Shown here: positions 1 through 53,124 of the stretch, piece after piece
Position numbering within the stretch: position 1 is the first letter of the stretch
Layout of the letters: each line of letters opens with the position of its first letter
Virus record (IMG/VR): IMGVR_UViG_3300023091_000001
Span: 1 to 53,124 of that record
DNA: 53,124 nucleotides
Reading direction: 5' to 3' (one strand)
DNA from: a virus
Taxonomy: Duplodnaviria > Caudoviricetes
Notes under the pieces: generated by a model
What the model saw: only the letters and a program-made list of their open reading frames with translations
Database searches by the model: none
Told to the model about the DNA's origin: nothing
Translations under genes and position numbers: made by a program

Positions 1-144
1 TTGTAAAGGCCGTGGTTTTGCCTGTTCCACCATTAGCGACAGCTATTGTAGTACCGTTCCAGATACCAGTTGAAATAGTACCAACACTGGTAAGAGACGA
101 TGAAACTATGGTGGAGTTTAAAGTCGTACCTGACAGAGTTCCCG
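1..144. repeat. Terminal direct repeat (assembly circularisation overlap), copy 1
   Basis: Positions 1-144 match 52981-53124 except position 18 (T) versus 52998 (G). The repeat falls inside a coding region, so it is an assembly overlap rather than a physical end. Confidence 0.95.
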
Positions 145-2131
145 CAGGAGCCACAACCGCACTTGTGCCAGCTGCTGTGATTAATCCCTTAGCATTAACA
201 GTAAAGTTCGGTATAGCCGTGCTAGAACCGAAAGAGCCGGTGTTAGAGTTAACTGTAGTGAGAGTTGCTACTTGAGACTGGGACCCACTGGCTGGACCGG
301 CTGTCACGTCTCCGGTGAGCTGATTAATGGCGTTTACCGTTACAACACCTTGAGACCCATTAACACTCTGTACACCCACTGCTGGGGTAGTTAATTCCCA
401 CTGGGTGCCATTATACAGTACCAAGTCACCTACTTGAAAGTTGACCATTGAGGAGTTAGAAAGTCCGGGAATAGGTCCCGCGTAAGCTGTTGAGACCCAA
501 TACACATTACCTGCTGTCCCCGAACTATCAGATAAAGCCGGGGTGTTAGTGGAGGGATTCCAGACTCCTTGATATTCTAAAATGTTATTGGGAAGGTAGG
601 TTGCGGGGATTTTACTCGAGGCGTTTAATGGGCACACACCACTAGCTGCGCCAACTTCGGATTGTGTAACATAGGTTCCTGAAAGGTCTGGTACGTCTGT
701 GGTTGTTAAAGCTCTGAAAGTGGGCGTCGCTGCTGACCCGCTGCTTGGACCCGCAAAGACTGTATTGGCAATTTGAGTCTGGAAGGAGCCGGTTAAGGTA
801 CCATTGGTCGTAACCGGGCTGTTTGTCACTGAGAATACAGATGCAGGTAGGCTTAATCCAACAGATGTGACAAACGTGCCGGGAGCGGAGGTAATGGCTG
901 TCCAAGAGCTTCCGCGATACGCGTATAAGACGTTATCCGTCGCATCGTAGGTGAAAGGCAACGACCCAGTGTATATTGCTGATGGTGTTCCAGACGGAAC
1001 TCCGTTCATACTTTTAAGGTATAAAAATCCAGATATCGCTCCTGTGGGTAGTAGTATATCTTGGGCAGATCCTACAGGGCCAAGAATCGTATTCGCATAG
1101 CCGTCTACTGTAATAGCTGCATATTGCGAACCGTAGTTTATCCCGTTCACTCCGTTGGAATATATAATTACTTGACCGGAATTCGTTGGACCAGGGCTAT
1201 TCTGGCTACGACCAGGCGTAATTTGAACTAGACCCCCATTCCCACCCCCAGCGCTTAGATTGCGACCGGCCTGTATGGCGATTGTTCCCGCCTGACCCGA
1301 GCCATAGTTAACTGCACCAGTGATTGAGATCTGAGGAGCTAGGGTTGATATATTTGAATAACCCGGTGTCACAGTTACTGACCCAGCAGCTACCCCACTT
1401 GCGGGAATCCCTAAGAATGCGTTTGGGTAGGTGGTAAAATATAAGGATCGTCCAGAGAGTGCGGATAAATTCTCCGATGAAGACACATAATCAGTAGACG
1501 ATGTCAAGAACCCAAGAGTCATACCAGCTACAGTCAGTGTACCAGTATGGGTTCCTCCGCCCGCGCTAGTATTAGTGCCAATTGTTCCGCTTGTGTTAAC
1601 GCTCAACGTGTTAATGTCTGATAAATTTTGGTTGCCCCAATCAACGGCGGCGGAGGGAGAGTTAGTACCGTCAAGCCTCAAATAAACACCATTCAAAGCG
1701 GATGGTAGGGAATAATAGCCTAACACTGAAGAGCTGTTAGTTCCGTAATAGCTTGTTGCACCCGGTGTTGCAGTATCGTTAACTAAGCTAACATTCCCAG
1801 AGATATTCACCAAACTATCAATAAATGAAAGTGTGTTACTAGAACTTATCTGAATTGTGCTGGCCGTGGGAGTAGTAATTGAAATTCCTGTCCCTGCAGT
1901 TAGTGTTAATGCACCAGTTTCACCATTGAGACTGGACACTCCAGTAGGAGGACTCAATAGCACGTTCCATGTACTGGTAGCCGCGTCCCATACATAAATC
2001 ATATCAGTTGCTGTAACAACTCTGACATCACCATCAGAATTATTGGTAGTGGGGAGTTGGGCTAGTGTGTCTACGGGAGCCTTCCAGGTATAGAAGCCGT
2101 AAGCAGGCAGATCCCGATACTGGGTACTCAT
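1..2131 (-). CDS. Long tail fibre/spike protein, 5' part (continues across the junction into 52980..52136; about 991 aa in total)
   Basis: ATG at 2131 overlaps the upstream stop (TAATG) and reads MSTQYRDLPAYG. The segments checked had no stops. The frame matches ORF 52136..52891 across the junction (IAVANGGTG..AFTTGSIVFADGGG). G/S/T-rich with fibre-type segments such as YQGVWNPSTNTP. Confidence 0.85.
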   Translation of the reverse strand, partial: MSTQYRDLPAYGFYTWKAPVDTLAQLPTTNNSDGDVRVVTATDMIYVWDAATSTWNVLLSPPTGVSSLNGETGALTLTAGTGISITTPTASTIQISSSNTLSFIDSLVNISGNVSLVNDTATPGATSYYGTNSSSVLGYYSLPSALNGVYLRLDGTNSPSAAVDWGNQNLSDINTLSVNTSGTIGTNTSAGGGTHTGTLTVAGMTLGFLTSSTDYVSSSENLSALSGRSLYFTTYPNAFLGIPASGVAAGSVTVTPGYSNISTLAPQISITGAVNYGSGQAGTIAIQAGRNLSAGGGNGGLVQITPGRSQNSPGPTNSGQVIIYSNGVNGINYGSQYAAITVDGYANTILGPVGSAQDILLPTGAISGFLYLKSMNGVPSGTPSAIYTGSLPFTYDATDNVLYAYRGSSWTAITSAPGTFVTSVGLSLPASVFSVTNSPVTTNGTLTGSFQTQIANTVFAGPSSGSAATPTFRALTTTDVPDLSGTYVTQSEVGAASGVCPLNASSKIPATYLPNNILEYQGVWNPSTNTPALSDSSGTAGNVYWVSTAYAGPIPGLSNSSMVNFQVGDLVLYNGTQWELTTPAVGVQSVNGSQGVVTVNAINQLTGDVTAGPASGSQSQVATLTTVNSNTGSFGSSTAIPNFTVNAKGLITAAGTSAVVAPAGTLSGTTLNSTIVSSSLTSVGTISTGIWNGTTIAVANGGTGKTTAFT

Positions 2132-2394
2132 TAAAATAGCCTCCAAATAACAATTGATACGAGAGCTGCCGATTCAATGATTAGCCCCGCTATAAGACCT
2201 TTAAATCGTAGTGTAGGCACTGCAACAGTGTGGCTTAAGCGCACCTCCTGAACATCCATTTGGCTGGCGATGTATTTAAGCTTTTTGTCGTGGGATTGGA
2301 ATTCGGCTGGTACTACAAAGCCCACCTTTTCTCCGCTATGACGGCAAATTTCCACATTGTGGGTCGCATTGGATATCTTAGACACGTACCACAT
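2131..2394 (-). CDS. Small protein with C-terminal transmembrane segment
   Basis: 87 aa, abuts both neighbours, hydrophobic C-terminus (LIAGLIIESAALVSIVIW). Confidence 0.6.
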   Translation of the reverse strand: MWYVSKISNATHNVEICRHSGEKVGFVVPAEFQSHDKKLKYIASQMDVQEVRLSHTVAVPTLRFKGLIAGLIIESAALVSIVIWRLF

Positions 2395-2769
2395 TTAAAA
2401 CCCCTTGGTGTTAATCCTAGCGCTTACGGTAGCAGTACTAGCGCCGCTGGACAAGTCCGTGTAACCGATTCGAACCCAATTAAACATGGTTTGCTGGTGG
2501 TTCCATGTGCAAGTACCAGCTTCCGTTACACTGAACGGGGAATCAACCACAGTATCCCAATTCGTGGGCAGGGTCGGGCTATCGGGAGCTAATGTGGCTA
2601 GGGGAGTGTTGGAGTCTGTGGAAGCCTGAAGGAAGATTGTGCCGGTCGGAGTGCCAGTAATTTGAGCCTGGATGCTGAAGCCTAGGACTTGATTAAGTTG
2701 TATGGGCTGACTGAAAAAGCTGATATTCATGGGCTGGGCGCTCACGAATTGCATATTATTTACACGCAT
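2395..2769 (-). CDS. Small beta-rich virion protein (putative fibre adaptor), paralog of 4261..4593
   Basis: SIQAQITGTPTGTIFLQAS aligns with SMQANFTGTPAGTLTIEGS in the paralog; lies in the tail module. Confidence 0.7.
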   Translation of the reverse strand: MRVNNMQFVSAQPMNISFFSQPIQLNQVLGFSIQAQITGTPTGTIFLQASTDSNTPLATLAPDSPTLPTNWDTVVDSPFSVTEAGTCTWNHQQTMFNWVRIGYTDLSSGASTATVSARINTKGF

Positions 2770-2778
2770 GAAAACCTC

Positions 2779-4257
2779 TTACCAGTAGGGGATTACGTGA
2801 GTTCCGCCATTAATTGTGCACTGGATATACCCCGTAGGATTTCCACTGTAACCCGCAGGCAGATTTGTTATAGTGCCAACACCCGATGCAGCAGCGGCGG
2901 TTGCAGTATTGATTGCATGTTGGGGAGTAGCGCTCGCAGACCCTAGTGTTACAACACCGTTTATTGTTAACTGCTGCCCAGATACTGTGCCAGGACCAGT
3001 GGCTAGAGTTCCCCACATTAAAGAGTAGGCTCTATCACCAGCTATACCAGACTGCACTACGTTATTAACATAAAATTGATTAGATCCTGTTTCGTTATAT
3101 CCAGCGGTATAACCTAAAGCTATGTTACCCGTTCCTACATTATTTAAGTATAATGCCCCATGTCCTATAGCTGTGTTGCCTGTACCGGTCGTATTAGCAT
3201 TCAAAGAGTAATTGCCAAAAGCAACATTTAAAACTCCTGTAGTGTTATTGGTTAAAGATACATAACCTACTGCAACGTTATAATTCCCATGGGTATTGGC
3301 AGCAAGAGCATTATCACCAAATGCCTGATTCCAACTGCCATCAATGTTATTCAACAATACATTGGTCCCAACTGCTGTGTTGTGAGAACCGGTAGTGAGA
3401 TTAGTTAGAGCTGCTGTACCAATGGCTATATTGGGACCTCCAGTAGTGGCTGTGTTTAACGCATTATTTCCAATAGCGATACTTGACGAACTCGTCGTAC
3501 TTGACTGTAAAGCACCTTGTCCTATAGCGACGTTACTACCGCCAGTTGTGTTGAAGTGAAGCGCCCAAGTACCTATTGCAATGTTGCTGGTTCCTGTGGT
3601 GTTGCTTAAAAGTGATTGATATCCAATCGCCTGGTTATCTGTACCCGTCGTTGTGGAGTATAGTGCTTGATAGTTTAATGCAGTATTAGCACCACCAGTT
3701 GTGTTTGAGTATAAGGTCTCATATCCAATAGCAACGTTAGGACTTGGAGCATTGGTATTGTAAAGTGCACCGTAACCTATAGCTGTATGACCTGGCCCAG
3801 TGGTATTTAAACCTAAAGCTAGAAAACCGATACCGATATTCGCATAGCCCGTTGTATTAGAAAGTAACGCCGAGCCTATCGCAACGTTGCTGTTACCGGT
3901 TGTATTGTTCCATAACGCTTCAAAACCTAAAGCAGTATTCTGAATACCAGTCGTATTGGCCTGCATCGCTTTAAAACCAACCGCAACGTTATAAGTACCA
4001 ATTGTATTGTATCTTAAAGCATTCGAACCTATGCCGACATTCTCAAAACCCGTACCATTCTGAAATAATGCACCAACACCGATACCAACATTATCACTAC
4101 CAGTAGATGTGAGAGCACCCGCCCCAGAGCCTATAAAGATATTGCTAGCTCCTGTGGTCACAGCGCTTAGTGAAGAACTGCCAATCGCAATATTATTAGT
4201 ACCGGGCGTATTTACCGGTATACCAGAGCCACTGGATGGATATCTAAGATAACCCAT
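2779..4257 (-). CDS. Tail spike/fibre with YadA/Hep_Hag-like 14-residue beta-roll repeats
   Basis: About 25 tandem NxA(I/V)GxxALxxNTTG repeats. Confidence 0.8.
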   Translation of the reverse strand: MGYLRYPSSGSGIPVNTPGTNNIAIGSSSLSAVTTGASNIFIGSGAGALTSTGSDNVGIGVGALFQNGTGFENVGIGSNALRYNTIGTYNVAVGFKAMQANTTGIQNTALGFEALWNNTTGNSNVAIGSALLSNTTGYANIGIGFLALGLNTTGPGHTAIGYGALYNTNAPSPNVAIGYETLYSNTTGGANTALNYQALYSTTTGTDNQAIGYQSLLSNTTGTSNIAIGTWALHFNTTGGSNVAIGQGALQSSTTSSSSIAIGNNALNTATTGGPNIAIGTAALTNLTTGSHNTAVGTNVLLNNIDGSWNQAFGDNALAANTHGNYNVAVGYVSLTNNTTGVLNVAFGNYSLNANTTGTGNTAIGHGALYLNNVGTGNIALGYTAGYNETGSNQFYVNNVVQSGIAGDRAYSLMWGTLATGPGTVSGQQLTINGVVTLGSASATPQHAINTATAAAASGVGTITNLPAGYSGNPTGYIQCTINGGTHVIPYW

Positions 4258-4260
4258 AAC

Positions 4261-4593
4261 TTACACCATCTTTCCACTGACCAGTACAGTTAGAGAACCT
4301 ACTGAACCTGTACTAGGAACAAAGTGAGATCGAATATACGGAAAGGATAGGAGATTCATGTCAAAAAGCTCAGACCCAGCTACGGAAATTGGAAGCGTGA
4401 TTATCGCATTCCACGTAGTTTCGTCCAGACTCCCCTCAATTGTTAGGGTTCCTGCTGGAGTGCCTGTAAAATTGGCTTGCATTGATATATTATCAAGCTC
4501 GGTTATAGCTGTAATTAACGAGATTTGTTCAACGGCCATGCTAGCAGCTGAAAGTGTAGGGTATGGAGGAAGAAAATTCTTGCGTCCGCTCAT
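4261..4593 (-). CDS. Small beta-rich virion protein (putative fibre adaptor)
   Basis: AAGGAG RBS; paralog of 2395..2769. Confidence 0.7.
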   Translation of the reverse strand: MSGRKNFLPPYPTLSAASMAVEQISLITAITELDNISMQANFTGTPAGTLTIEGSLDETTWNAIITLPISVAGSELFDMNLLSFPYIRSHFVPSTGSVGSLTVLVSGKMV

Positions 4594-4663
4594 GGAGGCT
4601 CCTTATGGGCAAAAGGCTTGTAGACCTAAGCCTGAGCAGTTGTTGCTCTGTAAAAGGCCAAGA

Positions 4664-7456
4664 CTAACGGCGCTGTAGCTCGCGAGTCATGCTGGCCTGG
4701 CTAGGTGTCATGTCTAACATGTTGGTTTTACCAAGCTTTTTAGGAGTGCCTCTGCTAGGAGTATTAGCCTGCTGTAATTGCTGCGATGAGGAACGAGCAA
4801 ACACTGCCTGAGCCACGTTTATGGACGATGGGGATAAGGTAGAATCTAGGGGTTGCCCTAGTATTTGTGAGATTCCAGATCGCACACGGTACGGAATTTC
4901 TTCCTCTTTAGCCGTTCGTTTAGTGACTTGGTCCATAAGTTCACGTCCCATACGCGGAAGAGCGCTGGGATAGATGGCATTTACTGTATTTAAGTCCTGC
5001 TGTTGAAGTGTGCCCTGCTTTAAATGCTCTATAACTCGTGCTGGGTTATTGGCTATGTCCAACTGACGGTTGAATTGCTCTTGTGCAGCCTTACTAACTT
5101 CTCCACGGTCTAGTGGCCCGGATTTAACAACTTGCGGACGTATTGAGTTCAGATAGGTCGCAGCAGCTGTTAACGTTTTCGACAGTGACTGTTGAGAATC
5201 TGGGAGATAGTGAGCTAAAGTGGTATCCGAGTTATCCATAAGTTGCTGCGGATTTAGCTGCAAATCCTGAATCCGCTTATCTAACTTACCCCGCTCATTA
5301 TCAGACAGCTCTGGTATAACAGCCTTAGACCCCTTGTCGAAAACATTCTTTACGCTTTTGACCAACGCCCCATCGCCTTTAGAAGCTTGCTCAGCAAACA
5401 TAACCATTTTACGGAATGCTGCCGAATCCACAGCTGCGGGAGTGCCAAAAAACTTCAATAATCCGATTCTAACAGCATCGGGAACCTTAGTGCTTAGAAG
5501 ACGCATCGTCTCCCCTAAGGCGTACCCGGTGACCGGATTTTTACCCAACAACCATCCAAGGGCACCGGTGAGCTGAGCTGGCATGTGGCTTAGAACAGCC
5601 ATTAGCCCCTTACCGGCTTTAAAAGGGCTACCTTTGTAGTTTAATACCCCAGAAGCCTGACCAGCCCACCCCAGCTCTTGCTGTTGAGCGGGAGTTAATA
5701 TAAAGTTACGAACTTCCGGAGTTAAGGCAGCCATCTTTTTGGAGATTGTCCCGCTACTCACCACCTCACCCGGCTTCAACAATCTTGCTGGCGTGGAGGG
5801 TTTTAGAAGGAGATTGGTTATCATGCGCTCTTTAACAGCTTCGGCAGTTTGTGGAAACTCTCTCTGCAATAATTGTGTGAAATTAGCTCGATCGGTGGGG
5901 GCCATTCGTTGAGCAAACAATTCGGGTTGGTCCTCTGCCATTCGTGACACATTATCCAGAATAGTTTTAGGGCTATCCCCAGATACTTTGAGCTGCTGCT
6001 TAAGCATGCCCAGAGTGTCCATCAAGTTACCGTGCTCACCTTTAGCAGCATACCATGAATCCACTGCAGCTTGCCCTTCAGGAGAGTTCTGAAAGTGCTG
6101 TTCTACCCCCGTCTCGTAAGACTCATTATAGATTCGCGACATTTTGCTTTTCGCTGCCATTACGTCTTCAGGAGTTTTCCAATCCCAGGAAGCCAGATTC
6201 GATTTAGACTTCATCACATCGTCTAGGGTTTTTATATTATCTACATCCCGAATTGCTTGTTTGACTAACTTAGCTGCTGGAGTAGATGGGTTGATGGCGT
6301 AATCCTGGTCATACATCGTCTGCAATTTATCTTTAAGGAACACGTCTGGCTGGCTAACTTTTCCAGTCTCAGGGTCTTTCCACGGAGTCTCCGGTTTAAA
6401 CGGAGCATTTCCAATCTGCTCTTTAACTTGTTCATAAGCAGCGTCTCGTGCATCAATTTTATCTTGCATTTCTGACACTAAGGTGTCACCAATTTTCCCA
6501 CCGGCCTGTGCATTAGATGCTTCAGAAATATCTGCTACGTCCGCATCTGTTTTTCCCACCTGTTTTAAGGCATAACGAGAAATCTGCCCATTAGCATCCT
6601 CAGCAGCCTTAACCACTTTTGGCGCTTCCTTGTCCATCATTTGCTTGTATAGTCCTGACTCCAATGAGCCATCTGGGGCTAAACCGGATTGCGCTATTGG
6701 GTTCAATTCAGGACGTCCTATTGAAGCGGCTCCGCCTTCTGCGGCTGGAGCGGTTAAGCCTTCAAAGTCGGGATGATTGTATTTACGAGCAAGAGCTTCC
6801 AAAACGGAATTCGTAGACTCTGAGGCGGGGCTAGCTGTCCACAGGGCTTCAGTCCCTTGACCTAGATGACCAACCGCTGCTCCAAATAATCCGCTCAACC
6901 CAATATGCTGCGCGGCGCTAGAAACTGTTTGGTCAGGGTCGTTTGCAAACGCTTTGCTGACCTCGTCTGTAGCGCCAAGCAGCGCATTCTGAGCTGCCGC
7001 ACTAGCGGCTGCAGAACCAATCCCAACCTTACCTAGTCCGAGAGCTTCGGCGGCGGCCTCTCCTGCAATTCCTGCGCCTTCCAAAGCGCCAGCAATAGGC
7101 GCTCCCACATAACCGGATCCTAAAAGAGCTGCGGTGTCAGTGGTCATTTTTATAATGGGATTTAATTCTTCGGCTCGTTTTCTAATATCTTCGGCGGGTA
7201 CTCCGATTAGCCGTTCGAAACCGGTAGATAATCCGCCCGTAAGGGTGCTAGCAGCCGATTCAGCGGCTCCTTGCGCTTGCTGCAATGGGGTTCCATATTG
7301 GGCCGTTTGCTCCTCTTTCTGCAAACTCTGCAGTCCCATATCCAGCGGATCAGCTTGAGGCGTTGATGCAGCATCAGGTGTGGATTCAGGTTGAGGGGTG
7401 CCTTGTAAATTAAGAGGGTCAGAATTCTCTAGCAAAGCTTGGTCTAAAGCGTCCAT
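4664..7456 (-). CDS. Large internal virion/DNA ejection protein
   Basis: 930 aa, Ala/Gly-rich and helical; third of three coupled genes after the nozzle, the position of podovirus ejection proteins. Confidence 0.65.
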   Translation of the reverse strand: MDALDQALLENSDPLNLQGTPQPESTPDAASTPQADPLDMGLQSLQKEEQTAQYGTPLQQAQGAAESAASTLTGGLSTGFERLIGVPAEDIRKRAEELNPIIKMTTDTAALLGSGYVGAPIAGALEGAGIAGEAAAEALGLGKVGIGSAAASAAAQNALLGATDEVSKAFANDPDQTVSSAAQHIGLSGLFGAAVGHLGQGTEALWTASPASESTNSVLEALARKYNHPDFEGLTAPAAEGGAASIGRPELNPIAQSGLAPDGSLESGLYKQMMDKEAPKVVKAAEDANGQISRYALKQVGKTDADVADISEASNAQAGGKIGDTLVSEMQDKIDARDAAYEQVKEQIGNAPFKPETPWKDPETGKVSQPDVFLKDKLQTMYDQDYAINPSTPAAKLVKQAIRDVDNIKTLDDVMKSKSNLASWDWKTPEDVMAAKSKMSRIYNESYETGVEQHFQNSPEGQAAVDSWYAAKGEHGNLMDTLGMLKQQLKVSGDSPKTILDNVSRMAEDQPELFAQRMAPTDRANFTQLLQREFPQTAEAVKERMITNLLLKPSTPARLLKPGEVVSSGTISKKMAALTPEVRNFILTPAQQQELGWAGQASGVLNYKGSPFKAGKGLMAVLSHMPAQLTGALGWLLGKNPVTGYALGETMRLLSTKVPDAVRIGLLKFFGTPAAVDSAAFRKMVMFAEQASKGDGALVKSVKNVFDKGSKAVIPELSDNERGKLDKRIQDLQLNPQQLMDNSDTTLAHYLPDSQQSLSKTLTAAATYLNSIRPQVVKSGPLDRGEVSKAAQEQFNRQLDIANNPARVIEHLKQGTLQQQDLNTVNAIYPSALPRMGRELMDQVTKRTAKEEEIPYRVRSGISQILGQPLDSTLSPSSINVAQAVFARSSSQQLQQANTPSRGTPKKLGKTNMLDMTPSQASMTRELQRR

Positions 7457-9237
7457 TATTGAATTCCATATTTTCTCTTTAACATCTGTACAAACTGAGC
7501 TGCTCTGGGGTCGTTTGGATTAGCTTGGGCTTGTTTAAGAGCAGCTTGCTCTACTGGAGTAAGCTGAGGTTGTCCGGAAGATTGAGTGCTGGGAGAGGAC
7601 ATTCCTACGGCCTGAGCAGGCGCAGACATCTGCCCCGCCGTCCCCTTTGGTCGAATATCAATACCCAGCCCATTAAGCACCGAGCTTTTTCCTAAATCGT
7701 CGAACATATTCGTGAGGCCTTTTTGTGATTCGGCTAGAGTGGCTTTAGCTTTTCCCACATTAGGCATCAACGCATTCACTTGTTGCTGAGCTTCCTGCAT
7801 GTTAAATCGACCTTCAGCCAACTTGGCTAGCTGTCCTGCATAGGGTTGAATGGCTGCGGCTCGGTATTGAGGGCTTAATCCTCGTCCAGCAAAAGCGCGT
7901 TGAGACAGATCATTAAAAGACCCTTGCATTTGTTCTCTAAGAGCCTCTACCTTACCGACCCTAGACAACTCATCATTGACAGTCTTTACCTGGTCTCCCG
8001 GTATAAACCCCAATGCTGCATAGTTCCTAACAGCCATTGAGGCATTCTTAAAGCGTTGATCGGCAGATAACGGTTGTGCGGGCTGTGGTTGACCGGATTG
8101 TGTGCCAGTTTGAGCTGTCGGACCGAAGGTGCCCGTAGACTCATTATAACTTGGTAGATTACCCGTTACACTAGACTCTAGCAACTTAGCTTTCTGAACT
8201 TCAGGAGCCAAACGAATCGCCCAGTCAGCTTGAGCTTGCTGAGCTTTCGCTCCCGCCACTGTTCCAGCATATTTGGCAGCATCTTGCTGGAGCATCATAT
8301 TAACGTGGTCCATCTGAAATACTTTGGCCATTTGTGCAGCGGCTATTTGGTCTCCGTATTGTTGATTTAGGTGCGAGATTAAATTAGTCCGATTTGAAGC
8401 TTCGGCTTTCTGAGCGTCCAGATCTCGATCGATGCTGTGCTGAATCTGATCCATGACTATATTACTTTTTCCACCACCCGCTATTCCACCCAATAAAATT
8501 CCTAGGCCAGTTTTAATTTGATTGGGAGTGCTGCCGGTAAAGATGTCTTTAGGGGTAATATGCTGAGCAGCTGCATCGGCAATCATCTGAGAACGCTGCT
8601 GGTCCACCGTCGTGGTCCTAGTCAAGAATTGGTCTAAGTTATTAGCCTGTTCTTGAATCCCTTGATTTAAACTTTGAACATTTGCTTGTCCAATCGCTCC
8701 CTGGGCCGCAGCTTCACCCGCCAAGCCCTTACCAGCCAAATTGCCCGCTTGATTAATAGTGGCTCCCTGAGACTGAATACCGTAGGTGTCTCCGGGAACG
8801 CTTGGAAGAAAGTTTTGCTGACCAGATGGTATGGGGTTAGCCATTGTAGACTGGGCCGGTGCAGGCTGAGCGGCTTGAACGGTTTGGGGTTGCACTTGTG
8901 CTTGAGGCTGGGCAGGACCGGGGGTTATGTAAATATTGGTATTGTGGCTAGAAGAAGCCTGGGAGGCGTCTGGAGTGATTGGCTGCGTGGCATCCCCACT
9001 ATCTTGCGCTGACACTTGTTGGTCTTGTGGTTCCGCCCCTTCCCCTGAGTATCCTATTACGCGTCCACCCTTAGCCATTTTCTGCATTGGGATCGCGGCC
9101 AGCTGTTCGCGAAGTTTGGGCGTCAAAGACGATTTAGCAATTTTAAACTGATGCCCTTTTGGGTGGGCTAAAGTAGCGCTTTTGTCGTCTTCGGCTACTT
9201 TTTTAAATTCATGCCAGGGCATCTGGAAAGGTTTCAT
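7456..9237 (-). CDS. Internal virion/ejection protein
   Basis: 593 aa, Q/A-rich, contains MAKGGRV; TAATG-coupled to neighbours. Confidence 0.65.
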   Translation of the reverse strand: MKPFQMPWHEFKKVAEDDKSATLAHPKGHQFKIAKSSLTPKLREQLAAIPMQKMAKGGRVIGYSGEGAEPQDQQVSAQDSGDATQPITPDASQASSSHNTNIYITPGPAQPQAQVQPQTVQAAQPAPAQSTMANPIPSGQQNFLPSVPGDTYGIQSQGATINQAGNLAGKGLAGEAAAQGAIGQANVQSLNQGIQEQANNLDQFLTRTTTVDQQRSQMIADAAAQHITPKDIFTGSTPNQIKTGLGILLGGIAGGGKSNIVMDQIQHSIDRDLDAQKAEASNRTNLISHLNQQYGDQIAAAQMAKVFQMDHVNMMLQQDAAKYAGTVAGAKAQQAQADWAIRLAPEVQKAKLLESSVTGNLPSYNESTGTFGPTAQTGTQSGQPQPAQPLSADQRFKNASMAVRNYAALGFIPGDQVKTVNDELSRVGKVEALREQMQGSFNDLSQRAFAGRGLSPQYRAAAIQPYAGQLAKLAEGRFNMQEAQQQVNALMPNVGKAKATLAESQKGLTNMFDDLGKSSVLNGLGIDIRPKGTAGQMSAPAQAVGMSSPSTQSSGQPQLTPVEQAALKQAQANPNDPRAAQFVQMLKRKYGIQ

Positions 9238-10529
9238 TATCGTAATCCTCTGCCTTTTTTGGCTTTAACTTTAGCCACAAAATTAGCAGCTTTTTGTGGC
9301 GCGTTTTGGTCTTGTGCTATTGTGCGAGGAATTATTATCTCGCCAGGGCTTAACTTTGCATCCACGGTGTCATTCTGAGTGCTATCACCAGCTATCTTAG
9401 CTGTGCCGGGGACCACCCGAGCTTGTCGAGCGAACTTCTCGCCAATTAGAGCCCCTTGTGAGAATTGCTGCATTACCGGCTGTGCGTTTTGACGGCCAAA
9501 CTTTAGAGCTTTTCCAAAACTAGATTGAGGTTCATTAGTATTCTGTTGTGGAACTCCCGTGGTGTTTCTAAACTGCTGGGAAAATTGGCTTAAAGTGTCT
9601 TGACTCTGAGGTAAATTGACAGGAATTGCTGAAGGATTCGTTGAAACCGCTCCGCCATCTGCAAGTAGTGCAGCCAAACCCATCAAGCTTCCCAATCCAC
9701 CGCCTGAAGATTGGTTAGAGGATTGAGGTGCCTGCCTAATGTCAATAGGGTCAGAAGCGGGTATGTTCAAGTCCCCATCCACCGATCCACCTGTAGCGAA
9801 ACCGCCTAGCGCTCCACTCACAGCGCTTCCTACCCCATTTCCCCCCAGGATAGACCCCACTCCGTTCATAATTCCACCAAAAATGCCACTACCCATCGAG
9901 TTTTGAGATTGCGCATTGGTGTTGGCTATCGAGGCGTTTGCAGCGTTGGCTTGGTTCTGCTGAGATACTACGGCTTGATTATACTGAGCGAGCTGCTGTT
10001 GCATTAATTGCTGCTGAGCTTGCTGAGCTGCTGTTTGCTGCTGAGCAGCTGTCTGCATTTGCCCAACCTGTCCTTGAGCTATACCGCCAGCCTGTCCAAT
10101 AGCATTAAGTGATTGTTGGGCTTGTATAGTGGAAGCCTGTCCAGCGGCTTGCTGCTGTGTAGCCGCGCCTTGTTGGGCTGCCTGACGAGCCATCAAACCA
10201 ATATTCGCACCAGCTCCTCGCTGACCGGCCATTAAAGCGGCCTGATTTGCGACGTTCTGCCCTGTAGACTGCGACAACATGGCCTGGGCTGGGTTGGGTC
10301 CTGTGCCTGCTGCAATTCCTTGTAGCTGATTGTAGACGTTCTGCTGGTTATTCAGCCCTTGACCACCCATTACTGCATTGGTAAAGGCCTGTTGCTGGCC
10401 CAACGCGCCTTGAGAAGCCTGTTGATTAGCGGCTAGCTGCTGAGGAGTCACATTTCCATTTAACTGCTGCTGCGTAGCCTGCCAGCCTGAGCCTTTCGAC
10501 CCACTGAATAAATTACCAAGAATACTCAT
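9237..10529 (-). CDS. Internal virion/pilot (ejection) protein
   Basis: Q/A/G-rich, P22 gp7-like composition; C-terminal NDTVDAKLSPGEIIIP motif. Confidence 0.7.
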   Translation of the reverse strand: MSILGNLFSGSKGSGWQATQQQLNGNVTPQQLAANQQASQGALGQQQAFTNAVMGGQGLNNQQNVYNQLQGIAAGTGPNPAQAMLSQSTGQNVANQAALMAGQRGAGANIGLMARQAAQQGAATQQQAAGQASTIQAQQSLNAIGQAGGIAQGQVGQMQTAAQQQTAAQQAQQQLMQQQLAQYNQAVVSQQNQANAANASIANTNAQSQNSMGSGIFGGIMNGVGSILGGNGVGSAVSGALGGFATGGSVDGDLNIPASDPIDIRQAPQSSNQSSGGGLGSLMGLAALLADGGAVSTNPSAIPVNLPQSQDTLSQFSQQFRNTTGVPQQNTNEPQSSFGKALKFGRQNAQPVMQQFSQGALIGEKFARQARVVPGTAKIAGDSTQNDTVDAKLSPGEIIIPRTIAQDQNAPQKAANFVAKVKAKKGRGLR

Positions 10530-10530
10530 G

Positions 10531-10923
10531 TTATCCTCGTAAGTCCTTTACTAAAAATGTCATTTCTGGCACTGACCAGCCTTGTTTAACAAAGTGTTTT
10601 ACCAAAGAATTATGGTCAGTCCACGCTAGTAGGATGTGCATTCCACAGTTTTTAGCGTAAGCTTCTAGAGCGGCGTGCAGCTCATCAATAGCCTTGGCCC
10701 GCAGTTTCAATCCAGACAGCGGATTGGTGATTAACCAGTCGATAATACCCACGTTTTGCTGCCCTTTAATCCCCATCATGGCAATTGGCTCTCCCTCATG
10801 GAAGGCGAGGAGGGCGTATTCGGGATAGGGCTCAACAGCATACCCACTTGATTTATGACCCACTACCCACTTATCCACCTCAGTGTAATCCGATAACTCT
10901 AGGCCAAATTTGCGGATTTCCAT
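10531..10923 (-). CDS. GNAT-fold protein of the virion module (T7 gp13/P22 gp14 position)
   Basis: 130 aa between the nozzle and ejection genes; GNAT-like pattern (WLITNP...AKNCGMHILLAWT..SLVKHFVKQGW). Confidence 0.6.
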   Translation of the reverse strand: MEIRKFGLELSDYTEVDKWVVGHKSSGYAVEPYPEYALLAFHEGEPIAMMGIKGQQNVGIIDWLITNPLSGLKLRAKAIDELHAALEAYAKNCGMHILLAWTDHNSLVKHFVKQGWSVPEMTFLVKDLRG

Positions 10924-13900
10924 TAAGAAACTCCAACCGTTTCCTTGGCTGGCATTAAACGAACATCGCGTTTTACGCCGACCATGACGTTTAGACCACT
11001 TAGAGTAAGCCCCCCACCCGCCGGAACGCCTAAACTGGCATCGTAGCGCTCGCTAAGGGTGATCTGGAAGGACTCGCAGCGCTGTTGTTTTAAAAACACA
11101 CGCCATTGCTCTTTTTGAAGAGGGCCTCCGTAGGTCGTACCGGCACCGTATGGACTTTGGCTGACTCCAGTACCGTAGTAGGGTGAAAAGTTATCAGGCT
11201 GAATAGTGACGCTATGTAAGGGTGACGGGTTGTAGTCGTAAGAAATGTCTATATCCAAAAAGTGGGGCGATAGATATTGACCCAGGAGATAGAAGAAATA
11301 AGCTCGGGTATACCCCTGTAGACCCGCTAAATTTAGCCATGAGGTCGTGAAGCTCATCAAGACTGGACTATCGCCATCTAAAAATAGCCCAGGGGTTTCC
11401 TGGAACACTCGACCAAATGAATCTATGCAGGTGTGTAGGTTCTGGAAGAGAGTGGAGGATAGAGCGGGAACTCCATTGAACGTTCCCCACTGCTGCCAGT
11501 AGTAATCATAAACTAGGGTGACACCGTTATTCAGGGTAAAACGTACCTGATTAGTCCCCGGGATGTTGAGAGCGGTTTCTACAGTAGCTGAATTGTATTT
11601 CTCAATGGCTGCCCCAGTATACTGCGTACTAAGATCTCGACCTAATGTCCAGACGCCCTTATCAGACTGAAACATCAAGCCTGATGGCATAAATACAATA
11701 CTTTCTTGATTCGTACACCCTATTGTGGCAGTTACAAAAAGGGGTTGGCTGTATTGACTATTAGCTCCGGTGTTATCTGGGCCTACACCGTTAATGTAAT
11801 AAATCGCGTTCTTGAAAAAAATGATTAATTTGTCATCTAAAGGAGCTAAAGCTGTAATTGGACCAACGGAGCCCTGGGAGGCAATAGTTGGACTGATGTA
11901 CATGGTGAATAGGTCCGACATTTCAACCGGAGTATTCTCAATTACTTGTTTGCTGTACCAAAGTAGATTTGGATCTTCTGCGTCAACGAGCCAGAGCCTT
12001 GTGTCAAAATGGCTCATGATATTAGTGGCTGGCCCGTTAATATCTTCCACCACTCCGCCATTTGTGTATATTATAGCATTTCCAACTATGCCCCCACTTC
12101 CAGTATCGGGGGACACGTCTAAAAAGGATACCGAGTCTACAGCTGGATTATTCAGTAATGGAGTTATAGGACTGGTCACTTCATAGTATATTTGATTTGC
12201 GATAGACCATCGGTATATTTGTATTATAACTGGTGAGTCAGTCTTGTAGGTTAGCCTTAACGTTGGAACATTAACAGTTACACTGCCGTGTGCACTAGAA
12301 TCGCTTCCCAAAGTTATTGGGACTGGAATAGAAGGGGCACTACGAAATGTATTGCCTTGGTTGTCTGTCCAAGAATAAATCACTTGATAATAATACGATG
12401 GCTGCCCAGATACCCAACCCGAAGGATTAGCTATTAGGAATCCGCCAGTATCGTGCCAAGTACACTCAACACTATCAGGCCATAGGAAAAAGCCATTTTC
12501 CACAACTTGGTAACCGTCGTATAGTCCTAAGAATCCACCGGACAGGTTTAGGTTATTACCCATTTCCACTGTGTCAATATTTTGCGTGCTCAAGGTGAAC
12601 GAGGCTAGATTTATGCCAGTCTGCGAGTACACGGCCACACTCGTTGTTTGTTCCGGGTTGTCTAACGTAGCTAACGGCTCGACTAGGTCTTTGTACAAGT
12701 ACGCAACTTGAGCGGTATTTTCAGTAACGGTTACACTAGGAAGACCTGTAGTTAAATAACCACCGCCGTTTTCATAAGCCAGTTTCGCTACCACTACGGG
12801 AGCTATTTCTGTAGACACGCTGCCATTGATCAGAAAGTAAGACGGCTGATAGGGACTCTGAAATGCTGCTAAAAAGTATTCTACCCCATTTACAATAAAC
12901 GCTTTACTGGCTAAACCAACTCCACGAACAACTACTCCTATCACAGCTGTTGTCGCTGTTGTGGGAGATGTGATAGTAACAGACGCCGATTGAACATAAT
13001 TAGTGGGAATGGTAGCGTCATACCCATAGTTATTTAGCACTTCGTAAAATAACGTTTCAGCACCATTCTGTGCACACGAAGTTAAATTCGCTATGGGGAT
13101 ATTGTTTATCGTGAGCAGTGGAGCCACTACGACAGTTAGATTCTGATTAAGTATAGCTGTGTATCCAAGATGCCCGCTTGTAGTGTACCAGTTCACATAT
13201 ATTCTAGGATGAACTGGATCAGTCACATCAGCGCATACCGACATGAGAGTGGCTAGATATCCAGTAATGGGGACAGGGGCCGAAACTGTCAACGTAGGTA
13301 GTATAGATACAACATAAACCGAATTTCCTCCCGCAGTTGAACTGTATGCTACATATAATGTTGAAGATTGCGATGACGCGACATTAATGACAACACCATC
13401 CCACGAAAGATCGGGATTAGCATTATAAGCGCTTGATACTAATGTTCTAGGCGCTGTTACAACTGTAGGATTAACTGCACTCACAGTGATAAACTGTAAA
13501 TGGGAGGCAGAGCTTATCACTTCAGTGAACATTATAACAAATAATGAGCTCAATAAAAATACTCTAGGACTCCCGATAACGGCGCCCCCTGCGCCGATCC
13601 CAACAATGACAGTGGGAGTTACAATGTTTTGACCCGTTACAGAATCAATGATTGCGTATTTGTAGTCAGTAGACACACCCGTTGTCTCGGTATAAACTAT
13701 ACATGAAAGTCCACTCGGAGCTGTGACAGAGTCGCATTGAGTTTGATTTAGGCTATTACGAATTATGGGTATTGTCGAGACCCCTACTGGCTGGATAGAA
13801 CCTTTTGAGACCCATTGTGCTGTATCTGCCGAGTATGCCGCTATAGATTCTCCGATTGCGGTTAGGTCGTTGTTGAATGTGGTTACATACGGAAAATTGC

Positions 13901-14075
13901 TAGAGGGTAGAGCGGCTAAATTCTTATATCCATTTCTTTTAGTAAGACGGCCTCCAGTAGTAAAAACTGAATTACTTAAAGCAAGAAAATTACCGACTGG
14001 AACTTGCCAAGGGTCATCCTTCAGATTTAGCCCTTTTGAAAAGTTAATATTTACACTTTGACGTTGTAAGCTCAT
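10923..14075 (-). CDS. Tail nozzle / tail tubular protein B-like
   Basis: 1050 aa, beta-rich; N-terminal INFSKGLNLK..DP..GRLTKRNG; position in the tail module. Confidence 0.75.
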   Translation of the reverse strand: MSLQRQSVNINFSKGLNLKDDPWQVPVGNFLALSNSVFTTGGRLTKRNGYKNLAALPSSNFPYVTTFNNDLTAIGESIAAYSADTAQWVSKGSIQPVGVSTIPIIRNSLNQTQCDSVTAPSGLSCIVYTETTGVSTDYKYAIIDSVTGQNIVTPTVIVGIGAGGAVIGSPRVFLLSSLFVIMFTEVISSASHLQFITVSAVNPTVVTAPRTLVSSAYNANPDLSWDGVVINVASSQSSTLYVAYSSTAGGNSVYVVSILPTLTVSAPVPITGYLATLMSVCADVTDPVHPRIYVNWYTTSGHLGYTAILNQNLTVVVAPLLTINNIPIANLTSCAQNGAETLFYEVLNNYGYDATIPTNYVQSASVTITSPTTATTAVIGVVVRGVGLASKAFIVNGVEYFLAAFQSPYQPSYFLINGSVSTEIAPVVVAKLAYENGGGYLTTGLPSVTVTENTAQVAYLYKDLVEPLATLDNPEQTTSVAVYSQTGINLASFTLSTQNIDTVEMGNNLNLSGGFLGLYDGYQVVENGFFLWPDSVECTWHDTGGFLIANPSGWVSGQPSYYYQVIYSWTDNQGNTFRSAPSIPVPITLGSDSSAHGSVTVNVPTLRLTYKTDSPVIIQIYRWSIANQIYYEVTSPITPLLNNPAVDSVSFLDVSPDTGSGGIVGNAIIYTNGGVVEDINGPATNIMSHFDTRLWLVDAEDPNLLWYSKQVIENTPVEMSDLFTMYISPTIASQGSVGPITALAPLDDKLIIFFKNAIYYINGVGPDNTGANSQYSQPLFVTATIGCTNQESIVFMPSGLMFQSDKGVWTLGRDLSTQYTGAAIEKYNSATVETALNIPGTNQVRFTLNNGVTLVYDYYWQQWGTFNGVPALSSTLFQNLHTCIDSFGRVFQETPGLFLDGDSPVLMSFTTSWLNLAGLQGYTRAYFFYLLGQYLSPHFLDIDISYDYNPSPLHSVTIQPDNFSPYYGTGVSQSPYGAGTTYGGPLQKEQWRVFLKQQRCESFQITLSERYDASLGVPAGGGLTLSGLNVMVGVKRDVRLMPAKETVGVS

Positions 14076-15190
14076 GTAGGAATAGCTCCTATTGCCATGA
14101 ATGAAAAGGGTGCGTCAACGGGATATCCTTCGAACACTCCGGGGGAACTGTGCCAAGCTGAACCTTGTGTATAAATCGTGAATGTTGAAGCGCCTGTGAT
14201 GAGTACGCGAATGTAGTAAGTTACCGAAGCATCAGACGTGTCTATCATGGCCACTACCGTTGGAAGCCAGCTGGGAGACGCTGAATCACTAAGCTGGAAA
14301 TCGTATCTTCCGCTACCATTTACGTGACTGAAATACGCAACCCCGCCATTTATTACTAAATTCTCCCCATCACATCTGCCAAACTGTAATTCAGTACGAG
14401 TTCCAATAGAGGTCGTGCTGGCTACGGGAAAAGCCCCATTAATTATTGTAGTTGTGCCGGGGAGATTACTATTGGGACTCACCTGAGACCCGGTCAAAGT
14501 ACCGGGTACAATAGTTGCCGAAGTAATAGTACCAGGGGCAATATTAGATCCTAGTATTCCCCCTAGCGTTGAGTACGAACCAGTTATGTTCCCAACAGTA
14601 TCTAAAGTTAAGAAAGCTGAAGATCCAACTACTGGTGGCGGGAGATACAAATTATAGCCTGGCGCAAGAATTGGGTTTGGCGGGGTTAGGGTCAAGAGAT
14701 GGGTTCCAACAACTGCATTTCCTAAGATTAAAGACGCGCCTTCGATAGACGTTAACACAGAGGGAGACGACGTTACAACAAGCTGAGCACTAGAAAAACT
14801 GGCATTAGCTGTGCCACTAAAGACTCCAGTGGAGGTTACATTAAGACTGTGACTTGCGGTAATCCGTACAATTTGGTTTGAGCCATCACGGTAGTATAAA
14901 TCTATTCCTTCCACGTAGAGACAGCCTACATCCGCTGTTCCAGGAGTAAATGAACTGGGTTGTGGAGAAAACCGAGCAGTGCGAACCGTAGTTATATTAT
15001 TTTCATTCAACGGCCAATCAACATTTATCAGAAGTCCGGCTATTGGTACGGGTTCTCCCAACCCTGGCACGTGGTTATGGCGGTCAACTGTTAAAAAATT
15101 GGAGTTCAACTCGAAAGCCCAAATGGGTCCGATCTCCGTCCCTATTCTCGGGCTTGTCAAATTCATATGTGGAGTAGAAGTGCTAGCCAT
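14072..15190 (-). CDS. Tail needle/fibre-like protein, paralog B
   Basis: Extensive similarity to 15190..16290 (PxMNLT, HNH, TARFSPQ, DVGCLYV, ITASHSL, FGRCDG). Confidence 0.7.
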   Translation of the reverse strand: MASTSTPHMNLTSPRIGTEIGPIWAFELNSNFLTVDRHNHVPGLGEPVPIAGLLINVDWPLNENNITTVRTARFSPQPSSFTPGTADVGCLYVEGIDLYYRDGSNQIVRITASHSLNVTSTGVFSGTANASFSSAQLVVTSSPSVLTSIEGASLILGNAVVGTHLLTLTPPNPILAPGYNLYLPPPVVGSSAFLTLDTVGNITGSYSTLGGILGSNIAPGTITSATIVPGTLTGSQVSPNSNLPGTTTIINGAFPVASTTSIGTRTELQFGRCDGENLVINGGVAYFSHVNGSGRYDFQLSDSASPSWLPTVVAMIDTSDASVTYYIRVLITGASTFTIYTQGSAWHSSPGVFEGYPVDAPFSFMAIGAIPT

Positions 15191-16290
15191 TACGCTTGTG
15201 CCCCTATCGCTATGAATGAAAAACCCAGATTAGTTGGAGTTGCGGTATTGACCCCCACCGCTGCATAAGAAGTGTAAAATGTAATCTGATTGGTTCCTGA
15301 GACAATCGCTCTCACATTATACAAATTACCGTCAGCTGATGCATTAACCGTAGTTGTGACCGTTGGAGTCCACCCAGCAGCAAATGCATCCGCAAGGGTT
15401 ACAGTGTACACTCCAGTAGATGGATGAGTAAACGTAGAGACTCCGCCATTTATCACTAGACTATTTCCATCGCACCTACCAAACAATACCTCCGTACTCT
15501 TGCCTATGGAGGTTGTACCAACTACGGGAAAAGCCCCATTAATTGTTGTAGTGCTTCCCGGCAAATTGATATTGCTTTGAAACTGTGTTCCAGTAAGGGT
15601 TCCAGGGACAATGTTAGAAGCGGATATTGTGTTTGTGGCTATGTTTGTCCCGGTAATGCCTCCGGCAGTCGAAACTGTTCCAGATATATTGCCTGATGAA
15701 TCTAAAGTTAGAAAAAATGGAACTCCTGTCACGGGAAGAGGTAGTGTTAGTGTATATCCTGGTGCGGGAATCGGATTTGGGGGCGCGAGAGTTACATAAT
15801 TTGTGCCTGCAACGGGGTTTCCCATGATTACCGCAGCGACCTGCAGGTTGGCGGGAGTAGAAACGTTTGAGTTTACGACAAATACGCCCCCAGAAAAACT
15901 TGCTGTAGCGGTACCGCTAACGATTCCCGTGGAAGTCACGTCCAGACTGTGCGATGCAGTGATTGGGATTATCGAACCTCCACCGTCTACGTAGTACAGG
16001 TCAATCCCAGCGACATAAAGACACCCAACATCTGAAACTCCTGGAGTAAATGAAGAGAGCTGAGGTGAAAACCTAACTGTACGGGCGGTGGTAAGATTGT
16101 TGTCGTTGAGAGGTAAGTCGGAATTTAAAAGAAGCCCGGTAATGGGAACTAATGCACCCTGACCTACTGTGTGGTTATGGCTATCAATAGCTAAAAGATC
16201 GGCATTGATGTCCGTAGCCCACGCCGGGCCTTGCTCCACACCCACCGTGGGGATGGTCAGGTTCATATAAGGGGAGATCGTAAAAGCCAT
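15190..16290 (-). CDS. Tail needle/fibre-like protein, paralog A
   Basis: Tandem paralog of 14072..15190; T/G/S-rich. Confidence 0.7.
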   Translation of the reverse strand: MAFTISPYMNLTIPTVGVEQGPAWATDINADLLAIDSHNHTVGQGALVPITGLLLNSDLPLNDNNLTTARTVRFSPQLSSFTPGVSDVGCLYVAGIDLYYVDGGGSIIPITASHSLDVTSTGIVSGTATASFSGGVFVVNSNVSTPANLQVAAVIMGNPVAGTNYVTLAPPNPIPAPGYTLTLPLPVTGVPFFLTLDSSGNISGTVSTAGGITGTNIATNTISASNIVPGTLTGTQFQSNINLPGSTTTINGAFPVVGTTSIGKSTEVLFGRCDGNSLVINGGVSTFTHPSTGVYTVTLADAFAAGWTPTVTTTVNASADGNLYNVRAIVSGTNQITFYTSYAAVGVNTATPTNLGFSFIAIGAQA

Positions 16291-16592
16291 TAGAAAACTC
16301 CTAAGTTAATCGTCACGGCGGCTGAACTAGTAAGAGTTAGAGTAGTGCTATTCATCGGAGCTGAACGATAAATAGTTGCCATACCCTGAATATCTGTGAC
16401 AAACCAGCCTTGCATTTGCTGACCCAACTTGTGATTAATTACGTTTGGGCCTACTGCCAGTTGTATGTTGGGAATTATGTTAACCCCTAACATAGGCTGA
16501 GCTAGCGCAGGGTTGAGCATTGAACGCCAATGAGTTGATAGATTGTTTAAATCTGGGCAGGTTGCAGAATGAATGTCTGGCAATTGAGCCAT
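16290..16592 (-). CDS. Small virion protein
   Basis: 100 aa, abuts both neighbours; INHKLG motif typical of small tail proteins. Confidence 0.65.
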   Translation of the reverse strand: MAQLPDIHSATCPDLNNLSTHWRSMLNPALAQPMLGVNIIPNIQLAVGPNVINHKLGQQMQGWFVTDIQGMATIYRSAPMNSTTLTLTSSAAVTINLGVF

Positions 16593-17648
16593 TTAATACC
16601 CCGCATTTGGACCATCACCTTGTCCACCAGCACCGTAAGCCCCAAACTTCTCAGATTGTGAACGCACATCTGAGATTGTATCGGGTTGCGATGCGTCACG
16701 ATTCATCGCTGAGTCCTCGATACGCACGAGCAGAGCTGCTTTTTGCTGCATCAGTAAACTGCAATCGCATTCTTCTTTTTGCATTGCTTTGATAGCCGCG
16801 TCTACGATTACATATTCGCTCCAACCGCAGAAAAAATCTTGAGTATCCGTGTCAGCCAGCATTTCGACAAGCCTTGGGATATACCACACACGGATGTGCT
16901 GATTGGCGGCTGGCACGGGAATAAACCTAAGATTATTTCCCATGAGCCGATATTGCATGTTGTAGACGCCTAAAAATGTGCTCGTAATGTTGGGATAGAC
17001 GTAGCGGTTACGCGCGATGAAATCAAACTTTTTGATTGTCACGTAGGCTTGTCCGGGACCAGTACTTTGAGCGCTAAGACCGCAGTCTACTCCCAACAGT
17101 TTCTGAAAGGCTGGAAGAGGATTTCCATCTAGGTCTAGAAAAGCTGAGGTGCCGTCTGGTAGGCGGTAGTAATCCTTGCTACCGTTTGTTAAGAAAATCC
17201 AAGGGGGCGCCATGAAATAGTCTTCGTAGCAGGTTATGAGAAGATCGTACAATTCGTGACAGCTTTGGTTTATGTAGCTGTTCCATTCTGGGGTGGTTAT
17301 GAAGTTAGAGTTGACTAAATCTGCGCGTTGCTGAGAAGCTGTCCGGAGCTGGAGGAGAGACATCTTTCCGGTACCTGTGGGGATAGCGGTCTGAGGAGTG
17401 GAGTAAACGCTCACATTGGCACTAGCGTCTACTGAAGCCACGCTGTAGTAATATTGTGTATCGACTATGGCTGAAGTGTCTAGGTAGGATAAAGCTGTCG
17501 TGTTGAATGTGGAAAGGGCAATCGTGCTCATGGAGGGGCTAACATCGCGCTGAACGTTGTAAGAGACCGCTCCAGCCAGGTAATTCCAGGATACGAGCAC
17601 ATTTCCATTTGCTTGCTGGAGGAGAACGTTTGTCGGCGTCGCAGCCAT
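16593..17648 (-). CDS. Head-tail adaptor (tail tubular protein A-like) with N-terminal FN3/Ig-like domain
   Basis: Residues 1-95 resemble FN3 (VSW..GAVSYNVQR..YLDT..YYYSVASVD). The remainder has an adaptor pattern (LLQLR..QRAD..YINQS..Y.LP..RVWYIP). GAGGTG RBS. Confidence 0.75.
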   Translation of the reverse strand: MAATPTNVLLQQANGNVLVSWNYLAGAVSYNVQRDVSPSMSTIALSTFNTTALSYLDTSAIVDTQYYYSVASVDASANVSVYSTPQTAIPTGTGKMSLLQLRTASQQRADLVNSNFITTPEWNSYINQSCHELYDLLITCYEDYFMAPPWIFLTNGSKDYYRLPDGTSAFLDLDGNPLPAFQKLLGVDCGLSAQSTGPGQAYVTIKKFDFIARNRYVYPNITSTFLGVYNMQYRLMGNNLRFIPVPAANQHIRVWYIPRLVEMLADTDTQDFFCGWSEYVIVDAAIKAMQKEECDCSLLMQQKAALLVRIEDSAMNRDASQPDTISDVRSQSEKFGAYGAGGQGDGPNAGY

Positions 17649-17716
17649 CACTCACCTCAATGGCGGGACGGGCGAGGCTTGGAGGAGGTGCCCCGCCCGT
17701 GTTAGGGGAAAATAAA

Positions 17717-18301
17717 TTATTCGCCTTTACCCTTTACTGAGCTATTGCGCAGCATGGCGTCAAAACCAACCGTGGAGCCGGAAGCAGGGTCAGTCTGTGA
17801 TCCGGCAGCATTCAAAAACTGGAACATGACATAGGGGGCAACAGCCTGTCCGATGGACGGGTTCGGGTCTCCTATCATTTCTGTGACAAAAATACCAGTG
17901 GTTCCAATACCGTAGCAAGAGCCTGTTCCCGCTGCAGTGGTTCCAGTTGCCACAAAAGACATGCCCTGAGCAGCGACCACACCTGCCGGAAGACCAATTG
18001 CGTTCCAATTAGTATTGCCGGGATTGGTGATGACGTAAGCAGTGCCAGTGACAACCGTGTTAGCGTACTTAATCACACCAGCAAGAGGCGCCACGAGTCC
18101 AACTGTGCCTTGCAGATAACGATTGTATTCATCTGTAAAATCAACGCGATATATTCCTGTAGCTAGGTGTTCTACGTTTTTAATACCAGAGCCTTTTACG
18201 TTACTCACGGCACCTGCGGAGCCGACCTGAAAGGAGCCTTGAATGTACGTGAGGGCTGGGTTGAGGGAGAATGTGAATTGATAGAATCGGCGATTAGCCA
18301 T
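17717..18301 (-). CDS. Capsid decoration/cement-like protein
   Basis: 194 aa, G/T/A-rich, downstream of the MCP gene. Confidence 0.55.
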   Translation of the reverse strand: MANRRFYQFTFSLNPALTYIQGSFQVGSAGAVSNVKGSGIKNVEHLATGIYRVDFTDEYNRYLQGTVGLVAPLAGVIKYANTVVTGTAYVITNPGNTNWNAIGLPAGVVAAQGMSFVATGTTAAGTGSCYGIGTTGIFVTEMIGDPNPSIGQAVAPYVMFQFLNAAGSQTDPASGSTVGFDAMLRNSSVKGKGE

Positions 18302-18420
18302 GATTTACTCTCGATTGTTTATGAATGATTTCATTCACTTCGTTTAGCGGCTTAGTTTCCCGAGACTTTCCCGGGCTTAGTTTCCGCTTTCCACTTAAGG
18401 CAATCAAGAGTGCGGGGAAG

Positions 18421-19047
18421 CTATTTTTTTGTGTACTCTATAGCTTTGTCGCGTGTTTTAGGATTATCGAGAATTGCGATAGCTCGGTTGCAGCCATGGC
18501 AGAGTAGCCCACGAACCCGACCAGTTTTGTGATCGTGATCTACAAAGAGACCCCATTTACCTCTTGGGGGTCCTCCACAAATAGCGCATACTCCTTTTTG
18601 TTCATAAAGCATTTTAGAAAAATCGGCTGGTGTAAGCTTGTACTTTTGAAATCTCATCTTCTGGTAATTTTTGTGATTGTAAGACCTCATTTTTGCAATA
18701 TAGTGTTCACGATTTAACTCACGCCACTTACCCGTTGTTGCGTTTTTACAGTATTTGCACGTGTTCCTATGCCCGTCCGACATTCCGTAATCTCGATAAA
18801 AATTAATCATAGGTTGAGGATTGGATTGAGTACACCTAGGGTTAGTACAATTTTTTTCAGTTCTTTTTGCTTCAACAAAACCTTCATTAAACGCTTTGCG
18901 TAAGTTATCTCTTCTGTTTTTTTGCTGGGCTGCTTTACAGTATTTGCATTGACTCTGCAAACCGCTCTGGTTTCTTCTGTCAGATAAAAAATTAGTTTCT
19001 GATTGCGGATTTAGCTGATTGCAGTTCTTGTTACTACAGGTCTTCAT
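18421..19047 (-). CDS. Free-standing EndoVII-family homing endonuclease
   Basis: C-terminal QKGVCAIC..VDHDHKTGRVRGLLCHGCNRAI. Two tandem Zn modules (CSNKNC..CKYC and CTNPRC..CKYC). Start placed at MKTCS, after GGAGGT. Confidence 0.9.
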   Translation of the reverse strand: MKTCSNKNCNQLNPQSETNFLSDRRNQSGLQSQCKYCKAAQQKNRRDNLRKAFNEGFVEAKRTEKNCTNPRCTQSNPQPMINFYRDYGMSDGHRNTCKYCKNATTGKWRELNREHYIAKMRSYNHKNYQKMRFQKYKLTPADFSKMLYEQKGVCAICGGPPRGKWGLFVDHDHKTGRVRGLLCHGCNRAIAILDNPKTRDKAIEYTKK

Positions 19048-19115
19048 ATCTAATACCTCCAGAATCAATATAACATAGTCTGCATCACAACACAACCCGG
19101 ATACTCACAATAACC

Positions 19116-19144
19116 AAAAAGGGCTTGATCTTTCGACCAAGCCC
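19116..19144 (-). terminator. Rho-independent terminator after the MCP gene
   Basis: GGGCUUGGUC-GAAA-GAUCAAGCCC followed by UUUUU. Confidence 0.9.
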
Positions 19145-19169
19145 TCTAAGTTGCTTAACTTACTAAAGC

Positions 19170-19232
19170 TTATGCTGATAGTAAGCAGCGTCCGTTCCAA
19201 CCCGGAGCGTTGTTGCAAAGGTTTCCGTAGTA
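19170..19232 (-). CDS. Major capsid protein, exon 3
   Basis: Reads YYGNLCNNAPGWNGRCLLSA* and joins exon 2 in frame (EIRIG|YYGN). Preceded by the intron terminal G. Confidence 0.9.
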   Translation of the reverse strand, partial: YYGNLCNNAPGWNGRCLLSA

Positions 19233-19553
19233 CGTATTTGTTATCATTGAGTTTTTTATCTCAATTTCTTTGGCTTCGACTTTTGCCAAAGTCCAGCATA
19301 CATTTTCAATCTTTCGATTGTCATCCACTCTTGGAGATTTTTTATTCTGTGTAATCACAGTTTCAATCCCTACGCGTTACGCAGCCATCAACCAGTTACA
19401 GTCAATGGTTTGCTCGGTATTAGCATCACAGCTTTCACCGATTTTGGACGATTTTACATCGGCAACTACGGATTTGCGGAAACAGCCTTCCAAGGCTTGC
19501 AATCCATGAGTTACAGTCACAATGCTCGAATCCGATAACTCTATGATATTATT
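19233..19553 (-). ncRNA. Group I intron 2 (321 nt, ORF-less, IA-like)
   Basis: P1 AUCGGU/GCCGAU with U-G at the splice site; P10 UCCGUAGU/ACUACGGA; P AAAUCGGUGAA; Q AAUACCGAGC; P3 UCGUCCA/UGGAUGA; P7 GCGUA/UAUGC; P8 CAAUC-GAAA-GAUUG; ends in G. Confidence 0.92.
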
Positions 19554-20627
19554 ACCGATGCGGATTTCGAGCGCATCTGCCGTTCCCACGCGTAACCCTT
19601 CGAGACCTTCGAGTCCATACGTAAGCACGTGTGGCATTTTACCGAGGGATTTCAGCTTCCATGTGTCGAGCTGAAGCATGAACGCGTTCTTCGCGGGGCA
19701 GTTTCTGTCAGCGATGACAGTCATCTTCCCGGTCTGACCGCTGAGCTGTATCCCTTCGAAAGAGATATCAACTTCGTCATGTTTCACGTCAACATACTGG
19801 ATCTTCGCACCCAACGACTTCTCAAGGCTGGCATAAGAGACTGGGTTAATGAAAACATAGTCACTTGATGCACCCATGAGGTACATTTGGGCGTTCAGGT
19901 CGATCAGAGCTTCCTCGATGGGCCTATCATTCAGAACCTGATAGACACCAGAAAGCCTTTGGTCGGCTGAGCGGTTAACATTCCAGAACGAGTCAGTGCT
20001 TGCGACAGAGGTCGGAATCCACGCGGCCATTCCAGAAATCTTCAGGAAGGAGCCTGTGGTCGACGCACCAGCCGCTGGCAAATCACCGTCCACGCTGATG
20101 AAGCTGAGGGCGGCCCAGTTGCCTGACAATGAGCTGGAGACTGAGGTGCTGGAGATACCAGTCACGATGCCATTGATTCGGTCAATGCCCGTGATCTGAA
20201 CGGTGTCGGCTGAAGGAGCGCTGCCGTCGGTCGCAGACGCGACGAGCAACATTCCGACTTCCAACTTCGTGGTATCGGCGGCGTTTGTGATTGTGAAAAC
20301 TACAACGTTGGTTGCACCTGAGGTGGTCGGAGCAGCCGCGATTTGGGCGCGGGTTCCTGTGCCGTCACCAAACAGATCGGACGCGAGGTCGTTCGTGATA
20401 TTCCGAAAACCAGTGTCCATGTGGAGTTTGCATTCATCCACGAATGCGCCAGCGTTGTCCTTGGTGGCTTCGAGAAGTTCGTTCGTGATCGAAACAACTT
20501 CGTAGTTGCTGACACGATAAACCAGGAAGCTCGCCACGGCAGCGGCGGTCTGTTGTGATTGGGCGTTACTGAACGTTGCACTACGGCCCTGTGGGGCACC
20601 GTATACTAGGGGCACTGGGAAATACTT
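19554..20627 (-). CDS. Major capsid protein, exon 2
   Basis: 358 codons from KYFPVPLVYG to ADALEIRIG. Capsid-like content; follows the scaffold gene. Confidence 0.9.
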
Positions 20628-21345
20628 CAAATATCAGCTAGTTAGCTGACTTTGTTATCGCCGGGGCTCTTTATCCCAGGCTTCTTAAACTTCTTTAAGT
20701 ATGCGGCTAATTGTTCAATCATTTCGAGACTATCTTGCATATATCCTAATGCTGGATTACACCGATCACACAATAAAGCTCTCACGACTCCAGTCTGATG
20801 ATCGTGATCTACAGCAAATTTGCGTTTCATTTGGTCTTGCACGATTCCACATGATGCACAACATCCGTTTTGAGCATTAAACATGGTATTGTACTGCTCA
20901 ACACTAATCCCGTAATGCCGTTTTAAATCATGCTTAAAATACGTTTGTTTTCGACTTTCTGGATGCTTGGCATTCCAAGCGAGTCTAAATTCACGTTTAC
21001 AGGATTTACATTGGCTGTTGAACCCATCGGAATGTTGCTTATCTTTGTGAAAAGCGCTAGTCTCTTTTTCTATCTTACACTTGCTACATACTTTTAGTTT
21101 AAGTTCAGAGCACATTTTTTGACCTCCACCATCTACAAAGGTATCACATATCATCCGATACCGCAATACTTTTGTTTCGGTCTCAGTCAATCGGACACTC
21201 TTGGGAGCATTATATTCTGGCATTGCCAGGGTCAACTCCTGCTCGTTACGCTGATTATGTCTTTTTACTTCCATAATTTAGCTCGGTATTTGCATCTCAG
21301 CATTCACCGATTTTGTCCAATTTAACGTTGGCAAGTTTATCGTTC
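20628..21345 (-). ncRNA. Group I intron 1 (718 nt, IA-like) with a homing endonuclease ORF in P9
   Basis: P1 GUUGGU/GCCAAC; P10 ACUU/AAGU; P AAAUCGGUGAA; Q AAUACCGAGC; P3 AAUUGGACA/UGUCCGAUU; P7 GAGCA/UGCUC; terminal G at 20628. Confidence 0.93.
20642..21115 (-). CDS. Intron-encoded EndoVII-family homing endonuclease (157 aa)
   Basis: GGAGGT RBS then MCSELKLKVCSKC..CKSC, followed by QNGCCASC..VDHDHQTGVVRALLCDRCNPALG. Confidence 0.9.
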   Translation of the reverse strand: MCSELKLKVCSKCKIEKETSAFHKDKQHSDGFNSQCKSCKREFRLAWNAKHPESRKQTYFKHDLKRHYGISVEQYNTMFNAQNGCCASCGIVQDQMKRKFAVDHDHQTGVVRALLCDRCNPALGYMQDSLEMIEQLAAYLKKFKKPGIKSPGDNKVS

Positions 21346-21498
21346 ACCAACAAACCCTTGGGTTGATTCGTCCTTAGGGACTAGAGCCAAAAACGGATTC
21401 CGTTTAAAGATCAGGTCCTTCATGACGTAACTGGGATCGTCGTATAGTTCCTTCAGTGCCGCGATTTGGTTACTAACATTGGCATATACAGCAGCCAT
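21346..21498 (-). CDS. Major capsid protein, exon 1 (spliced product 429 aa)
   Basis: GAGGA RBS; reads MAAVYANVSNQIAALKELYDDPSYVMKDLIFKRNPFLALVPKDESTQGFVG (51 aa). Absent from the ORF track. Confidence 0.9.
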
Positions 21499-21559
21499 GT
21501 GATGTATCCTCGCACTGAGCTAGTCCTATATTCAGCACCATGCTAAATATCTGACATCG

Positions 21560-22630
21560 CTATGATTTTAACTGTCCATTGAATGCTGCAATTGCCCGTG
21601 CTCGTCGCTCTTCCATCGTCAATGGAGGTCTATGTGATGACTGCGCTATGCTGTGCGATAGAGTGCGACTTGGTTGCTGCTGGGGAGTAACTGGCTGATT
21701 CCCTGAGTCCGGCTGCGCCAGGGGAGCTAACTTCGACTTCACTTTGTCTAGTGAAGCCATCCGGATTGCTTCGTCGAGTAAGTACGTTTCGACTTCCTTG
21801 CAAGCATCCTCGGTTGTCAGCAAAACGCCATCACTGTCGAACGTTTGCTTTATTAACTCGACAACGCTTTCTTCTGCGCTCATCGCCTTTATGGTCGCGA
21901 AATCATTGTTTCTTTCGACCTGAACTTTAACGTCGTTCCTGACTTGATTAAGCGCGTTCTCGTAAGCTGTTTGCTGCGAGTTTTTCCACTCTTGCTGCGT
22001 CGACTCTTGGCTCTTTTGGATCTTGGCTATCTCAGACTTGAGTTCCGCAATCTGCTTCGCTTCTGGCGAGGGCGGATTGAGGAGTGATTCGGTCAGACGG
22101 TTGTAGTCAATCCCATGCTGTTGCAGAGTTCCCAAAGTGTCCTGTTGTAGTTGTCGAATGACTTCGGCTCTGGCTTCTTCACGAATCGTTTGCTCACGAG
22201 TTTGAAAGGCCTTTTCCCTAGCGTCGATATCGGCTTTCTCTTGCCGCATTTGCTTTTCCCTTCGGGCAAGGGCTGCAAATCTAGCTGAGTCAGCGGGAGG
22301 TTGAGGCTTGCTTGTTACCGGTGTCGCTGCTTTCGGTTCCTCACTAGGGGCGGAAACTTGTGGTACGGAACTCGGCTCCCCTGATTTCGCCGTAGATGCC
22401 CCTACAATCGACGCCGATGTTTCCTGAGTAGGTTGAGTAGGGCTGGACGCTCCGGATGCACTGGCGACCCCTTCTGACGCAATTGCTGGGGTACTGGGCG
22501 CTGGGGCCGTGGGCGGCGGTGTTGGGTGCGCGGTGTGTTTCTGTGTGTGGGCTTGGATGGTAGCGTTCGGAAGACCGCTGCGGCCAGGGGCCACTTCCGT
22601 GTGTGCGCTACGTGATGTAACGATTGGCAT
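21560..22630 (-). CDS. Capsid scaffolding protein
   Basis: P/A/S-rich N-terminus, coiled coil, C-terminal EERRARAIAAF; immediately upstream of the MCP gene; AAGGAG RBS. Confidence 0.8.
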   Translation of the reverse strand: MPIVTSRSAHTEVAPGRSGLPNATIQAHTQKHTAHPTPPPTAPAPSTPAIASEGVASASGASSPTQPTQETSASIVGASTAKSGEPSSVPQVSAPSEEPKAATPVTSKPQPPADSARFAALARREKQMRQEKADIDAREKAFQTREQTIREEARAEVIRQLQQDTLGTLQQHGIDYNRLTESLLNPPSPEAKQIAELKSEIAKIQKSQESTQQEWKNSQQTAYENALNQVRNDVKVQVERNNDFATIKAMSAEESVVELIKQTFDSDGVLLTTEDACKEVETYLLDEAIRMASLDKVKSKLAPLAQPDSGNQPVTPQQQPSRTLSHSIAQSSHRPPLTMEERRARAIAAFNGQLKS

Positions 22631-22806
22631 AAATAGCTCTCCTTAAGTTTTGTGTTGCTAGCTTGCCGCAATTCAGGTGCGACGCCTGGAATGCACAAAT
22701 TGTGAATTCATGAAAGGCAGTATGTGTGTGTATTTGCCTTATATGCGTTATGCGCCGCCGCAGGGCTCGGGGGGAGAGGAAATGAGAGTAGGGCGGCCAA
22801 CTCAAC

Positions 22807-22893
22807 TAGTAATATATACTCAATATCGCGTAGTTAAGTAGTGAAGCCTTTATATACTACTTAGTAATATATACATACTCAATATCGCGTAGT
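22807..22893. repeat. Imperfect direct repeat pair with an intervening inverted repeat
   Basis: TAGTAATATA(TACA)TACTCAATATCGCGTAGT at 22807 and 22862, with TAAGTAGT...ACTACTTA between them. Confidence 0.8.
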
Positions 22894-22951
22894 ACAGCTA
22901 TTAAGCTCGAAATCACTTGCAATCCACAACGAAATAAGTTAGTATTAATTC

Positions 22952-23239
22952 ATGGTCGAACAAGAAAAGCCTAAATCGTTCGACCAGCGGAATTCTCGGA
23001 GGAGCACGATGTCCCGAAAATCGAATCAAAAACAGAACAAAGCGGGTTTCACAAAAACTTGCCGGACGTGTAGAGCTAAGTTGCCTCTTGAAAAATTTTT
23101 TTACTCGGAGCTTACGGGGGACTACCGTTGGGCGAACTGCGCCAAGTGCGCTGCAGCTAATATTGCTAACGAAAAGTACGGCTCCCTGGAAACGCAGGAG
23201 TTGTGGTTTCATAGATTGGACTGGTTACTACTTGGGTAG
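22952..23239 (+). CDS. Zinc-finger protein (CxxC...CxxC)
   Basis: KTCRTC..LEKFFY..NCAKC resembles the Zn modules of the endonucleases, but there is no nuclease domain. Confidence 0.55.
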   Translation: MVEQEKPKSFDQRNSRRSTMSRKSNQKQNKAGFTKTCRTCRAKLPLEKFFYSELTGDYRWANCAKCAAANIANEKYGSLETQELWFHRLDWLLLG

Positions 23240-23248
23240 GAGGTTTTT

Positions 23249-23857
23249 ATGCCAGGACACGCATTAGGTCGCGTAGCAATTTATCTGCGCTGCAGCACAA
23301 ACGAACAAACCACGGATTCCCAGCGGGTCGAGCTGCAGGAGTACGTTGCTCATCGCATGTACGCTACTTTGGAAATTTTTGATGACGCTGGCCACTCCGG
23401 GGCTTCAACCAATCGTCCGGAAATGAAACGGCTGATGAAACTGGCTCGTGAGCGGAAGATTGATACCGTGGTAGTATACAAACTCGACCGCTGGTTTCGC
23501 TCTCTGAGTGAGACCGTGTGGACCCTGAAAGAGTTGACCGAGTTGGGGATTTCGTTTATCGCTCTAAAAGACCAGATTGATTTAACCACTGCGGTCGGAA
23601 GGCTGACTGCAAATATGCTAGCGAGCTTTGCGGAGTTCGAGCGCGAGATTATTTCCGAACGAGTTCGAAGCGGGTTGAAGGCGGCTAAAGCTAAGGGCAA
23701 GCGCTTGGGGGCGAAACCCAAAGACGTGGACATGACGCAAGCTCGTGCTCTGATTGCGTCCGGTAAGTCTTACGGAGAGACTGCTAAGATTACGGGACTA
23801 CCGGCTAATTTTATCTATCGCCGACTAAATCCCAAGGCTCCAGAGACTGTGGAGTGA
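23249..23857 (+). CDS. Small serine recombinase (resolvase/invertase family)
   Basis: YLRCST catalytic Ser, SGA..RP, VYKLDRWFRS, AEFEREIISERVRSGL..AK.KG..LG, C-terminal HTH; GGAGG RBS. Confidence 0.95.
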   Translation: MPGHALGRVAIYLRCSTNEQTTDSQRVELQEYVAHRMYATLEIFDDAGHSGASTNRPEMKRLMKLARERKIDTVVVYKLDRWFRSLSETVWTLKELTELGISFIALKDQIDLTTAVGRLTANMLASFAEFEREIISERVRSGLKAAKAKGKRLGAKPKDVDMTQARALIASGKSYGETAKITGLPANFIYRRLNPKAPETVE

Positions 23858-23933
23858 ACTGATTCTAATTTTCATTCCTACGAAAATATAATTTGTTATT
23901 TTGTAAATACCTGATATCACTCTTCTATAAAAT

Positions 23934-23961
23934 TTGACATCTTAAAATTGACCTCTAAAAT
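23934..23961 (+). promoter_or_regulatory. Putative sigma70 promoter
   Basis: TTGACA-N16-TAAAAT. Confidence 0.45.
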
Positions 23962-24371
23962 TTCTAGGCTGGAGTTTGCAGTGATCGAGGTCTTTTGAGA
24001 TCACAAACCCGGTCCTACCCCTCCCCCTCCCCCGGTGGGGCCTCTCCGCTTGTGTGTCCGCAAACATCCCGCTCTCTCGCGTGTGCAAATACCTTACACA
24101 ACCTGCGTTCATTCTATTAACCCCGTGCATTCGCAAGCCTGACACTTGTGCCTGGTACTTTCAATCTACATACTATGTTCTGCGGGATGCGGCCGTGTGT
24201 TACAATGCCCAAGGCTCAGCGTCAAACAGTTAGGGAATGTGAATGTATTGGCTGTAAAGTCACGTGGATTATAAGGCATTGTACGTTAAATGAGGTTATA
24301 GCCTTACTTTAGGGCTAATTTAGATGTGATGTGTTCAATCAAGGCTTAAAGTGAAAGGTACGCATCAAAGT

Positions 24372-24455
24372 TGATGCATATTATGATGCATATTATGATG
24401 CGTATTATGATGCATATTATGATGTGTATTACTATGCGTATTATGATGCATATCA
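24372..24455. repeat. Tandem 12-bp repeat, 7 copies (TGATGCATATTA consensus)
   Basis: Seven consecutive near-identical units in a non-coding region. Confidence 0.9.
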
Positions 24456-24792
24456 ACCTTCATATTCCATGCATATCAGTACACCCTCTACATGCACATC
24501 ACTACACACATTTTCAGCTGGTTTATGCACACACACACACGCGCGCGCAACTGCACTACACTGCTATATAAGTATACCACAATTAAACTGCTGTACATGT
24601 ATACCATCCTCATACCAATAGCTCGCTGTACATCAAACGCTTCACACCCAATGCAATTGTGGCAATCAGCACAATGCTGCATACCAACTTGACATTGTAC
24701 ACTACTCGCACATCACGCACGACGCACGCACAAACTGCAATTGTGGTGTCTAAAACTTCACGCATTCACACAATTGGGTGTGCGTGGCGGAT

Positions 24793-24808
24793 TGGCATGG
24801 CGGATGCA
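24793..24808 (+). promoter_or_regulatory. Putative sigma54 (-24/-12) promoter of the early gene block
   Basis: TGGCATGGCGGATGCA (GG-N10-GC), about 47 nt upstream of ATG 24855. Confidence 0.5.
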
Positions 24809-24854
24809 ATACTTGTTTAATAGAACAGACGCACACGAACACGGGAGATTCATT

Positions 24855-25037
24855 ATGATTATAATTGCGTTAATATCGACAGTTTGCTTGATTCAGGCTA
24901 TACGGACGATGCATATCAGCCATCTTGCAGAGCGCGAACACAGACGCATCGACGCTGAATGCGCAAAAGCCCTTCGACTAGGGTTGTACAATCGCCGCAG
25001 TATTGCACATCATTACACGATAACCGATACGAAGTAA
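24855..25037 (+). CDS. Small membrane protein (60 aa)
   Basis: GGGAG RBS; hydrophobic N-terminus MIIIALISTVCLI. Confidence 0.6.
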   Translation: MIIIALISTVCLIQAIRTMHISHLAEREHRRIDAECAKALRLGLYNRRSIAHHYTITDTK

Positions 25038-25047
25038 GGAGTTTAAT

Positions 25048-25140
25048 ATGAGTGCATTTACAGTATTCTGTATCTTGGTCATACTCGGATGTTGGAAGAG
25101 CGACGTGCAAGATTCAATAGAGCGGTTAAACCGCAAGTAA
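25048..25140 (+). CDS. Small membrane peptide (30 aa)
   Basis: AAGGAG RBS; MSAFTVFCILVILGCWKSDVQDSIERLNRK. Confidence 0.55.
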   Translation: MSAFTVFCILVILGCWKSDVQDSIERLNRK

Positions 25141-25152
25141 GGGAGCCGACTG

Positions 25153-25242
25153 ATGATTATCTTGGCAACCGCATACAGCGCATTCTGGATTACATGGTTC
25201 TTATTTGATTGGGCTTGTGACTGGTATTGGCCCAAATATTAA
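25153..25242 (+). CDS. Small Trp-rich membrane peptide (29 aa)
   Basis: GGGAG RBS; MIILATAYSAFWITWFLFDWACDWYWPKY. Confidence 0.5.
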   Translation: MIILATAYSAFWITWFLFDWACDWYWPKY

Positions 25243-25257
25243 AGAAAGGAACATAAT

Positions 25258-25788
25258 ATGAAAAGAGTAACTTATAAACAAGCCTGTAAAGGACTAGAAC
25301 TTTGGGAGCGTGCGGATAACTACACTGGTCCTGACTTGGGAGAATACTTCACTGGTCCCGGTCGGTCACGTGATTCTCAGTCACTAGAAGAATCTAACTT
25401 TGCAAGTGCCCTTGAACGATTGGGTGGGGAACACGAAGGTGTTGAGGTGCATAGATTTGGGCATTGGGGTTGCGGCTGGATTGAACAAATACTAGTCCAC
25501 AAGTCTAACAAGAAAGCTGTGATAGAGTTATATAAGATTAAGAAAGATTTAGAGAACTATCCCGTGCTCAACGATTTAGACTACAGTGAACGTGAGGGTG
25601 ATGACCTAACTGAATATGTATCTAACTGCCACGGAGAATTAGATGCGAAACAACAGCGCGCGTTCATTGACGCTGTATACGACTTAGGGTGTGACTACAC
25701 TGACGCAGACGGCTCTATTTATATAAGAAAAGCCGATGTTGCGCGCGCATATGCACTTATCGGCTATAACCCAATTGAAAATAAGTAA
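25258..25788 (+). CDS. Phage early hypothetical protein
   Basis: AAAGGA RBS; RDS..LEESNF, HWGCGWIE and YPVL motifs. Confidence 0.75.
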   Translation: MKRVTYKQACKGLELWERADNYTGPDLGEYFTGPGRSRDSQSLEESNFASALERLGGEHEGVEVHRFGHWGCGWIEQILVHKSNKKAVIELYKIKKDLENYPVLNDLDYSEREGDDLTEYVSNCHGELDAKQQRAFIDAVYDLGCDYTDADGSIYIRKADVARAYALIGYNPIENK

Positions 25789-25797
25789 GGAGATGAT

Positions 25798-26334
25798 ATG
25801 AATACACACAATAAACTTAAGTTACAGGCTTGGACCGATAATCTATCGAAACTGAAGAAGGAATTTATTACAGAGAGTTCGAAGCTCGAAACAGCCATAG
25901 CGGATATCTGGGGCGCAACATATAACAACTCTGCAAGTTTACATCAAGATATCCATAACCTCAACAAGTCGAACGAATATGGATGCGACGACATGGGCAT
26001 ATACAGCTGGGTACGCCTCGAAAAGTTTGAGTTGCCCACCGACCCAGCGGCTCTTAAGGCACTTGAGAATTATTTAAACGATTGTGGCTATGGTGTAGAT
26101 GTAGAGAACAAAGCTCTACTAGAGTACCAATGTCAGAACATCCAGATAAATGAGGACGGTGACGTATTCGATACCGACTCCGGCAAGTTTGTGATTCAAT
26201 CTAACGAATACGCGACTCGGAGAGAGCGCAATGCACTTATATTGGCGTATATGAAAATCCAGGGCGTCTGTTATCCAGTATTCCGCGTAGACAATTATGG
26301 CACCGTTAACCGTATCGACATAACCAAGAAATGA
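25798..26334 (+). CDS. Hypothetical early protein
   Basis: AAGGAG RBS, 178 aa. Confidence 0.75.
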   Translation: MNTHNKLKLQAWTDNLSKLKKEFITESSKLETAIADIWGATYNNSASLHQDIHNLNKSNEYGCDDMGIYSWVRLEKFELPTDPAALKALENYLNDCGYGVDVENKALLEYQCQNIQINEDGDVFDTDSGKFVIQSNEYATRRERNALILAYMKIQGVCYPVFRVDNYGTVNRIDITKK

Positions 26335-26342
26335 GGTGATTT

Positions 26343-26603
26343 ATGATACATAATGCATTCAAAGTATTCTACGTGCAAAAGGATGGTAGATTGACTCATA
26401 CTACGTGGTATGTGGAGACTGACGCAGAGGCTATAAATTGTGTACTGGAACATTTTCACCGCACAGAGCCTGTATTCCTTAAGGTTATCCCAGTTACAGT
26501 GTGTCAAGGTTGCCATAAAACAGTACTATCGGTCGATGCGTCGAAGATGCAATGTAAGAGCTGCAATCAGCTTGATATGGAACTTGAAGACATGATGGAG
26601 TAA
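26343..26603 (+). CDS. Hypothetical protein with C-terminal Zn ribbon
   Basis: CQGC...CKSC; GAGGTG RBS. Confidence 0.7.
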   Translation: MIHNAFKVFYVQKDGRLTHTTWYVETDAEAINCVLEHFHRTEPVFLKVIPVTVCQGCHKTVLSVDASKMQCKSCNQLDMELEDMME

Positions 26604-26650
26604 TGGATACAAAGGTGAATTAGGTTTTATTTATAAAGAATGGGTGATTT

Positions 26651-27346
26651 ATGAGAAATATATCTAAAGAAGAATTGGCTGTAATACTCAAAAATCATCG
26701 GGATTGGCTACGGGACAATTCTAAAGGAATTCGCGCCAACTTGAGCGGTGCCGACTTGAGCGGTGCCGACTTGAGACGTGCCGACTTGTGGGATGCCGAC
26801 TTGTGGGATGCCGACTTGAGACGTGTCAACTTGAGCTATGCCAACTTGCGCTGTGCCAACTTGCGCTGTGCCAACTTGAGCTGTGCCAACTTGAGCTGTG
26901 CCAACTTGAGTGGTGCCGACTTGAGCTATGCCAACTTTAGCGGTGCCGACTTGAGCTATGCTAACTTGAGTCGCTCCAACTTGAGCGGTGTCATTGGATT
27001 AGATAGGCGCAGCATAGTTCCAGAAGCTGGTCAATTCATTGCATATAAGAAAGTAGAGGATGATGACTGTAATAAGTATATATTGACACTATTGGTATCC
27101 AAACATTCACCTAGAATTGGCGGTCTTACTGAAAGAAAATGTAGGGTTCAGAGAGTTAAAGTGCTCAAGGCTGAGACTTTAGATGGCAAGACAACGTCAC
27201 TTACTAGATTTTACTCCTCACATACCCGTGATTTTCAATACCATGTGGGACAGTGGGTTAAGTCTAGTTTCAATCGGGACATTCGCGAAGTGTGCACGTC
27301 AGGCATTCATTGTTTTATAACGAAACAGGAAGCGATTGATTATTAA
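26651..27346 (+). CDS. Pentapeptide-repeat protein
   Basis: About 17 A(D/N)Lxx repeats encoded by a 15-bp DNA array (about 26733-26990); C-terminal CTSGIHCF domain. Confidence 0.9.
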   Translation: MRNISKEELAVILKNHRDWLRDNSKGIRANLSGADLSGADLRRADLWDADLWDADLRRVNLSYANLRCANLRCANLSCANLSCANLSGADLSYANFSGADLSYANLSRSNLSGVIGLDRRSIVPEAGQFIAYKKVEDDDCNKYILTLLVSKHSPRIGGLTERKCRVQRVKVLKAETLDGKTTSLTRFYSSHTRDFQYHVGQWVKSSFNRDIREVCTSGIHCFITKQEAIDY

Positions 27347-27361
27347 CGAAAGGAACATAAT

Positions 27362-27547
27362 ATGACAAATCTAGAATACCAGAAAGCTGTCAAGATGGTT
27401 GAAGGGTTAGAACAGATACGTGTCGCGGTAGAACGGGCTCATGGGGCAATTCAGTTTGACACTGATGCCTACAAGAATGTTCTAGAATACCTTGAAACTG
27501 AGCTTGAATACTTTGAAGAACAACTAGAAGAAAAGAGGACTGTATGA
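27362..27547 (+). CDS. Hypothetical protein
   Basis: AAAGGA RBS; acidic and helical. Confidence 0.7.
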   Translation: MTNLEYQKAVKMVEGLEQIRVAVERAHGAIQFDTDAYKNVLEYLETELEYFEEQLEEKRTV

Positions 27548-27702
27548 AAGATGATGAACTCCGTATATGCGTTCACTGCCAAGAACCAATCCAAACTGTA
27601 TCGGCGGGCGACGAAATATGGGACTGGTGCGAGTCGTGCCAACTAGTCGAAGGTGGGACTATAACAGTCGATGCCGAACAGTGGGAAAGGGAGGAGATAT
27701 GA
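27544..27702 (+). CDS. Small zinc-finger protein (52 aa; not in ORF track)
   Basis: MKDDELRICVHC..WCESC..; ATGA overlaps at both ends. Confidence 0.7.
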   Translation: MKDDELRICVHCQEPIQTVSAGDEIWDWCESCQLVEGGTITVDAEQWEREEI

Positions 27703-27929
27703 TATACATGTCCATATCATGCCATACAGGTTATGTCAAGTGGTACAATGAGAACAAGGGCTATGGCTTTCTGGAGTCAGAGGGTGAGGACATATTCTTT
27801 CACTACAGCGCGATAGACAAGCCAAATGTAACGCAATACCTTGGCGACATCGAGGGGAAGCCAGTTGCGTTCACACAAGTGGAAGGTCCAAAAGGGCCAC
27901 AAGCGTATACGGTAGAATTCATCGAGTAA
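27699..27929 (+). CDS. csp: Cold-shock domain protein
   Basis: GYVKWYNENKGYGFL (RNP1), DIFFHYSAI (RNP2), GPKGPQA. Start placed at the ATGA overlap. Confidence 0.9.
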   Translation: MIYMSISCHTGYVKWYNENKGYGFLESEGEDIFFHYSAIDKPNVTQYLGDIEGKPVAFTQVEGPKGPQAYTVEFIE

Positions 27930-28026
27930 CAAGCGCCAATGGCCCGAGAATGTACGCGCGTGTGTGAACCCTTAGGTTTATATGACCCTATAATCCACGT
28001 GGATTGCGGAGCCCTTGTAACGCGAA

Positions 28027-28242
28027 ATGGAGGGTACCATGTTTGAAGTCACAGAAATCTACCACGTATACGGCCAAGGGCGTAGATTCAGGATTAGATT
28101 CGTTAACGGCCTGCACGTTAACAGCATCTTTCAGGATGAAGTTGTAACGAAGATTTTCTTAGATAATGAAGTAGTCCTAGACGTCGTAGAGCCTGTGGCC
28201 TATGTCCTGGCATGCATAGAGAAAGATTGTAGAAGGGAGTAA
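28027..28242 (+). CDS. Small protein, FlbD/SwrD-like pattern
   Basis: MFEVTE..FVN..HV.SI...TKIFL....VVEP. Confidence 0.5.
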   Translation: MEGTMFEVTEIYHVYGQGRRFRIRFVNGLHVNSIFQDEVVTKIFLDNEVVLDVVEPVAYVLACIEKDCRRE

Positions 28243-28246
28243 GGGT

Positions 28247-28423
28247 ATGCGTGAGATAAAATTAGATGAATTGACACGTGAATGCGACGCTCTAGAACAG
28301 CGCATTCGGGCTCTCGGCAAGCGGGTTGACGCTTTCGCGGTCAAGGTACGAAAATTTGAACAGGCTTGCAAACAATATAACCAATCCAAGAAAGGGATAA
28401 ATCATGTTTATAGAGATAACTGA
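28247..28423 (+). CDS. Coiled-coil hypothetical protein (58 aa; not in ORF track)
   Basis: MREIKLDELTRECDALEQRIRALGKRV...; fills the gap in the + strand operon. Confidence 0.6.
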   Translation: MREIKLDELTRECDALEQRIRALGKRVDAFAVKVRKFEQACKQYNQSKKGINHVYRDN

Positions 28424-28619
28424 ATATAAGTCAAAAACAAGTCAGGGCAAAGTAATATTAAACGCTGATGCCATCGACGTTGTGTTCCCATTTAACTCTC
28501 GCGCACTGATATACTTCAAGGGCAACTACAAAGCTGCATTAGAAGTCGCTGAAACGTATGAGCAAGTTAGGTCTATGCTGGGTATAGGTATGGCGTGTCT
28601 ACCCCTAGATGTACCCTAG
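28404..28619 (+). CDS. Small protein, FlbD/SwrD-like pattern
   Basis: MFIEITE..VILNADAIDVV..ALIYF..EVAETYEQV. Confidence 0.55.
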   Translation: MFIEITEYKSKTSQGKVILNADAIDVVFPFNSRALIYFKGNYKAALEVAETYEQVRSMLGIGMACLPLDVP

Positions 28620-28897
28620 GCCAGGGGAATAAATAATTGGCCACTAATAGGGTATATTGTAAAACTACCCCTCCCTATTTGAATGGTGGGGGAAAAATTC
28701 CGGGGTTATGCCCCCTATTCAATTGGGAGGCCCCCTAGTCGGACTAGGATGGTCATAGGAGGTAAAATGATATTATCACCTGCAGCACTTGCAGTGGTCA
28801 TGTGTCACTCGCTCCTTGTTGGATGGTGCGTTGGTCGGTACCAAGGATACATGAAGGCCAAATCTATTTATACCAGTAATAAGGAGGAGAGCTTCAG

Positions 28898-29041
28898 ATG
28901 AAATACACTAAAGAAGTAGAAGAGTTTCTTAAGCTACACAAGATACGTTTTAAGGATTTAACCAAAGCCGAGATCGACGAGGTTTTGATCAAAGAATGGG
29001 TCCGGTTTCTGGAGTTGAAAAAAGAGACTAAGGGGGTATAG
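28898..29041 (+). CDS. Hypothetical protein (47 aa)
   Basis: GGAGGAG RBS; MKYTKEVEEFLKLHKIRF... Confidence 0.55.
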   Translation: MKYTKEVEEFLKLHKIRFKDLTKAEIDEVLIKEWVRFLELKKETKGV

Positions 29042-29042
29042 T

Positions 29043-29354
29043 ATGAAATACATCCCTATATTCATACTATTAAGTCTCCTGTTGTCAAGTGTTGTTAAGT
29101 GCGAGGAGAACTCTACCAATATTCCCGTAGATCTTGGTTTAGCAGCTGGGCTTTCGATAGGTTTGTACACCGTATGTCACACTACGTTTGGCACAAAGGA
29201 TAAATACGGATGTATAATTGGCAGTCTTATCGTCACAAATATATTGATGGTCTGTAACATGAACTCTCACGATACCACACGGGTGTTGGATACTAAATTA
29301 TGGACACAAGTCGTTGGGTCTACAATCGTCATCCCAATAGCGTTTTTACCTTAG
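29043..29354 (+). CDS. Membrane protein
   Basis: Signal-like N-terminus and several hydrophobic segments. Confidence 0.65.
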   Translation: MKYIPIFILLSLLLSSVVKCEENSTNIPVDLGLAAGLSIGLYTVCHTTFGTKDKYGCIIGSLIVTNILMVCNMNSHDTTRVLDTKLWTQVVGSTIVIPIAFLP

Positions 29355-29376
29355 AGGCGTTCTTATGAAAAACCCA

Positions 29377-31296
29377 TTAGCTCTGAGGTGCATTTGGCAA
29401 TATGGGCGACTGAGCTGGAGGTTGGGGTACTGCAGTCGGAGTCCCTGCAAGCGCACCCCCAGAAACTGGCATTGGCATCCCTGGAGGGGGTTGCATAGCA
29501 GTCTGTTTCAAATCCTGTATTTGAGTGTAGTAGTCTCGGAGCATTTGCGCTTTTTTCTCCTCTAGCTTCATGGGAACATACAGATTTATATACTGCACCA
29601 CAATTTGCTCGGCTAGCTGTAAGTTGGTGAAGGGGTCAGGCGGTGAGTACTTTCCATCTTCGATTATATCATCTAACGTTTGATATATTCTCTCTTCCGG
29701 GGCATTCGCCAATACTTCTACTTGAGCTAAATCGGCAAAGTCCAAAAGCCTTCGGGCTTCGGTTATGCTAATCATTCCGGCTTGGGTCATTTCCGTTATC
29801 TTGGCTAGGCGGCCACTTGGGTCTCTAGGAAGCGAATTGGCGTTGAATATCTGAATTACTGGGTCTTCGGCCAAATCCGCTTTGGCCAAATCAATCTGCA
29901 TGCTGCCGAGTTTTCCGGGATAAATGGTTGAGTATTTCCCTTCTCGTTTCGCTATATCCTTGGCCAAGTCTGTTATCAAGTACGCTAATTCAACGAAGAA
30001 CTTATCGTAATGCTGAGCTATGGTGGTTAACCGATCGGCAAATACGTCTTCATATGTTCGAATCGCCTCTCCAGAGTCCAAACCGGCTGGTTTCTGGGCG
30101 TTTGCCGCTAACTGAGATATACCACATTGTTTATAACAATAGTCAATAAGCCTCTCTAATTGCCCGTACAGCTCAACGGGAACGCATGGGGCTACCTCGT
30201 ACTGTGGTTTGGTGCCTCGGTACATCACCACGGCTCCTATGGCGTTGTTTAGGTGAGATTTAACGACCTTGGAGCCCTCTTCCACGAATACGCGGGGTAC
30301 GCCGACTAGGTTGATGCTCTGGGACATGGTAATGAGAAGCCTATTTATTTCAACCTGTGTGCCCATCAGCTGCTCGGCTAATCCCTGTGACCAGAATCCC
30401 AGCATTCGGCTGCTATAATGCAGAAAAACGAACGGAAAGTATGGCTTTTCCCAATCTTCATCAAGTATTACACCAGAGGAACACACAATTGAGTGTCGCC
30501 CATCTTTAGCACCTTTTTTACTGGGTAGATGCCAGGCTTCCACGACCATAACTTGGTCAGCTATGGATTTACCTGATTCATCTGAGTTGTCTGGGTAGGC
30601 TTGTTCGGCTAATCTCACTACCCCTTTAACTTCTGGGAAGGCCTCAGCCAATACGTCTCGATCCACGAGTTTCATATGGTACATCTGTCTGGGCTCGCCA
30701 TACATTCCGTCATTCATATCTACTAAAAGCTCGGTATTAAGAAGCCGCTCTACGCTAACAAGACCATCCTTTTCCAGCACTTTTACCACGCCGGTGCCGG
30801 TTATCGCTGCGTCTTTTAGGGCTGCTTCACCCTTCTCATACGCCTTGGTACGGTAGAACTCGCCGTCCATGAAAGCATTGAGCTTTTTCGCTAGGTTACG
30901 TTGTTTATAGTCTCCACCGTCCGTAAGAAATACTGCTCTAGGCTTCGACTGCGATATGCGGGCTACGAGGGTGTCTGAGCAGCTCTGGATGGCGTTAAAG
31001 GTTGGACGATCTATCGGTACTGTTCCGGAGAGGCCAACTTTGGTTAGGTTGGTTCCAACGACCCCCATAAGCGGAATACTTCCATACAATCGCGAGAATA
31101 CGGCGATTTGACGATAGCGGTGGTTCTGCGTGCGTTTCAAGTATTCGAACGAGCTGAGTAATTCGTTCTGAAGTTGTCGTTTTCCGGTCGATTTCCACCA
31201 ACTTGCAACTGTTGCGATGCGTCTAACGTCCTTATTAGTCGTATGCGCTTGTATTGTAGTGCGTTCCCCAGCTTCTTTTCGTCTTACTGTTGGCAT
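29377..31296 (-). CDS. Portal protein
   Basis: 639 aa with a podovirus portal-like layout (NAIQSCSDTLVARI..P, DAAITGTGVVKV, PFVF..GFWSQGLAEQL, SGEAIR) and a P/Q-rich tail. Confidence 0.85.
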   Translation of the reverse strand: MPTVRRKEAGERTTIQAHTTNKDVRRIATVASWWKSTGKRQLQNELLSSFEYLKRTQNHRYRQIAVFSRLYGSIPLMGVVGTNLTKVGLSGTVPIDRPTFNAIQSCSDTLVARISQSKPRAVFLTDGGDYKQRNLAKKLNAFMDGEFYRTKAYEKGEAALKDAAITGTGVVKVLEKDGLVSVERLLNTELLVDMNDGMYGEPRQMYHMKLVDRDVLAEAFPEVKGVVRLAEQAYPDNSDESGKSIADQVMVVEAWHLPSKKGAKDGRHSIVCSSGVILDEDWEKPYFPFVFLHYSSRMLGFWSQGLAEQLMGTQVEINRLLITMSQSINLVGVPRVFVEEGSKVVKSHLNNAIGAVVMYRGTKPQYEVAPCVPVELYGQLERLIDYCYKQCGISQLAANAQKPAGLDSGEAIRTYEDVFADRLTTIAQHYDKFFVELAYLITDLAKDIAKREGKYSTIYPGKLGSMQIDLAKADLAEDPVIQIFNANSLPRDPSGRLAKITEMTQAGMISITEARRLLDFADLAQVEVLANAPEERIYQTLDDIIEDGKYSPPDPFTNLQLAEQIVVQYINLYVPMKLEEKKAQMLRDYYTQIQDLKQTAMQPPPGMPMPVSGGALAGTPTAVPQPPAQSPILPNAPQS

Positions 31297-31299
31297 ATA

Positions 31300-31572
31300 T
31301 TATTCCTGTTCATCCTTTTCTGGAGGTATCTGTGCCGAACTCCAGAACAAAACATCTTCTTCACTATAATTCAAAGGCCTGATTTCTCCGTCCTCCACTC
31401 CATTATCTTTCGACAATTGCTTGCGTTTATAATAGCTTAGTGGCGCTTCAGGAGCTGACTGCAACTCAATCTCTATTTCATCGAGTTTTAATCGTTTAAT
31501 GCCATGTTTTCGCATTAGCGCTGTCATTTTCTTAATTTTTGAACTTTGACTTTTTAAGGTATCGTCCATCAT
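31300..31572 (-). CDS. Small protein upstream of portal
   Basis: 90 aa; LMRKHGIKRLKLDEIEIEL. Confidence 0.7.
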   Translation of the reverse strand: MMDDTLKSQSSKIKKMTALMRKHGIKRLKLDEIEIELQSAPEAPLSYYKRKQLSKDNGVEDGEIRPLNYSEEDVLFWSSAQIPPEKDEQE

Positions 31573-31577
31573 ACAAA

Positions 31578-31594
31578 AGGCATATAACTTGCCT
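31578..31594. promoter_or_regulatory. Quasi-palindromic bidirectional GG-N10-GC element between divergent genes
   Basis: AGGCATATAACTTGCCT reads GG-N10-GC on both strands. Confidence 0.4.
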
Positions 31595-31616
31595 ATGCCT
31601 TATTTAGAGGTATCAT

Positions 31617-31865
31617 ATGCACGGTATATTACCGAGGTTCCCAATGCCTAATAAATCGGCAGAGGACGAAAAGTTCGATGCAGCTGAAAATGGACTAATA
31701 GTCGCTATGCACGAATTGAAGGAAGCTCTCGCAGAAGGCGACATCATGGCCGCAGCTCGCGCCTTTCACGCAGCCTTCCAGTGCTGCGAGTGCCAGCCCC
31801 ATGAAGAATACGATAAAGATGAAGAAGCCGATAAACCAGCTTATCAACCCCCACCCATCGAGTAA
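31617..31865 (+). CDS. Acidic hypothetical protein
   Basis: GAGGT RBS, 82 aa. Confidence 0.7.
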   Translation: MHGILPRFPMPNKSAEDEKFDAAENGLIVAMHELKEALAEGDIMAAARAFHAAFQCCECQPHEEYDKDEEADKPAYQPPPIE

Positions 31866-31868
31866 TTT

Positions 31869-32342
31869 ATGCCATTAAAATCGGGTTCTTCAAAAAAAGC
31901 GATGAGCCAAAACATTAAAACCGAAATGGCTGCCGGAAAGCCCCAGAAACAAGCTATCGCAATAGCTTACTCTGTGGCTAGGCACGGTAAACCACGTAAG
32001 ATGGCAGAAGGCGGAGAAGTAAACATGGACGCTAAATCCAAATCCAAGAAACTGTTAGACGATTATTTTCACCAACGGCTTCAGCAGGACATCCAGGCAT
32101 ACGCCGGACTTCCCAAAGATATAGACCATATGGATGAAATGGAACCGAAGATGGGTGAAGCTGATCCCGAGCATTTCGAAATGAGCCCTAATGACATGTC
32201 CGACGAACAGGACGAGCATAGAATGGCGAAAGGCGGAGAAGCTGAGCCAGAAGAGCCGATGGAGTCTAAGGAGAAGGTGCAGGCGCACAGGTCACGAATG
32301 AGAGGACTTGTAGAAGCGATTATGGCAAAGCGGAAAAAGTAA
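31869..32342 (+). CDS. Virion-associated small protein (MPLKSG..QAIAIAYS type)
   Basis: Common phage N-terminal motif; two MAxGG motifs. Confidence 0.75.
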   Translation: MPLKSGSSKKAMSQNIKTEMAAGKPQKQAIAIAYSVARHGKPRKMAEGGEVNMDAKSKSKKLLDDYFHQRLQQDIQAYAGLPKDIDHMDEMEPKMGEADPEHFEMSPNDMSDEQDEHRMAKGGEAEPEEPMESKEKVQAHRSRMRGLVEAIMAKRKK

Positions 32343-32349
32343 TAGGAAA

Positions 32350-32553
32350 TTACCCACCTAATTCACCACCCAGCTTATTTTTCCAACTCCCACAGTGGAT
32401 ACAGCGAGGCATCCAAACGGTCCGGTTACCAGCTTTGAGTGCTACATCCAACTTATAACAGTGCCTACAGCCCTTTTTAACCTCATCCTGAGCGTCTAAA
32501 TACCCCTGCTTATAGCCCTTGGCGTACTGCTGGGCTAAGAGTTTAGTATACAT
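32350..32553 (-). CDS. Zn-ribbon hypothetical protein
   Basis: CRHC...CIHC. Confidence 0.6.
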   Translation of the reverse strand: MYTKLLAQQYAKGYKQGYLDAQDEVKKGCRHCYKLDVALKAGNRTVWMPRCIHCGSWKNKLGGELGG

Positions 32554-32785
32554 CCCCGTTATCCTTTATTTTCTGATCTTCGTAAGCTCCTACCACACGT
32601 CGCTGAAACTCGGCTTTAGCGCTCTCCAGTGCTCCTACAATGTCATTAATAGCTTGGTATTTGGGGCCATGTGCTAGCCAATACTCTCTAACAAGCGTAG
32701 TTATCAAAAAATTCAGCTCGCCAGAATTCATGGGCTTTCCGCCATTAGTCAAGATGTGTCGTTTTAATTTTTCAATGTATGGCAT
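32543..32785 (-). CDS. Conserved phage protein (DUF6899-like)
   Basis: MPYI..GELNF..GALESAKAEF.RR.V..YED.KI..NGDVY. Confidence 0.75.
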   Translation of the reverse strand: MPYIEKLKRHILTNGGKPMNSGELNFLITTLVREYWLAHGPKYQAINDIVGALESAKAEFQRRVVGAYEDQKIKDNGDVY

Positions 32786-32805
32786 AAGGCACCTCCAAAG
32801 TTTTA

Positions 32806-33039
32806 TTATTTAGCGTTATCAATTAAATCGTTCCCATTCTCCAACATATAGGCCGCCATACATTCATCGCATAGCCAATGCTTTTCGTCCGGGGTCAGGG
32901 TCAGAAAGCGGACTTGATTACAGCTGTCGCAGGCTATATCTGGCTTCTTACTCAGTAATGGCTTTATAACGTGTTCCATAAGGAGCTCCGCTATTATAAC
33001 TCCAATAACAACTTCTAAAATTCCCAATAATACTGTCAT
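32806..33039 (-). CDS. Membrane-anchored Zn-finger protein
   Basis: N-terminal TM segment; CDSC...CDEC. Confidence 0.65.
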   Translation of the reverse strand: MTVLLGILEVVIGVIIAELLMEHVIKPLLSKKPDIACDSCNQVRFLTLTPDEKHWLCDECMAAYMLENGNDLIDNAK

Positions 33040-33347
33040 ATCTCAATGTCCTCCGAATCCTCCTCTGACTGAGAGCCTAACGAACCTGACTTTGAGCTAT
33101 TTACTATGACCTTTTTAATATCTTGCTGTATGGATGTCATGTTAGTGCTTAGGGAGCCCTTGACCCAGTATTTCTTTATGTTGTAATTTGCCAGAGCCAA
33201 TAAAAGGGTTCCTAGGTCCAACATGTTCGCCTGCTCCACATACGCAAGTTTAATAACCACTATAATAAGCGCTATATTGGTCAGGGACAACCGTTTGTCA
33301 TCGTCAATCAGTCGTAAAAAATTCAATAAACGAGTTATTTGGGTCAT
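33036..33347 (-). CDS. Membrane protein (possible holin)
   Basis: Two hydrophobic segments following RLSLTN. Confidence 0.5.
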   Translation of the reverse strand: MTQITRLLNFLRLIDDDKRLSLTNIALIIVVIKLAYVEQANMLDLGTLLLALANYNIKKYWVKGSLSTNMTSIQQDIKKVIVNSSKSGSLGSQSEEDSEDIEI

Positions 33348-33553
33348 TAGTCTAAATCCTCCACAGTACTAGAATTAGCCCGGTCACTAAGACGTTTAAA
33401 CTCAGCTTCACAATTCTCTAACGCTTTGCATAATGATGATACATACAGGCATCCCATAAACATAAGAACCATAGCTAGAATCAGGCTTCCCTTCTCCCCG
33501 ATTACCACCCCAGCCACGAATATGCAGCTAACGCTTAGAAAATATCCTATCAC
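33347..33553 (-). CDS. Small two-TM membrane protein
   Basis: Two hydrophobic helices; AAGGAGG RBS. Confidence 0.6.
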   Translation of the reverse strand: MIGYFLSVSCIFVAGVVIGEKGSLILAMVLMFMGCLYVSSLCKALENCEAEFKRLSDRANSSTVEDLD

Positions 33554-33598
33554 ATATCCTCCTTTTTAAAAACGCCCTATTAGCCCCATTGGGTGTAA

Positions 33599-33814
33599 CT
33601 ACTCAATAAAAACTAGCAATGTTCCCAAATCCCAGTCGTAATATTCTAGTTCGTACCTGTTGCTTACACGCAACAAATCCTTCCTAATCATACCCTGCCC
33701 AGTAATAAATCGCACAGCCAGATGATCCCGGTCTTTTCGAACTCGATCGATTAATGCTATCAACTCGCTAACTGCATATCTACTAGTTTTCCCATGCATG
33801 TCTAGTGTTATCAT
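33599..33814 (-). CDS. Stand-alone Smr (MutS2 C-terminal-like) domain protein
   Basis: TLDMHG and VRFITGQG motifs, C-terminal GTLLV. Confidence 0.75.
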   Translation of the reverse strand: MITLDMHGKTSRYAVSELIALIDRVRKDRDHLAVRFITGQGMIRKDLLRVSNRYELEYYDWDLGTLLVFIE

Positions 33815-33816
33815 AA

Positions 33817-34173
33817 TTAGCCCCGTAAAGCCCTCAGGACCGCATGCAATTTGGACTTAGTCGCTACCAAGTCACGGGCACACACACGTCCTTCTGATTC
33901 AGCTGTACTGCTCAACCGATCATCCATATTTCCACAGTCGGTGAACTTCGGGTTACTTAGTATATCACTCCTATTCGCGTACACGGCTCTGGCAACTTTT
34001 CGCTTTAACGCTGGAGTCGAATGCAACGCGGAGGACTTAGGAATCCAACCTCCTACGTACTCCATATTAAAGCGATACAACCAAAGCGCTTCATCTGTCG
34101 ATAATAACTGAATGTAATCTTGGTCGAGCTTCCATTTATTGCAAATAAAATTTTCCCAATTCCAGCGTTTCAT
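33817..34173 (-). CDS. Hypothetical protein
   Basis: 118 aa within the operon. Confidence 0.65.
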   Translation of the reverse strand: MKRWNWENFICNKWKLDQDYIQLLSTDEALWLYRFNMEYVGGWIPKSSALHSTPALKRKVARAVYANRSDILSNPKFTDCGNMDDRLSSTAESEGRVCARDLVATKSKLHAVLRALRG

Positions 34174-34174
34174 A

Positions 34175-34471
34175 TCATTTTTTTAGTAGCGCTGTTCCCG
34201 CAACACCCACCGCTACTCCTCCCAATACGTACCAATACCAATCTACCTTCTGCTCCTCGGCTGTCAGTTGTTTGTAAGCCTCATCACGCTCTTTAGTCAA
34301 CACCATAATCTTAAGCTCCTGAGCCGCGTTTAACTCTTCTAGGCTTTTCACATACGTCTCACAGAGCCCTAATACATCGTCGCACGTAGCCGCGCGTACC
34401 GAGCTAGTTAAGATTGCTAAGACCAGAGCGCTTGTAATCATCAATTGCTTGAACATACTTAAACCTCGCAT
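34175..34471 (-). CDS. Signal peptide + coiled coil + C-terminal TM (spanin-like partner)
   Basis: Hydrophobic at both ends; overlaps the upstream gene. Confidence 0.55.
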   Translation of the reverse strand: MRGLSMFKQLMITSALVLAILTSSVRAATCDDVLGLCETYVKSLEELNAAQELKIMVLTKERDEAYKQLTAEEQKVDWYWYVLGGVAVGVAGTALLKK

Positions 34472-34688
34472 TACTTACTTTTTTGGTTGCAGTCGCGATA
34501 GCCCGGTCCGCCTTATCTTCTTCGATTTCATGTGCTTGCCGCAACAAGTCAATCCGAGCTACGTGCAACTGGTCGTTCTTTATTTTCAGAGTTAGAACCA
34601 ACACAGCAATTCCAGCCGCACTCATAATTTGCATCCACTGGGCTATTGTCAGTTTCAGGTTCTTAATATAGGACCAAATAGCTAGCAT
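34404..34688 (-). CDS. N-terminal TM + coiled coil (i-spanin-like)
   Basis: AAGIAVLVLTL followed by a helical region; AAGGAG RBS. Confidence 0.55.
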   Translation of the reverse strand: MLAIWSYIKNLKLTIAQWMQIMSAAGIAVLVLTLKIKNDQLHVARIDLLRQAHEIEEDKADRAIATATKKVSNARFKYVQAIDDYKRSGLSNLN

Positions 34689-34689
34689 G

Positions 34690-34962
34690 TTACACTCCTT
34701 TAATCACTCGCTTTGAGATTACCGTGCTCTTCAGAATTAGAAAAGCCTCATTATTTTGATGATCTCCCATGTTATCCCCAGTTATCCAGGTTACAACTGT
34801 GTAATATAGCTTAGTTTCCTTGTAGACCCAGCCGACAATACGGCAGATAAGAGGATGCTCCACTTGTTCGACAGTACCAGAACTGTGGTCATAGAATTGT
34901 AGTACAACGAGCGGATAATGCGTCTTATCATCCATAACATTACTCCTTGTAAAGTTTACCAT
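34690..34962 (-). CDS. Hypothetical protein
   Basis: VVLQFYDHSS..IVGWV pattern; probable start at MDDKTH. Confidence 0.65.
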   Translation of the reverse strand: MVNFTRSNVMDDKTHYPLVVLQFYDHSSGTVEQVEHPLICRIVGWVYKETKLYYTVVTWITGDNMGDHQNNEAFLILKSTVISKRVIKGV

Positions 34963-35797
34963 TCACTACACATTGATAGTCTACGATAGGAACTGGAACC
35001 AAGAAAACATTGCCTGTGCGAACATCCAAGTAACCCAAGCCAAAACCTAATGTACAGTCTCTTAGAACTTTAGCCCTATGCTCGTAGTCTATCATATTTA
35101 CATCACCAAGCCAACCAAAAGAACAAGATATGTGCGTTTCTCCGGAAGCATTGCCCTCGACCATGTAGGCCATACGGTGTGTATGAGCTGTAACTGTATT
35201 ATGCTGATAGATCTCAATGGAGCGGTAAATTGCAAACCGCCCAGTAGCTCCAACGTCGTGAGTCGAGAAGAGCTTGCCTGTCTTATGATCACTTTTGTAG
35301 GGTACAAACTGCCATCCACGTTGCTTAAGTTTGAGAATCTTTTCCAAGCGCACCATGTTGAATACCTGGGGAGCTTTATCTCGCATGTAGCGTTCCAAAC
35401 GATCCTCATGATTCCCGGCTATGTACACTTTGGTGGTAGCCCCCAGACTATCCAGCTGGTCCAAACCCACATTCCCAGAAGCCACTTCACTGTCTAACCT
35501 ACTCGCTCTATTAGGGTCTTTAGAAAAGGAGCTGACTGAATAGAAATCCAGGAAGTCCCCTAAAACCTCTATCTGGTCAACGCCGATGTCCTTTGCGACT
35601 TTTAGCATTAGCTGAAATGCCTTTTCGTCGTGGTAGGGTCGATGCACGTCTGGAACGTACAAGATCGTACGCAGCCTTGAGCAATTTTTCAAGCTCTTCG
35701 TCACTTGAAATAGATTTTTCTTCTTCATAGGAAACAACCTCCTCATTCTCAATTGCAATCTGCTCAGCGAGCCTTTTGAACATCGAATCAAGCTCAC
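34940..35797 (-). CDS. Calcineurin-like metallophosphoesterase (start uncertain, probably near 35692)
   Basis: DVH, GDFLD, GNHE, THD and AHTH motifs. Confidence 0.9.
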   Translation of the reverse strand: MSLIRCSKGSLSRLQLRMRRLFPMKKKNLFQVTKSLKNCSRLRTILYVPDVHRPYHDEKAFQLMLKVAKDIGVDQIEVLGDFLDFYSVSSFSKDPNRASRLDSEVASGNVGLDQLDSLGATTKVYIAGNHEDRLERYMRDKAPQVFNMVRLEKILKLKQRGWQFVPYKSDHKTGKLFSTHDVGATGRFAIYRSIEIYQHNTVTAHTHRMAYMVEGNASGETHISCSFGWLGDVNMIDYEHRAKVLRDCTLGFGLGYLDVRTGNVFLVPVPIVDYQCVVNGKLYKE

Positions 35798-35927
35798 TAT
35801 TTTTATCCCTTATATTTTCCAAAGAACCGTGTCGTCTAATTCGATGATAGTGGGCAAAACAATAGCCTCTGGAGTTCACATTCCTTTCACAACCAGGAGC
35901 CTGACATTTACTTTGTTTTCCAGTCAT
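35577..35927 (-). CDS. Zn-finger protein (C..C..GYC..HY.R..RHG)
   Basis: Motif typical of the N-termini of HNH proteins; overlaps the phosphoesterase. Confidence 0.6.
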   Translation of the reverse strand: MTGKQSKCQAPGCERNVNSRGYCFAHYHRIRRHGSLENIRDKNSELDSMFKRLAEQIAIENEEVVSYEEEKSISSDEELEKLLKAAYDLVRSRRASTLPRRKGISANAKSRKGHRR

Positions 35928-36252
35928 AAGATATCACCATATTCTTACTGGTATAACCTGCATTATTTTTAACAATATTTCTAAAAGACACATCGTAACC
36001 AAGCAGCTTCAACTCTTCCGACGTCTCGTCAACAATCATATCGGAGACCATACTAACTTCGACAATCGCTTTATTGATTCCCCCAGTAATCGACTGATTT
36101 AGAAGCTGCAACACTCCTTTCCGGAATTGTTGAACTGCCTGATGTCGAGCATCCACCATCTTGGGAAAAGCCACTTCCACAGCAGCTGGAGCTATCATCT
36201 CTTCTGGGTTTTGCGTTTCTTGTTCAGCTAGTTCTTTTAGTTCGTCTGTCAT
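35908..36252 (-). CDS. Hypothetical protein
   Basis: AGGAGG RBS. Confidence 0.7.
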   Translation of the reverse strand: MTDELKELAEQETQNPEEMIAPAAVEVAFPKMVDARHQAVQQFRKGVLQLLNQSITGGINKAIVEVSMVSDMIVDETSEELKLLGYDVSFRNIVKNNAGYTSKNMVISYDWKTK

Positions 36253-36260
36253 GAATCCTC

Positions 36261-36617
36261 CTATTCAAATTTCATTTTCTTCATTGTTTTTGCATCGTAA
36301 ATTGCCAAATTCAATAATCTACCAAGAGCTAATTCAACCTTTGTCCCAGGTGACTTCTGCCAGTCAGGAAGCAGCGCTATTGCATCACATTCGCAAATAG
36401 CTGCTAAATCACGCTTCATTGCATCCCTGTAACTGCAACGCTCTTCCATTGGAGTATACTCATTAGTACCGTTAACGCGGTCAAGGTCAGCCGGGGAAAC
36501 AACTGCATATCCGGCTTTGCGCCACTTCTTAGCGGCCTTATCAAAGCTCGGGAAATTTAGGAGTGGAAGCCCGCTCATCGGGCCAGCGATATATACTTTC
36601 TCTCGATCCTGCTTCAT
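36261..36617 (-). CDS. DUF4406 / nucleoside 2-deoxyribosyltransferase-like protein
   Basis: KVYIAGPMSG..NFPSF..SPA..CDAIALLPDWQKSPGTKVE. Confidence 0.85.
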   Translation of the reverse strand: MKQDREKVYIAGPMSGLPLLNFPSFDKAAKKWRKAGYAVVSPADLDRVNGTNEYTPMEERCSYRDAMKRDLAAICECDAIALLPDWQKSPGTKVELALGRLLNLAIYDAKTMKKMKFE

Positions 36618-37189
36618 TTATTTCCTCCCTTTTTATACAAGTCGTTCAATTCGGGATGCGTCTCTCGGTATTCAATCAAAAAAGCTGCATTACACGCTAT
36701 ATGGAATATATGGGGTAACCCAGATTCCTTATCAATTTCTTCTCCGTCCTGAATAAGAAGTTTGGCATGTCTCATTAAACTTTCTCCAGTTTCGCTCCAC
36801 GACATGCCCTTTCGCCAATTCTGGGCCGGGTACTTACCCCCACCCTCAGCTGAGCTTTTCCATAAAACTTTAGCTACCGCTCTCTCTAATGATGCAGGAA
36901 CCCACGATAGCTTGTCTTTATCTGTATTATATCGTATTCCCTTAGTCTCAGCAAGAGATTCTTTTCCATCTTCAACAATTAATAGTTTATTTTCCATCGA
37001 GGGAGTAGGTCCACTAAGAGCGCCATTATTACACATACCAGCTTGTTCATCTAGACAATCCGGACATTGCCAAGAACCGACGTAGGAGCCCTTCTCAGCG
37101 CTCTCCATAAAGAAATATTTATCATGCTTGGGACAACAATATCCGTAACTTACGCTACTCGATTTATCACTCATCTCATTCCACCCCAA
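36614..37189 (-). CDS. dATP/dGTP diphosphohydrolase (DUF5664-like)
   Basis: KY..NWRKGM.WS....LMRH...D.ESGLPH..H.ACN..FL. Confidence 0.85.
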   Translation of the reverse strand: MGWNEMSDKSSSVSYGYCCPKHDKYFFMESAEKGSYVGSWQCPDCLDEQAGMCNNGALSGPTPSMENKLLIVEDGKESLAETKGIRYNTDKDKLSWVPASLERAVAKVLWKSSAEGGGKYPAQNWRKGMSWSETGESLMRHAKLLIQDGEEIDKESGLPHIFHIACNAAFLIEYRETHPELNDLYKKGGNK

Positions 37190-37515
37190 TCGAAACGCCG
37201 CGTCCTATTCTCCGCGTTCGTTTTCTCTTTGTGACACTTCTTACACAGTATTTGTAAATTTGACACATCGCAGAAAAGCTTATCTATAAATGTATTCCAA
37301 TCCACCCAGCCCGTAACCGCTACCACTGGCTGTTTGTGATCAACGTGTGTCTCCTTACGTGTGAACTGTTTCCCACAGCTTTCACAGGTAAACAAGTCTT
37401 TACCAACCTGCACGCGCTTCCTAGCCTCAGCCCTAGGCGGGAACCACTGCCACACCTTTCGGAGTTGCCGCTCAATATGGCCGTGCAAGTCAAAAGGTTT
37501 CTTAGTCACGATCAC
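37171..37515 (-). CDS. HNH endonuclease
   Basis: CESC..HVDHKQPV..NLQILCKKCHKEKT. Confidence 0.9.
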   Translation of the reverse strand: MIVTKKPFDLHGHIERQLRKVWQWFPPRAEARKRVQVGKDLFTCESCGKQFTRKETHVDHKQPVVAVTGWVDWNTFIDKLFCDVSNLQILCKKCHKEKTNAENRTRRFDWGGMR

Positions 37516-38290
37516 GCTCCTCGTATGCCCAATGGATTAGCTTATTAAGCTCTTCTTCGCTTTTAGGTTCAGTAAACATTTTATTAATTTCTCTGAGCCA
37601 CCATAGTGCAATTTTAGGATCTTCTTTGCGCATTGAAAATTTAGTGGCCACACTCAATAATGCGTAGTGACGCTGGCCATTTGTGCACGGAACTGAGTTA
37701 TTCATGATCGTGTTATCGACAAACACAGACTCTGTACTAGGATTCATCAATGAACCCAACGATTGGACAGCCCGTTTCTTGTCAGGTCTCCCGTGTATAA
37801 TAGTCGTGCCCTCAACTGTTGCGACTATTTCTTTTGGCTTTCCTGTCTTCTCGTGCACCGTCCCGGGAAGCCTAAACATATGCAAATGTCCGTACAACTT
37901 CAAATCTGCTTCCGGGTAGCGCGCTTTAACCCAAGCCTTATCCTGTTCAGGTAAAAGCTGTGAAGGAGCGGCCTCTCGATTGATGCCAAAGTGAGCCCCT
38001 CTATTCCCCGTAGTGTACCTTGTAAATCCCAAACCACTTTCTCGGAGTCCGGCATCAATTTTAATCGCGGCCTCTTCCGTGTCTGCGTCAATCCACAGTT
38101 TATCCGACCAAACCACTCCCTTAAATCCAACATAATTCTGAGTCCTTTGTAAAGCCTCAGCGCTGGACTCGTCAATTGCGTACACGGACGAAAATCCCGT
38201 ACTGGGCAAATCCGACTGCTGTAACACCCTGAAGTCCGGGTTAGTCACTGAGCGCTTCCAAACATACCAACAAAAAAAGTTTGAATCCAT
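37502..38290 (-). CDS. AEP-superfamily primase (prim-pol) with PriCT-like C-terminus
   Basis: WIDAD, TGNRGAH, FRLPG; C-terminal GQRH.AL..E.EL..LI.WA. Confidence 0.8.
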   Translation of the reverse strand: MDSNFFCWYVWKRSVTNPDFRVLQQSDLPSTGFSSVYAIDESSAEALQRTQNYVGFKGVVWSDKLWIDADTEEAAIKIDAGLRESGLGFTRYTTGNRGAHFGINREAAPSQLLPEQDKAWVKARYPEADLKLYGHLHMFRLPGTVHEKTGKPKEIVATVEGTTIIHGRPDKKRAVQSLGSLMNPSTESVFVDNTIMNNSVPCTNGQRHYALLSVATKFSMRKEDPKIALWWLREINKMFTEPKSEEELNKLIHWAYEERDRD

Positions 38291-38941
38291 TTACTGCCTC
38301 TGTATTTCATCAAGCTTGTTAATCACTCGCCAGATATACACAGCCGCGCCCTCAAAAGTGCTCTGATTTGTCTGAACCATAACTCCAATAACCAAACCGT
38401 TGGCGTCTACTAGAGGTCCCCCAGAATCCCCGGGATTCACGATGCCATGAACTACTATGAAGCCCATCCACTCAGCGCTTGGTGAGCCCACTATACAAGG
38501 AGTCATAGTTTGCAATTTGGTAACACCGTCGTACCTAATATTGGCACACAAAGAACTGCTATAAACAATATTGTTATAGTTGTGCATGGACACGGCTCGA
38601 TTTTCAGGGTCTTTAAGAATTGCGAAATCATTTACGCCCCCTTCGCCAAATCCGATAAGAGTCGTAATTACGGTCAGCCCTGAATTCAGTTCGACTGTAA
38701 TCGGAGTCCCAATTTTAGCTTTATCAGGCATACAATGCCGAGCTGTTACAATTATCCCAGTGCGAATATAAAATCCTGTACAGCGACCATTAGGTATTTT
38801 AACAAGTGTAACGGCTTTATTGTTTATTATCATTTCGGGTCTTGGAAGAATCTCCGGTTTTTTTGTGGGAGTGAAAGCTATTGCAACGATGGTCACACAC
38901 ATTAATAGGATACCTACTAGCACTCCCATTATAAACTTCAT
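38291..38941 (-). CDS. Membrane-anchored/secreted trypsin-like serine protease
   Basis: TARHC, DFAIL and GDSGGP catalytic-triad motifs; N-terminal TM; AAGGAG RBS before MKFIMG. Confidence 0.9.
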   Translation of the reverse strand: MKFIMGVLVGILLMCVTIVAIAFTPTKKPEILPRPEMIINNKAVTLVKIPNGRCTGFYIRTGIIVTARHCMPDKAKIGTPITVELNSGLTVITTLIGFGEGGVNDFAILKDPENRAVSMHNYNNIVYSSSLCANIRYDGVTKLQTMTPCIVGSPSAEWMGFIVVHGIVNPGDSGGPLVDANGLVIGVMVQTNQSTFEGAAVYIWRVINKLDEIQRQ

Positions 38942-39119
38942 GACACTCCTTACAGCGCGAGTAAAAGCCCTAATGCTAATAAAGCCAACCACATTTCCCG
39001 TTCACTGGGGCTCAAACTCACGCCCATACTATAACCAAAACTACAAATTTGATTCGTTACTTTAAAGCCATAAACCACAATATCTCGAATCTCAAGAAGC
39101 CTATTTTCAATTGCGTTTC

Positions 39120-39392
39120 TCACTTCTTCTCCTGCCCACCAGTAGCTCCGGCGATAAAATTAATCGCGCGTTCTTGACAGATTGGATCAAGCTTCTGTTC
39201 GTCAGCCTTCATGTGCAGGCTCTGAGCTAAATCAATAGCGGTTTGCATGCACGCAGCGTAGTAAACCATTCCGGCTATACGAATCACATCGTCCTTCATA
39301 CGAGCCTCTCGCTGCGCGTAAACGTGGTGCTGAAACCAGAACGACGAACCCACTAAACCTACTACCAAGATGCCAAGTAACCACTTTTTCAT
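39120..39392 (-). CDS. Signal-peptide protein
   Basis: MKKWLLGILVVGLVG. Confidence 0.7.
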   Translation of the reverse strand: MKKWLLGILVVGLVGSSFWFQHHVYAQREARMKDDVIRIAGMVYYAACMQTAIDLAQSLHMKADEQKLDPICQERAINFIAGATGGQEKK

Positions 39393-41386
39393 TCTTCATC
39401 TCCTTTTAATCCGTGCAACGTTCTGTACTTTTTTGTTTCAACTTTGAGCGTTACCGGTAATTTTAGTCTATCATTAAGTTCCGCTAAACTCAAGTCAAAA
39501 ATTCGTCTAGCTTCATCATAATACTCTTCCTTTACCGCCCATCCTGTAGCATCATGCAAATCAACAAGTACTGGAAACATTCCAATATGTTGCATCGCTC
39601 GTCGGCGCTCATCAATCCCCATAACCCATGCCGTCAAACAATCATGCCCACCCGATTGGATAAACCGGTTCATCGTATCCTTCTCGTACCTTTTTGGAAC
39701 CCGTATAATCCGACCTAAGATGTTTCTTAAATAGCCTTGTTTATTGTGCAAAGCCTTGAGTTTGCTGTTAAACTTCGCAACCAAGTCAAATTTCTCCCAA
39801 TATTTATTCACCAAATAGGCTGCGTCATCTAGCGATATCTCATGTCCGACTTTATTCAGATTTCTGTGTATTGTAAAGGCCGTTCCCGTGTAGCCCACAG
39901 CCAAATGAACAATCTTGCACATGGCCCGTATATCCTTAAACTTCTTCTTAATTTCAGCCGAACAGGGCTTCATAGGGTCGTAGAATAGTTTTAAGGCCTC
40001 GTTCTCCGGGAACACAGACAGCGCCAAATCCAAATAAACGTCTCCTAAACCGTCCCTGTGTACCTTGAGTAGCGTAGGGTCCTCCGAGTATGCCGCGATT
40101 AAGCAAGGCTCAATGGCGGCCAAATCAGCATGTATCCCAACGTATCCCTCAGGGAGCTGAAAAGCCTTCATCACACTTTCTTCTGAGAATGGCATGTTAA
40201 GGCAGTACGGTTTGAATCCGCCAAGGCGATCGGATACTGTGGCTGAAGTATTATACGGAAAATGGATAGTATACGTTCCATCAGTGTGAGCCCGCAAAGA
40301 CTCAAGGTACCCTTCAGTAAACTGCAAGATTTTTCGGTCTTCTGACAAAGTAACAAAAGCTCGCGCGGCTGGATGGTTAAGGCTTGCGATAGTATCTCTG
40401 TCCGACTTTGGTTTGCCAGTTGGAGTAGTTCCTTTAACTGGCAGTCCAAGCATTCCGTACAGCAATTGACTACGCTGGTCCCCTGAGTTCGGATTGAACT
40501 TTCGCCATTTTTCCTTATCTTGCCTATGAGCGTTTGCGAATTTTTCTGTTTTATACGCAAGAGCCTTCTCCTCTGCCCAGCATTCCTCTAGGGCTTCAAT
40601 TTCTTTAGGACACGTCTTCCGGATTTCCTTTTCTGAGTTTTCGCATTTGACCGTGAGCGTTTCCTTGGCATCGAGCAGAGCGGAAACATCAACTCGCATC
40701 CCGGTCCGAGTGGCTTCGGTAAGGATTTGGTGATAATCTTGTCGCCACTGAAGAAAAGTCCAGTAATCGTTTTTTTCAAAAAACGGCACAAGTCGTTCAT
40801 ACAACTGCAGAGTGCTGACAACATCCAAACAAGCATAATAAGCGAGAGTGTCACTACTAGCAAGGTAATGATCCCCATTAGAAAGTTTTCCACCACGCTC
40901 CTCCACTTCTTTTTCAAGAGCTGCTGCATTTGTTTCAGCCCATCCCAGCAGTTCAGTTTGAGCCATTTTTAAGCCAAAGCCATGTTTCGCATCTGTATCA
41001 TCCGATAGGTGCCACATCTTTCGCGTATCCGCATGCCACTTCGTGCTGAGTCCAAACTTTGCGTCAATCCACATTCTATCGTACTCAACCTGATGCCCAA
41101 TCAGCTCCCTCCCTTGCAAGAAGGAGGTTACCCCGCCGAGCATACCGGTCGCATCGGCGGGGGTGAGATTTTGGGTGAGTAAATCATATTCGTAAAAGGG
41201 AACGTACAAAGATGTTATAACGTTGGGGGAGTTGGCACGTCTAAAAGCCAGGGCTATGCCGAGTAGAATCCCAGCTACATCCAACTCCCCCTTTGTCTCG
41301 ACGTCGGCTACTACCCGGGTCGGTGCATTCTCGGTTATCTCTTGGAACCGAGAGAGAGAGGTGACTATTTCAGTCGTGTAGTCCAT
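39389..41386 (-). CDS. polA: Family A DNA polymerase with 3'-5' exonuclease
   Basis: ExoI DVET, ExoII EYD, ExoIII YACLD; motif A DLAAIE; motif B RAMCKIVHLAVGY; motif C LHD. Confidence 0.9.
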   Translation of the reverse strand: MDYTTEIVTSLSRFQEITENAPTRVVADVETKGELDVAGILLGIALAFRRANSPNVITSLYVPFYEYDLLTQNLTPADATGMLGGVTSFLQGRELIGHQVEYDRMWIDAKFGLSTKWHADTRKMWHLSDDTDAKHGFGLKMAQTELLGWAETNAAALEKEVEERGGKLSNGDHYLASSDTLAYYACLDVVSTLQLYERLVPFFEKNDYWTFLQWRQDYHQILTEATRTGMRVDVSALLDAKETLTVKCENSEKEIRKTCPKEIEALEECWAEEKALAYKTEKFANAHRQDKEKWRKFNPNSGDQRSQLLYGMLGLPVKGTTPTGKPKSDRDTIASLNHPAARAFVTLSEDRKILQFTEGYLESLRAHTDGTYTIHFPYNTSATVSDRLGGFKPYCLNMPFSEESVMKAFQLPEGYVGIHADLAAIEPCLIAAYSEDPTLLKVHRDGLGDVYLDLALSVFPENEALKLFYDPMKPCSAEIKKKFKDIRAMCKIVHLAVGYTGTAFTIHRNLNKVGHEISLDDAAYLVNKYWEKFDLVAKFNSKLKALHNKQGYLRNILGRIIRVPKRYEKDTMNRFIQSGGHDCLTAWVMGIDERRRAMQHIGMFPVLVDLHDATGWAVKEEYYDEARRIFDLSLAELNDRLKLPVTLKVETKKYRTLHGLKGDEE

Positions 41387-41390
41387 TTAT

Positions 41391-41855
41391 TTACTTTTGC
41401 TCTCCTCTTGGGAACACTTTCTGCACGCGGGGAAAACTTTTGCCTTTGTGAAGGCCGTCCTTGATCTCCTCATTATCAACTGTTATGATAACTTTCGCAT
41501 CCAGCATTAACTTAAAATCAGCCAGCTCAGTCTCTTTAGACGGATATCGGAAGTTTGTGATCTGCTCTGCAGTCAACCCCGCGTTCATCATGCGACGCTT
41601 CAACTTGGAAGGGCCCCAGGGCATAGCAGCACCAGCCTTAGTGGTCATGCAGATGAACTCCTTGATCGTAGAACTGCTGTTGTCAACTGCATAAGTGAGA
41701 GTCACTCCAAAAGCGCCATTTTTTGTATTGGCTGCTCTGATATCAGTGATCGTTGCGTCGTGTTCACCAGGTTCTAGCTTCTTACCTTGACCTTCCAGAT
41801 CGTCCAGACTTGCTTTAGTCACTGAAGCCCAATCGAAATTAAAGTTACCTGCCAT
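41391..41855 (-). CDS. Putative ssDNA-binding protein (DUF669-like)
   Basis: LEPGEH.ATI....TKNG pattern; lies between the exonuclease and polA. Confidence 0.6.
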   Translation of the reverse strand: MAGNFNFDWASVTKASLDDLEGQGKKLEPGEHDATITDIRAANTKNGAFGVTLTYAVDNSSSTIKEFICMTTKAGAAMPWGPSKLKRRMMNAGLTAEQITNFRYPSKETELADFKLMLDAKVIITVDNEEIKDGLHKGKSFPRVQKVFPRGEQK

Positions 41856-41856
41856 T

Positions 41857-42576
41857 TTATTCTCCTTTTTTAGTTATTCCATATTTTTGATTAAATAAGT
41901 TCCCTGCAATAATAGTAAGAGCGCTTACGGAGCCAGTGAGTTTTCTAACTTGGCTCTCAGTAGCTTTTACGATCTTTACAAGCTCTTCAGGGTCAATCTC
42001 CGGGGGAGTGCGACTTTCTATCAACTCCCAAAATTTCAAAAGCTCAGTCAGCAACTTCTTCTGGTACTCCTCATCCGAAGGAACGGAAACTATAACTCCG
42101 CTGGACCCATCGAACGAATAATAATCCAAGCTCTTAGCGCCTGTAACCAAGTATTGATGTTGCAACTGGGCATGATACTTACTAGGTGTTTTTCCCTTCT
42201 TTGCTTGAGCGTGATCCGCCTTACTTGGGCATTTGATTTCAAGAATTTTAGACTCATCTTCATTAAACCCATCCAACGAAGCCCTGATAAACTCATGTTC
42301 GTCGTGAATTCCAGTGATGGGTGTCATCAGAATTCCGGTCTGCTTCATGTAAGCGGCTCGTGCGATTGGTTCCAAATCATGACCTCGCCTCATCGCCACT
42401 GCTGAATAAATCTCTGGCTCAGGAGCCTGTAACAAATCGGTCTTCATCGCCCAAAGCATGAAGCGACTTGTCCATGGACTGTCATTCATAACGATTGGAG
42501 CATCACTGGCCCCTAGCCCCTTCTTTCTCCACGCAAACCAATCTTTACTATTCTGCGTTAAATCTACAGTTTTCAT
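41857..42576 (-). CDS. YqaJ/lambda-type exonuclease
   Basis: W..WR..GLGASD, GH.LEP, ASLDG, LEIKCP, Y.AQLQHQ. Confidence 0.92.
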   Translation of the reverse strand: MKTVDLTQNSKDWFAWRKKGLGASDAPIVMNDSPWTSRFMLWAMKTDLLQAPEPEIYSAVAMRRGHDLEPIARAAYMKQTGILMTPITGIHDEHEFIRASLDGFNEDESKILEIKCPSKADHAQAKKGKTPSKYHAQLQHQYLVTGAKSLDYYSFDGSSGVIVSVPSDEEYQKKLLTELLKFWELIESRTPPEIDPEELVKIVKATESQVRKLTGSVSALTIIAGNLFNQKYGITKKGE

Positions 42577-42803
42577 TTCCCCACCGCCATAATTTCTTCG
42601 AGCTTTGTAGGGTTACTAGCACGTAAAATCCAAGCAACAGTATCAATAGCTTCATTTAAGTCTTCCATAGTGAGCTGGTACACAGTGTCTACGTGATAGC
42701 AACCTAACAATATACGTTTAGTCTCCTCATTCGTAAACTTGGCGGCATAAAATAATTGACTTAACAATTCAGGCGAATTATTTCTTTTCTTTGCTTTTTT
42801 CAT
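42573..42803 (-). CDS. Hypothetical protein
   Basis: Start at MKKAKK via ATGA overlap with a 39-aa TM ORF at 42800..42919. Confidence 0.6.
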   Translation of the reverse strand: MKKAKKRNNSPELLSQLFYAAKFTNEETKRILLGCYHVDTVYQLTMEDLNEAIDTVAWILRASNPTKLEEIMAVGK

Positions 42804-42926
42804 ACACCCACCAATTTCATACAGGCTACCACCGTACACCCAATTATCACTCCAAGCAGGTAGCTTCTAATAAAGATACTGACCACATATTTGAGCTTTT
42901 TCTTGAGCGTAACACTCATATGCACC

Positions 42927-43610
42927 TCACTCACTAATTTGACAATTCGCTAGCACAGTAAAATCGCATGAAGAGTTTATCGCATTGCTGGCATATACCC
43001 CAGGAGGAATCAGGGCTAAAAACCCGTCATTCGCTGAGTAAACAGCATATAGATTCCCCCCAACACAAATTCCATATTCCGGGAATGTCGTGGGATATGT
43101 GGGGGTCACGTTCGGACAAAACTGCACGGTTGTGACTGGAGTAGCGTCCTTACCATCAGTCCCGGGTGTTCCCTGAGGACCAACAGCCCCATCTTGACCG
43201 TTAGTGCCATTAGCTCCATCCACCCCAGCAATGCCTTGAGGACCTTGCGGACCTACTGCTCCATCCTGTCCATTAGCGCCTGTAGCGCCTGTAGCGCCTG
43301 TAGCGCCTGTAGCGCCTGTAGCGCCTGTAGCGCCTGTAGCGCCTGTAGCGCCTGTAGCGCCCTGCGGACCCTGCGGTCCTTGGGGACCCATAGGCCCAGC
43401 AGCTCCCGTCAATCCTTGAGCCCCTGTAGCCCCTGTAGCGCCGTTTGGCACTATTACTGGGTCATTACCCAAGCAGCTAACCTGAATCCCAGAAGCTACC
43501 ACAGTGGTGGTACATTCTGGGGGATTAGTAACAAAAGCCGTAGTCCCACTTTGTCCGCATCCTACGATAAAAATACCCAAAAACATCAGACCCATAAAAT
43601 TGTACACCAT
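42927..43610 (-). CDS. Collagen-like lipoprotein
   Basis: Lipobox-like IVGC; about 33 Gly-X-Y triplets; GGAGG RBS; upstream TTGCAA-N17-TACAGT promoter. Confidence 0.85.
43274..43361. repeat. Perfect 9-bp tandem repeat, about 10 copies (TAGCGCCTG)
   Basis: Encodes the GAT collagen triplets. Confidence 0.95.
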
Positions 43611-43645
43611 ATTTCCTCCCATTTATAAACTGTACCACATCTTAA

Positions 43646-44002
43646 TTATTTTTGCAAGCCCCAAGTTGCTCTTCTTTTATCATTCCACTTTTTCCAGGAA
43701 CAGTCGGACGAATGCGAGCTGATGTCTGGCCCCTGACACTTGCACGTGGGCTCTGCTTCTTCGTAGCTTCCCGGAACCAACTCAATCTGATAGGGAGCTG
43801 TTTCCAAAAACCCAACATGCCAAGATGCCATTAGCATAAGAGATTTGGGAAGCCTTAGCTCAGTGCCAATAAAACGAGAATCGGAGAATCCGCTGTCCAC
43901 TTGAATTGCCGCTTTAAGTGCAGAGTCCGTGACAATCCATAAATCGAAATCATCATAAATGATGTCCCCTATGCTCAATTTGTCATACTCTAGCTGTGTC
44001 AT
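43646..44002 (-). CDS. Hypothetical protein
   Basis: ATGA coupling; C-terminal CxC..H..C. Confidence 0.7.
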   Translation of the reverse strand: MTQLEYDKLSIGDIIYDDFDLWIVTDSALKAAIQVDSGFSDSRFIGTELRLPKSLMLMASWHVGFLETAPYQIELVPGSYEEAEPTCKCQGPDISSHSSDCSWKKWNDKRRATWGLQK

Positions 44003-44187
44003 CTGTCTTGTCCTTTGGTTAATCCACGCCCTTTGTAATAAGCCGTGAAAATTATATCCTCTACTAAATTTATGATCTCTTCCGTAATTTCGAGCTTTTT
44101 ACGGGGACGATCAACGGCTTCGTCTATCAGATCACATAGCTCTTTTTCCCAATCCCATACTCCGGCTCTTTTATCAGGGACTCTCAT
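43999..44187 (-). CDS. Hypothetical protein
   Basis: GAGGT RBS. Confidence 0.65.
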   Translation of the reverse strand: MRVPDKRAGVWDWEKELCDLIDEAVDRPRKKLEITEEIINLVEDIIFTAYYKGRGLTKGQDR

Positions 44188-44194
44188 AGTAACC

Positions 44195-44401
44195 TCATTC
44201 AGTTGGTTTTAACCACCACCGTATCCAAGGACTCTGTTTAGCCTTGATAATCTCTTCCTCACGTGTATTTCGTAACAAGACCCAATCTTCAAAAGGGACG
44301 AGCACTCGCTTCTGCTCTGCACACAGGCAACGTAAACAGCCAACACGGTGAATTCTATGTTTACGCCCGTCCCCGTGGCATCTGTGGCACCACTGAGTCA
44401 T
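44195..44401 (-). CDS. Zn-finger hypothetical protein
   Basis: CHRC...CLRC; TAATG coupling. Confidence 0.65.
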   Translation of the reverse strand: MTQWCHRCHGDGRKHRIHRVGCLRCLCAEQKRVLVPFEDWVLLRNTREEEIIKAKQSPWIRWWLKPTE

Positions 44402-44613
44402 TAGTCCTCCACTTTCCGTATCTGGTTAATTTCAGAAAGCTGCTGTAACGCTTTTTGAGCCTCCACCTCCAGTAACAGCTCAACTTCGTAGTCATTAAAA
44501 TGGACTCTACCCATAACTCTGATAATTCTCAAGTTCCCAGCTTTAGCATTAGCGAATAACCATTCTGTTTGAGTCCCGTAGGAGGATTCTATTTTGTCTA
44601 TTGTAAGCCACAT
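44401..44613 (-). CDS. Xis/MerR-like winged-HTH DNA-binding protein
   Basis: WLTIDKI...GNLRIIRVMGRVHF..EVELLL. Confidence 0.6.
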   Translation of the reverse strand: MWLTIDKIESSYGTQTEWLFANAKAGNLRIIRVMGRVHFNDYEVELLLEVEAQKALQQLSEINQIRKVED

Positions 44614-44625
44614 ACCAGCTTTACT

Positions 44626-44641
44626 TGCAGTATTTGTGCCA
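44626..44641 (-). promoter_or_regulatory. Putative sigma54 promoter
   Basis: TGGCACAAATACTGCA. Confidence 0.55.
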
Positions 44642-44816
44642 GCTTCTCTTCATCTGAAATTGGGTGAAATAGAGTAAATTACTTGTTGAACTTTGATTCA
44701 TAGAATGCTCAAATAGAGTGAATTTTGGGTGTTTAACTAACTGTTTAGGCAACTTAGGAGTTTCGATTATCTTTTTTACAGTCGTACGATTCCTAGACAT
44801 AAAAAGCCTTTACTTA

Positions 44817-45017
44817 TCAGTGTTTTAGACGACAGCTAAAAATCGGATCTATCTTATGGGTTCTAGTTCGAACGTCACTTTCCAGCCGTTCGCGAGCAGC
44901 TTCATAATAGGACATAGCCTCTTGATATTTCCAACGGGTGATAAGCCATTGGTAAGTCATGAAGCCCACTATTAGTGGTAGCGCGATCATGTAAATTGCA
45001 ATTAGTCGATTCCACAT
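44817..45017 (-). CDS. Small membrane protein
   Basis: GGAGG RBS before MWNRL; one TM segment. Confidence 0.65.
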   Translation of the reverse strand: MWNRLIAIYMIALPLIVGFMTYQWLITRWKYQEAMSYYEAARERLESDVRTRTHKIDPIFSCRLKH

Positions 45018-45043
45018 ACAGCCTCCAGTCGAAGCCCTTACCA

Positions 45044-45059
45044 TGCAACAAGTGCGCCA
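45044..45059 (-). promoter_or_regulatory. Putative sigma54 promoter
   Basis: TGGCGCACTTGTTGCA, close to the TGGCAC-N5-TTGCA consensus. Confidence 0.6.
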
Positions 45060-45225
45060 GCGCTCTTTACGTTATTTTTAACAAGTCTAGTGGCGCTATC
45101 TGGTTTTGGGCTTATAGGTAGTGTTCCACTGTTACAACCTTCCTTTTTTTTCGCGTATACTAAAAACATGGTGATATTTTGGGATTAAAAAAAGTAAACC
45201 ATGGCAATAATTAAAGAAATTATAC

Positions 45226-45314
45226 TGTCAACTTTTTTGACACAAAAACATGGGGTAAGTACTTGATTCCTGGTAAAAGAGAGATAAATTAAGTAAGTGT
45301 CAACTTTTTTGACA
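45226..45314. promoter_or_regulatory. Two identical 17-bp quasi-palindromes (operator or origin candidate)
   Basis: TGTCAACTTTTTTGACA at 45226 and 45298 in an AT-rich divergent intergenic region. Confidence 0.7.
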
Positions 45315-45385
45315 ATTTAGTAATGATTATAACAACTAATCAAATAGTTAAGCCAAAATGACCATGTTTATTAATAGGAGGATAG

Positions 45386-45745
45386 ATGAAATCAAAGATT
45401 GCTAACATTGTTACTTTTATAAAATATTTTTTACTCAGGTTGAAGGCATTCCTGCCAACTGAGTTACCTCGTACCCCCGCAGCTTTTGAGGCGCTCATGA
45501 ACAGCGTTAAGGCTCACGGGTTGCCTGGCGATTCCGTTAACTGCAGGTTTGCGGTGTCTACGGGTATAATGCATTTACCTGCGCAGTGCGTCAAGAAGCC
45601 AGTGCGATACTTCGTAAAGTCAATCATGAAGCTTCAAGCCAACGAGGTCGCCTACGACGTCCTGGAAGCGGCTAGGAAGGCACAGCAATCACCAGTAGCC
45701 ACTCCTGTAGCGGCGGTGCCAAATGCCTCGACCCAAATCTCTTAA
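45386..45745 (+). CDS. Hypothetical protein
   Basis: AGGAGG RBS. Confidence 0.75.
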   Translation: MKSKIANIVTFIKYFLLRLKAFLPTELPRTPAAFEALMNSVKAHGLPGDSVNCRFAVSTGIMHLPAQCVKKPVRYFVKSIMKLQANEVAYDVLEAARKAQQSPVATPVAAVPNASTQIS

Positions 45746-46523
45746 ATATGAAAACCCGGAATTTAAAAAACTCAAACAACAGTGGTACGGGAAACTCGCC
45801 AAGTCCGGTTTTAAAGACATTGAACTGCCTGGGGATTGCGCCATGCTGCAGCATTATGATAGCACAAGGTTCTACCGAGTGGAATCGGACGTGTTCGGGG
45901 CACAGCAGGCATACTACGAAAGAGCAGGTCAGTTCCTTTTTGAGAATTCTTTTTTATGTGCTAAACAGCGGTATATCTGGAAAGAGCACTCAGAGGGTAG
46001 AGAGAATACAGAAATCGCTAAAAAACATCATATCGGACTCGGGTTCGTAGCGAAAGAGATCCGTAAAGTGAGGGCTAAGATGTTGGATAAGTTAGATACA
46101 GTTATTAGTCTAAGAGAGGGAACACCGGAAGATCGCACATTCGTATATGCGACTATGTTGCGAGGGGTTTATTATGGCTGTCCCCAAATGAGCCTTATAC
46201 CTAAAGCGGAGTTCATGTCAAACTATCACCAAATAGTTACGAATTTGTTAGAGTCGCCCACCGCTGTGCTAAAAATAGCCTGTTTGCCGGATGACCCTGA
46301 GTGTATAATTGGTTACGCGCTTGGCGACCAACGGGGAATACTGCACTTTATTTTTGTTAAAACTGCGTGGAGAAAACTTGGAGTAGCTAAAGCATTGCTA
46401 AAGTCCTTAGGCCCGGTAAAATGGGTTACTATTTTAACTAGAGTGGGAGAGCGTCTTATTAAACAATGCAGAGGACTTCATTTTAATCCCTTCGCTGTAT
46501 TAGGAGGAAACGATAATGGATAG
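45723..46523 (+). CDS. HTH-like domain fused to a GNAT acetyltransferase
   Basis: IW...EG....EIAK (sigma region 4/LuxR-like HTH); HFIFVK.AWRKLGVAKALL (acetyl-CoA motif A). Confidence 0.75.
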   Translation: MPRPKSLKYENPEFKKLKQQWYGKLAKSGFKDIELPGDCAMLQHYDSTRFYRVESDVFGAQQAYYERAGQFLFENSFLCAKQRYIWKEHSEGRENTEIAKKHHIGLGFVAKEIRKVRAKMLDKLDTVISLREGTPEDRTFVYATMLRGVYYGCPQMSLIPKAEFMSNYHQIVTNLLESPTAVLKIACLPDDPECIIGYALGDQRGILHFIFVKTAWRKLGVAKALLKSLGPVKWVTILTRVGERLIKQCRGLHFNPFAVLGGNDNG

Positions 46524-46740
46524 TGAAAAAAAACCAACACTCGCAGAGCTGCAACAGGAGTTCACTTCTCTGTGTGGCCTGTTAGGGCAGCTGCACTACC
46601 ACAACGAGTGTAATTTCGACCAAATGGAAAAAATTGAAGCTAGGCTTAAGGTTCTAGATGCCGAAGCCGGGAAACTAATTAAAAAGGAGAAAGAAGCCGA
46701 TGTTAAAATACAACAACCCAGTGAAGTCAGTATTGCTTAG
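46516..46740 (+). CDS. Coiled-coil hypothetical protein
   Basis: AGGAGG RBS. Confidence 0.7.
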   Translation: MDSEKKPTLAELQQEFTSLCGLLGQLHYHNECNFDQMEKIEARLKVLDAEAGKLIKKEKEADVKIQQPSEVSIA

Positions 46741-46927
46741 GGAGCCGATTTCTCTTTTGGGTAAGTTCGATTTGCAGCGTCTTGTTTCTACGGATCGATT
46801 TCCTGGGATGAAGCTTATTTACACACAGCATGGTATTGAGCTGCTCTACAAGGGATCCAATGCGATTATTCCGTTTAACAATATCCAGGTTTTCGAGCTG
46901 TACCCAGATGCAGCGGGCACAGACTAG
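46700..46927 (+). CDS. Hypothetical protein
   Basis: 75 aa; C-terminal IIPFNNI. Confidence 0.6.
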   Translation: MLKYNNPVKSVLLREPISLLGKFDLQRLVSTDRFPGMKLIYTQHGIELLYKGSNAIIPFNNIQVFELYPDAAGTD

Positions 46928-46981
46928 GTGATATCCGAATATGCTAAGGTGAAGTAATTCTATTGTCGAGAATGTGTATCT

Positions 46982-47389
46982 ATGGAGCGAGATCCAAAAA
47001 AGACAATTCAGATTTTTGACAATCCGCCTGATGCCAAGAATCGTAAAATTATTGTTCGGGAGCCGAAGGTAGAAGAGCCTCTGTACACCACTGTCGAAGA
47101 CACTAATCTGGATGACCTGTCGTCTCAAGCAATCGAAGTTATGCGTCGGGAGATTGATTACCTCCTACAAATCTCTGCCTCTAAAAAGCTAGAAGTTAGT
47201 GAAAGTCGCGATCTAGTCGCATACCTCCGGCTCCTGAAAGAAATTAGTCACCAAGATGACCAGGCGTTGGCTAAGCTGTCGGATGAGGAATTGGAGAAGT
47301 TCCTAAGGAGGAAGAAACGTGTTGCAAGGGCGTCAAGCGCAGCAAGAGTTATTACAAAGGAAGCGGAAAAAACAAGCGGCGGAGAGTGA
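46982..47389 (+). CDS. Possible terminase small subunit
   Basis: Helical, contains LSDEEL, directly upstream of and overlapping terL. Confidence 0.5.
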   Translation: MERDPKKTIQIFDNPPDAKNRKIIVREPKVEEPLYTTVEDTNLDDLSSQAIEVMRREIDYLLQISASKKLEVSESRDLVAYLRLLKEISHQDDQALAKLSDEELEKFLRRKKRVARASSAARVITKEAEKTSGGE

Positions 47390-48773
47390 GAAGCCGGTAT
47401 TTGATATCGCTCAATACTTGTTTGCCGAACAACTAGCTTTCGTTAATGATCCACATCCATTTTCTACCGCTCTATGTTCACGTCGTGCGGGAAAGACTGT
47501 AGCCTGCGCGTCTGATTTGATAGACACCTGCCTTAAGAATCCGGACACTGTGTCAGCCTATATAACCCTATCCCGCAAGAACACAAAGCGTATCGTTTGG
47601 CCAATACTAAAACAAATAAACAGAGACTTTGGATTAGGTGGTAAATTCAATAACACTGATTTGACTATAACGTTTCCTAATGATTCTCAGATTCAACTGT
47701 CTGGTGCTAAAGATTCTGAGGAAACTGAGAAGCTCAGAGGGCTCCCCTTTAAAAAAGTGTATATTGATGAAAGTCAATCATTCCGGGCACATATACGAGA
47801 ACTTATTGACGACATTCTAGCCCCAGCGCTAATGGATTACAACGGAGTACTTAGACTAATCGGGACGCCTGGGCCGGTTCCTACTGGCTTCTTTTTTGAG
47901 TCGTGTCGTTCAAAAGAATTTACACACCACGAGTGGTCTTTTTTTAACAATCCTTTTATAGCCCAGAAATCGGGCAAGACTCATCAGCAGCTTCTAGATC
48001 GCGAGCTTAAGCGTAGAGGAGTCACCATAAATCATCCCTCTATACAAAGAGAGTGGTGCGGAAAATGGGTCCTGGACTCTGATGCGCTTCTTTTACACTG
48101 GTCAGAAACTAAAAATGACTACACCACGATGCCTCCCGGAGCGTACACCTACACTATGGGAGTTGACATTGGATTTGAAGACTCAGATGCTCTGTGTGTG
48201 CTGGCCGCATCAGACGCCACACATTGTGTTTACTTGGTTGAAGAGGTTATAGTAGCTAAAGCCGATATCACATCGTTGATGCAGAATATTCAGTACCTGC
48301 GAAATCGCTATAATGTTTCTAAGATAGTAATGGATACCGGCGGATTGGGAAGGAAAATATCGGAAGAGCTAACACGCCGTCACCACATTCCCTTGATTAG
48401 TGCTGAGAAAACGCGCAAGATGGAAAACATGGCTCTGCTGGATGATGCTCTAAGGACTGGTCACTTCAAAGCGAGAGTGAATAGCCGATTTGCGGAAGAG
48501 TCAATGCTTGTAGAGATAGACCGCGAGAAGTCGACAAGTGAGCGCATAGTGGTTAGTGATAGGTTCCACTCGGATATATTAGACTCGGCTTTATATGCGT
48601 TCAGGGAGACCATGGCTTGGGCGAATAGCCAGGAGCCCGATAAGCCGAAGTGGGGCACGAAAGAGTGGTTTGCAGCTCAAGTTGATGAAATGGAGCGACA
48701 GGAAATCGAGCGATTGGAGAGTGCCGAGGGCGCTTCTGGGCGTGGAGAGGGAAATAGTGGTGGTTGGTGGTAA
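47319..48773 (+). CDS. terL: Terminase large subunit
   Basis: SRRAGKT (Walker A), YIDESQ (Walker B), LIGTP (motif III), GVDIG nuclease motif, HSDILDSALY. Confidence 0.95.
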   Translation: MLQGRQAQQELLQRKRKKQAAESEKPVFDIAQYLFAEQLAFVNDPHPFSTALCSRRAGKTVACASDLIDTCLKNPDTVSAYITLSRKNTKRIVWPILKQINRDFGLGGKFNNTDLTITFPNDSQIQLSGAKDSEETEKLRGLPFKKVYIDESQSFRAHIRELIDDILAPALMDYNGVLRLIGTPGPVPTGFFFESCRSKEFTHHEWSFFNNPFIAQKSGKTHQQLLDRELKRRGVTINHPSIQREWCGKWVLDSDALLLHWSETKNDYTTMPPGAYTYTMGVDIGFEDSDALCVLAASDATHCVYLVEEVIVAKADITSLMQNIQYLRNRYNVSKIVMDTGGLGRKISEELTRRHHIPLISAEKTRKMENMALLDDALRTGHFKARVNSRFAEESMLVEIDREKSTSERIVVSDRFHSDILDSALYAFRETMAWANSQEPDKPKWGTKEWFAAQVDEMERQEIERLESAEGASGRGEGNSGGWW

Positions 48774-48863
48774 CGCTACTGAGTAATTTCTGTAAGAGTC
48801 TGTTAGAACGCAAGTTAGCTAAGAATGGTCTTTCAAGGCTTACAGATATTACTCGGAAATCAT

Positions 48864-49055
48864 AAAGCTGCGGCAGTACGGGAAGCTGTGATGGACCCCC
48901 GCTGGTGCGGGGATAGTCGGCACTGGAGACGTACAGAACCTATAGTGACTCTCGTGTAGGAGACTAGGATGACACGCTACGGTCGTAAAGATAATCGCAG
49001 GCAGGGCAGCCTGGTGTCACGAGAGCGGGTGGAGTCGCGACCGCCTCGCAGTTTT
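48864..49055 (+). ncRNA. Candidate structured RNA (family not identified)
   Basis: Closing stem AAAGCUGCGG/UCGCAGUUUU; internal stems CCCCGC/GCGGGG, CUCUCGUG/CACGAGAG and CAGGC/GCCUG. Confidence 0.5.
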
Positions 49056-49223
49056 ATGAATAAACTACATTGGCTGACATGCTGGTGGTCACCGTGGTCT
49101 GAGCCTTTTCAATCACGGTGTAAAATTCTGTGGTATCGTAAGAGACGTTGTAGAGTGTGCCAAAAACAGCAGATACAGATTGACTATGAAACTCTTAAGG
49201 AAATGCGTAAGATGGCTGACTAA
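49056..49223 (+). CDS. Small Cys/Trp-rich protein
   Basis: MNKLHWLTCWWSPWS...CRVC. Confidence 0.5.
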   Translation: MNKLHWLTCWWSPWSEPFQSRCKILWYRKRRCRVCQKQQIQIDYETLKEMRKMAD

Positions 49224-49635
49224 GGTGAGTCAGTACGCCAGACTCCTATGGGATGATGAGGATTGGGATTATCACTTTGTATTAAAACTGCTTCAATACA
49301 AGCTAAGCCGAACTAGAAAATGCATTGTGAAGAATCGACTTATTACGGATGCCCATCGGGTGGGAAGAGAGATTTGGATAGCCGAGAAGCTTATTCAGCG
49401 TATTCTAGACAATGAGTATACGGATTACGATGAAGAGCTAATAACCCGTACATTCGGTGAGCTTGTTCTAAAAGACGGGCACTTAACGTGTGCAAAGATC
49501 ACGGACACCCTGATGGAAGCTGAATATCATGAAGCACTGCGGCATATGGTTGCACACGAGGAGTATTTATTAAAACAAGATTATGCCTATTTACTCAAAC
49601 ATATTCAACGACATATAAGAGGATGGTGGGACTGA
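49180..49635 (+). CDS. Hypothetical phage protein
   Basis: LWDDEDWDY..LL..KL and C-terminal GWWD. Confidence 0.75.
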   Translation: MTMKLLRKCVRWLTKVSQYARLLWDDEDWDYHFVLKLLQYKLSRTRKCIVKNRLITDAHRVGREIWIAEKLIQRILDNEYTDYDEELITRTFGELVLKDGHLTCAKITDTLMEAEYHEALRHMVAHEEYLLKQDYAYLLKHIQRHIRGWWD

Positions 49636-49838
49636 ACATGAGAGATTACGTAACTAGAGTGTTCATAGACTTAAAACGACAGATTATTTGGGTGTATACT
49701 GATAACTCAGTTAGAGATAACCGATATAAAGACATCGATGATTTGTTCAACAGACTGACCGCAATAACGGAGAGCAACGCCAAATTCACGATTAAGGAAT
49801 CTCCGGCTGAAATAAAATCTAGTCTACGAAATCGATAG
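49623..49838 (+). CDS. Hypothetical protein
   Basis: Last gene of the + strand operon. Confidence 0.55.
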   Translation: MVGLNMRDYVTRVFIDLKRQIIWVYTDNSVRDNRYKDIDDLFNRLTAITESNAKFTIKESPAEIKSSLRNR

Positions 49839-49853
49839 TGCTGACCGCAACGG

Positions 49854-50168
49854 CTAGCAGTCGAACCATAGGTCAATATCTCCTTCTGCGTTCTTTCGTC
49901 CACTAACTACCGTTAGGCACGTTCTGTTATCCGTGTATGCGCTGATGGTCTTAATCTCAGATAGTATTTCCTCCAACCCAGACGCTGTATCCAAGCGCTC
50001 ATCCTCACATATTTCTGTGTCTCTTTCCACCTTATTCAGCAAGGATTCCAAGTGTTTAATCAAATCATTGGACTCGTGCATACATCGCTCTTGGATTCGT
50101 ATTATCTTCAGGTCTTTGATTATATTGGTCTTTTTGTCATGCATCATAAAACCTCGTATAATGCCCAA
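49854..50168 (-). CDS. Hypothetical protein
   Basis: GAGGT RBS before MMHDKK. Confidence 0.6.
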   Translation of the reverse strand: MGIIRGFMMHDKKTNIIKDLKIIRIQERCMHESNDLIKHLESLLNKVERDTEICEDERLDTASGLEEILSEIKTISAYTDNRTCLTVVSGRKNAEGDIDLWFDC

Positions 50169-50195
50169 GGACGCACGCCGAGGGCTTGGTCTATG

Positions 50196-50651
50196 TCACT
50201 CTACCAGTTTGAGCTTCCCCGCTCGCTGTAGGGCCTTCCAGTCGTGATCTTCGATATGCGGAAGCTCGAAGTACTTGGCGTGAGGCATACCGTACCACTC
50301 CAGCGTCAGCTCTTTACCCGGGTCCGCGTTGTAGTTGATGACGGCCACGCCAACAATATCTCTAAACCAATAACGGTCAAAGTCAGCTCCAAGCTGGGTA
50401 AGCTTAAATAAGTCAATAGCCGCATTGAAGTTGTGAGCAGACTGGCCATAATGAGCATTAGATTTACCTAAGTCGCAGAAGCGCTCCTGGTCCTCTTTAC
50501 CGCGTCCAGCCCAGGATATATGCGCTTCAGGATGCATTTTTTGGAGCTGGGTGAACCAAGCGCGTAGGCCTGGATGGAAGTCTGGATAGCGGTCGAAGAT
50601 TTGAGCACATTTTTCGCAACAGCCTGTATTAATGTGATGTATTAGTGCCAT
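50196..50651 (-). CDS. Endolysin, peptidase M15 family
   Basis: GR..EDQ, SAHNFNAAID, ELPHIE. Confidence 0.9.
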   Translation of the reverse strand: MALIHHINTGCCEKCAQIFDRYPDFHPGLRAWFTQLQKMHPEAHISWAGRGKEDQERFCDLGKSNAHYGQSAHNFNAAIDLFKLTQLGADFDRYWFRDIVGVAVINYNADPGKELTLEWYGMPHAKYFELPHIEDHDWKALQRAGKLKLVE

Positions 50652-50862
50652 ACTTGCTCAACAGATAAATAATTAGAGAGCCAACGCCAACACTGCTCAG
50701 AAAGTACATTACTCCCTCAAGCATGTACACGCGGCGTTGGATCGGTAGAACCATAACTTCTAGCAGTTCGGTGCGTCGTATATGGTCTTTAAGCACCTCT
50801 TCTTGTCGGGCCAAGATCTCTTTTATTTCGCTTATATCTTTTTGGATCGACGGGACTGTCAT
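50629..50862 (-). CDS. Coiled coil + C-terminal TM (holin/antiholin candidate)
   Basis: Adjacent to the endolysin; TM segment VGVGSLIIYLL. Confidence 0.55.
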   Translation of the reverse strand: MTVPSIQKDISEIKEILARQEEVLKDHIRRTELLEVMVLPIQRRVYMLEGVMYFLSSVGVGSLIIYLLSKYGTNTSH

Positions 50863-50865
50863 GAG

Positions 50866-52134
50866 TTACTCCACTAGAATTTGTCCGATTAAAGAAGTAC
50901 CGGTATCAGCGTACACCAACGTGTTGTTACTAGAATTCCACGCTAAAGTGATTGGTGAACCCATCGCCATAACTGTGCCTATAATGTAGTTAGTAGGAGG
51001 AGTGGTGCCATTTCCAATGTTTGTGATTCCAACTATATCGTATATGTAGTTGGGCTTCATTGGAATCTTGTAACACGTGGCAGTGTGTGCGGAGATTACT
51101 TTTATTTTAGACGAAGTTAGATCTGCAAGGCAAATATTACCACGCCCATCTTGGACAATACTTTGAATATGTTTAAATGTAGCGTTAACTGCAAGACCAC
51201 CACTACCAGTATCGTTATAAGTTCCAGTCCCCGCAATTTTATACATTTTCCTCGCAGTCATGGACACTCCCCACTGAGTCGCAGTTACGGCAGACAACAC
51301 ACTAACGTAGTCGTTGGTTAAGTCACTCAAATAAATATTATTTTGTGTATCCACCCAAATGGCTGAGATACTCCCTAATATATTCCCTAATGGGGACGCA
51401 CCGTTAGAGAAAGACCCAGCAGTACCCGAGCTGCTTCCTATAATAGTGTAACCGTTATTCGCAGTCATCGAAACGCCATAATAGGTGCCTGTTGTTTGGC
51501 ACCCACAAACTACACGATAGTTGCCCAAGTCGACAAAAAGTAAGTTACCAGCAGTATCAATCGCACACCCCGACAATGAATTCGTATTAAAGTTAGCAAG
51601 TGATACCCCATCAACAGAGCGTCCAGAAGATCCGGTAACGTTTACGCACCCGTAAATATAGTTTGCTGTAGTTGGAATATTAACCCCCAGTGACGTGACT
51701 CCTATTAGATAATTTCCAGTAGTTCTAGAAATTGCGCGTATAGTATTAGCCCCAGAATCTGTAAAATACAGATTGGAGCCGGTATCCCCGACAAACGCCA
51801 GAGGCGCGTATATTTTAGCGTTTGTCGCCAATCCATTATTACCAGAATTACCAGCCTGAGACAGTGTACCTGCAATAGTGTACGCACTACCACCTGTCAT
51901 GGAGATGCCCCAGTACGTCCCAGTTACTTTGGGGATCATTTGAATAATGCTATATCCTGAATTGGATATGTAAAGGTTACCTACGGAATCACACAGGAGC
52001 GCGCGAGGGGAGCTCACTGATACAGATAACGCAGCTGTCCCATTAGCTGTTGACCCTCCTGACTGAGTTCCTACAATTCTACTAACGTAGTCGCCTTGTC
52101 TCATTGCTAGTGGAGTTGTGCTAATTAAACCCAT
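50866..52134 (-). CDS. NHL-repeat beta-propeller protein (putative receptor-binding tip)
   Basis: Repeated D..GNLY.SD / IAGT / YWG.SMT blades; ATG 2 nt after the fibre stop codon. Confidence 0.75.
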   Translation of the reverse strand: MGLISTTPLAMRQGDYVSRIVGTQSGGSTANGTAALSVSVSSPRALLCDSVGNLYISNSGYSIIQMIPKVTGTYWGISMTGGSAYTIAGTLSQAGNSGNNGLATNAKIYAPLAFVGDTGSNLYFTDSGANTIRAISRTTGNYLIGVTSLGVNIPTTANYIYGCVNVTGSSGRSVDGVSLANFNTNSLSGCAIDTAGNLLFVDLGNYRVVCGCQTTGTYYGVSMTANNGYTIIGSSSGTAGSFSNGASPLGNILGSISAIWVDTQNNIYLSDLTNDYVSVLSAVTATQWGVSMTARKMYKIAGTGTYNDTGSGGLAVNATFKHIQSIVQDGRGNICLADLTSSKIKVISAHTATCYKIPMKPNYIYDIVGITNIGNGTTPPTNYIIGTVMAMGSPITLAWNSSNNTLVYADTGTSLIGQILVE

Positions 52135-52135
52135 A

Positions 52136-53124
52136 TTACGCCAAATAGTTTCCGACAAAACTTACAAAAAATGAACTGCTTGTAGAAGCGTAAATGTTCA
52201 CTAAGAGTACCCCAGTTGTAGCTGGAATTGCTGCTGGGGCTACTGATGATGAATTCATCCATGTGGTTGTACCACTGCCCGTTGTCGTTATTGTGTAAGC
52301 TGAACCGCTTGTGTTTACGCAACGTAAAACATATGAGCCGCCTGCTACTGCGTTGCTCAAAGTTACTGTGCAGTTTCCAGTCATACTTATTAGTTGAGAG
52401 GAGCCTTTTGATAAATCTACTGTTATAGTGGTAGAACTATTTCCCGCATTATACTCGGAGGGGCTCATTACGTAAGTACTATATTTAACAGCACCTGCGA
52501 AAGTCGTAGATTGGTCACTATTCACAGTTAAGCCTACCACAGGTGTAATAGAGCCTACTGGAGTAGTCATTATCTTCAAGTTACCAGCCATGCTGGAGGA
52601 GCTGGGAGATGGGTCAGTTACATCTGACTCTAACTGGGCCGCTTGGCGGTAGGTCGAACCATCGTATGCCCAGAATCCTTTAGCGTGTATCATGTCGCCA
52701 GTTTGAACTAGAGTTGGTGAAGCTTCGGTACCCCTAGACCTTAAAAATGAAGACAAGGAGCCGGATGTGGCTGTGTTCGAATTCCGTCCTACTGTAAATT
52801 CCATCAAATTTGTAGCGTCTTGATTATGAATTTTTAGGCGGGAATTATAATTTACGCTATTTAAGGACGTACCAACCGAAGCACTACCCACAGATAATCC
52901 CGCGTTGGCGGCGTCATAGAATAGATTAGCATTATCTTGGGTATAGACTCCACCTCCATCAGCGAATACAATGCTACCAGTTGTAAAGGCCGTGGTTGTG
53001 CCTGTTCCACCATTAGCGACAGCTATTGTAGTACCGTTCCAGATACCAGTTGAAATAGTACCAACACTGGTAAGAGACGATGAAACTATGGTGGAGTTTA
53101 AAGTCGTACCTGACAGAGTTCCCG
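52136..53124 (-). CDS. Long tail fibre protein, 3' part (continuation of 1..2131)
   Basis: In frame across the junction; contains RSRGT..SPT.V..GD and the C-terminal TITVDLS.G..Q...TGN. Confidence 0.85.
   Translation of the reverse strand, partial: GTLSGTTLNSTIVSSSLTSVGTISTGIWNGTTIAVANGGTGTTTAFTTGSIVFADGGGVYTQDNANLFYDAANAGLSVGSASVGTSLNSVNYNSRLKIHNQDATNLMEFTVGRNSNTATSGSLSSFLRSRGTEASPTLVQTGDMIHAKGFWAYDGSTYRQAAQLESDVTDPSPSSSSMAGNLKIMTTPVGSITPVVGLTVNSDQSTTFAGAVKYSTYVMSPSEYNAGNSSTTITVDLSKGSSQLISMTGNCTVTLSNAVAGGSYVLRCVNTSGSAYTITTTGSGTTTWMNSSSVAPAAIPATTGVLLVNIYASTSSSFFVSFVGNYLA
52981..53124. repeat. Terminal direct repeat, copy 2
   Basis: Matches positions 1-144. Confidence 0.95.

Follow-up and report, generated by a model that had tools for sequence, protein, structure and literature searches.

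In a complete SU10-like tailed phage of peat origin, with a genome of 53 kb, the major capsid gene is interrupted by two inserts, both of which are precisely removed from RNA in nature. Very probably, these inserts are group I (IA-like) self-splicing introns of a single family that were inserted independently of each other, and both are selfish passengers in the gene. The stretch of DNA that was analysed, here called the window, is the whole 53,124-nt virus record IMGVR_UViG_3300023091_000001; all positions refer to it, and the exons, introns, nuclease genes and terminator-like hairpin located below lie on the minus strand.

The capsid coding sequence is spread over three exons. Exon 1 (21346..21498; 51 codons, M...GFVG) was located as an open reading frame and by homologue alignment, exon 2 (19554..20627; 358 codons, KYFP...EIRIG) by Pfam SU10_MCP, alignment and RNA contigs, and exon 3 (19170..19232; the 20 codons of YYGNLCNNAPGWNGRCLLSA, YYGN...LLSA, and a stop) by homologue alignment. 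Exons 1 and 2 both end in the codon ggt. A sequence-only reading of this DNA had proposed three in-frame exons of 51, 358 and 20 codons joined after ggt at GFVG/KYFP and EIRIG/YYGN, and all of this is found in the sequence. The spliced coding sequence of 1290 nt yields a protein of 429 aa. The same reading had suggested aligning this protein to intronless homologues, and the alignment is contiguous across both junctions: on homologues of 427-434 aa the exon peptides abut without gap or overlap (GFAG/KYIP, EIRIG/YYGN), exon 1 matching residues 1-49/50 and exon 3 a C-terminus conserved in all homologues. Its assignment of the gene as major capsid is likewise borne out, as exon 2 matches Pfam SU10_MCP (PF17236) with 30.3 bits, above the cut-off of 24.1, and the protein has 2728 homologues, PF17236 being present on homologues. 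Judged from PF17236 and the full-length colinearity, the interrupted gene is a SU10-type major capsid gene; an SU10-type portal gene is encoded in the same window. A terminator-like hairpin (19118..19147; 13 pairs, GAAA loop, T run) follows 22 nt after the capsid stop codon. No other split gene was found in the window, where the terminase, the DNA polymerase and neighbouring genes were inspected, and the window holds no tRNAs.

Removal of both inserts is visible in environmental RNA assemblies, in which they are missing at exactly the junctions predicted from the sequence. One RNA contig (X4, record 3; 2103 nt, 0 mismatches) consists of 19213-19232 joined to 19554-20627 joined to 21346-21650, and a contig from a separate study (X5, record 5) joins 20627 to 21346 with 255 nt on its shorter side. 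The intron 1 join, at which exactly 718 nt are skipped, is therefore seen in contigs of two studies. The intron 2 join, at which exactly 321 nt are skipped, comes from the one X4 contig, where its short side is the 20-nt contig end and so falls among the sides below 30 nt that we treat as less safe. The RNA contigs show no mismatch over exon 2 and no positional ambiguity at the 5' junctions (‘both’ = 0). An unspliced X4 contig (20610-21353) has a word depth of 25.1 versus 806 for the joined contig, although per-contig depths of this kind cannot measure splicing efficiency; the deeper contig is the joined one in both RNA runs, X4 and X5. A further RNA run, X7, holds only pieces of exon 2 that cover no junction and is uninformative either way. 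The one DNA run compared, X1, is colinear with the window and holds only the intron-containing form.

Both inserts display the boundary features that the sequence-only reading had described, namely a U at position -1, a terminal G, a P1 with a U.G pair and a P10. Intron 1 (20628..21345) is a 718-nt group I, IA-like element with no P2; it starts GAACGAUAA, ends in AUAUUUG, runs into an in-frame stop after 2 codons and has a GC content of 0.398 versus 0.543 for exon 2. Intron 2 (19233..19553) is a 321-nt element of the same family with no ORF, ending in AAAUACG. In the proposed mechanism, an internal guide within each intron would pair with the end of the upstream exon to form P1, placing a U.G pair at the splice site, and the same guide region would pair with the start of the downstream exon to form P10. 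The guide of intron 1 (21327..21336) consists of the P10 strand ACUU (21336-21333) and the P1 strand GCCAAC (21332-21327), which pair with the AAGU that opens exon 2 (4 bp) and with the exon end GUUGGU, respectively. That of intron 2 (19458..19471) has a P10 strand, CCGUAGU (19471-19465), complementary over 7 bp to ACUACGG, bases 2-8 of exon 3, and a P1 strand, GCCGAU (19463-19458), that pairs with the exon end AUCGGU; the P1 loop of this intron contains a structured insert of 95 nt. Each intron would then fold its P3-P9 core, and two transesterifications would excise it by the standard group I pathway.

The core of intron 1 (21188..21323) comprises the P3 5' strand, P4, P5, P6, the P7 5' strand, P7.1/P7.1a and the P3 3' strand (21196-21191). 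Its P7 is formed by GAGCA (21244-21240) and UGCUC (21112-21108), the latter lying beyond an enlarged P8. The core of intron 2 (19318..19454) extends from P3 (19451-19446) to P3' (19326-19321), with P7 strands GCGUA (19375-19371) and UAUGC (19300-19296) and a P8 that is a GAAA hairpin (19320-19307); its fold has a z of -5.44, with 0/100 shuffles as stable. The P4 strands of the two introns are identical. Covariation of P3 and P7 between the introns had been proposed from the sequence, and both helices do covary, but the pair quoted for it, GAGCA/UGCUC versus GCGUA/UAUGC, is P7 alone; the corresponding change in P3 is UUGGAC/GUCCGA in intron 1 versus UCGUCC/GGAUGA in intron 2.

Seven introns of other phages, and no sequence from the window, went into a covariance model, R1, which was run with filters off. 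On both strands of the 53 kb it gives exactly two matches and none further in the genome: intron 1 (118.8 bits, E 1.2e-28) and intron 2 (119.3 bits, E 9.4e-29), each over the whole model length. In the seven outside introns the model has 65 pairs in 11 helices, with 97.5% of 439 cells paired versus 31-42% when the partners are slid. Two-sided changes occur in 43/65 of these pairs, including the P3/P7 pseudoknot (P3 5/6, P7 2/6). Across 24 family members, 96.6% of cells are paired and 25/30 pairs are compensatory, as are 5/5 pairs of the P7.1 helix and 2/3 of its inner hairpin. Within P7 of the model, the pair A/G126-U/C247 covaries and is followed by a bulged base, 127, and then by an invariant G128-C246, an arrangement that would fit a guanosine-binding site. 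The R1 matches and the covariation support the assignment of both inserts to one family of group I-type introns. Helices characteristic of IA are part of the rules by which group I subgroups are recognised. The mark of the IA subgroup, as described in PMC3428280 and PMC3984707, is a P7.1/P7.2 or P7.1/P7.1a extension after the P7 5' strand. Both introns are predicted to have this extension, as a stacked P7.1/P7.1a and not as two hairpins, which makes them IA-like, whether IA1 or IA2.

A search with group I covariance models had been suggested as a check, and the standard model did not deliver it: Rfam RF00028 has no match in the window at its gathering score, nor on 19000-21700 at E<=10, whereas R1, made from other phages, finds both introns. 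Rfam also gives no group I match on L001-L003, where it misses the family members. This negative is weakened because a control intron itself scores under the cut-off: the canonical neighbouring intron in phiCD211 receives 41.7 bits, below Rfam’s own cut-off of 50, and the family member beside it is missed as well. The sole Rfam match, to CRISPR-DR9 at 19360-19373 (17.3 bits, E 2.8), was taken as chance. The two introns had also been called related. They do belong to one family, but with cores only 64.0% identical (87/136), and with ranks of 14th and 18th among 22 family members, they are not a recent duplicate pair.

Intron 1 is, by its sequence, a mobile unit with a predicted homing endonuclease of the Endo VII-motif (DHHRN) type in P9. 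The gene (20642..21115) encodes 157 aa plus a stop, and its product matches Pfam Endonuclease_7 (1e-23) and PHROG endonuclease VII (3e-35), the matches beginning at residue 54-57 of a longer ORF of 210 aa. Homologous ORFs in five relatives (L018, L031-L033 and L115) have the same start AUG right after the intron core. Proteins of this family, F-CphI included, are described as carrying a C-terminal motif of CX2-4C, DHDH, R, CX2C and N (PMC6083498), and the residues CX2C...DHDH...R...CX2C..N are visible in an alignment of the intron 1 ORF with a second, free-standing nuclease of the window. Against Pfam Endonuclease_7 (PF02945; cut-off 23.6) the two window nuclease genes score 83.4 and 66.3 bits. 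Because the start AUG of the intron 1 gene (21115-21113) is the J8/7 AUG of the intron, and its ribosome-binding site, GGAGG (21127-21123), lies within the P8 3' strand, synthesis of the nuclease would be kept low for as long as the ribozyme is folded.

Intron 2 departs from this arrangement in its reading frame, which stays open from exon 2 for 59 codons, so that ribosomes on unspliced RNA would enter the intron 2 core. An intron that is open in frame and running into its core is unusual among phage introns, and this counts against the explanation that we favor. The free-standing Endo VII-motif (DHHRN) nuclease gene (18421..19047; 208 aa from ATG 19047, with GGAGG upstream) lies 122 nt beyond the capsid stop codon. 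Its product matches Pfam Endonuclease_7 at 2.4e-18 and shares 32% identity with the intron 1 ORF across 128 aa (E 2e-16), making it a paralogue; the R1 search found no intron core near this gene. With no nuclease gene of its own, intron 2 may lack mobility, or the free-standing paralogue may supply it in trans.

The second of these options has a described precedent in cyanophage S-PM2, where a psbA intron and the free-standing F-CphI form a ‘collaborative homing’ pair for which cleavage specificity and protection by the intron were shown (PMC6083498). In both phages an ORF-less group I intron lies beside a free-standing nuclease with a C-terminal Endo VII (DHHRN) motif (PMC6083498), but in the window the resemblance is one of layout, and its capsid gene contains an additional intron that itself encodes a nuclease. 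If the pairing were of this kind, the nuclease would cleave capsid alleles that lack the intron at site 2, whereas the phage’s own genome would be protected by the intron, a reading compatible with the insertion of selfish introns proposed here. We hold it possible but doubtful. The ORF-less intron is separated from a nuclease of the F-CphI family (PMC6083498) by 63 nt of exon and a 122-nt spacer; however, the free-standing nuclease has relatives (35-39% identity) in two IMG/VR loci, and neither locus has a family intron in the vicinity. L014, the only relative in which site 2 is occupied by an element, has no such nuclease gene downstream.

The distribution of the introns among relatives bears on why they are present at all. 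The closest relative, L015 (81% identical in amino acids), has neither intron at the very same codons. The capsid gene is uninterrupted in 70/80 IMG/VR relatives, and R1 matches occur in 8/8 interrupted loci. Two relatives (L018 and L115) carry a homologous intron with nuclease at exactly site 1, three more (L031, L032 and L033) carry one 12-14 nt downstream of it, and among other relatives insertion sites and intron numbers vary from phage to phage. Because the closest relative is intron-less, most relatives are uninterrupted and the sites shift, we interpret the introns as selfish mobile elements. The sequence-only reading had raised the prospect that two splicing events time capsid production, and the same pattern speaks against it. 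That the introns form a regulatory device, delaying or tuning synthesis of the capsid protein, seems to us very unlikely. The burial of the nuclease start site in ribozyme helices, by which RNA folding and translation would be coupled, and the lack of an early in-frame stop in intron 2 could be read in its favor, but the intron-less relatives and the differing sites and numbers of introns fit neutral selfish elements, and in both RNA runs it is the joined contig that has the greater depth. An origin of the joined RNA-library contigs from an intron-less variant of the same phage, be it DNA or transcripts, instead of from splicing is at least as improbable. The contigs show no strand and cannot separate RNA from contaminating DNA, including that of an intron-less variant within the RNA library, and intron-less alleles do occur in relatives. 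However, over 1399 bases the joined contigs match the window without a difference, whereas the nearest intron-less relative is only ~75% identical in DNA; the same joint was recovered from two studies, and run X1 has the intron-containing form only. Furthermore, 4/4 members of the window gene’s protein cluster, from JGI, ENA and Logan assemblies, derive from the interrupted gene, and the cluster has no spliced form. An intein was rejected on account of in-frame stops in the inserts, a group II intron since intron 2, with its 321 nt and its group I core, is too small for one, and an assembly error since the same interrupted gene appears in the JGI, ENA and Logan assemblies. For the selfish introns that we favor, efficient splicing would make both tolerable in the most highly expressed late gene.

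The premise that phage group I introns reside mostly in DNA-metabolism genes is out of date, as capsid-gene cases have been published for LittleE, Tuc2009 and crAss-like phages. In the mycobacteriophage LittleE, RT-PCR demonstrated a group I intron that interrupts the major capsid gene and carries an HNH gene; the same paper refers to Tuc2009 as another capsid-gene case (PMC3706429). LittleE and the window share a tailed-phage capsid gene with an endonuclease-carrying intron, a U at the end of the 5' exon, a G at the intron end and close relatives without the intron; the spliced mRNA was demonstrated for LittleE, and the RNA evidence is RT-PCR there versus environmental metatranscriptome contigs here (PMC3706429). 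LittleE is described with one intron of a type ‘most likely group I’ and a nuclease gene in the opposite direction (PMC3706429), unlike the two introns, the co-directional Endo VII-motif nuclease in P9 and the covariation-supported fold of the window. Multi-intron MCP genes, with one ORF in five fragments, are reported for the Delta and Zeta groups of crAss-like phages (PMC7886860). They resemble the window in having several group I introns per capsid gene in metagenomic data, but those introns were recognised via intron-type protein domains, without RNA evidence, and the phages (Bacteroidetes gut) belong to another host lineage and have another capsid family (PMC7886860). The intron lists of that study (PMC7886860) might already hold members of the ribozyme family described here. 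One crAss-like phage, cr6_1, does carry a family member, in another gene.

Like the window’s capsid gene, orf142 of Staphylococcus phage Twort is a phage gene with multiple IA-type introns, and these have a P7.1/P7.2-type extension after P7. That gene reportedly contains three group I introns of IA type, which are said to be recognised by standard models, whereas the window family escapes Rfam RF00028. The Twort P7.1/P7.2 extension has been described (PMC1995217), and its two separate hairpins differ from the stacked P7.1/P7.1a of the window, as does the gene in which the introns reside.

Related capsid genes contain a further kind of insert, of which the window itself has none. Ten inserts of 33-58 nt occur in 9/13 intron-bearing capsid genes of the family, 20-114 nt upstream of a full-length intron, and none were seen in uninterrupted capsid genes. 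These mini-inserts contain stop codons or shift the frame. Each starts after U, ends in G and has its own guide (P10 strand, then P1 strand) but no P3-P9 core, and excising each at U/...G/ brings back exactly the conserved protein. Examples lie at L110 2466-2499, L115 1753-1785, L031 2770-2805, L014 4085-4142, L072 2564-2611 and L109 121-157. At the window’s site 1, L077 has a 6-nt insert (with TAA), for which the intron downstream contains a second, matching guide. Translational bypass of the T4 gene 60 type was rejected, as there are no matching take-off and landing codons, and because several mini-inserts split a codon (T/AC, GT/C). Full-length ribozymes may help such non-autonomous, core-less ‘mini group I introns’ to splice, an idea that we take seriously while leaning somewhat against it. 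A neighboring or excised full-length ribozyme would dock the foreign P1/P10 helices and splice the mini-inserts, either in cis or in trans; their dependence would resemble that of MITEs on a full-length transposon. A literature search found no natural case of such mini-introns. If spliced as proposed, they would form a new class of introns that are non-autonomous and ribozyme-dependent, and they would give a natural example of a group I core working on substrates with their own guide.

Finally, the introns affect how this gene is read in databases. Gene callers break the capsid gene up into a stub of 53 aa and an ORF of 412/417 aa that continues into intron 2. Of the 120 best homologues in the database, about 9 begin right at the site 1 junction and so appear to be truncated in the same way. 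Since a widespread phage intron family is missed by the Rfam group I model, a key viral marker gene is damaged in annotation; the covariance model R1 recovers this family. The window also provides rare environmental evidence that both introns of an uncultured phage’s most highly expressed late gene are removed precisely.

The major capsid gene lies on the minus strand of the window, a complete IMG/VR record of 53,124 bases (CheckV 100%) whose other genes include those for an SU10/P22-type portal, the large terminase and a DNA polymerase of family A. Its exons occupy 21498–21346 (51 codons, ending in the residues GFVG with a final ggt codon), 20627–19554 (358 codons, from KYFP to EIRIG, with a final ggt codon) and 19232–19170 (20 codons plus the stop), separated by intron 1 at 21345–20628 (718 nt) and intron 2 at 19553–19233 (321 nt). 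Exon 2 is matched by Pfam SU10_MCP (30.3 bits against a cut-off of 24.1) and has 2728 relatives at E ≤ 0.001 among the 8000 database candidates scored. Most of the 120 homologues listed are 426–434 aa long, and the predicted spliced product is 429 aa. When the exon peptides were aligned separately with nine homologues, they abutted without gap or overlap between GFAG and KYIP and between EIRIG and YYGN, which is the contiguous alignment that the sequence-only reading had proposed as a check. The introns and both nuclease genes described below have a GC content of 39–40%, compared to 54% for exon 2.

This stretch is present in 23 of the 24 public runs listed (six of RNA), sampled from peat, pond, soil and freshwater, and we compared positions 19050–21650 with the contigs of three RNA runs and one DNA run. 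A 2103-nt contig from RNA run X4 follows 19213–19232, 19554–20627 and 21346–21650 with zero mismatches and omits exactly 321 and 718 bases, the intron 2 joint lying at the contig end with 20 bases on one side. In RNA run X5, from a separate study, 20627 is followed directly by 21346 in a 1920-nt contig, whose shorter arm at this joint has 255 bases. DNA run X1, which may come from the source sample, follows the window colinearly. Run X4 also contains an unspliced contig across intron 1 (20610–21353), X5 contains low-depth fragments within intron 1, and the coverage of RNA run X7 consists of exon 2 pieces only; contigs indicate neither strand nor level. The skipped stretches start directly after a U and have G as their last base. 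Two introns in the capsid gene, as originally read from the sequence, are confirmed, and the two inserts are very probably spliced group I introns.

In the covariance-model search that had been suggested for these introns, the Rfam group I model found nothing; a model built for the family found both. No Rfam match was obtained at gathering thresholds in the whole window, nor at E ≤ 10 in the capsid region. In a control on Clostridioides phage phiCD211, RF00028 recovered a canonical intron with a score of 41.7 bits, short of the model's cut-off of 50, and missed the family member adjoining it; the Rfam negative is therefore a matter of the model's reach and does not count against a group I intron. 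Distant blastn searches against phage genomes located the intron core in phiCD211 and relatives (just upstream of the annotated Intron_gpI, in the interval from the minor tail gene to the tape measure gene), in Bacillus phage PJN02 (in a split RecD-like helicase gene also holding a ‘mobile intron protein’ and an endonuclease), in crAss-like phage cr6_1 (adjoining an ‘intron-encoded endonuclease’) and in several unannotated phage records. The phiCD211 member, at 2460–3035 of the fetched locus, is unannotated, and the locus apparently has a tandem of two distinct group I introns.

A fold was drawn by eye from seven of the eight outside sequences fetched, L006 being excluded because its 5′ half is missing. 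It comprises P2, P3, P4, P5, P6, P7, P7.1, P7.1a, P8, P9 and P9.1, with a P3/P7 pseudoknot, one bulged nucleotide in P7 beside an invariant G-C pair, and A-rich J3/4 and J8/7. In the seven sequences standard pairs fill 97.5% of 439 cells, compared to 31–42% when the 3′ partners are slid by 1–3 columns, a control that is favoured because the structure was drawn from the same sequences; compensatory counts are the stronger measure, with changes on both sides in 43 of 65 pairs and none of 500 shuffles reaching any of five measures. A covariance model of the P3-to-P3′ part (R1), built from these seven sequences only, gave exactly two matches in the window on both strands with filters off, both of full model length: 19318–19454 in intron 2 (119.3 bits, E 9e-29) and 21188–21323 in intron 1 (118.8 bits). 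In an alignment of 24 family members fitted to R1, 96.6% of cells are paired, and compensatory changes occur in 25 of 30 pairs. The helix pair P7.1 and P7.1a is inserted after the 5′ strand of P7, a trait by which phage introns are placed in subgroup IA (PMC3428280, PMC1995217, PMC3984707).

Both introns place a U.G pair at the splice site in P1 (GUUGGU/GCCAAC in intron 1, AUCGGU/GCCGAU in intron 2), and P10 is AAGU/ACUU and ACUACGG/CCGUAGU, P3 is UUGGAC/GUCCGA and UCGUCC/GGAUGA, and P7 is GAGCA/UGCUC and GCGUA/UAUGC, respectively. Folded on its own, intron 2 reaches −91.4 kcal/mol (z = −5.44), and the P4/P5, P6, P7.1, P8 and P9 hairpins are recovered in this minimum-energy structure. The two cores share 64.0% identity over 136 positions, and when the relatives of each are ranked the other comes 14th and 18th of 22; they represent two invasions by one family, with no recent duplication. 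The P1 loop of intron 2 (19458–19553, minus strand) carries a 95-nt structured insert. In PJN02 and cr6_1 this place upstream of the guide is occupied by the endonuclease ORF, so the insert could be what is left of a nuclease gene since lost. The exon 2 frame stays open for 59 codons into intron 2 (19377–19553, minus strand), through the P1 insert, guide and P3–P6 to J6/7, unlike in intron 1, where translation stops after two codons. This open frame could be due to chance, could set ribosome against ribozyme, or could give an alternative C-terminus from unspliced RNA.

The ORF of intron 1 is 210 aa long and overlaps the core; every family match starts at residue 54–57, so the nuclease gene is likely 21115–20642 (157 aa). 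Its start codon is the conserved AUG of J8/7, with GGAGG 7 nt upstream within the 3′ strand of P8, and the frame traverses P7′, P9 (which is enlarged), the conserved hairpin P9.1 and the 3′ motif of the family; it stops in an additional 3′ hairpin, 14 nt short of the splice site. Relatives at five fetched phage loci (L018, L031, L032, L033 and L115) have the identical layout and start. The protein carries the pattern CX2C...DHDH...R...CX2C..N, which is that of Endo VII-motif (DHHRN) homing endonucleases of the F-CphI type (PMC6083498). A free-standing paralogue (19047–18421, minus strand; 32% identity over 128 aa, E 2e-16) follows the capsid gene, behind a terminator-like hairpin at 19147–19118 (minus strand) after the capsid stop codon. 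In layout, this gene and intron 2 resemble the psbA intron and F-CphI of S-PM2 (‘collaborative homing’) and may be a pair of that kind. No family intron was found near relatives of the free-standing nuclease at the two distant loci examined.

Among relatives, the insertion points differ in occupancy. The closest one found (L015; 81% aa, ~75% nt) is uninterrupted at exactly the same codons at the sites of both introns. L018 (50% aa identity) and L115 hold a homologous intron with a nuclease gene exactly at the intron 1 site, and L031 and L032 hold one 12 nt and L033 one 14 nt downstream of it. Among IMG/VR capsid loci (the best 80 of 224 with a family alignment), 70 gave a single full-length match, two were cut by contig ends and eight were interrupted, a count in which introns at the intron 1 site may be too few because one search pattern crossed it; R1 matched in all eight. 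Nine of the 120 best protein matches, with lengths of 373–389 aa, have their first residue at or near the intron 1 junction, no more than a few positions away, and are probably gene calls shortened by introns. Such a distribution is what homing elements show in a conserved target, and it lends no support to the suggestion that splicing times capsid production. Two fetched loci have additional small introns of ~190–270 nt near the 3′ end of the capsid gene (L014 ~4169–4440, L031 ~4551–4740), with a canonical GACU(A/G)/(U/C)AGUC-type P7, located between YGNLICSA and PGWNC and between YYG and N. R1 does not match them, which indicates a second intron family in the same capsid genes.

A near-identical variant of the capsid product in the same 90% cluster (P0122; ENA, five contigs) no longer follows the capsid sequence beyond LEGLEG, where 13 codons remain to the intron 2 site, a hint that the gene is interrupted differently in a sister strain. 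In the window, a ~6.7-kb block of small plus-strand ORFs (22631–29376) lies between the portal gene on one side and the scaffold-like and capsid genes on the other, all on the minus strand; since relatives' contigs are ~35–39 kb, compared to 53 kb here, the block may be an insertion.

We examined 13 intron-bearing capsid genes (the window, L014, L018, L031, L032, L033, L060, L072, L077, L091, L109, L110 and L115) and found ten smaller inserts of 33–58 nt in nine of them: L014 2147–2184 and 4085–4142, L031 2770–2805, L032 1795–1831, L033 2687–2724, L072 2564–2611, L091 2461–2500, L109 121–157, L110 2466–2499 and L115 1753–1785. The window gene has none. Each contains stop codons or shifts the reading frame, starts after a U and has G as its last base, and its removal restores the conserved protein. 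In an unbiased search for the deletion best restoring the protein, the chosen junction followed U and ended in G in eight of ten; in the first L014 insert and L109 it missed by one codon, since the residue concerned is absent from the query protein. We scored guides strictly, without bulges, requiring a P1 strand in which a G faces the splice-site U and a P10 strand directly before it. None of 2000 shuffles reached the score of L014 4085–4142 (9+7 bp), L031 (8+6), L110 (8+7) or L115 (7+6), and 35 of 2000 reached that of L072; at the off-by-one junction the counts were nine for L109 and 51 for the first L014 insert. L032, L033 and L091 did not pass the strict rule, and by eye fit only with one bulge or mismatch.

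Translational bypass was considered for these inserts and rejected, as several split a codon. No mini-insert has a P3–P9 core, a full-length intron lies 20–114 nt downstream of all ten, and match lengths reveal none in uninterrupted capsid genes. The inserts may be non-autonomous mini group I introns, and the most economical hypothesis from these sequences is that they are deletion derivatives spliced by the neighbouring ribozyme, for which we found no description in the literature. L077, which has two full family introns as in the window, carries, in the region ~2590–2680, a 6-nt insert with TAA exactly at the window's intron 1 site, between GFAG and KYIP; by eye, its downstream full intron has its own guide and a second one in J2/3 complementary to the exon ends there.

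Although the introns and their splicing stood, the novelty of a capsid-gene location did not. Published accounts describe a capsid-gene intron of mycobacteriophage LittleE with RT-PCR, N-terminal sequencing over the junction and an HNH gene within it, and cite one of group I in lactococcal phage Tuc2009 (PMC3706429); among crAss-like phages, the Delta group has group I introns ‘typically’ in the MCP and the Zeta group one MCP ORF in five fragments (PMC7886860). The window case thus belongs to a known kind. Its value lies in RNA evidence from the environment, in a clean family assignment free of circularity, and in defining a widespread family of ribozymes that escapes the standard model.
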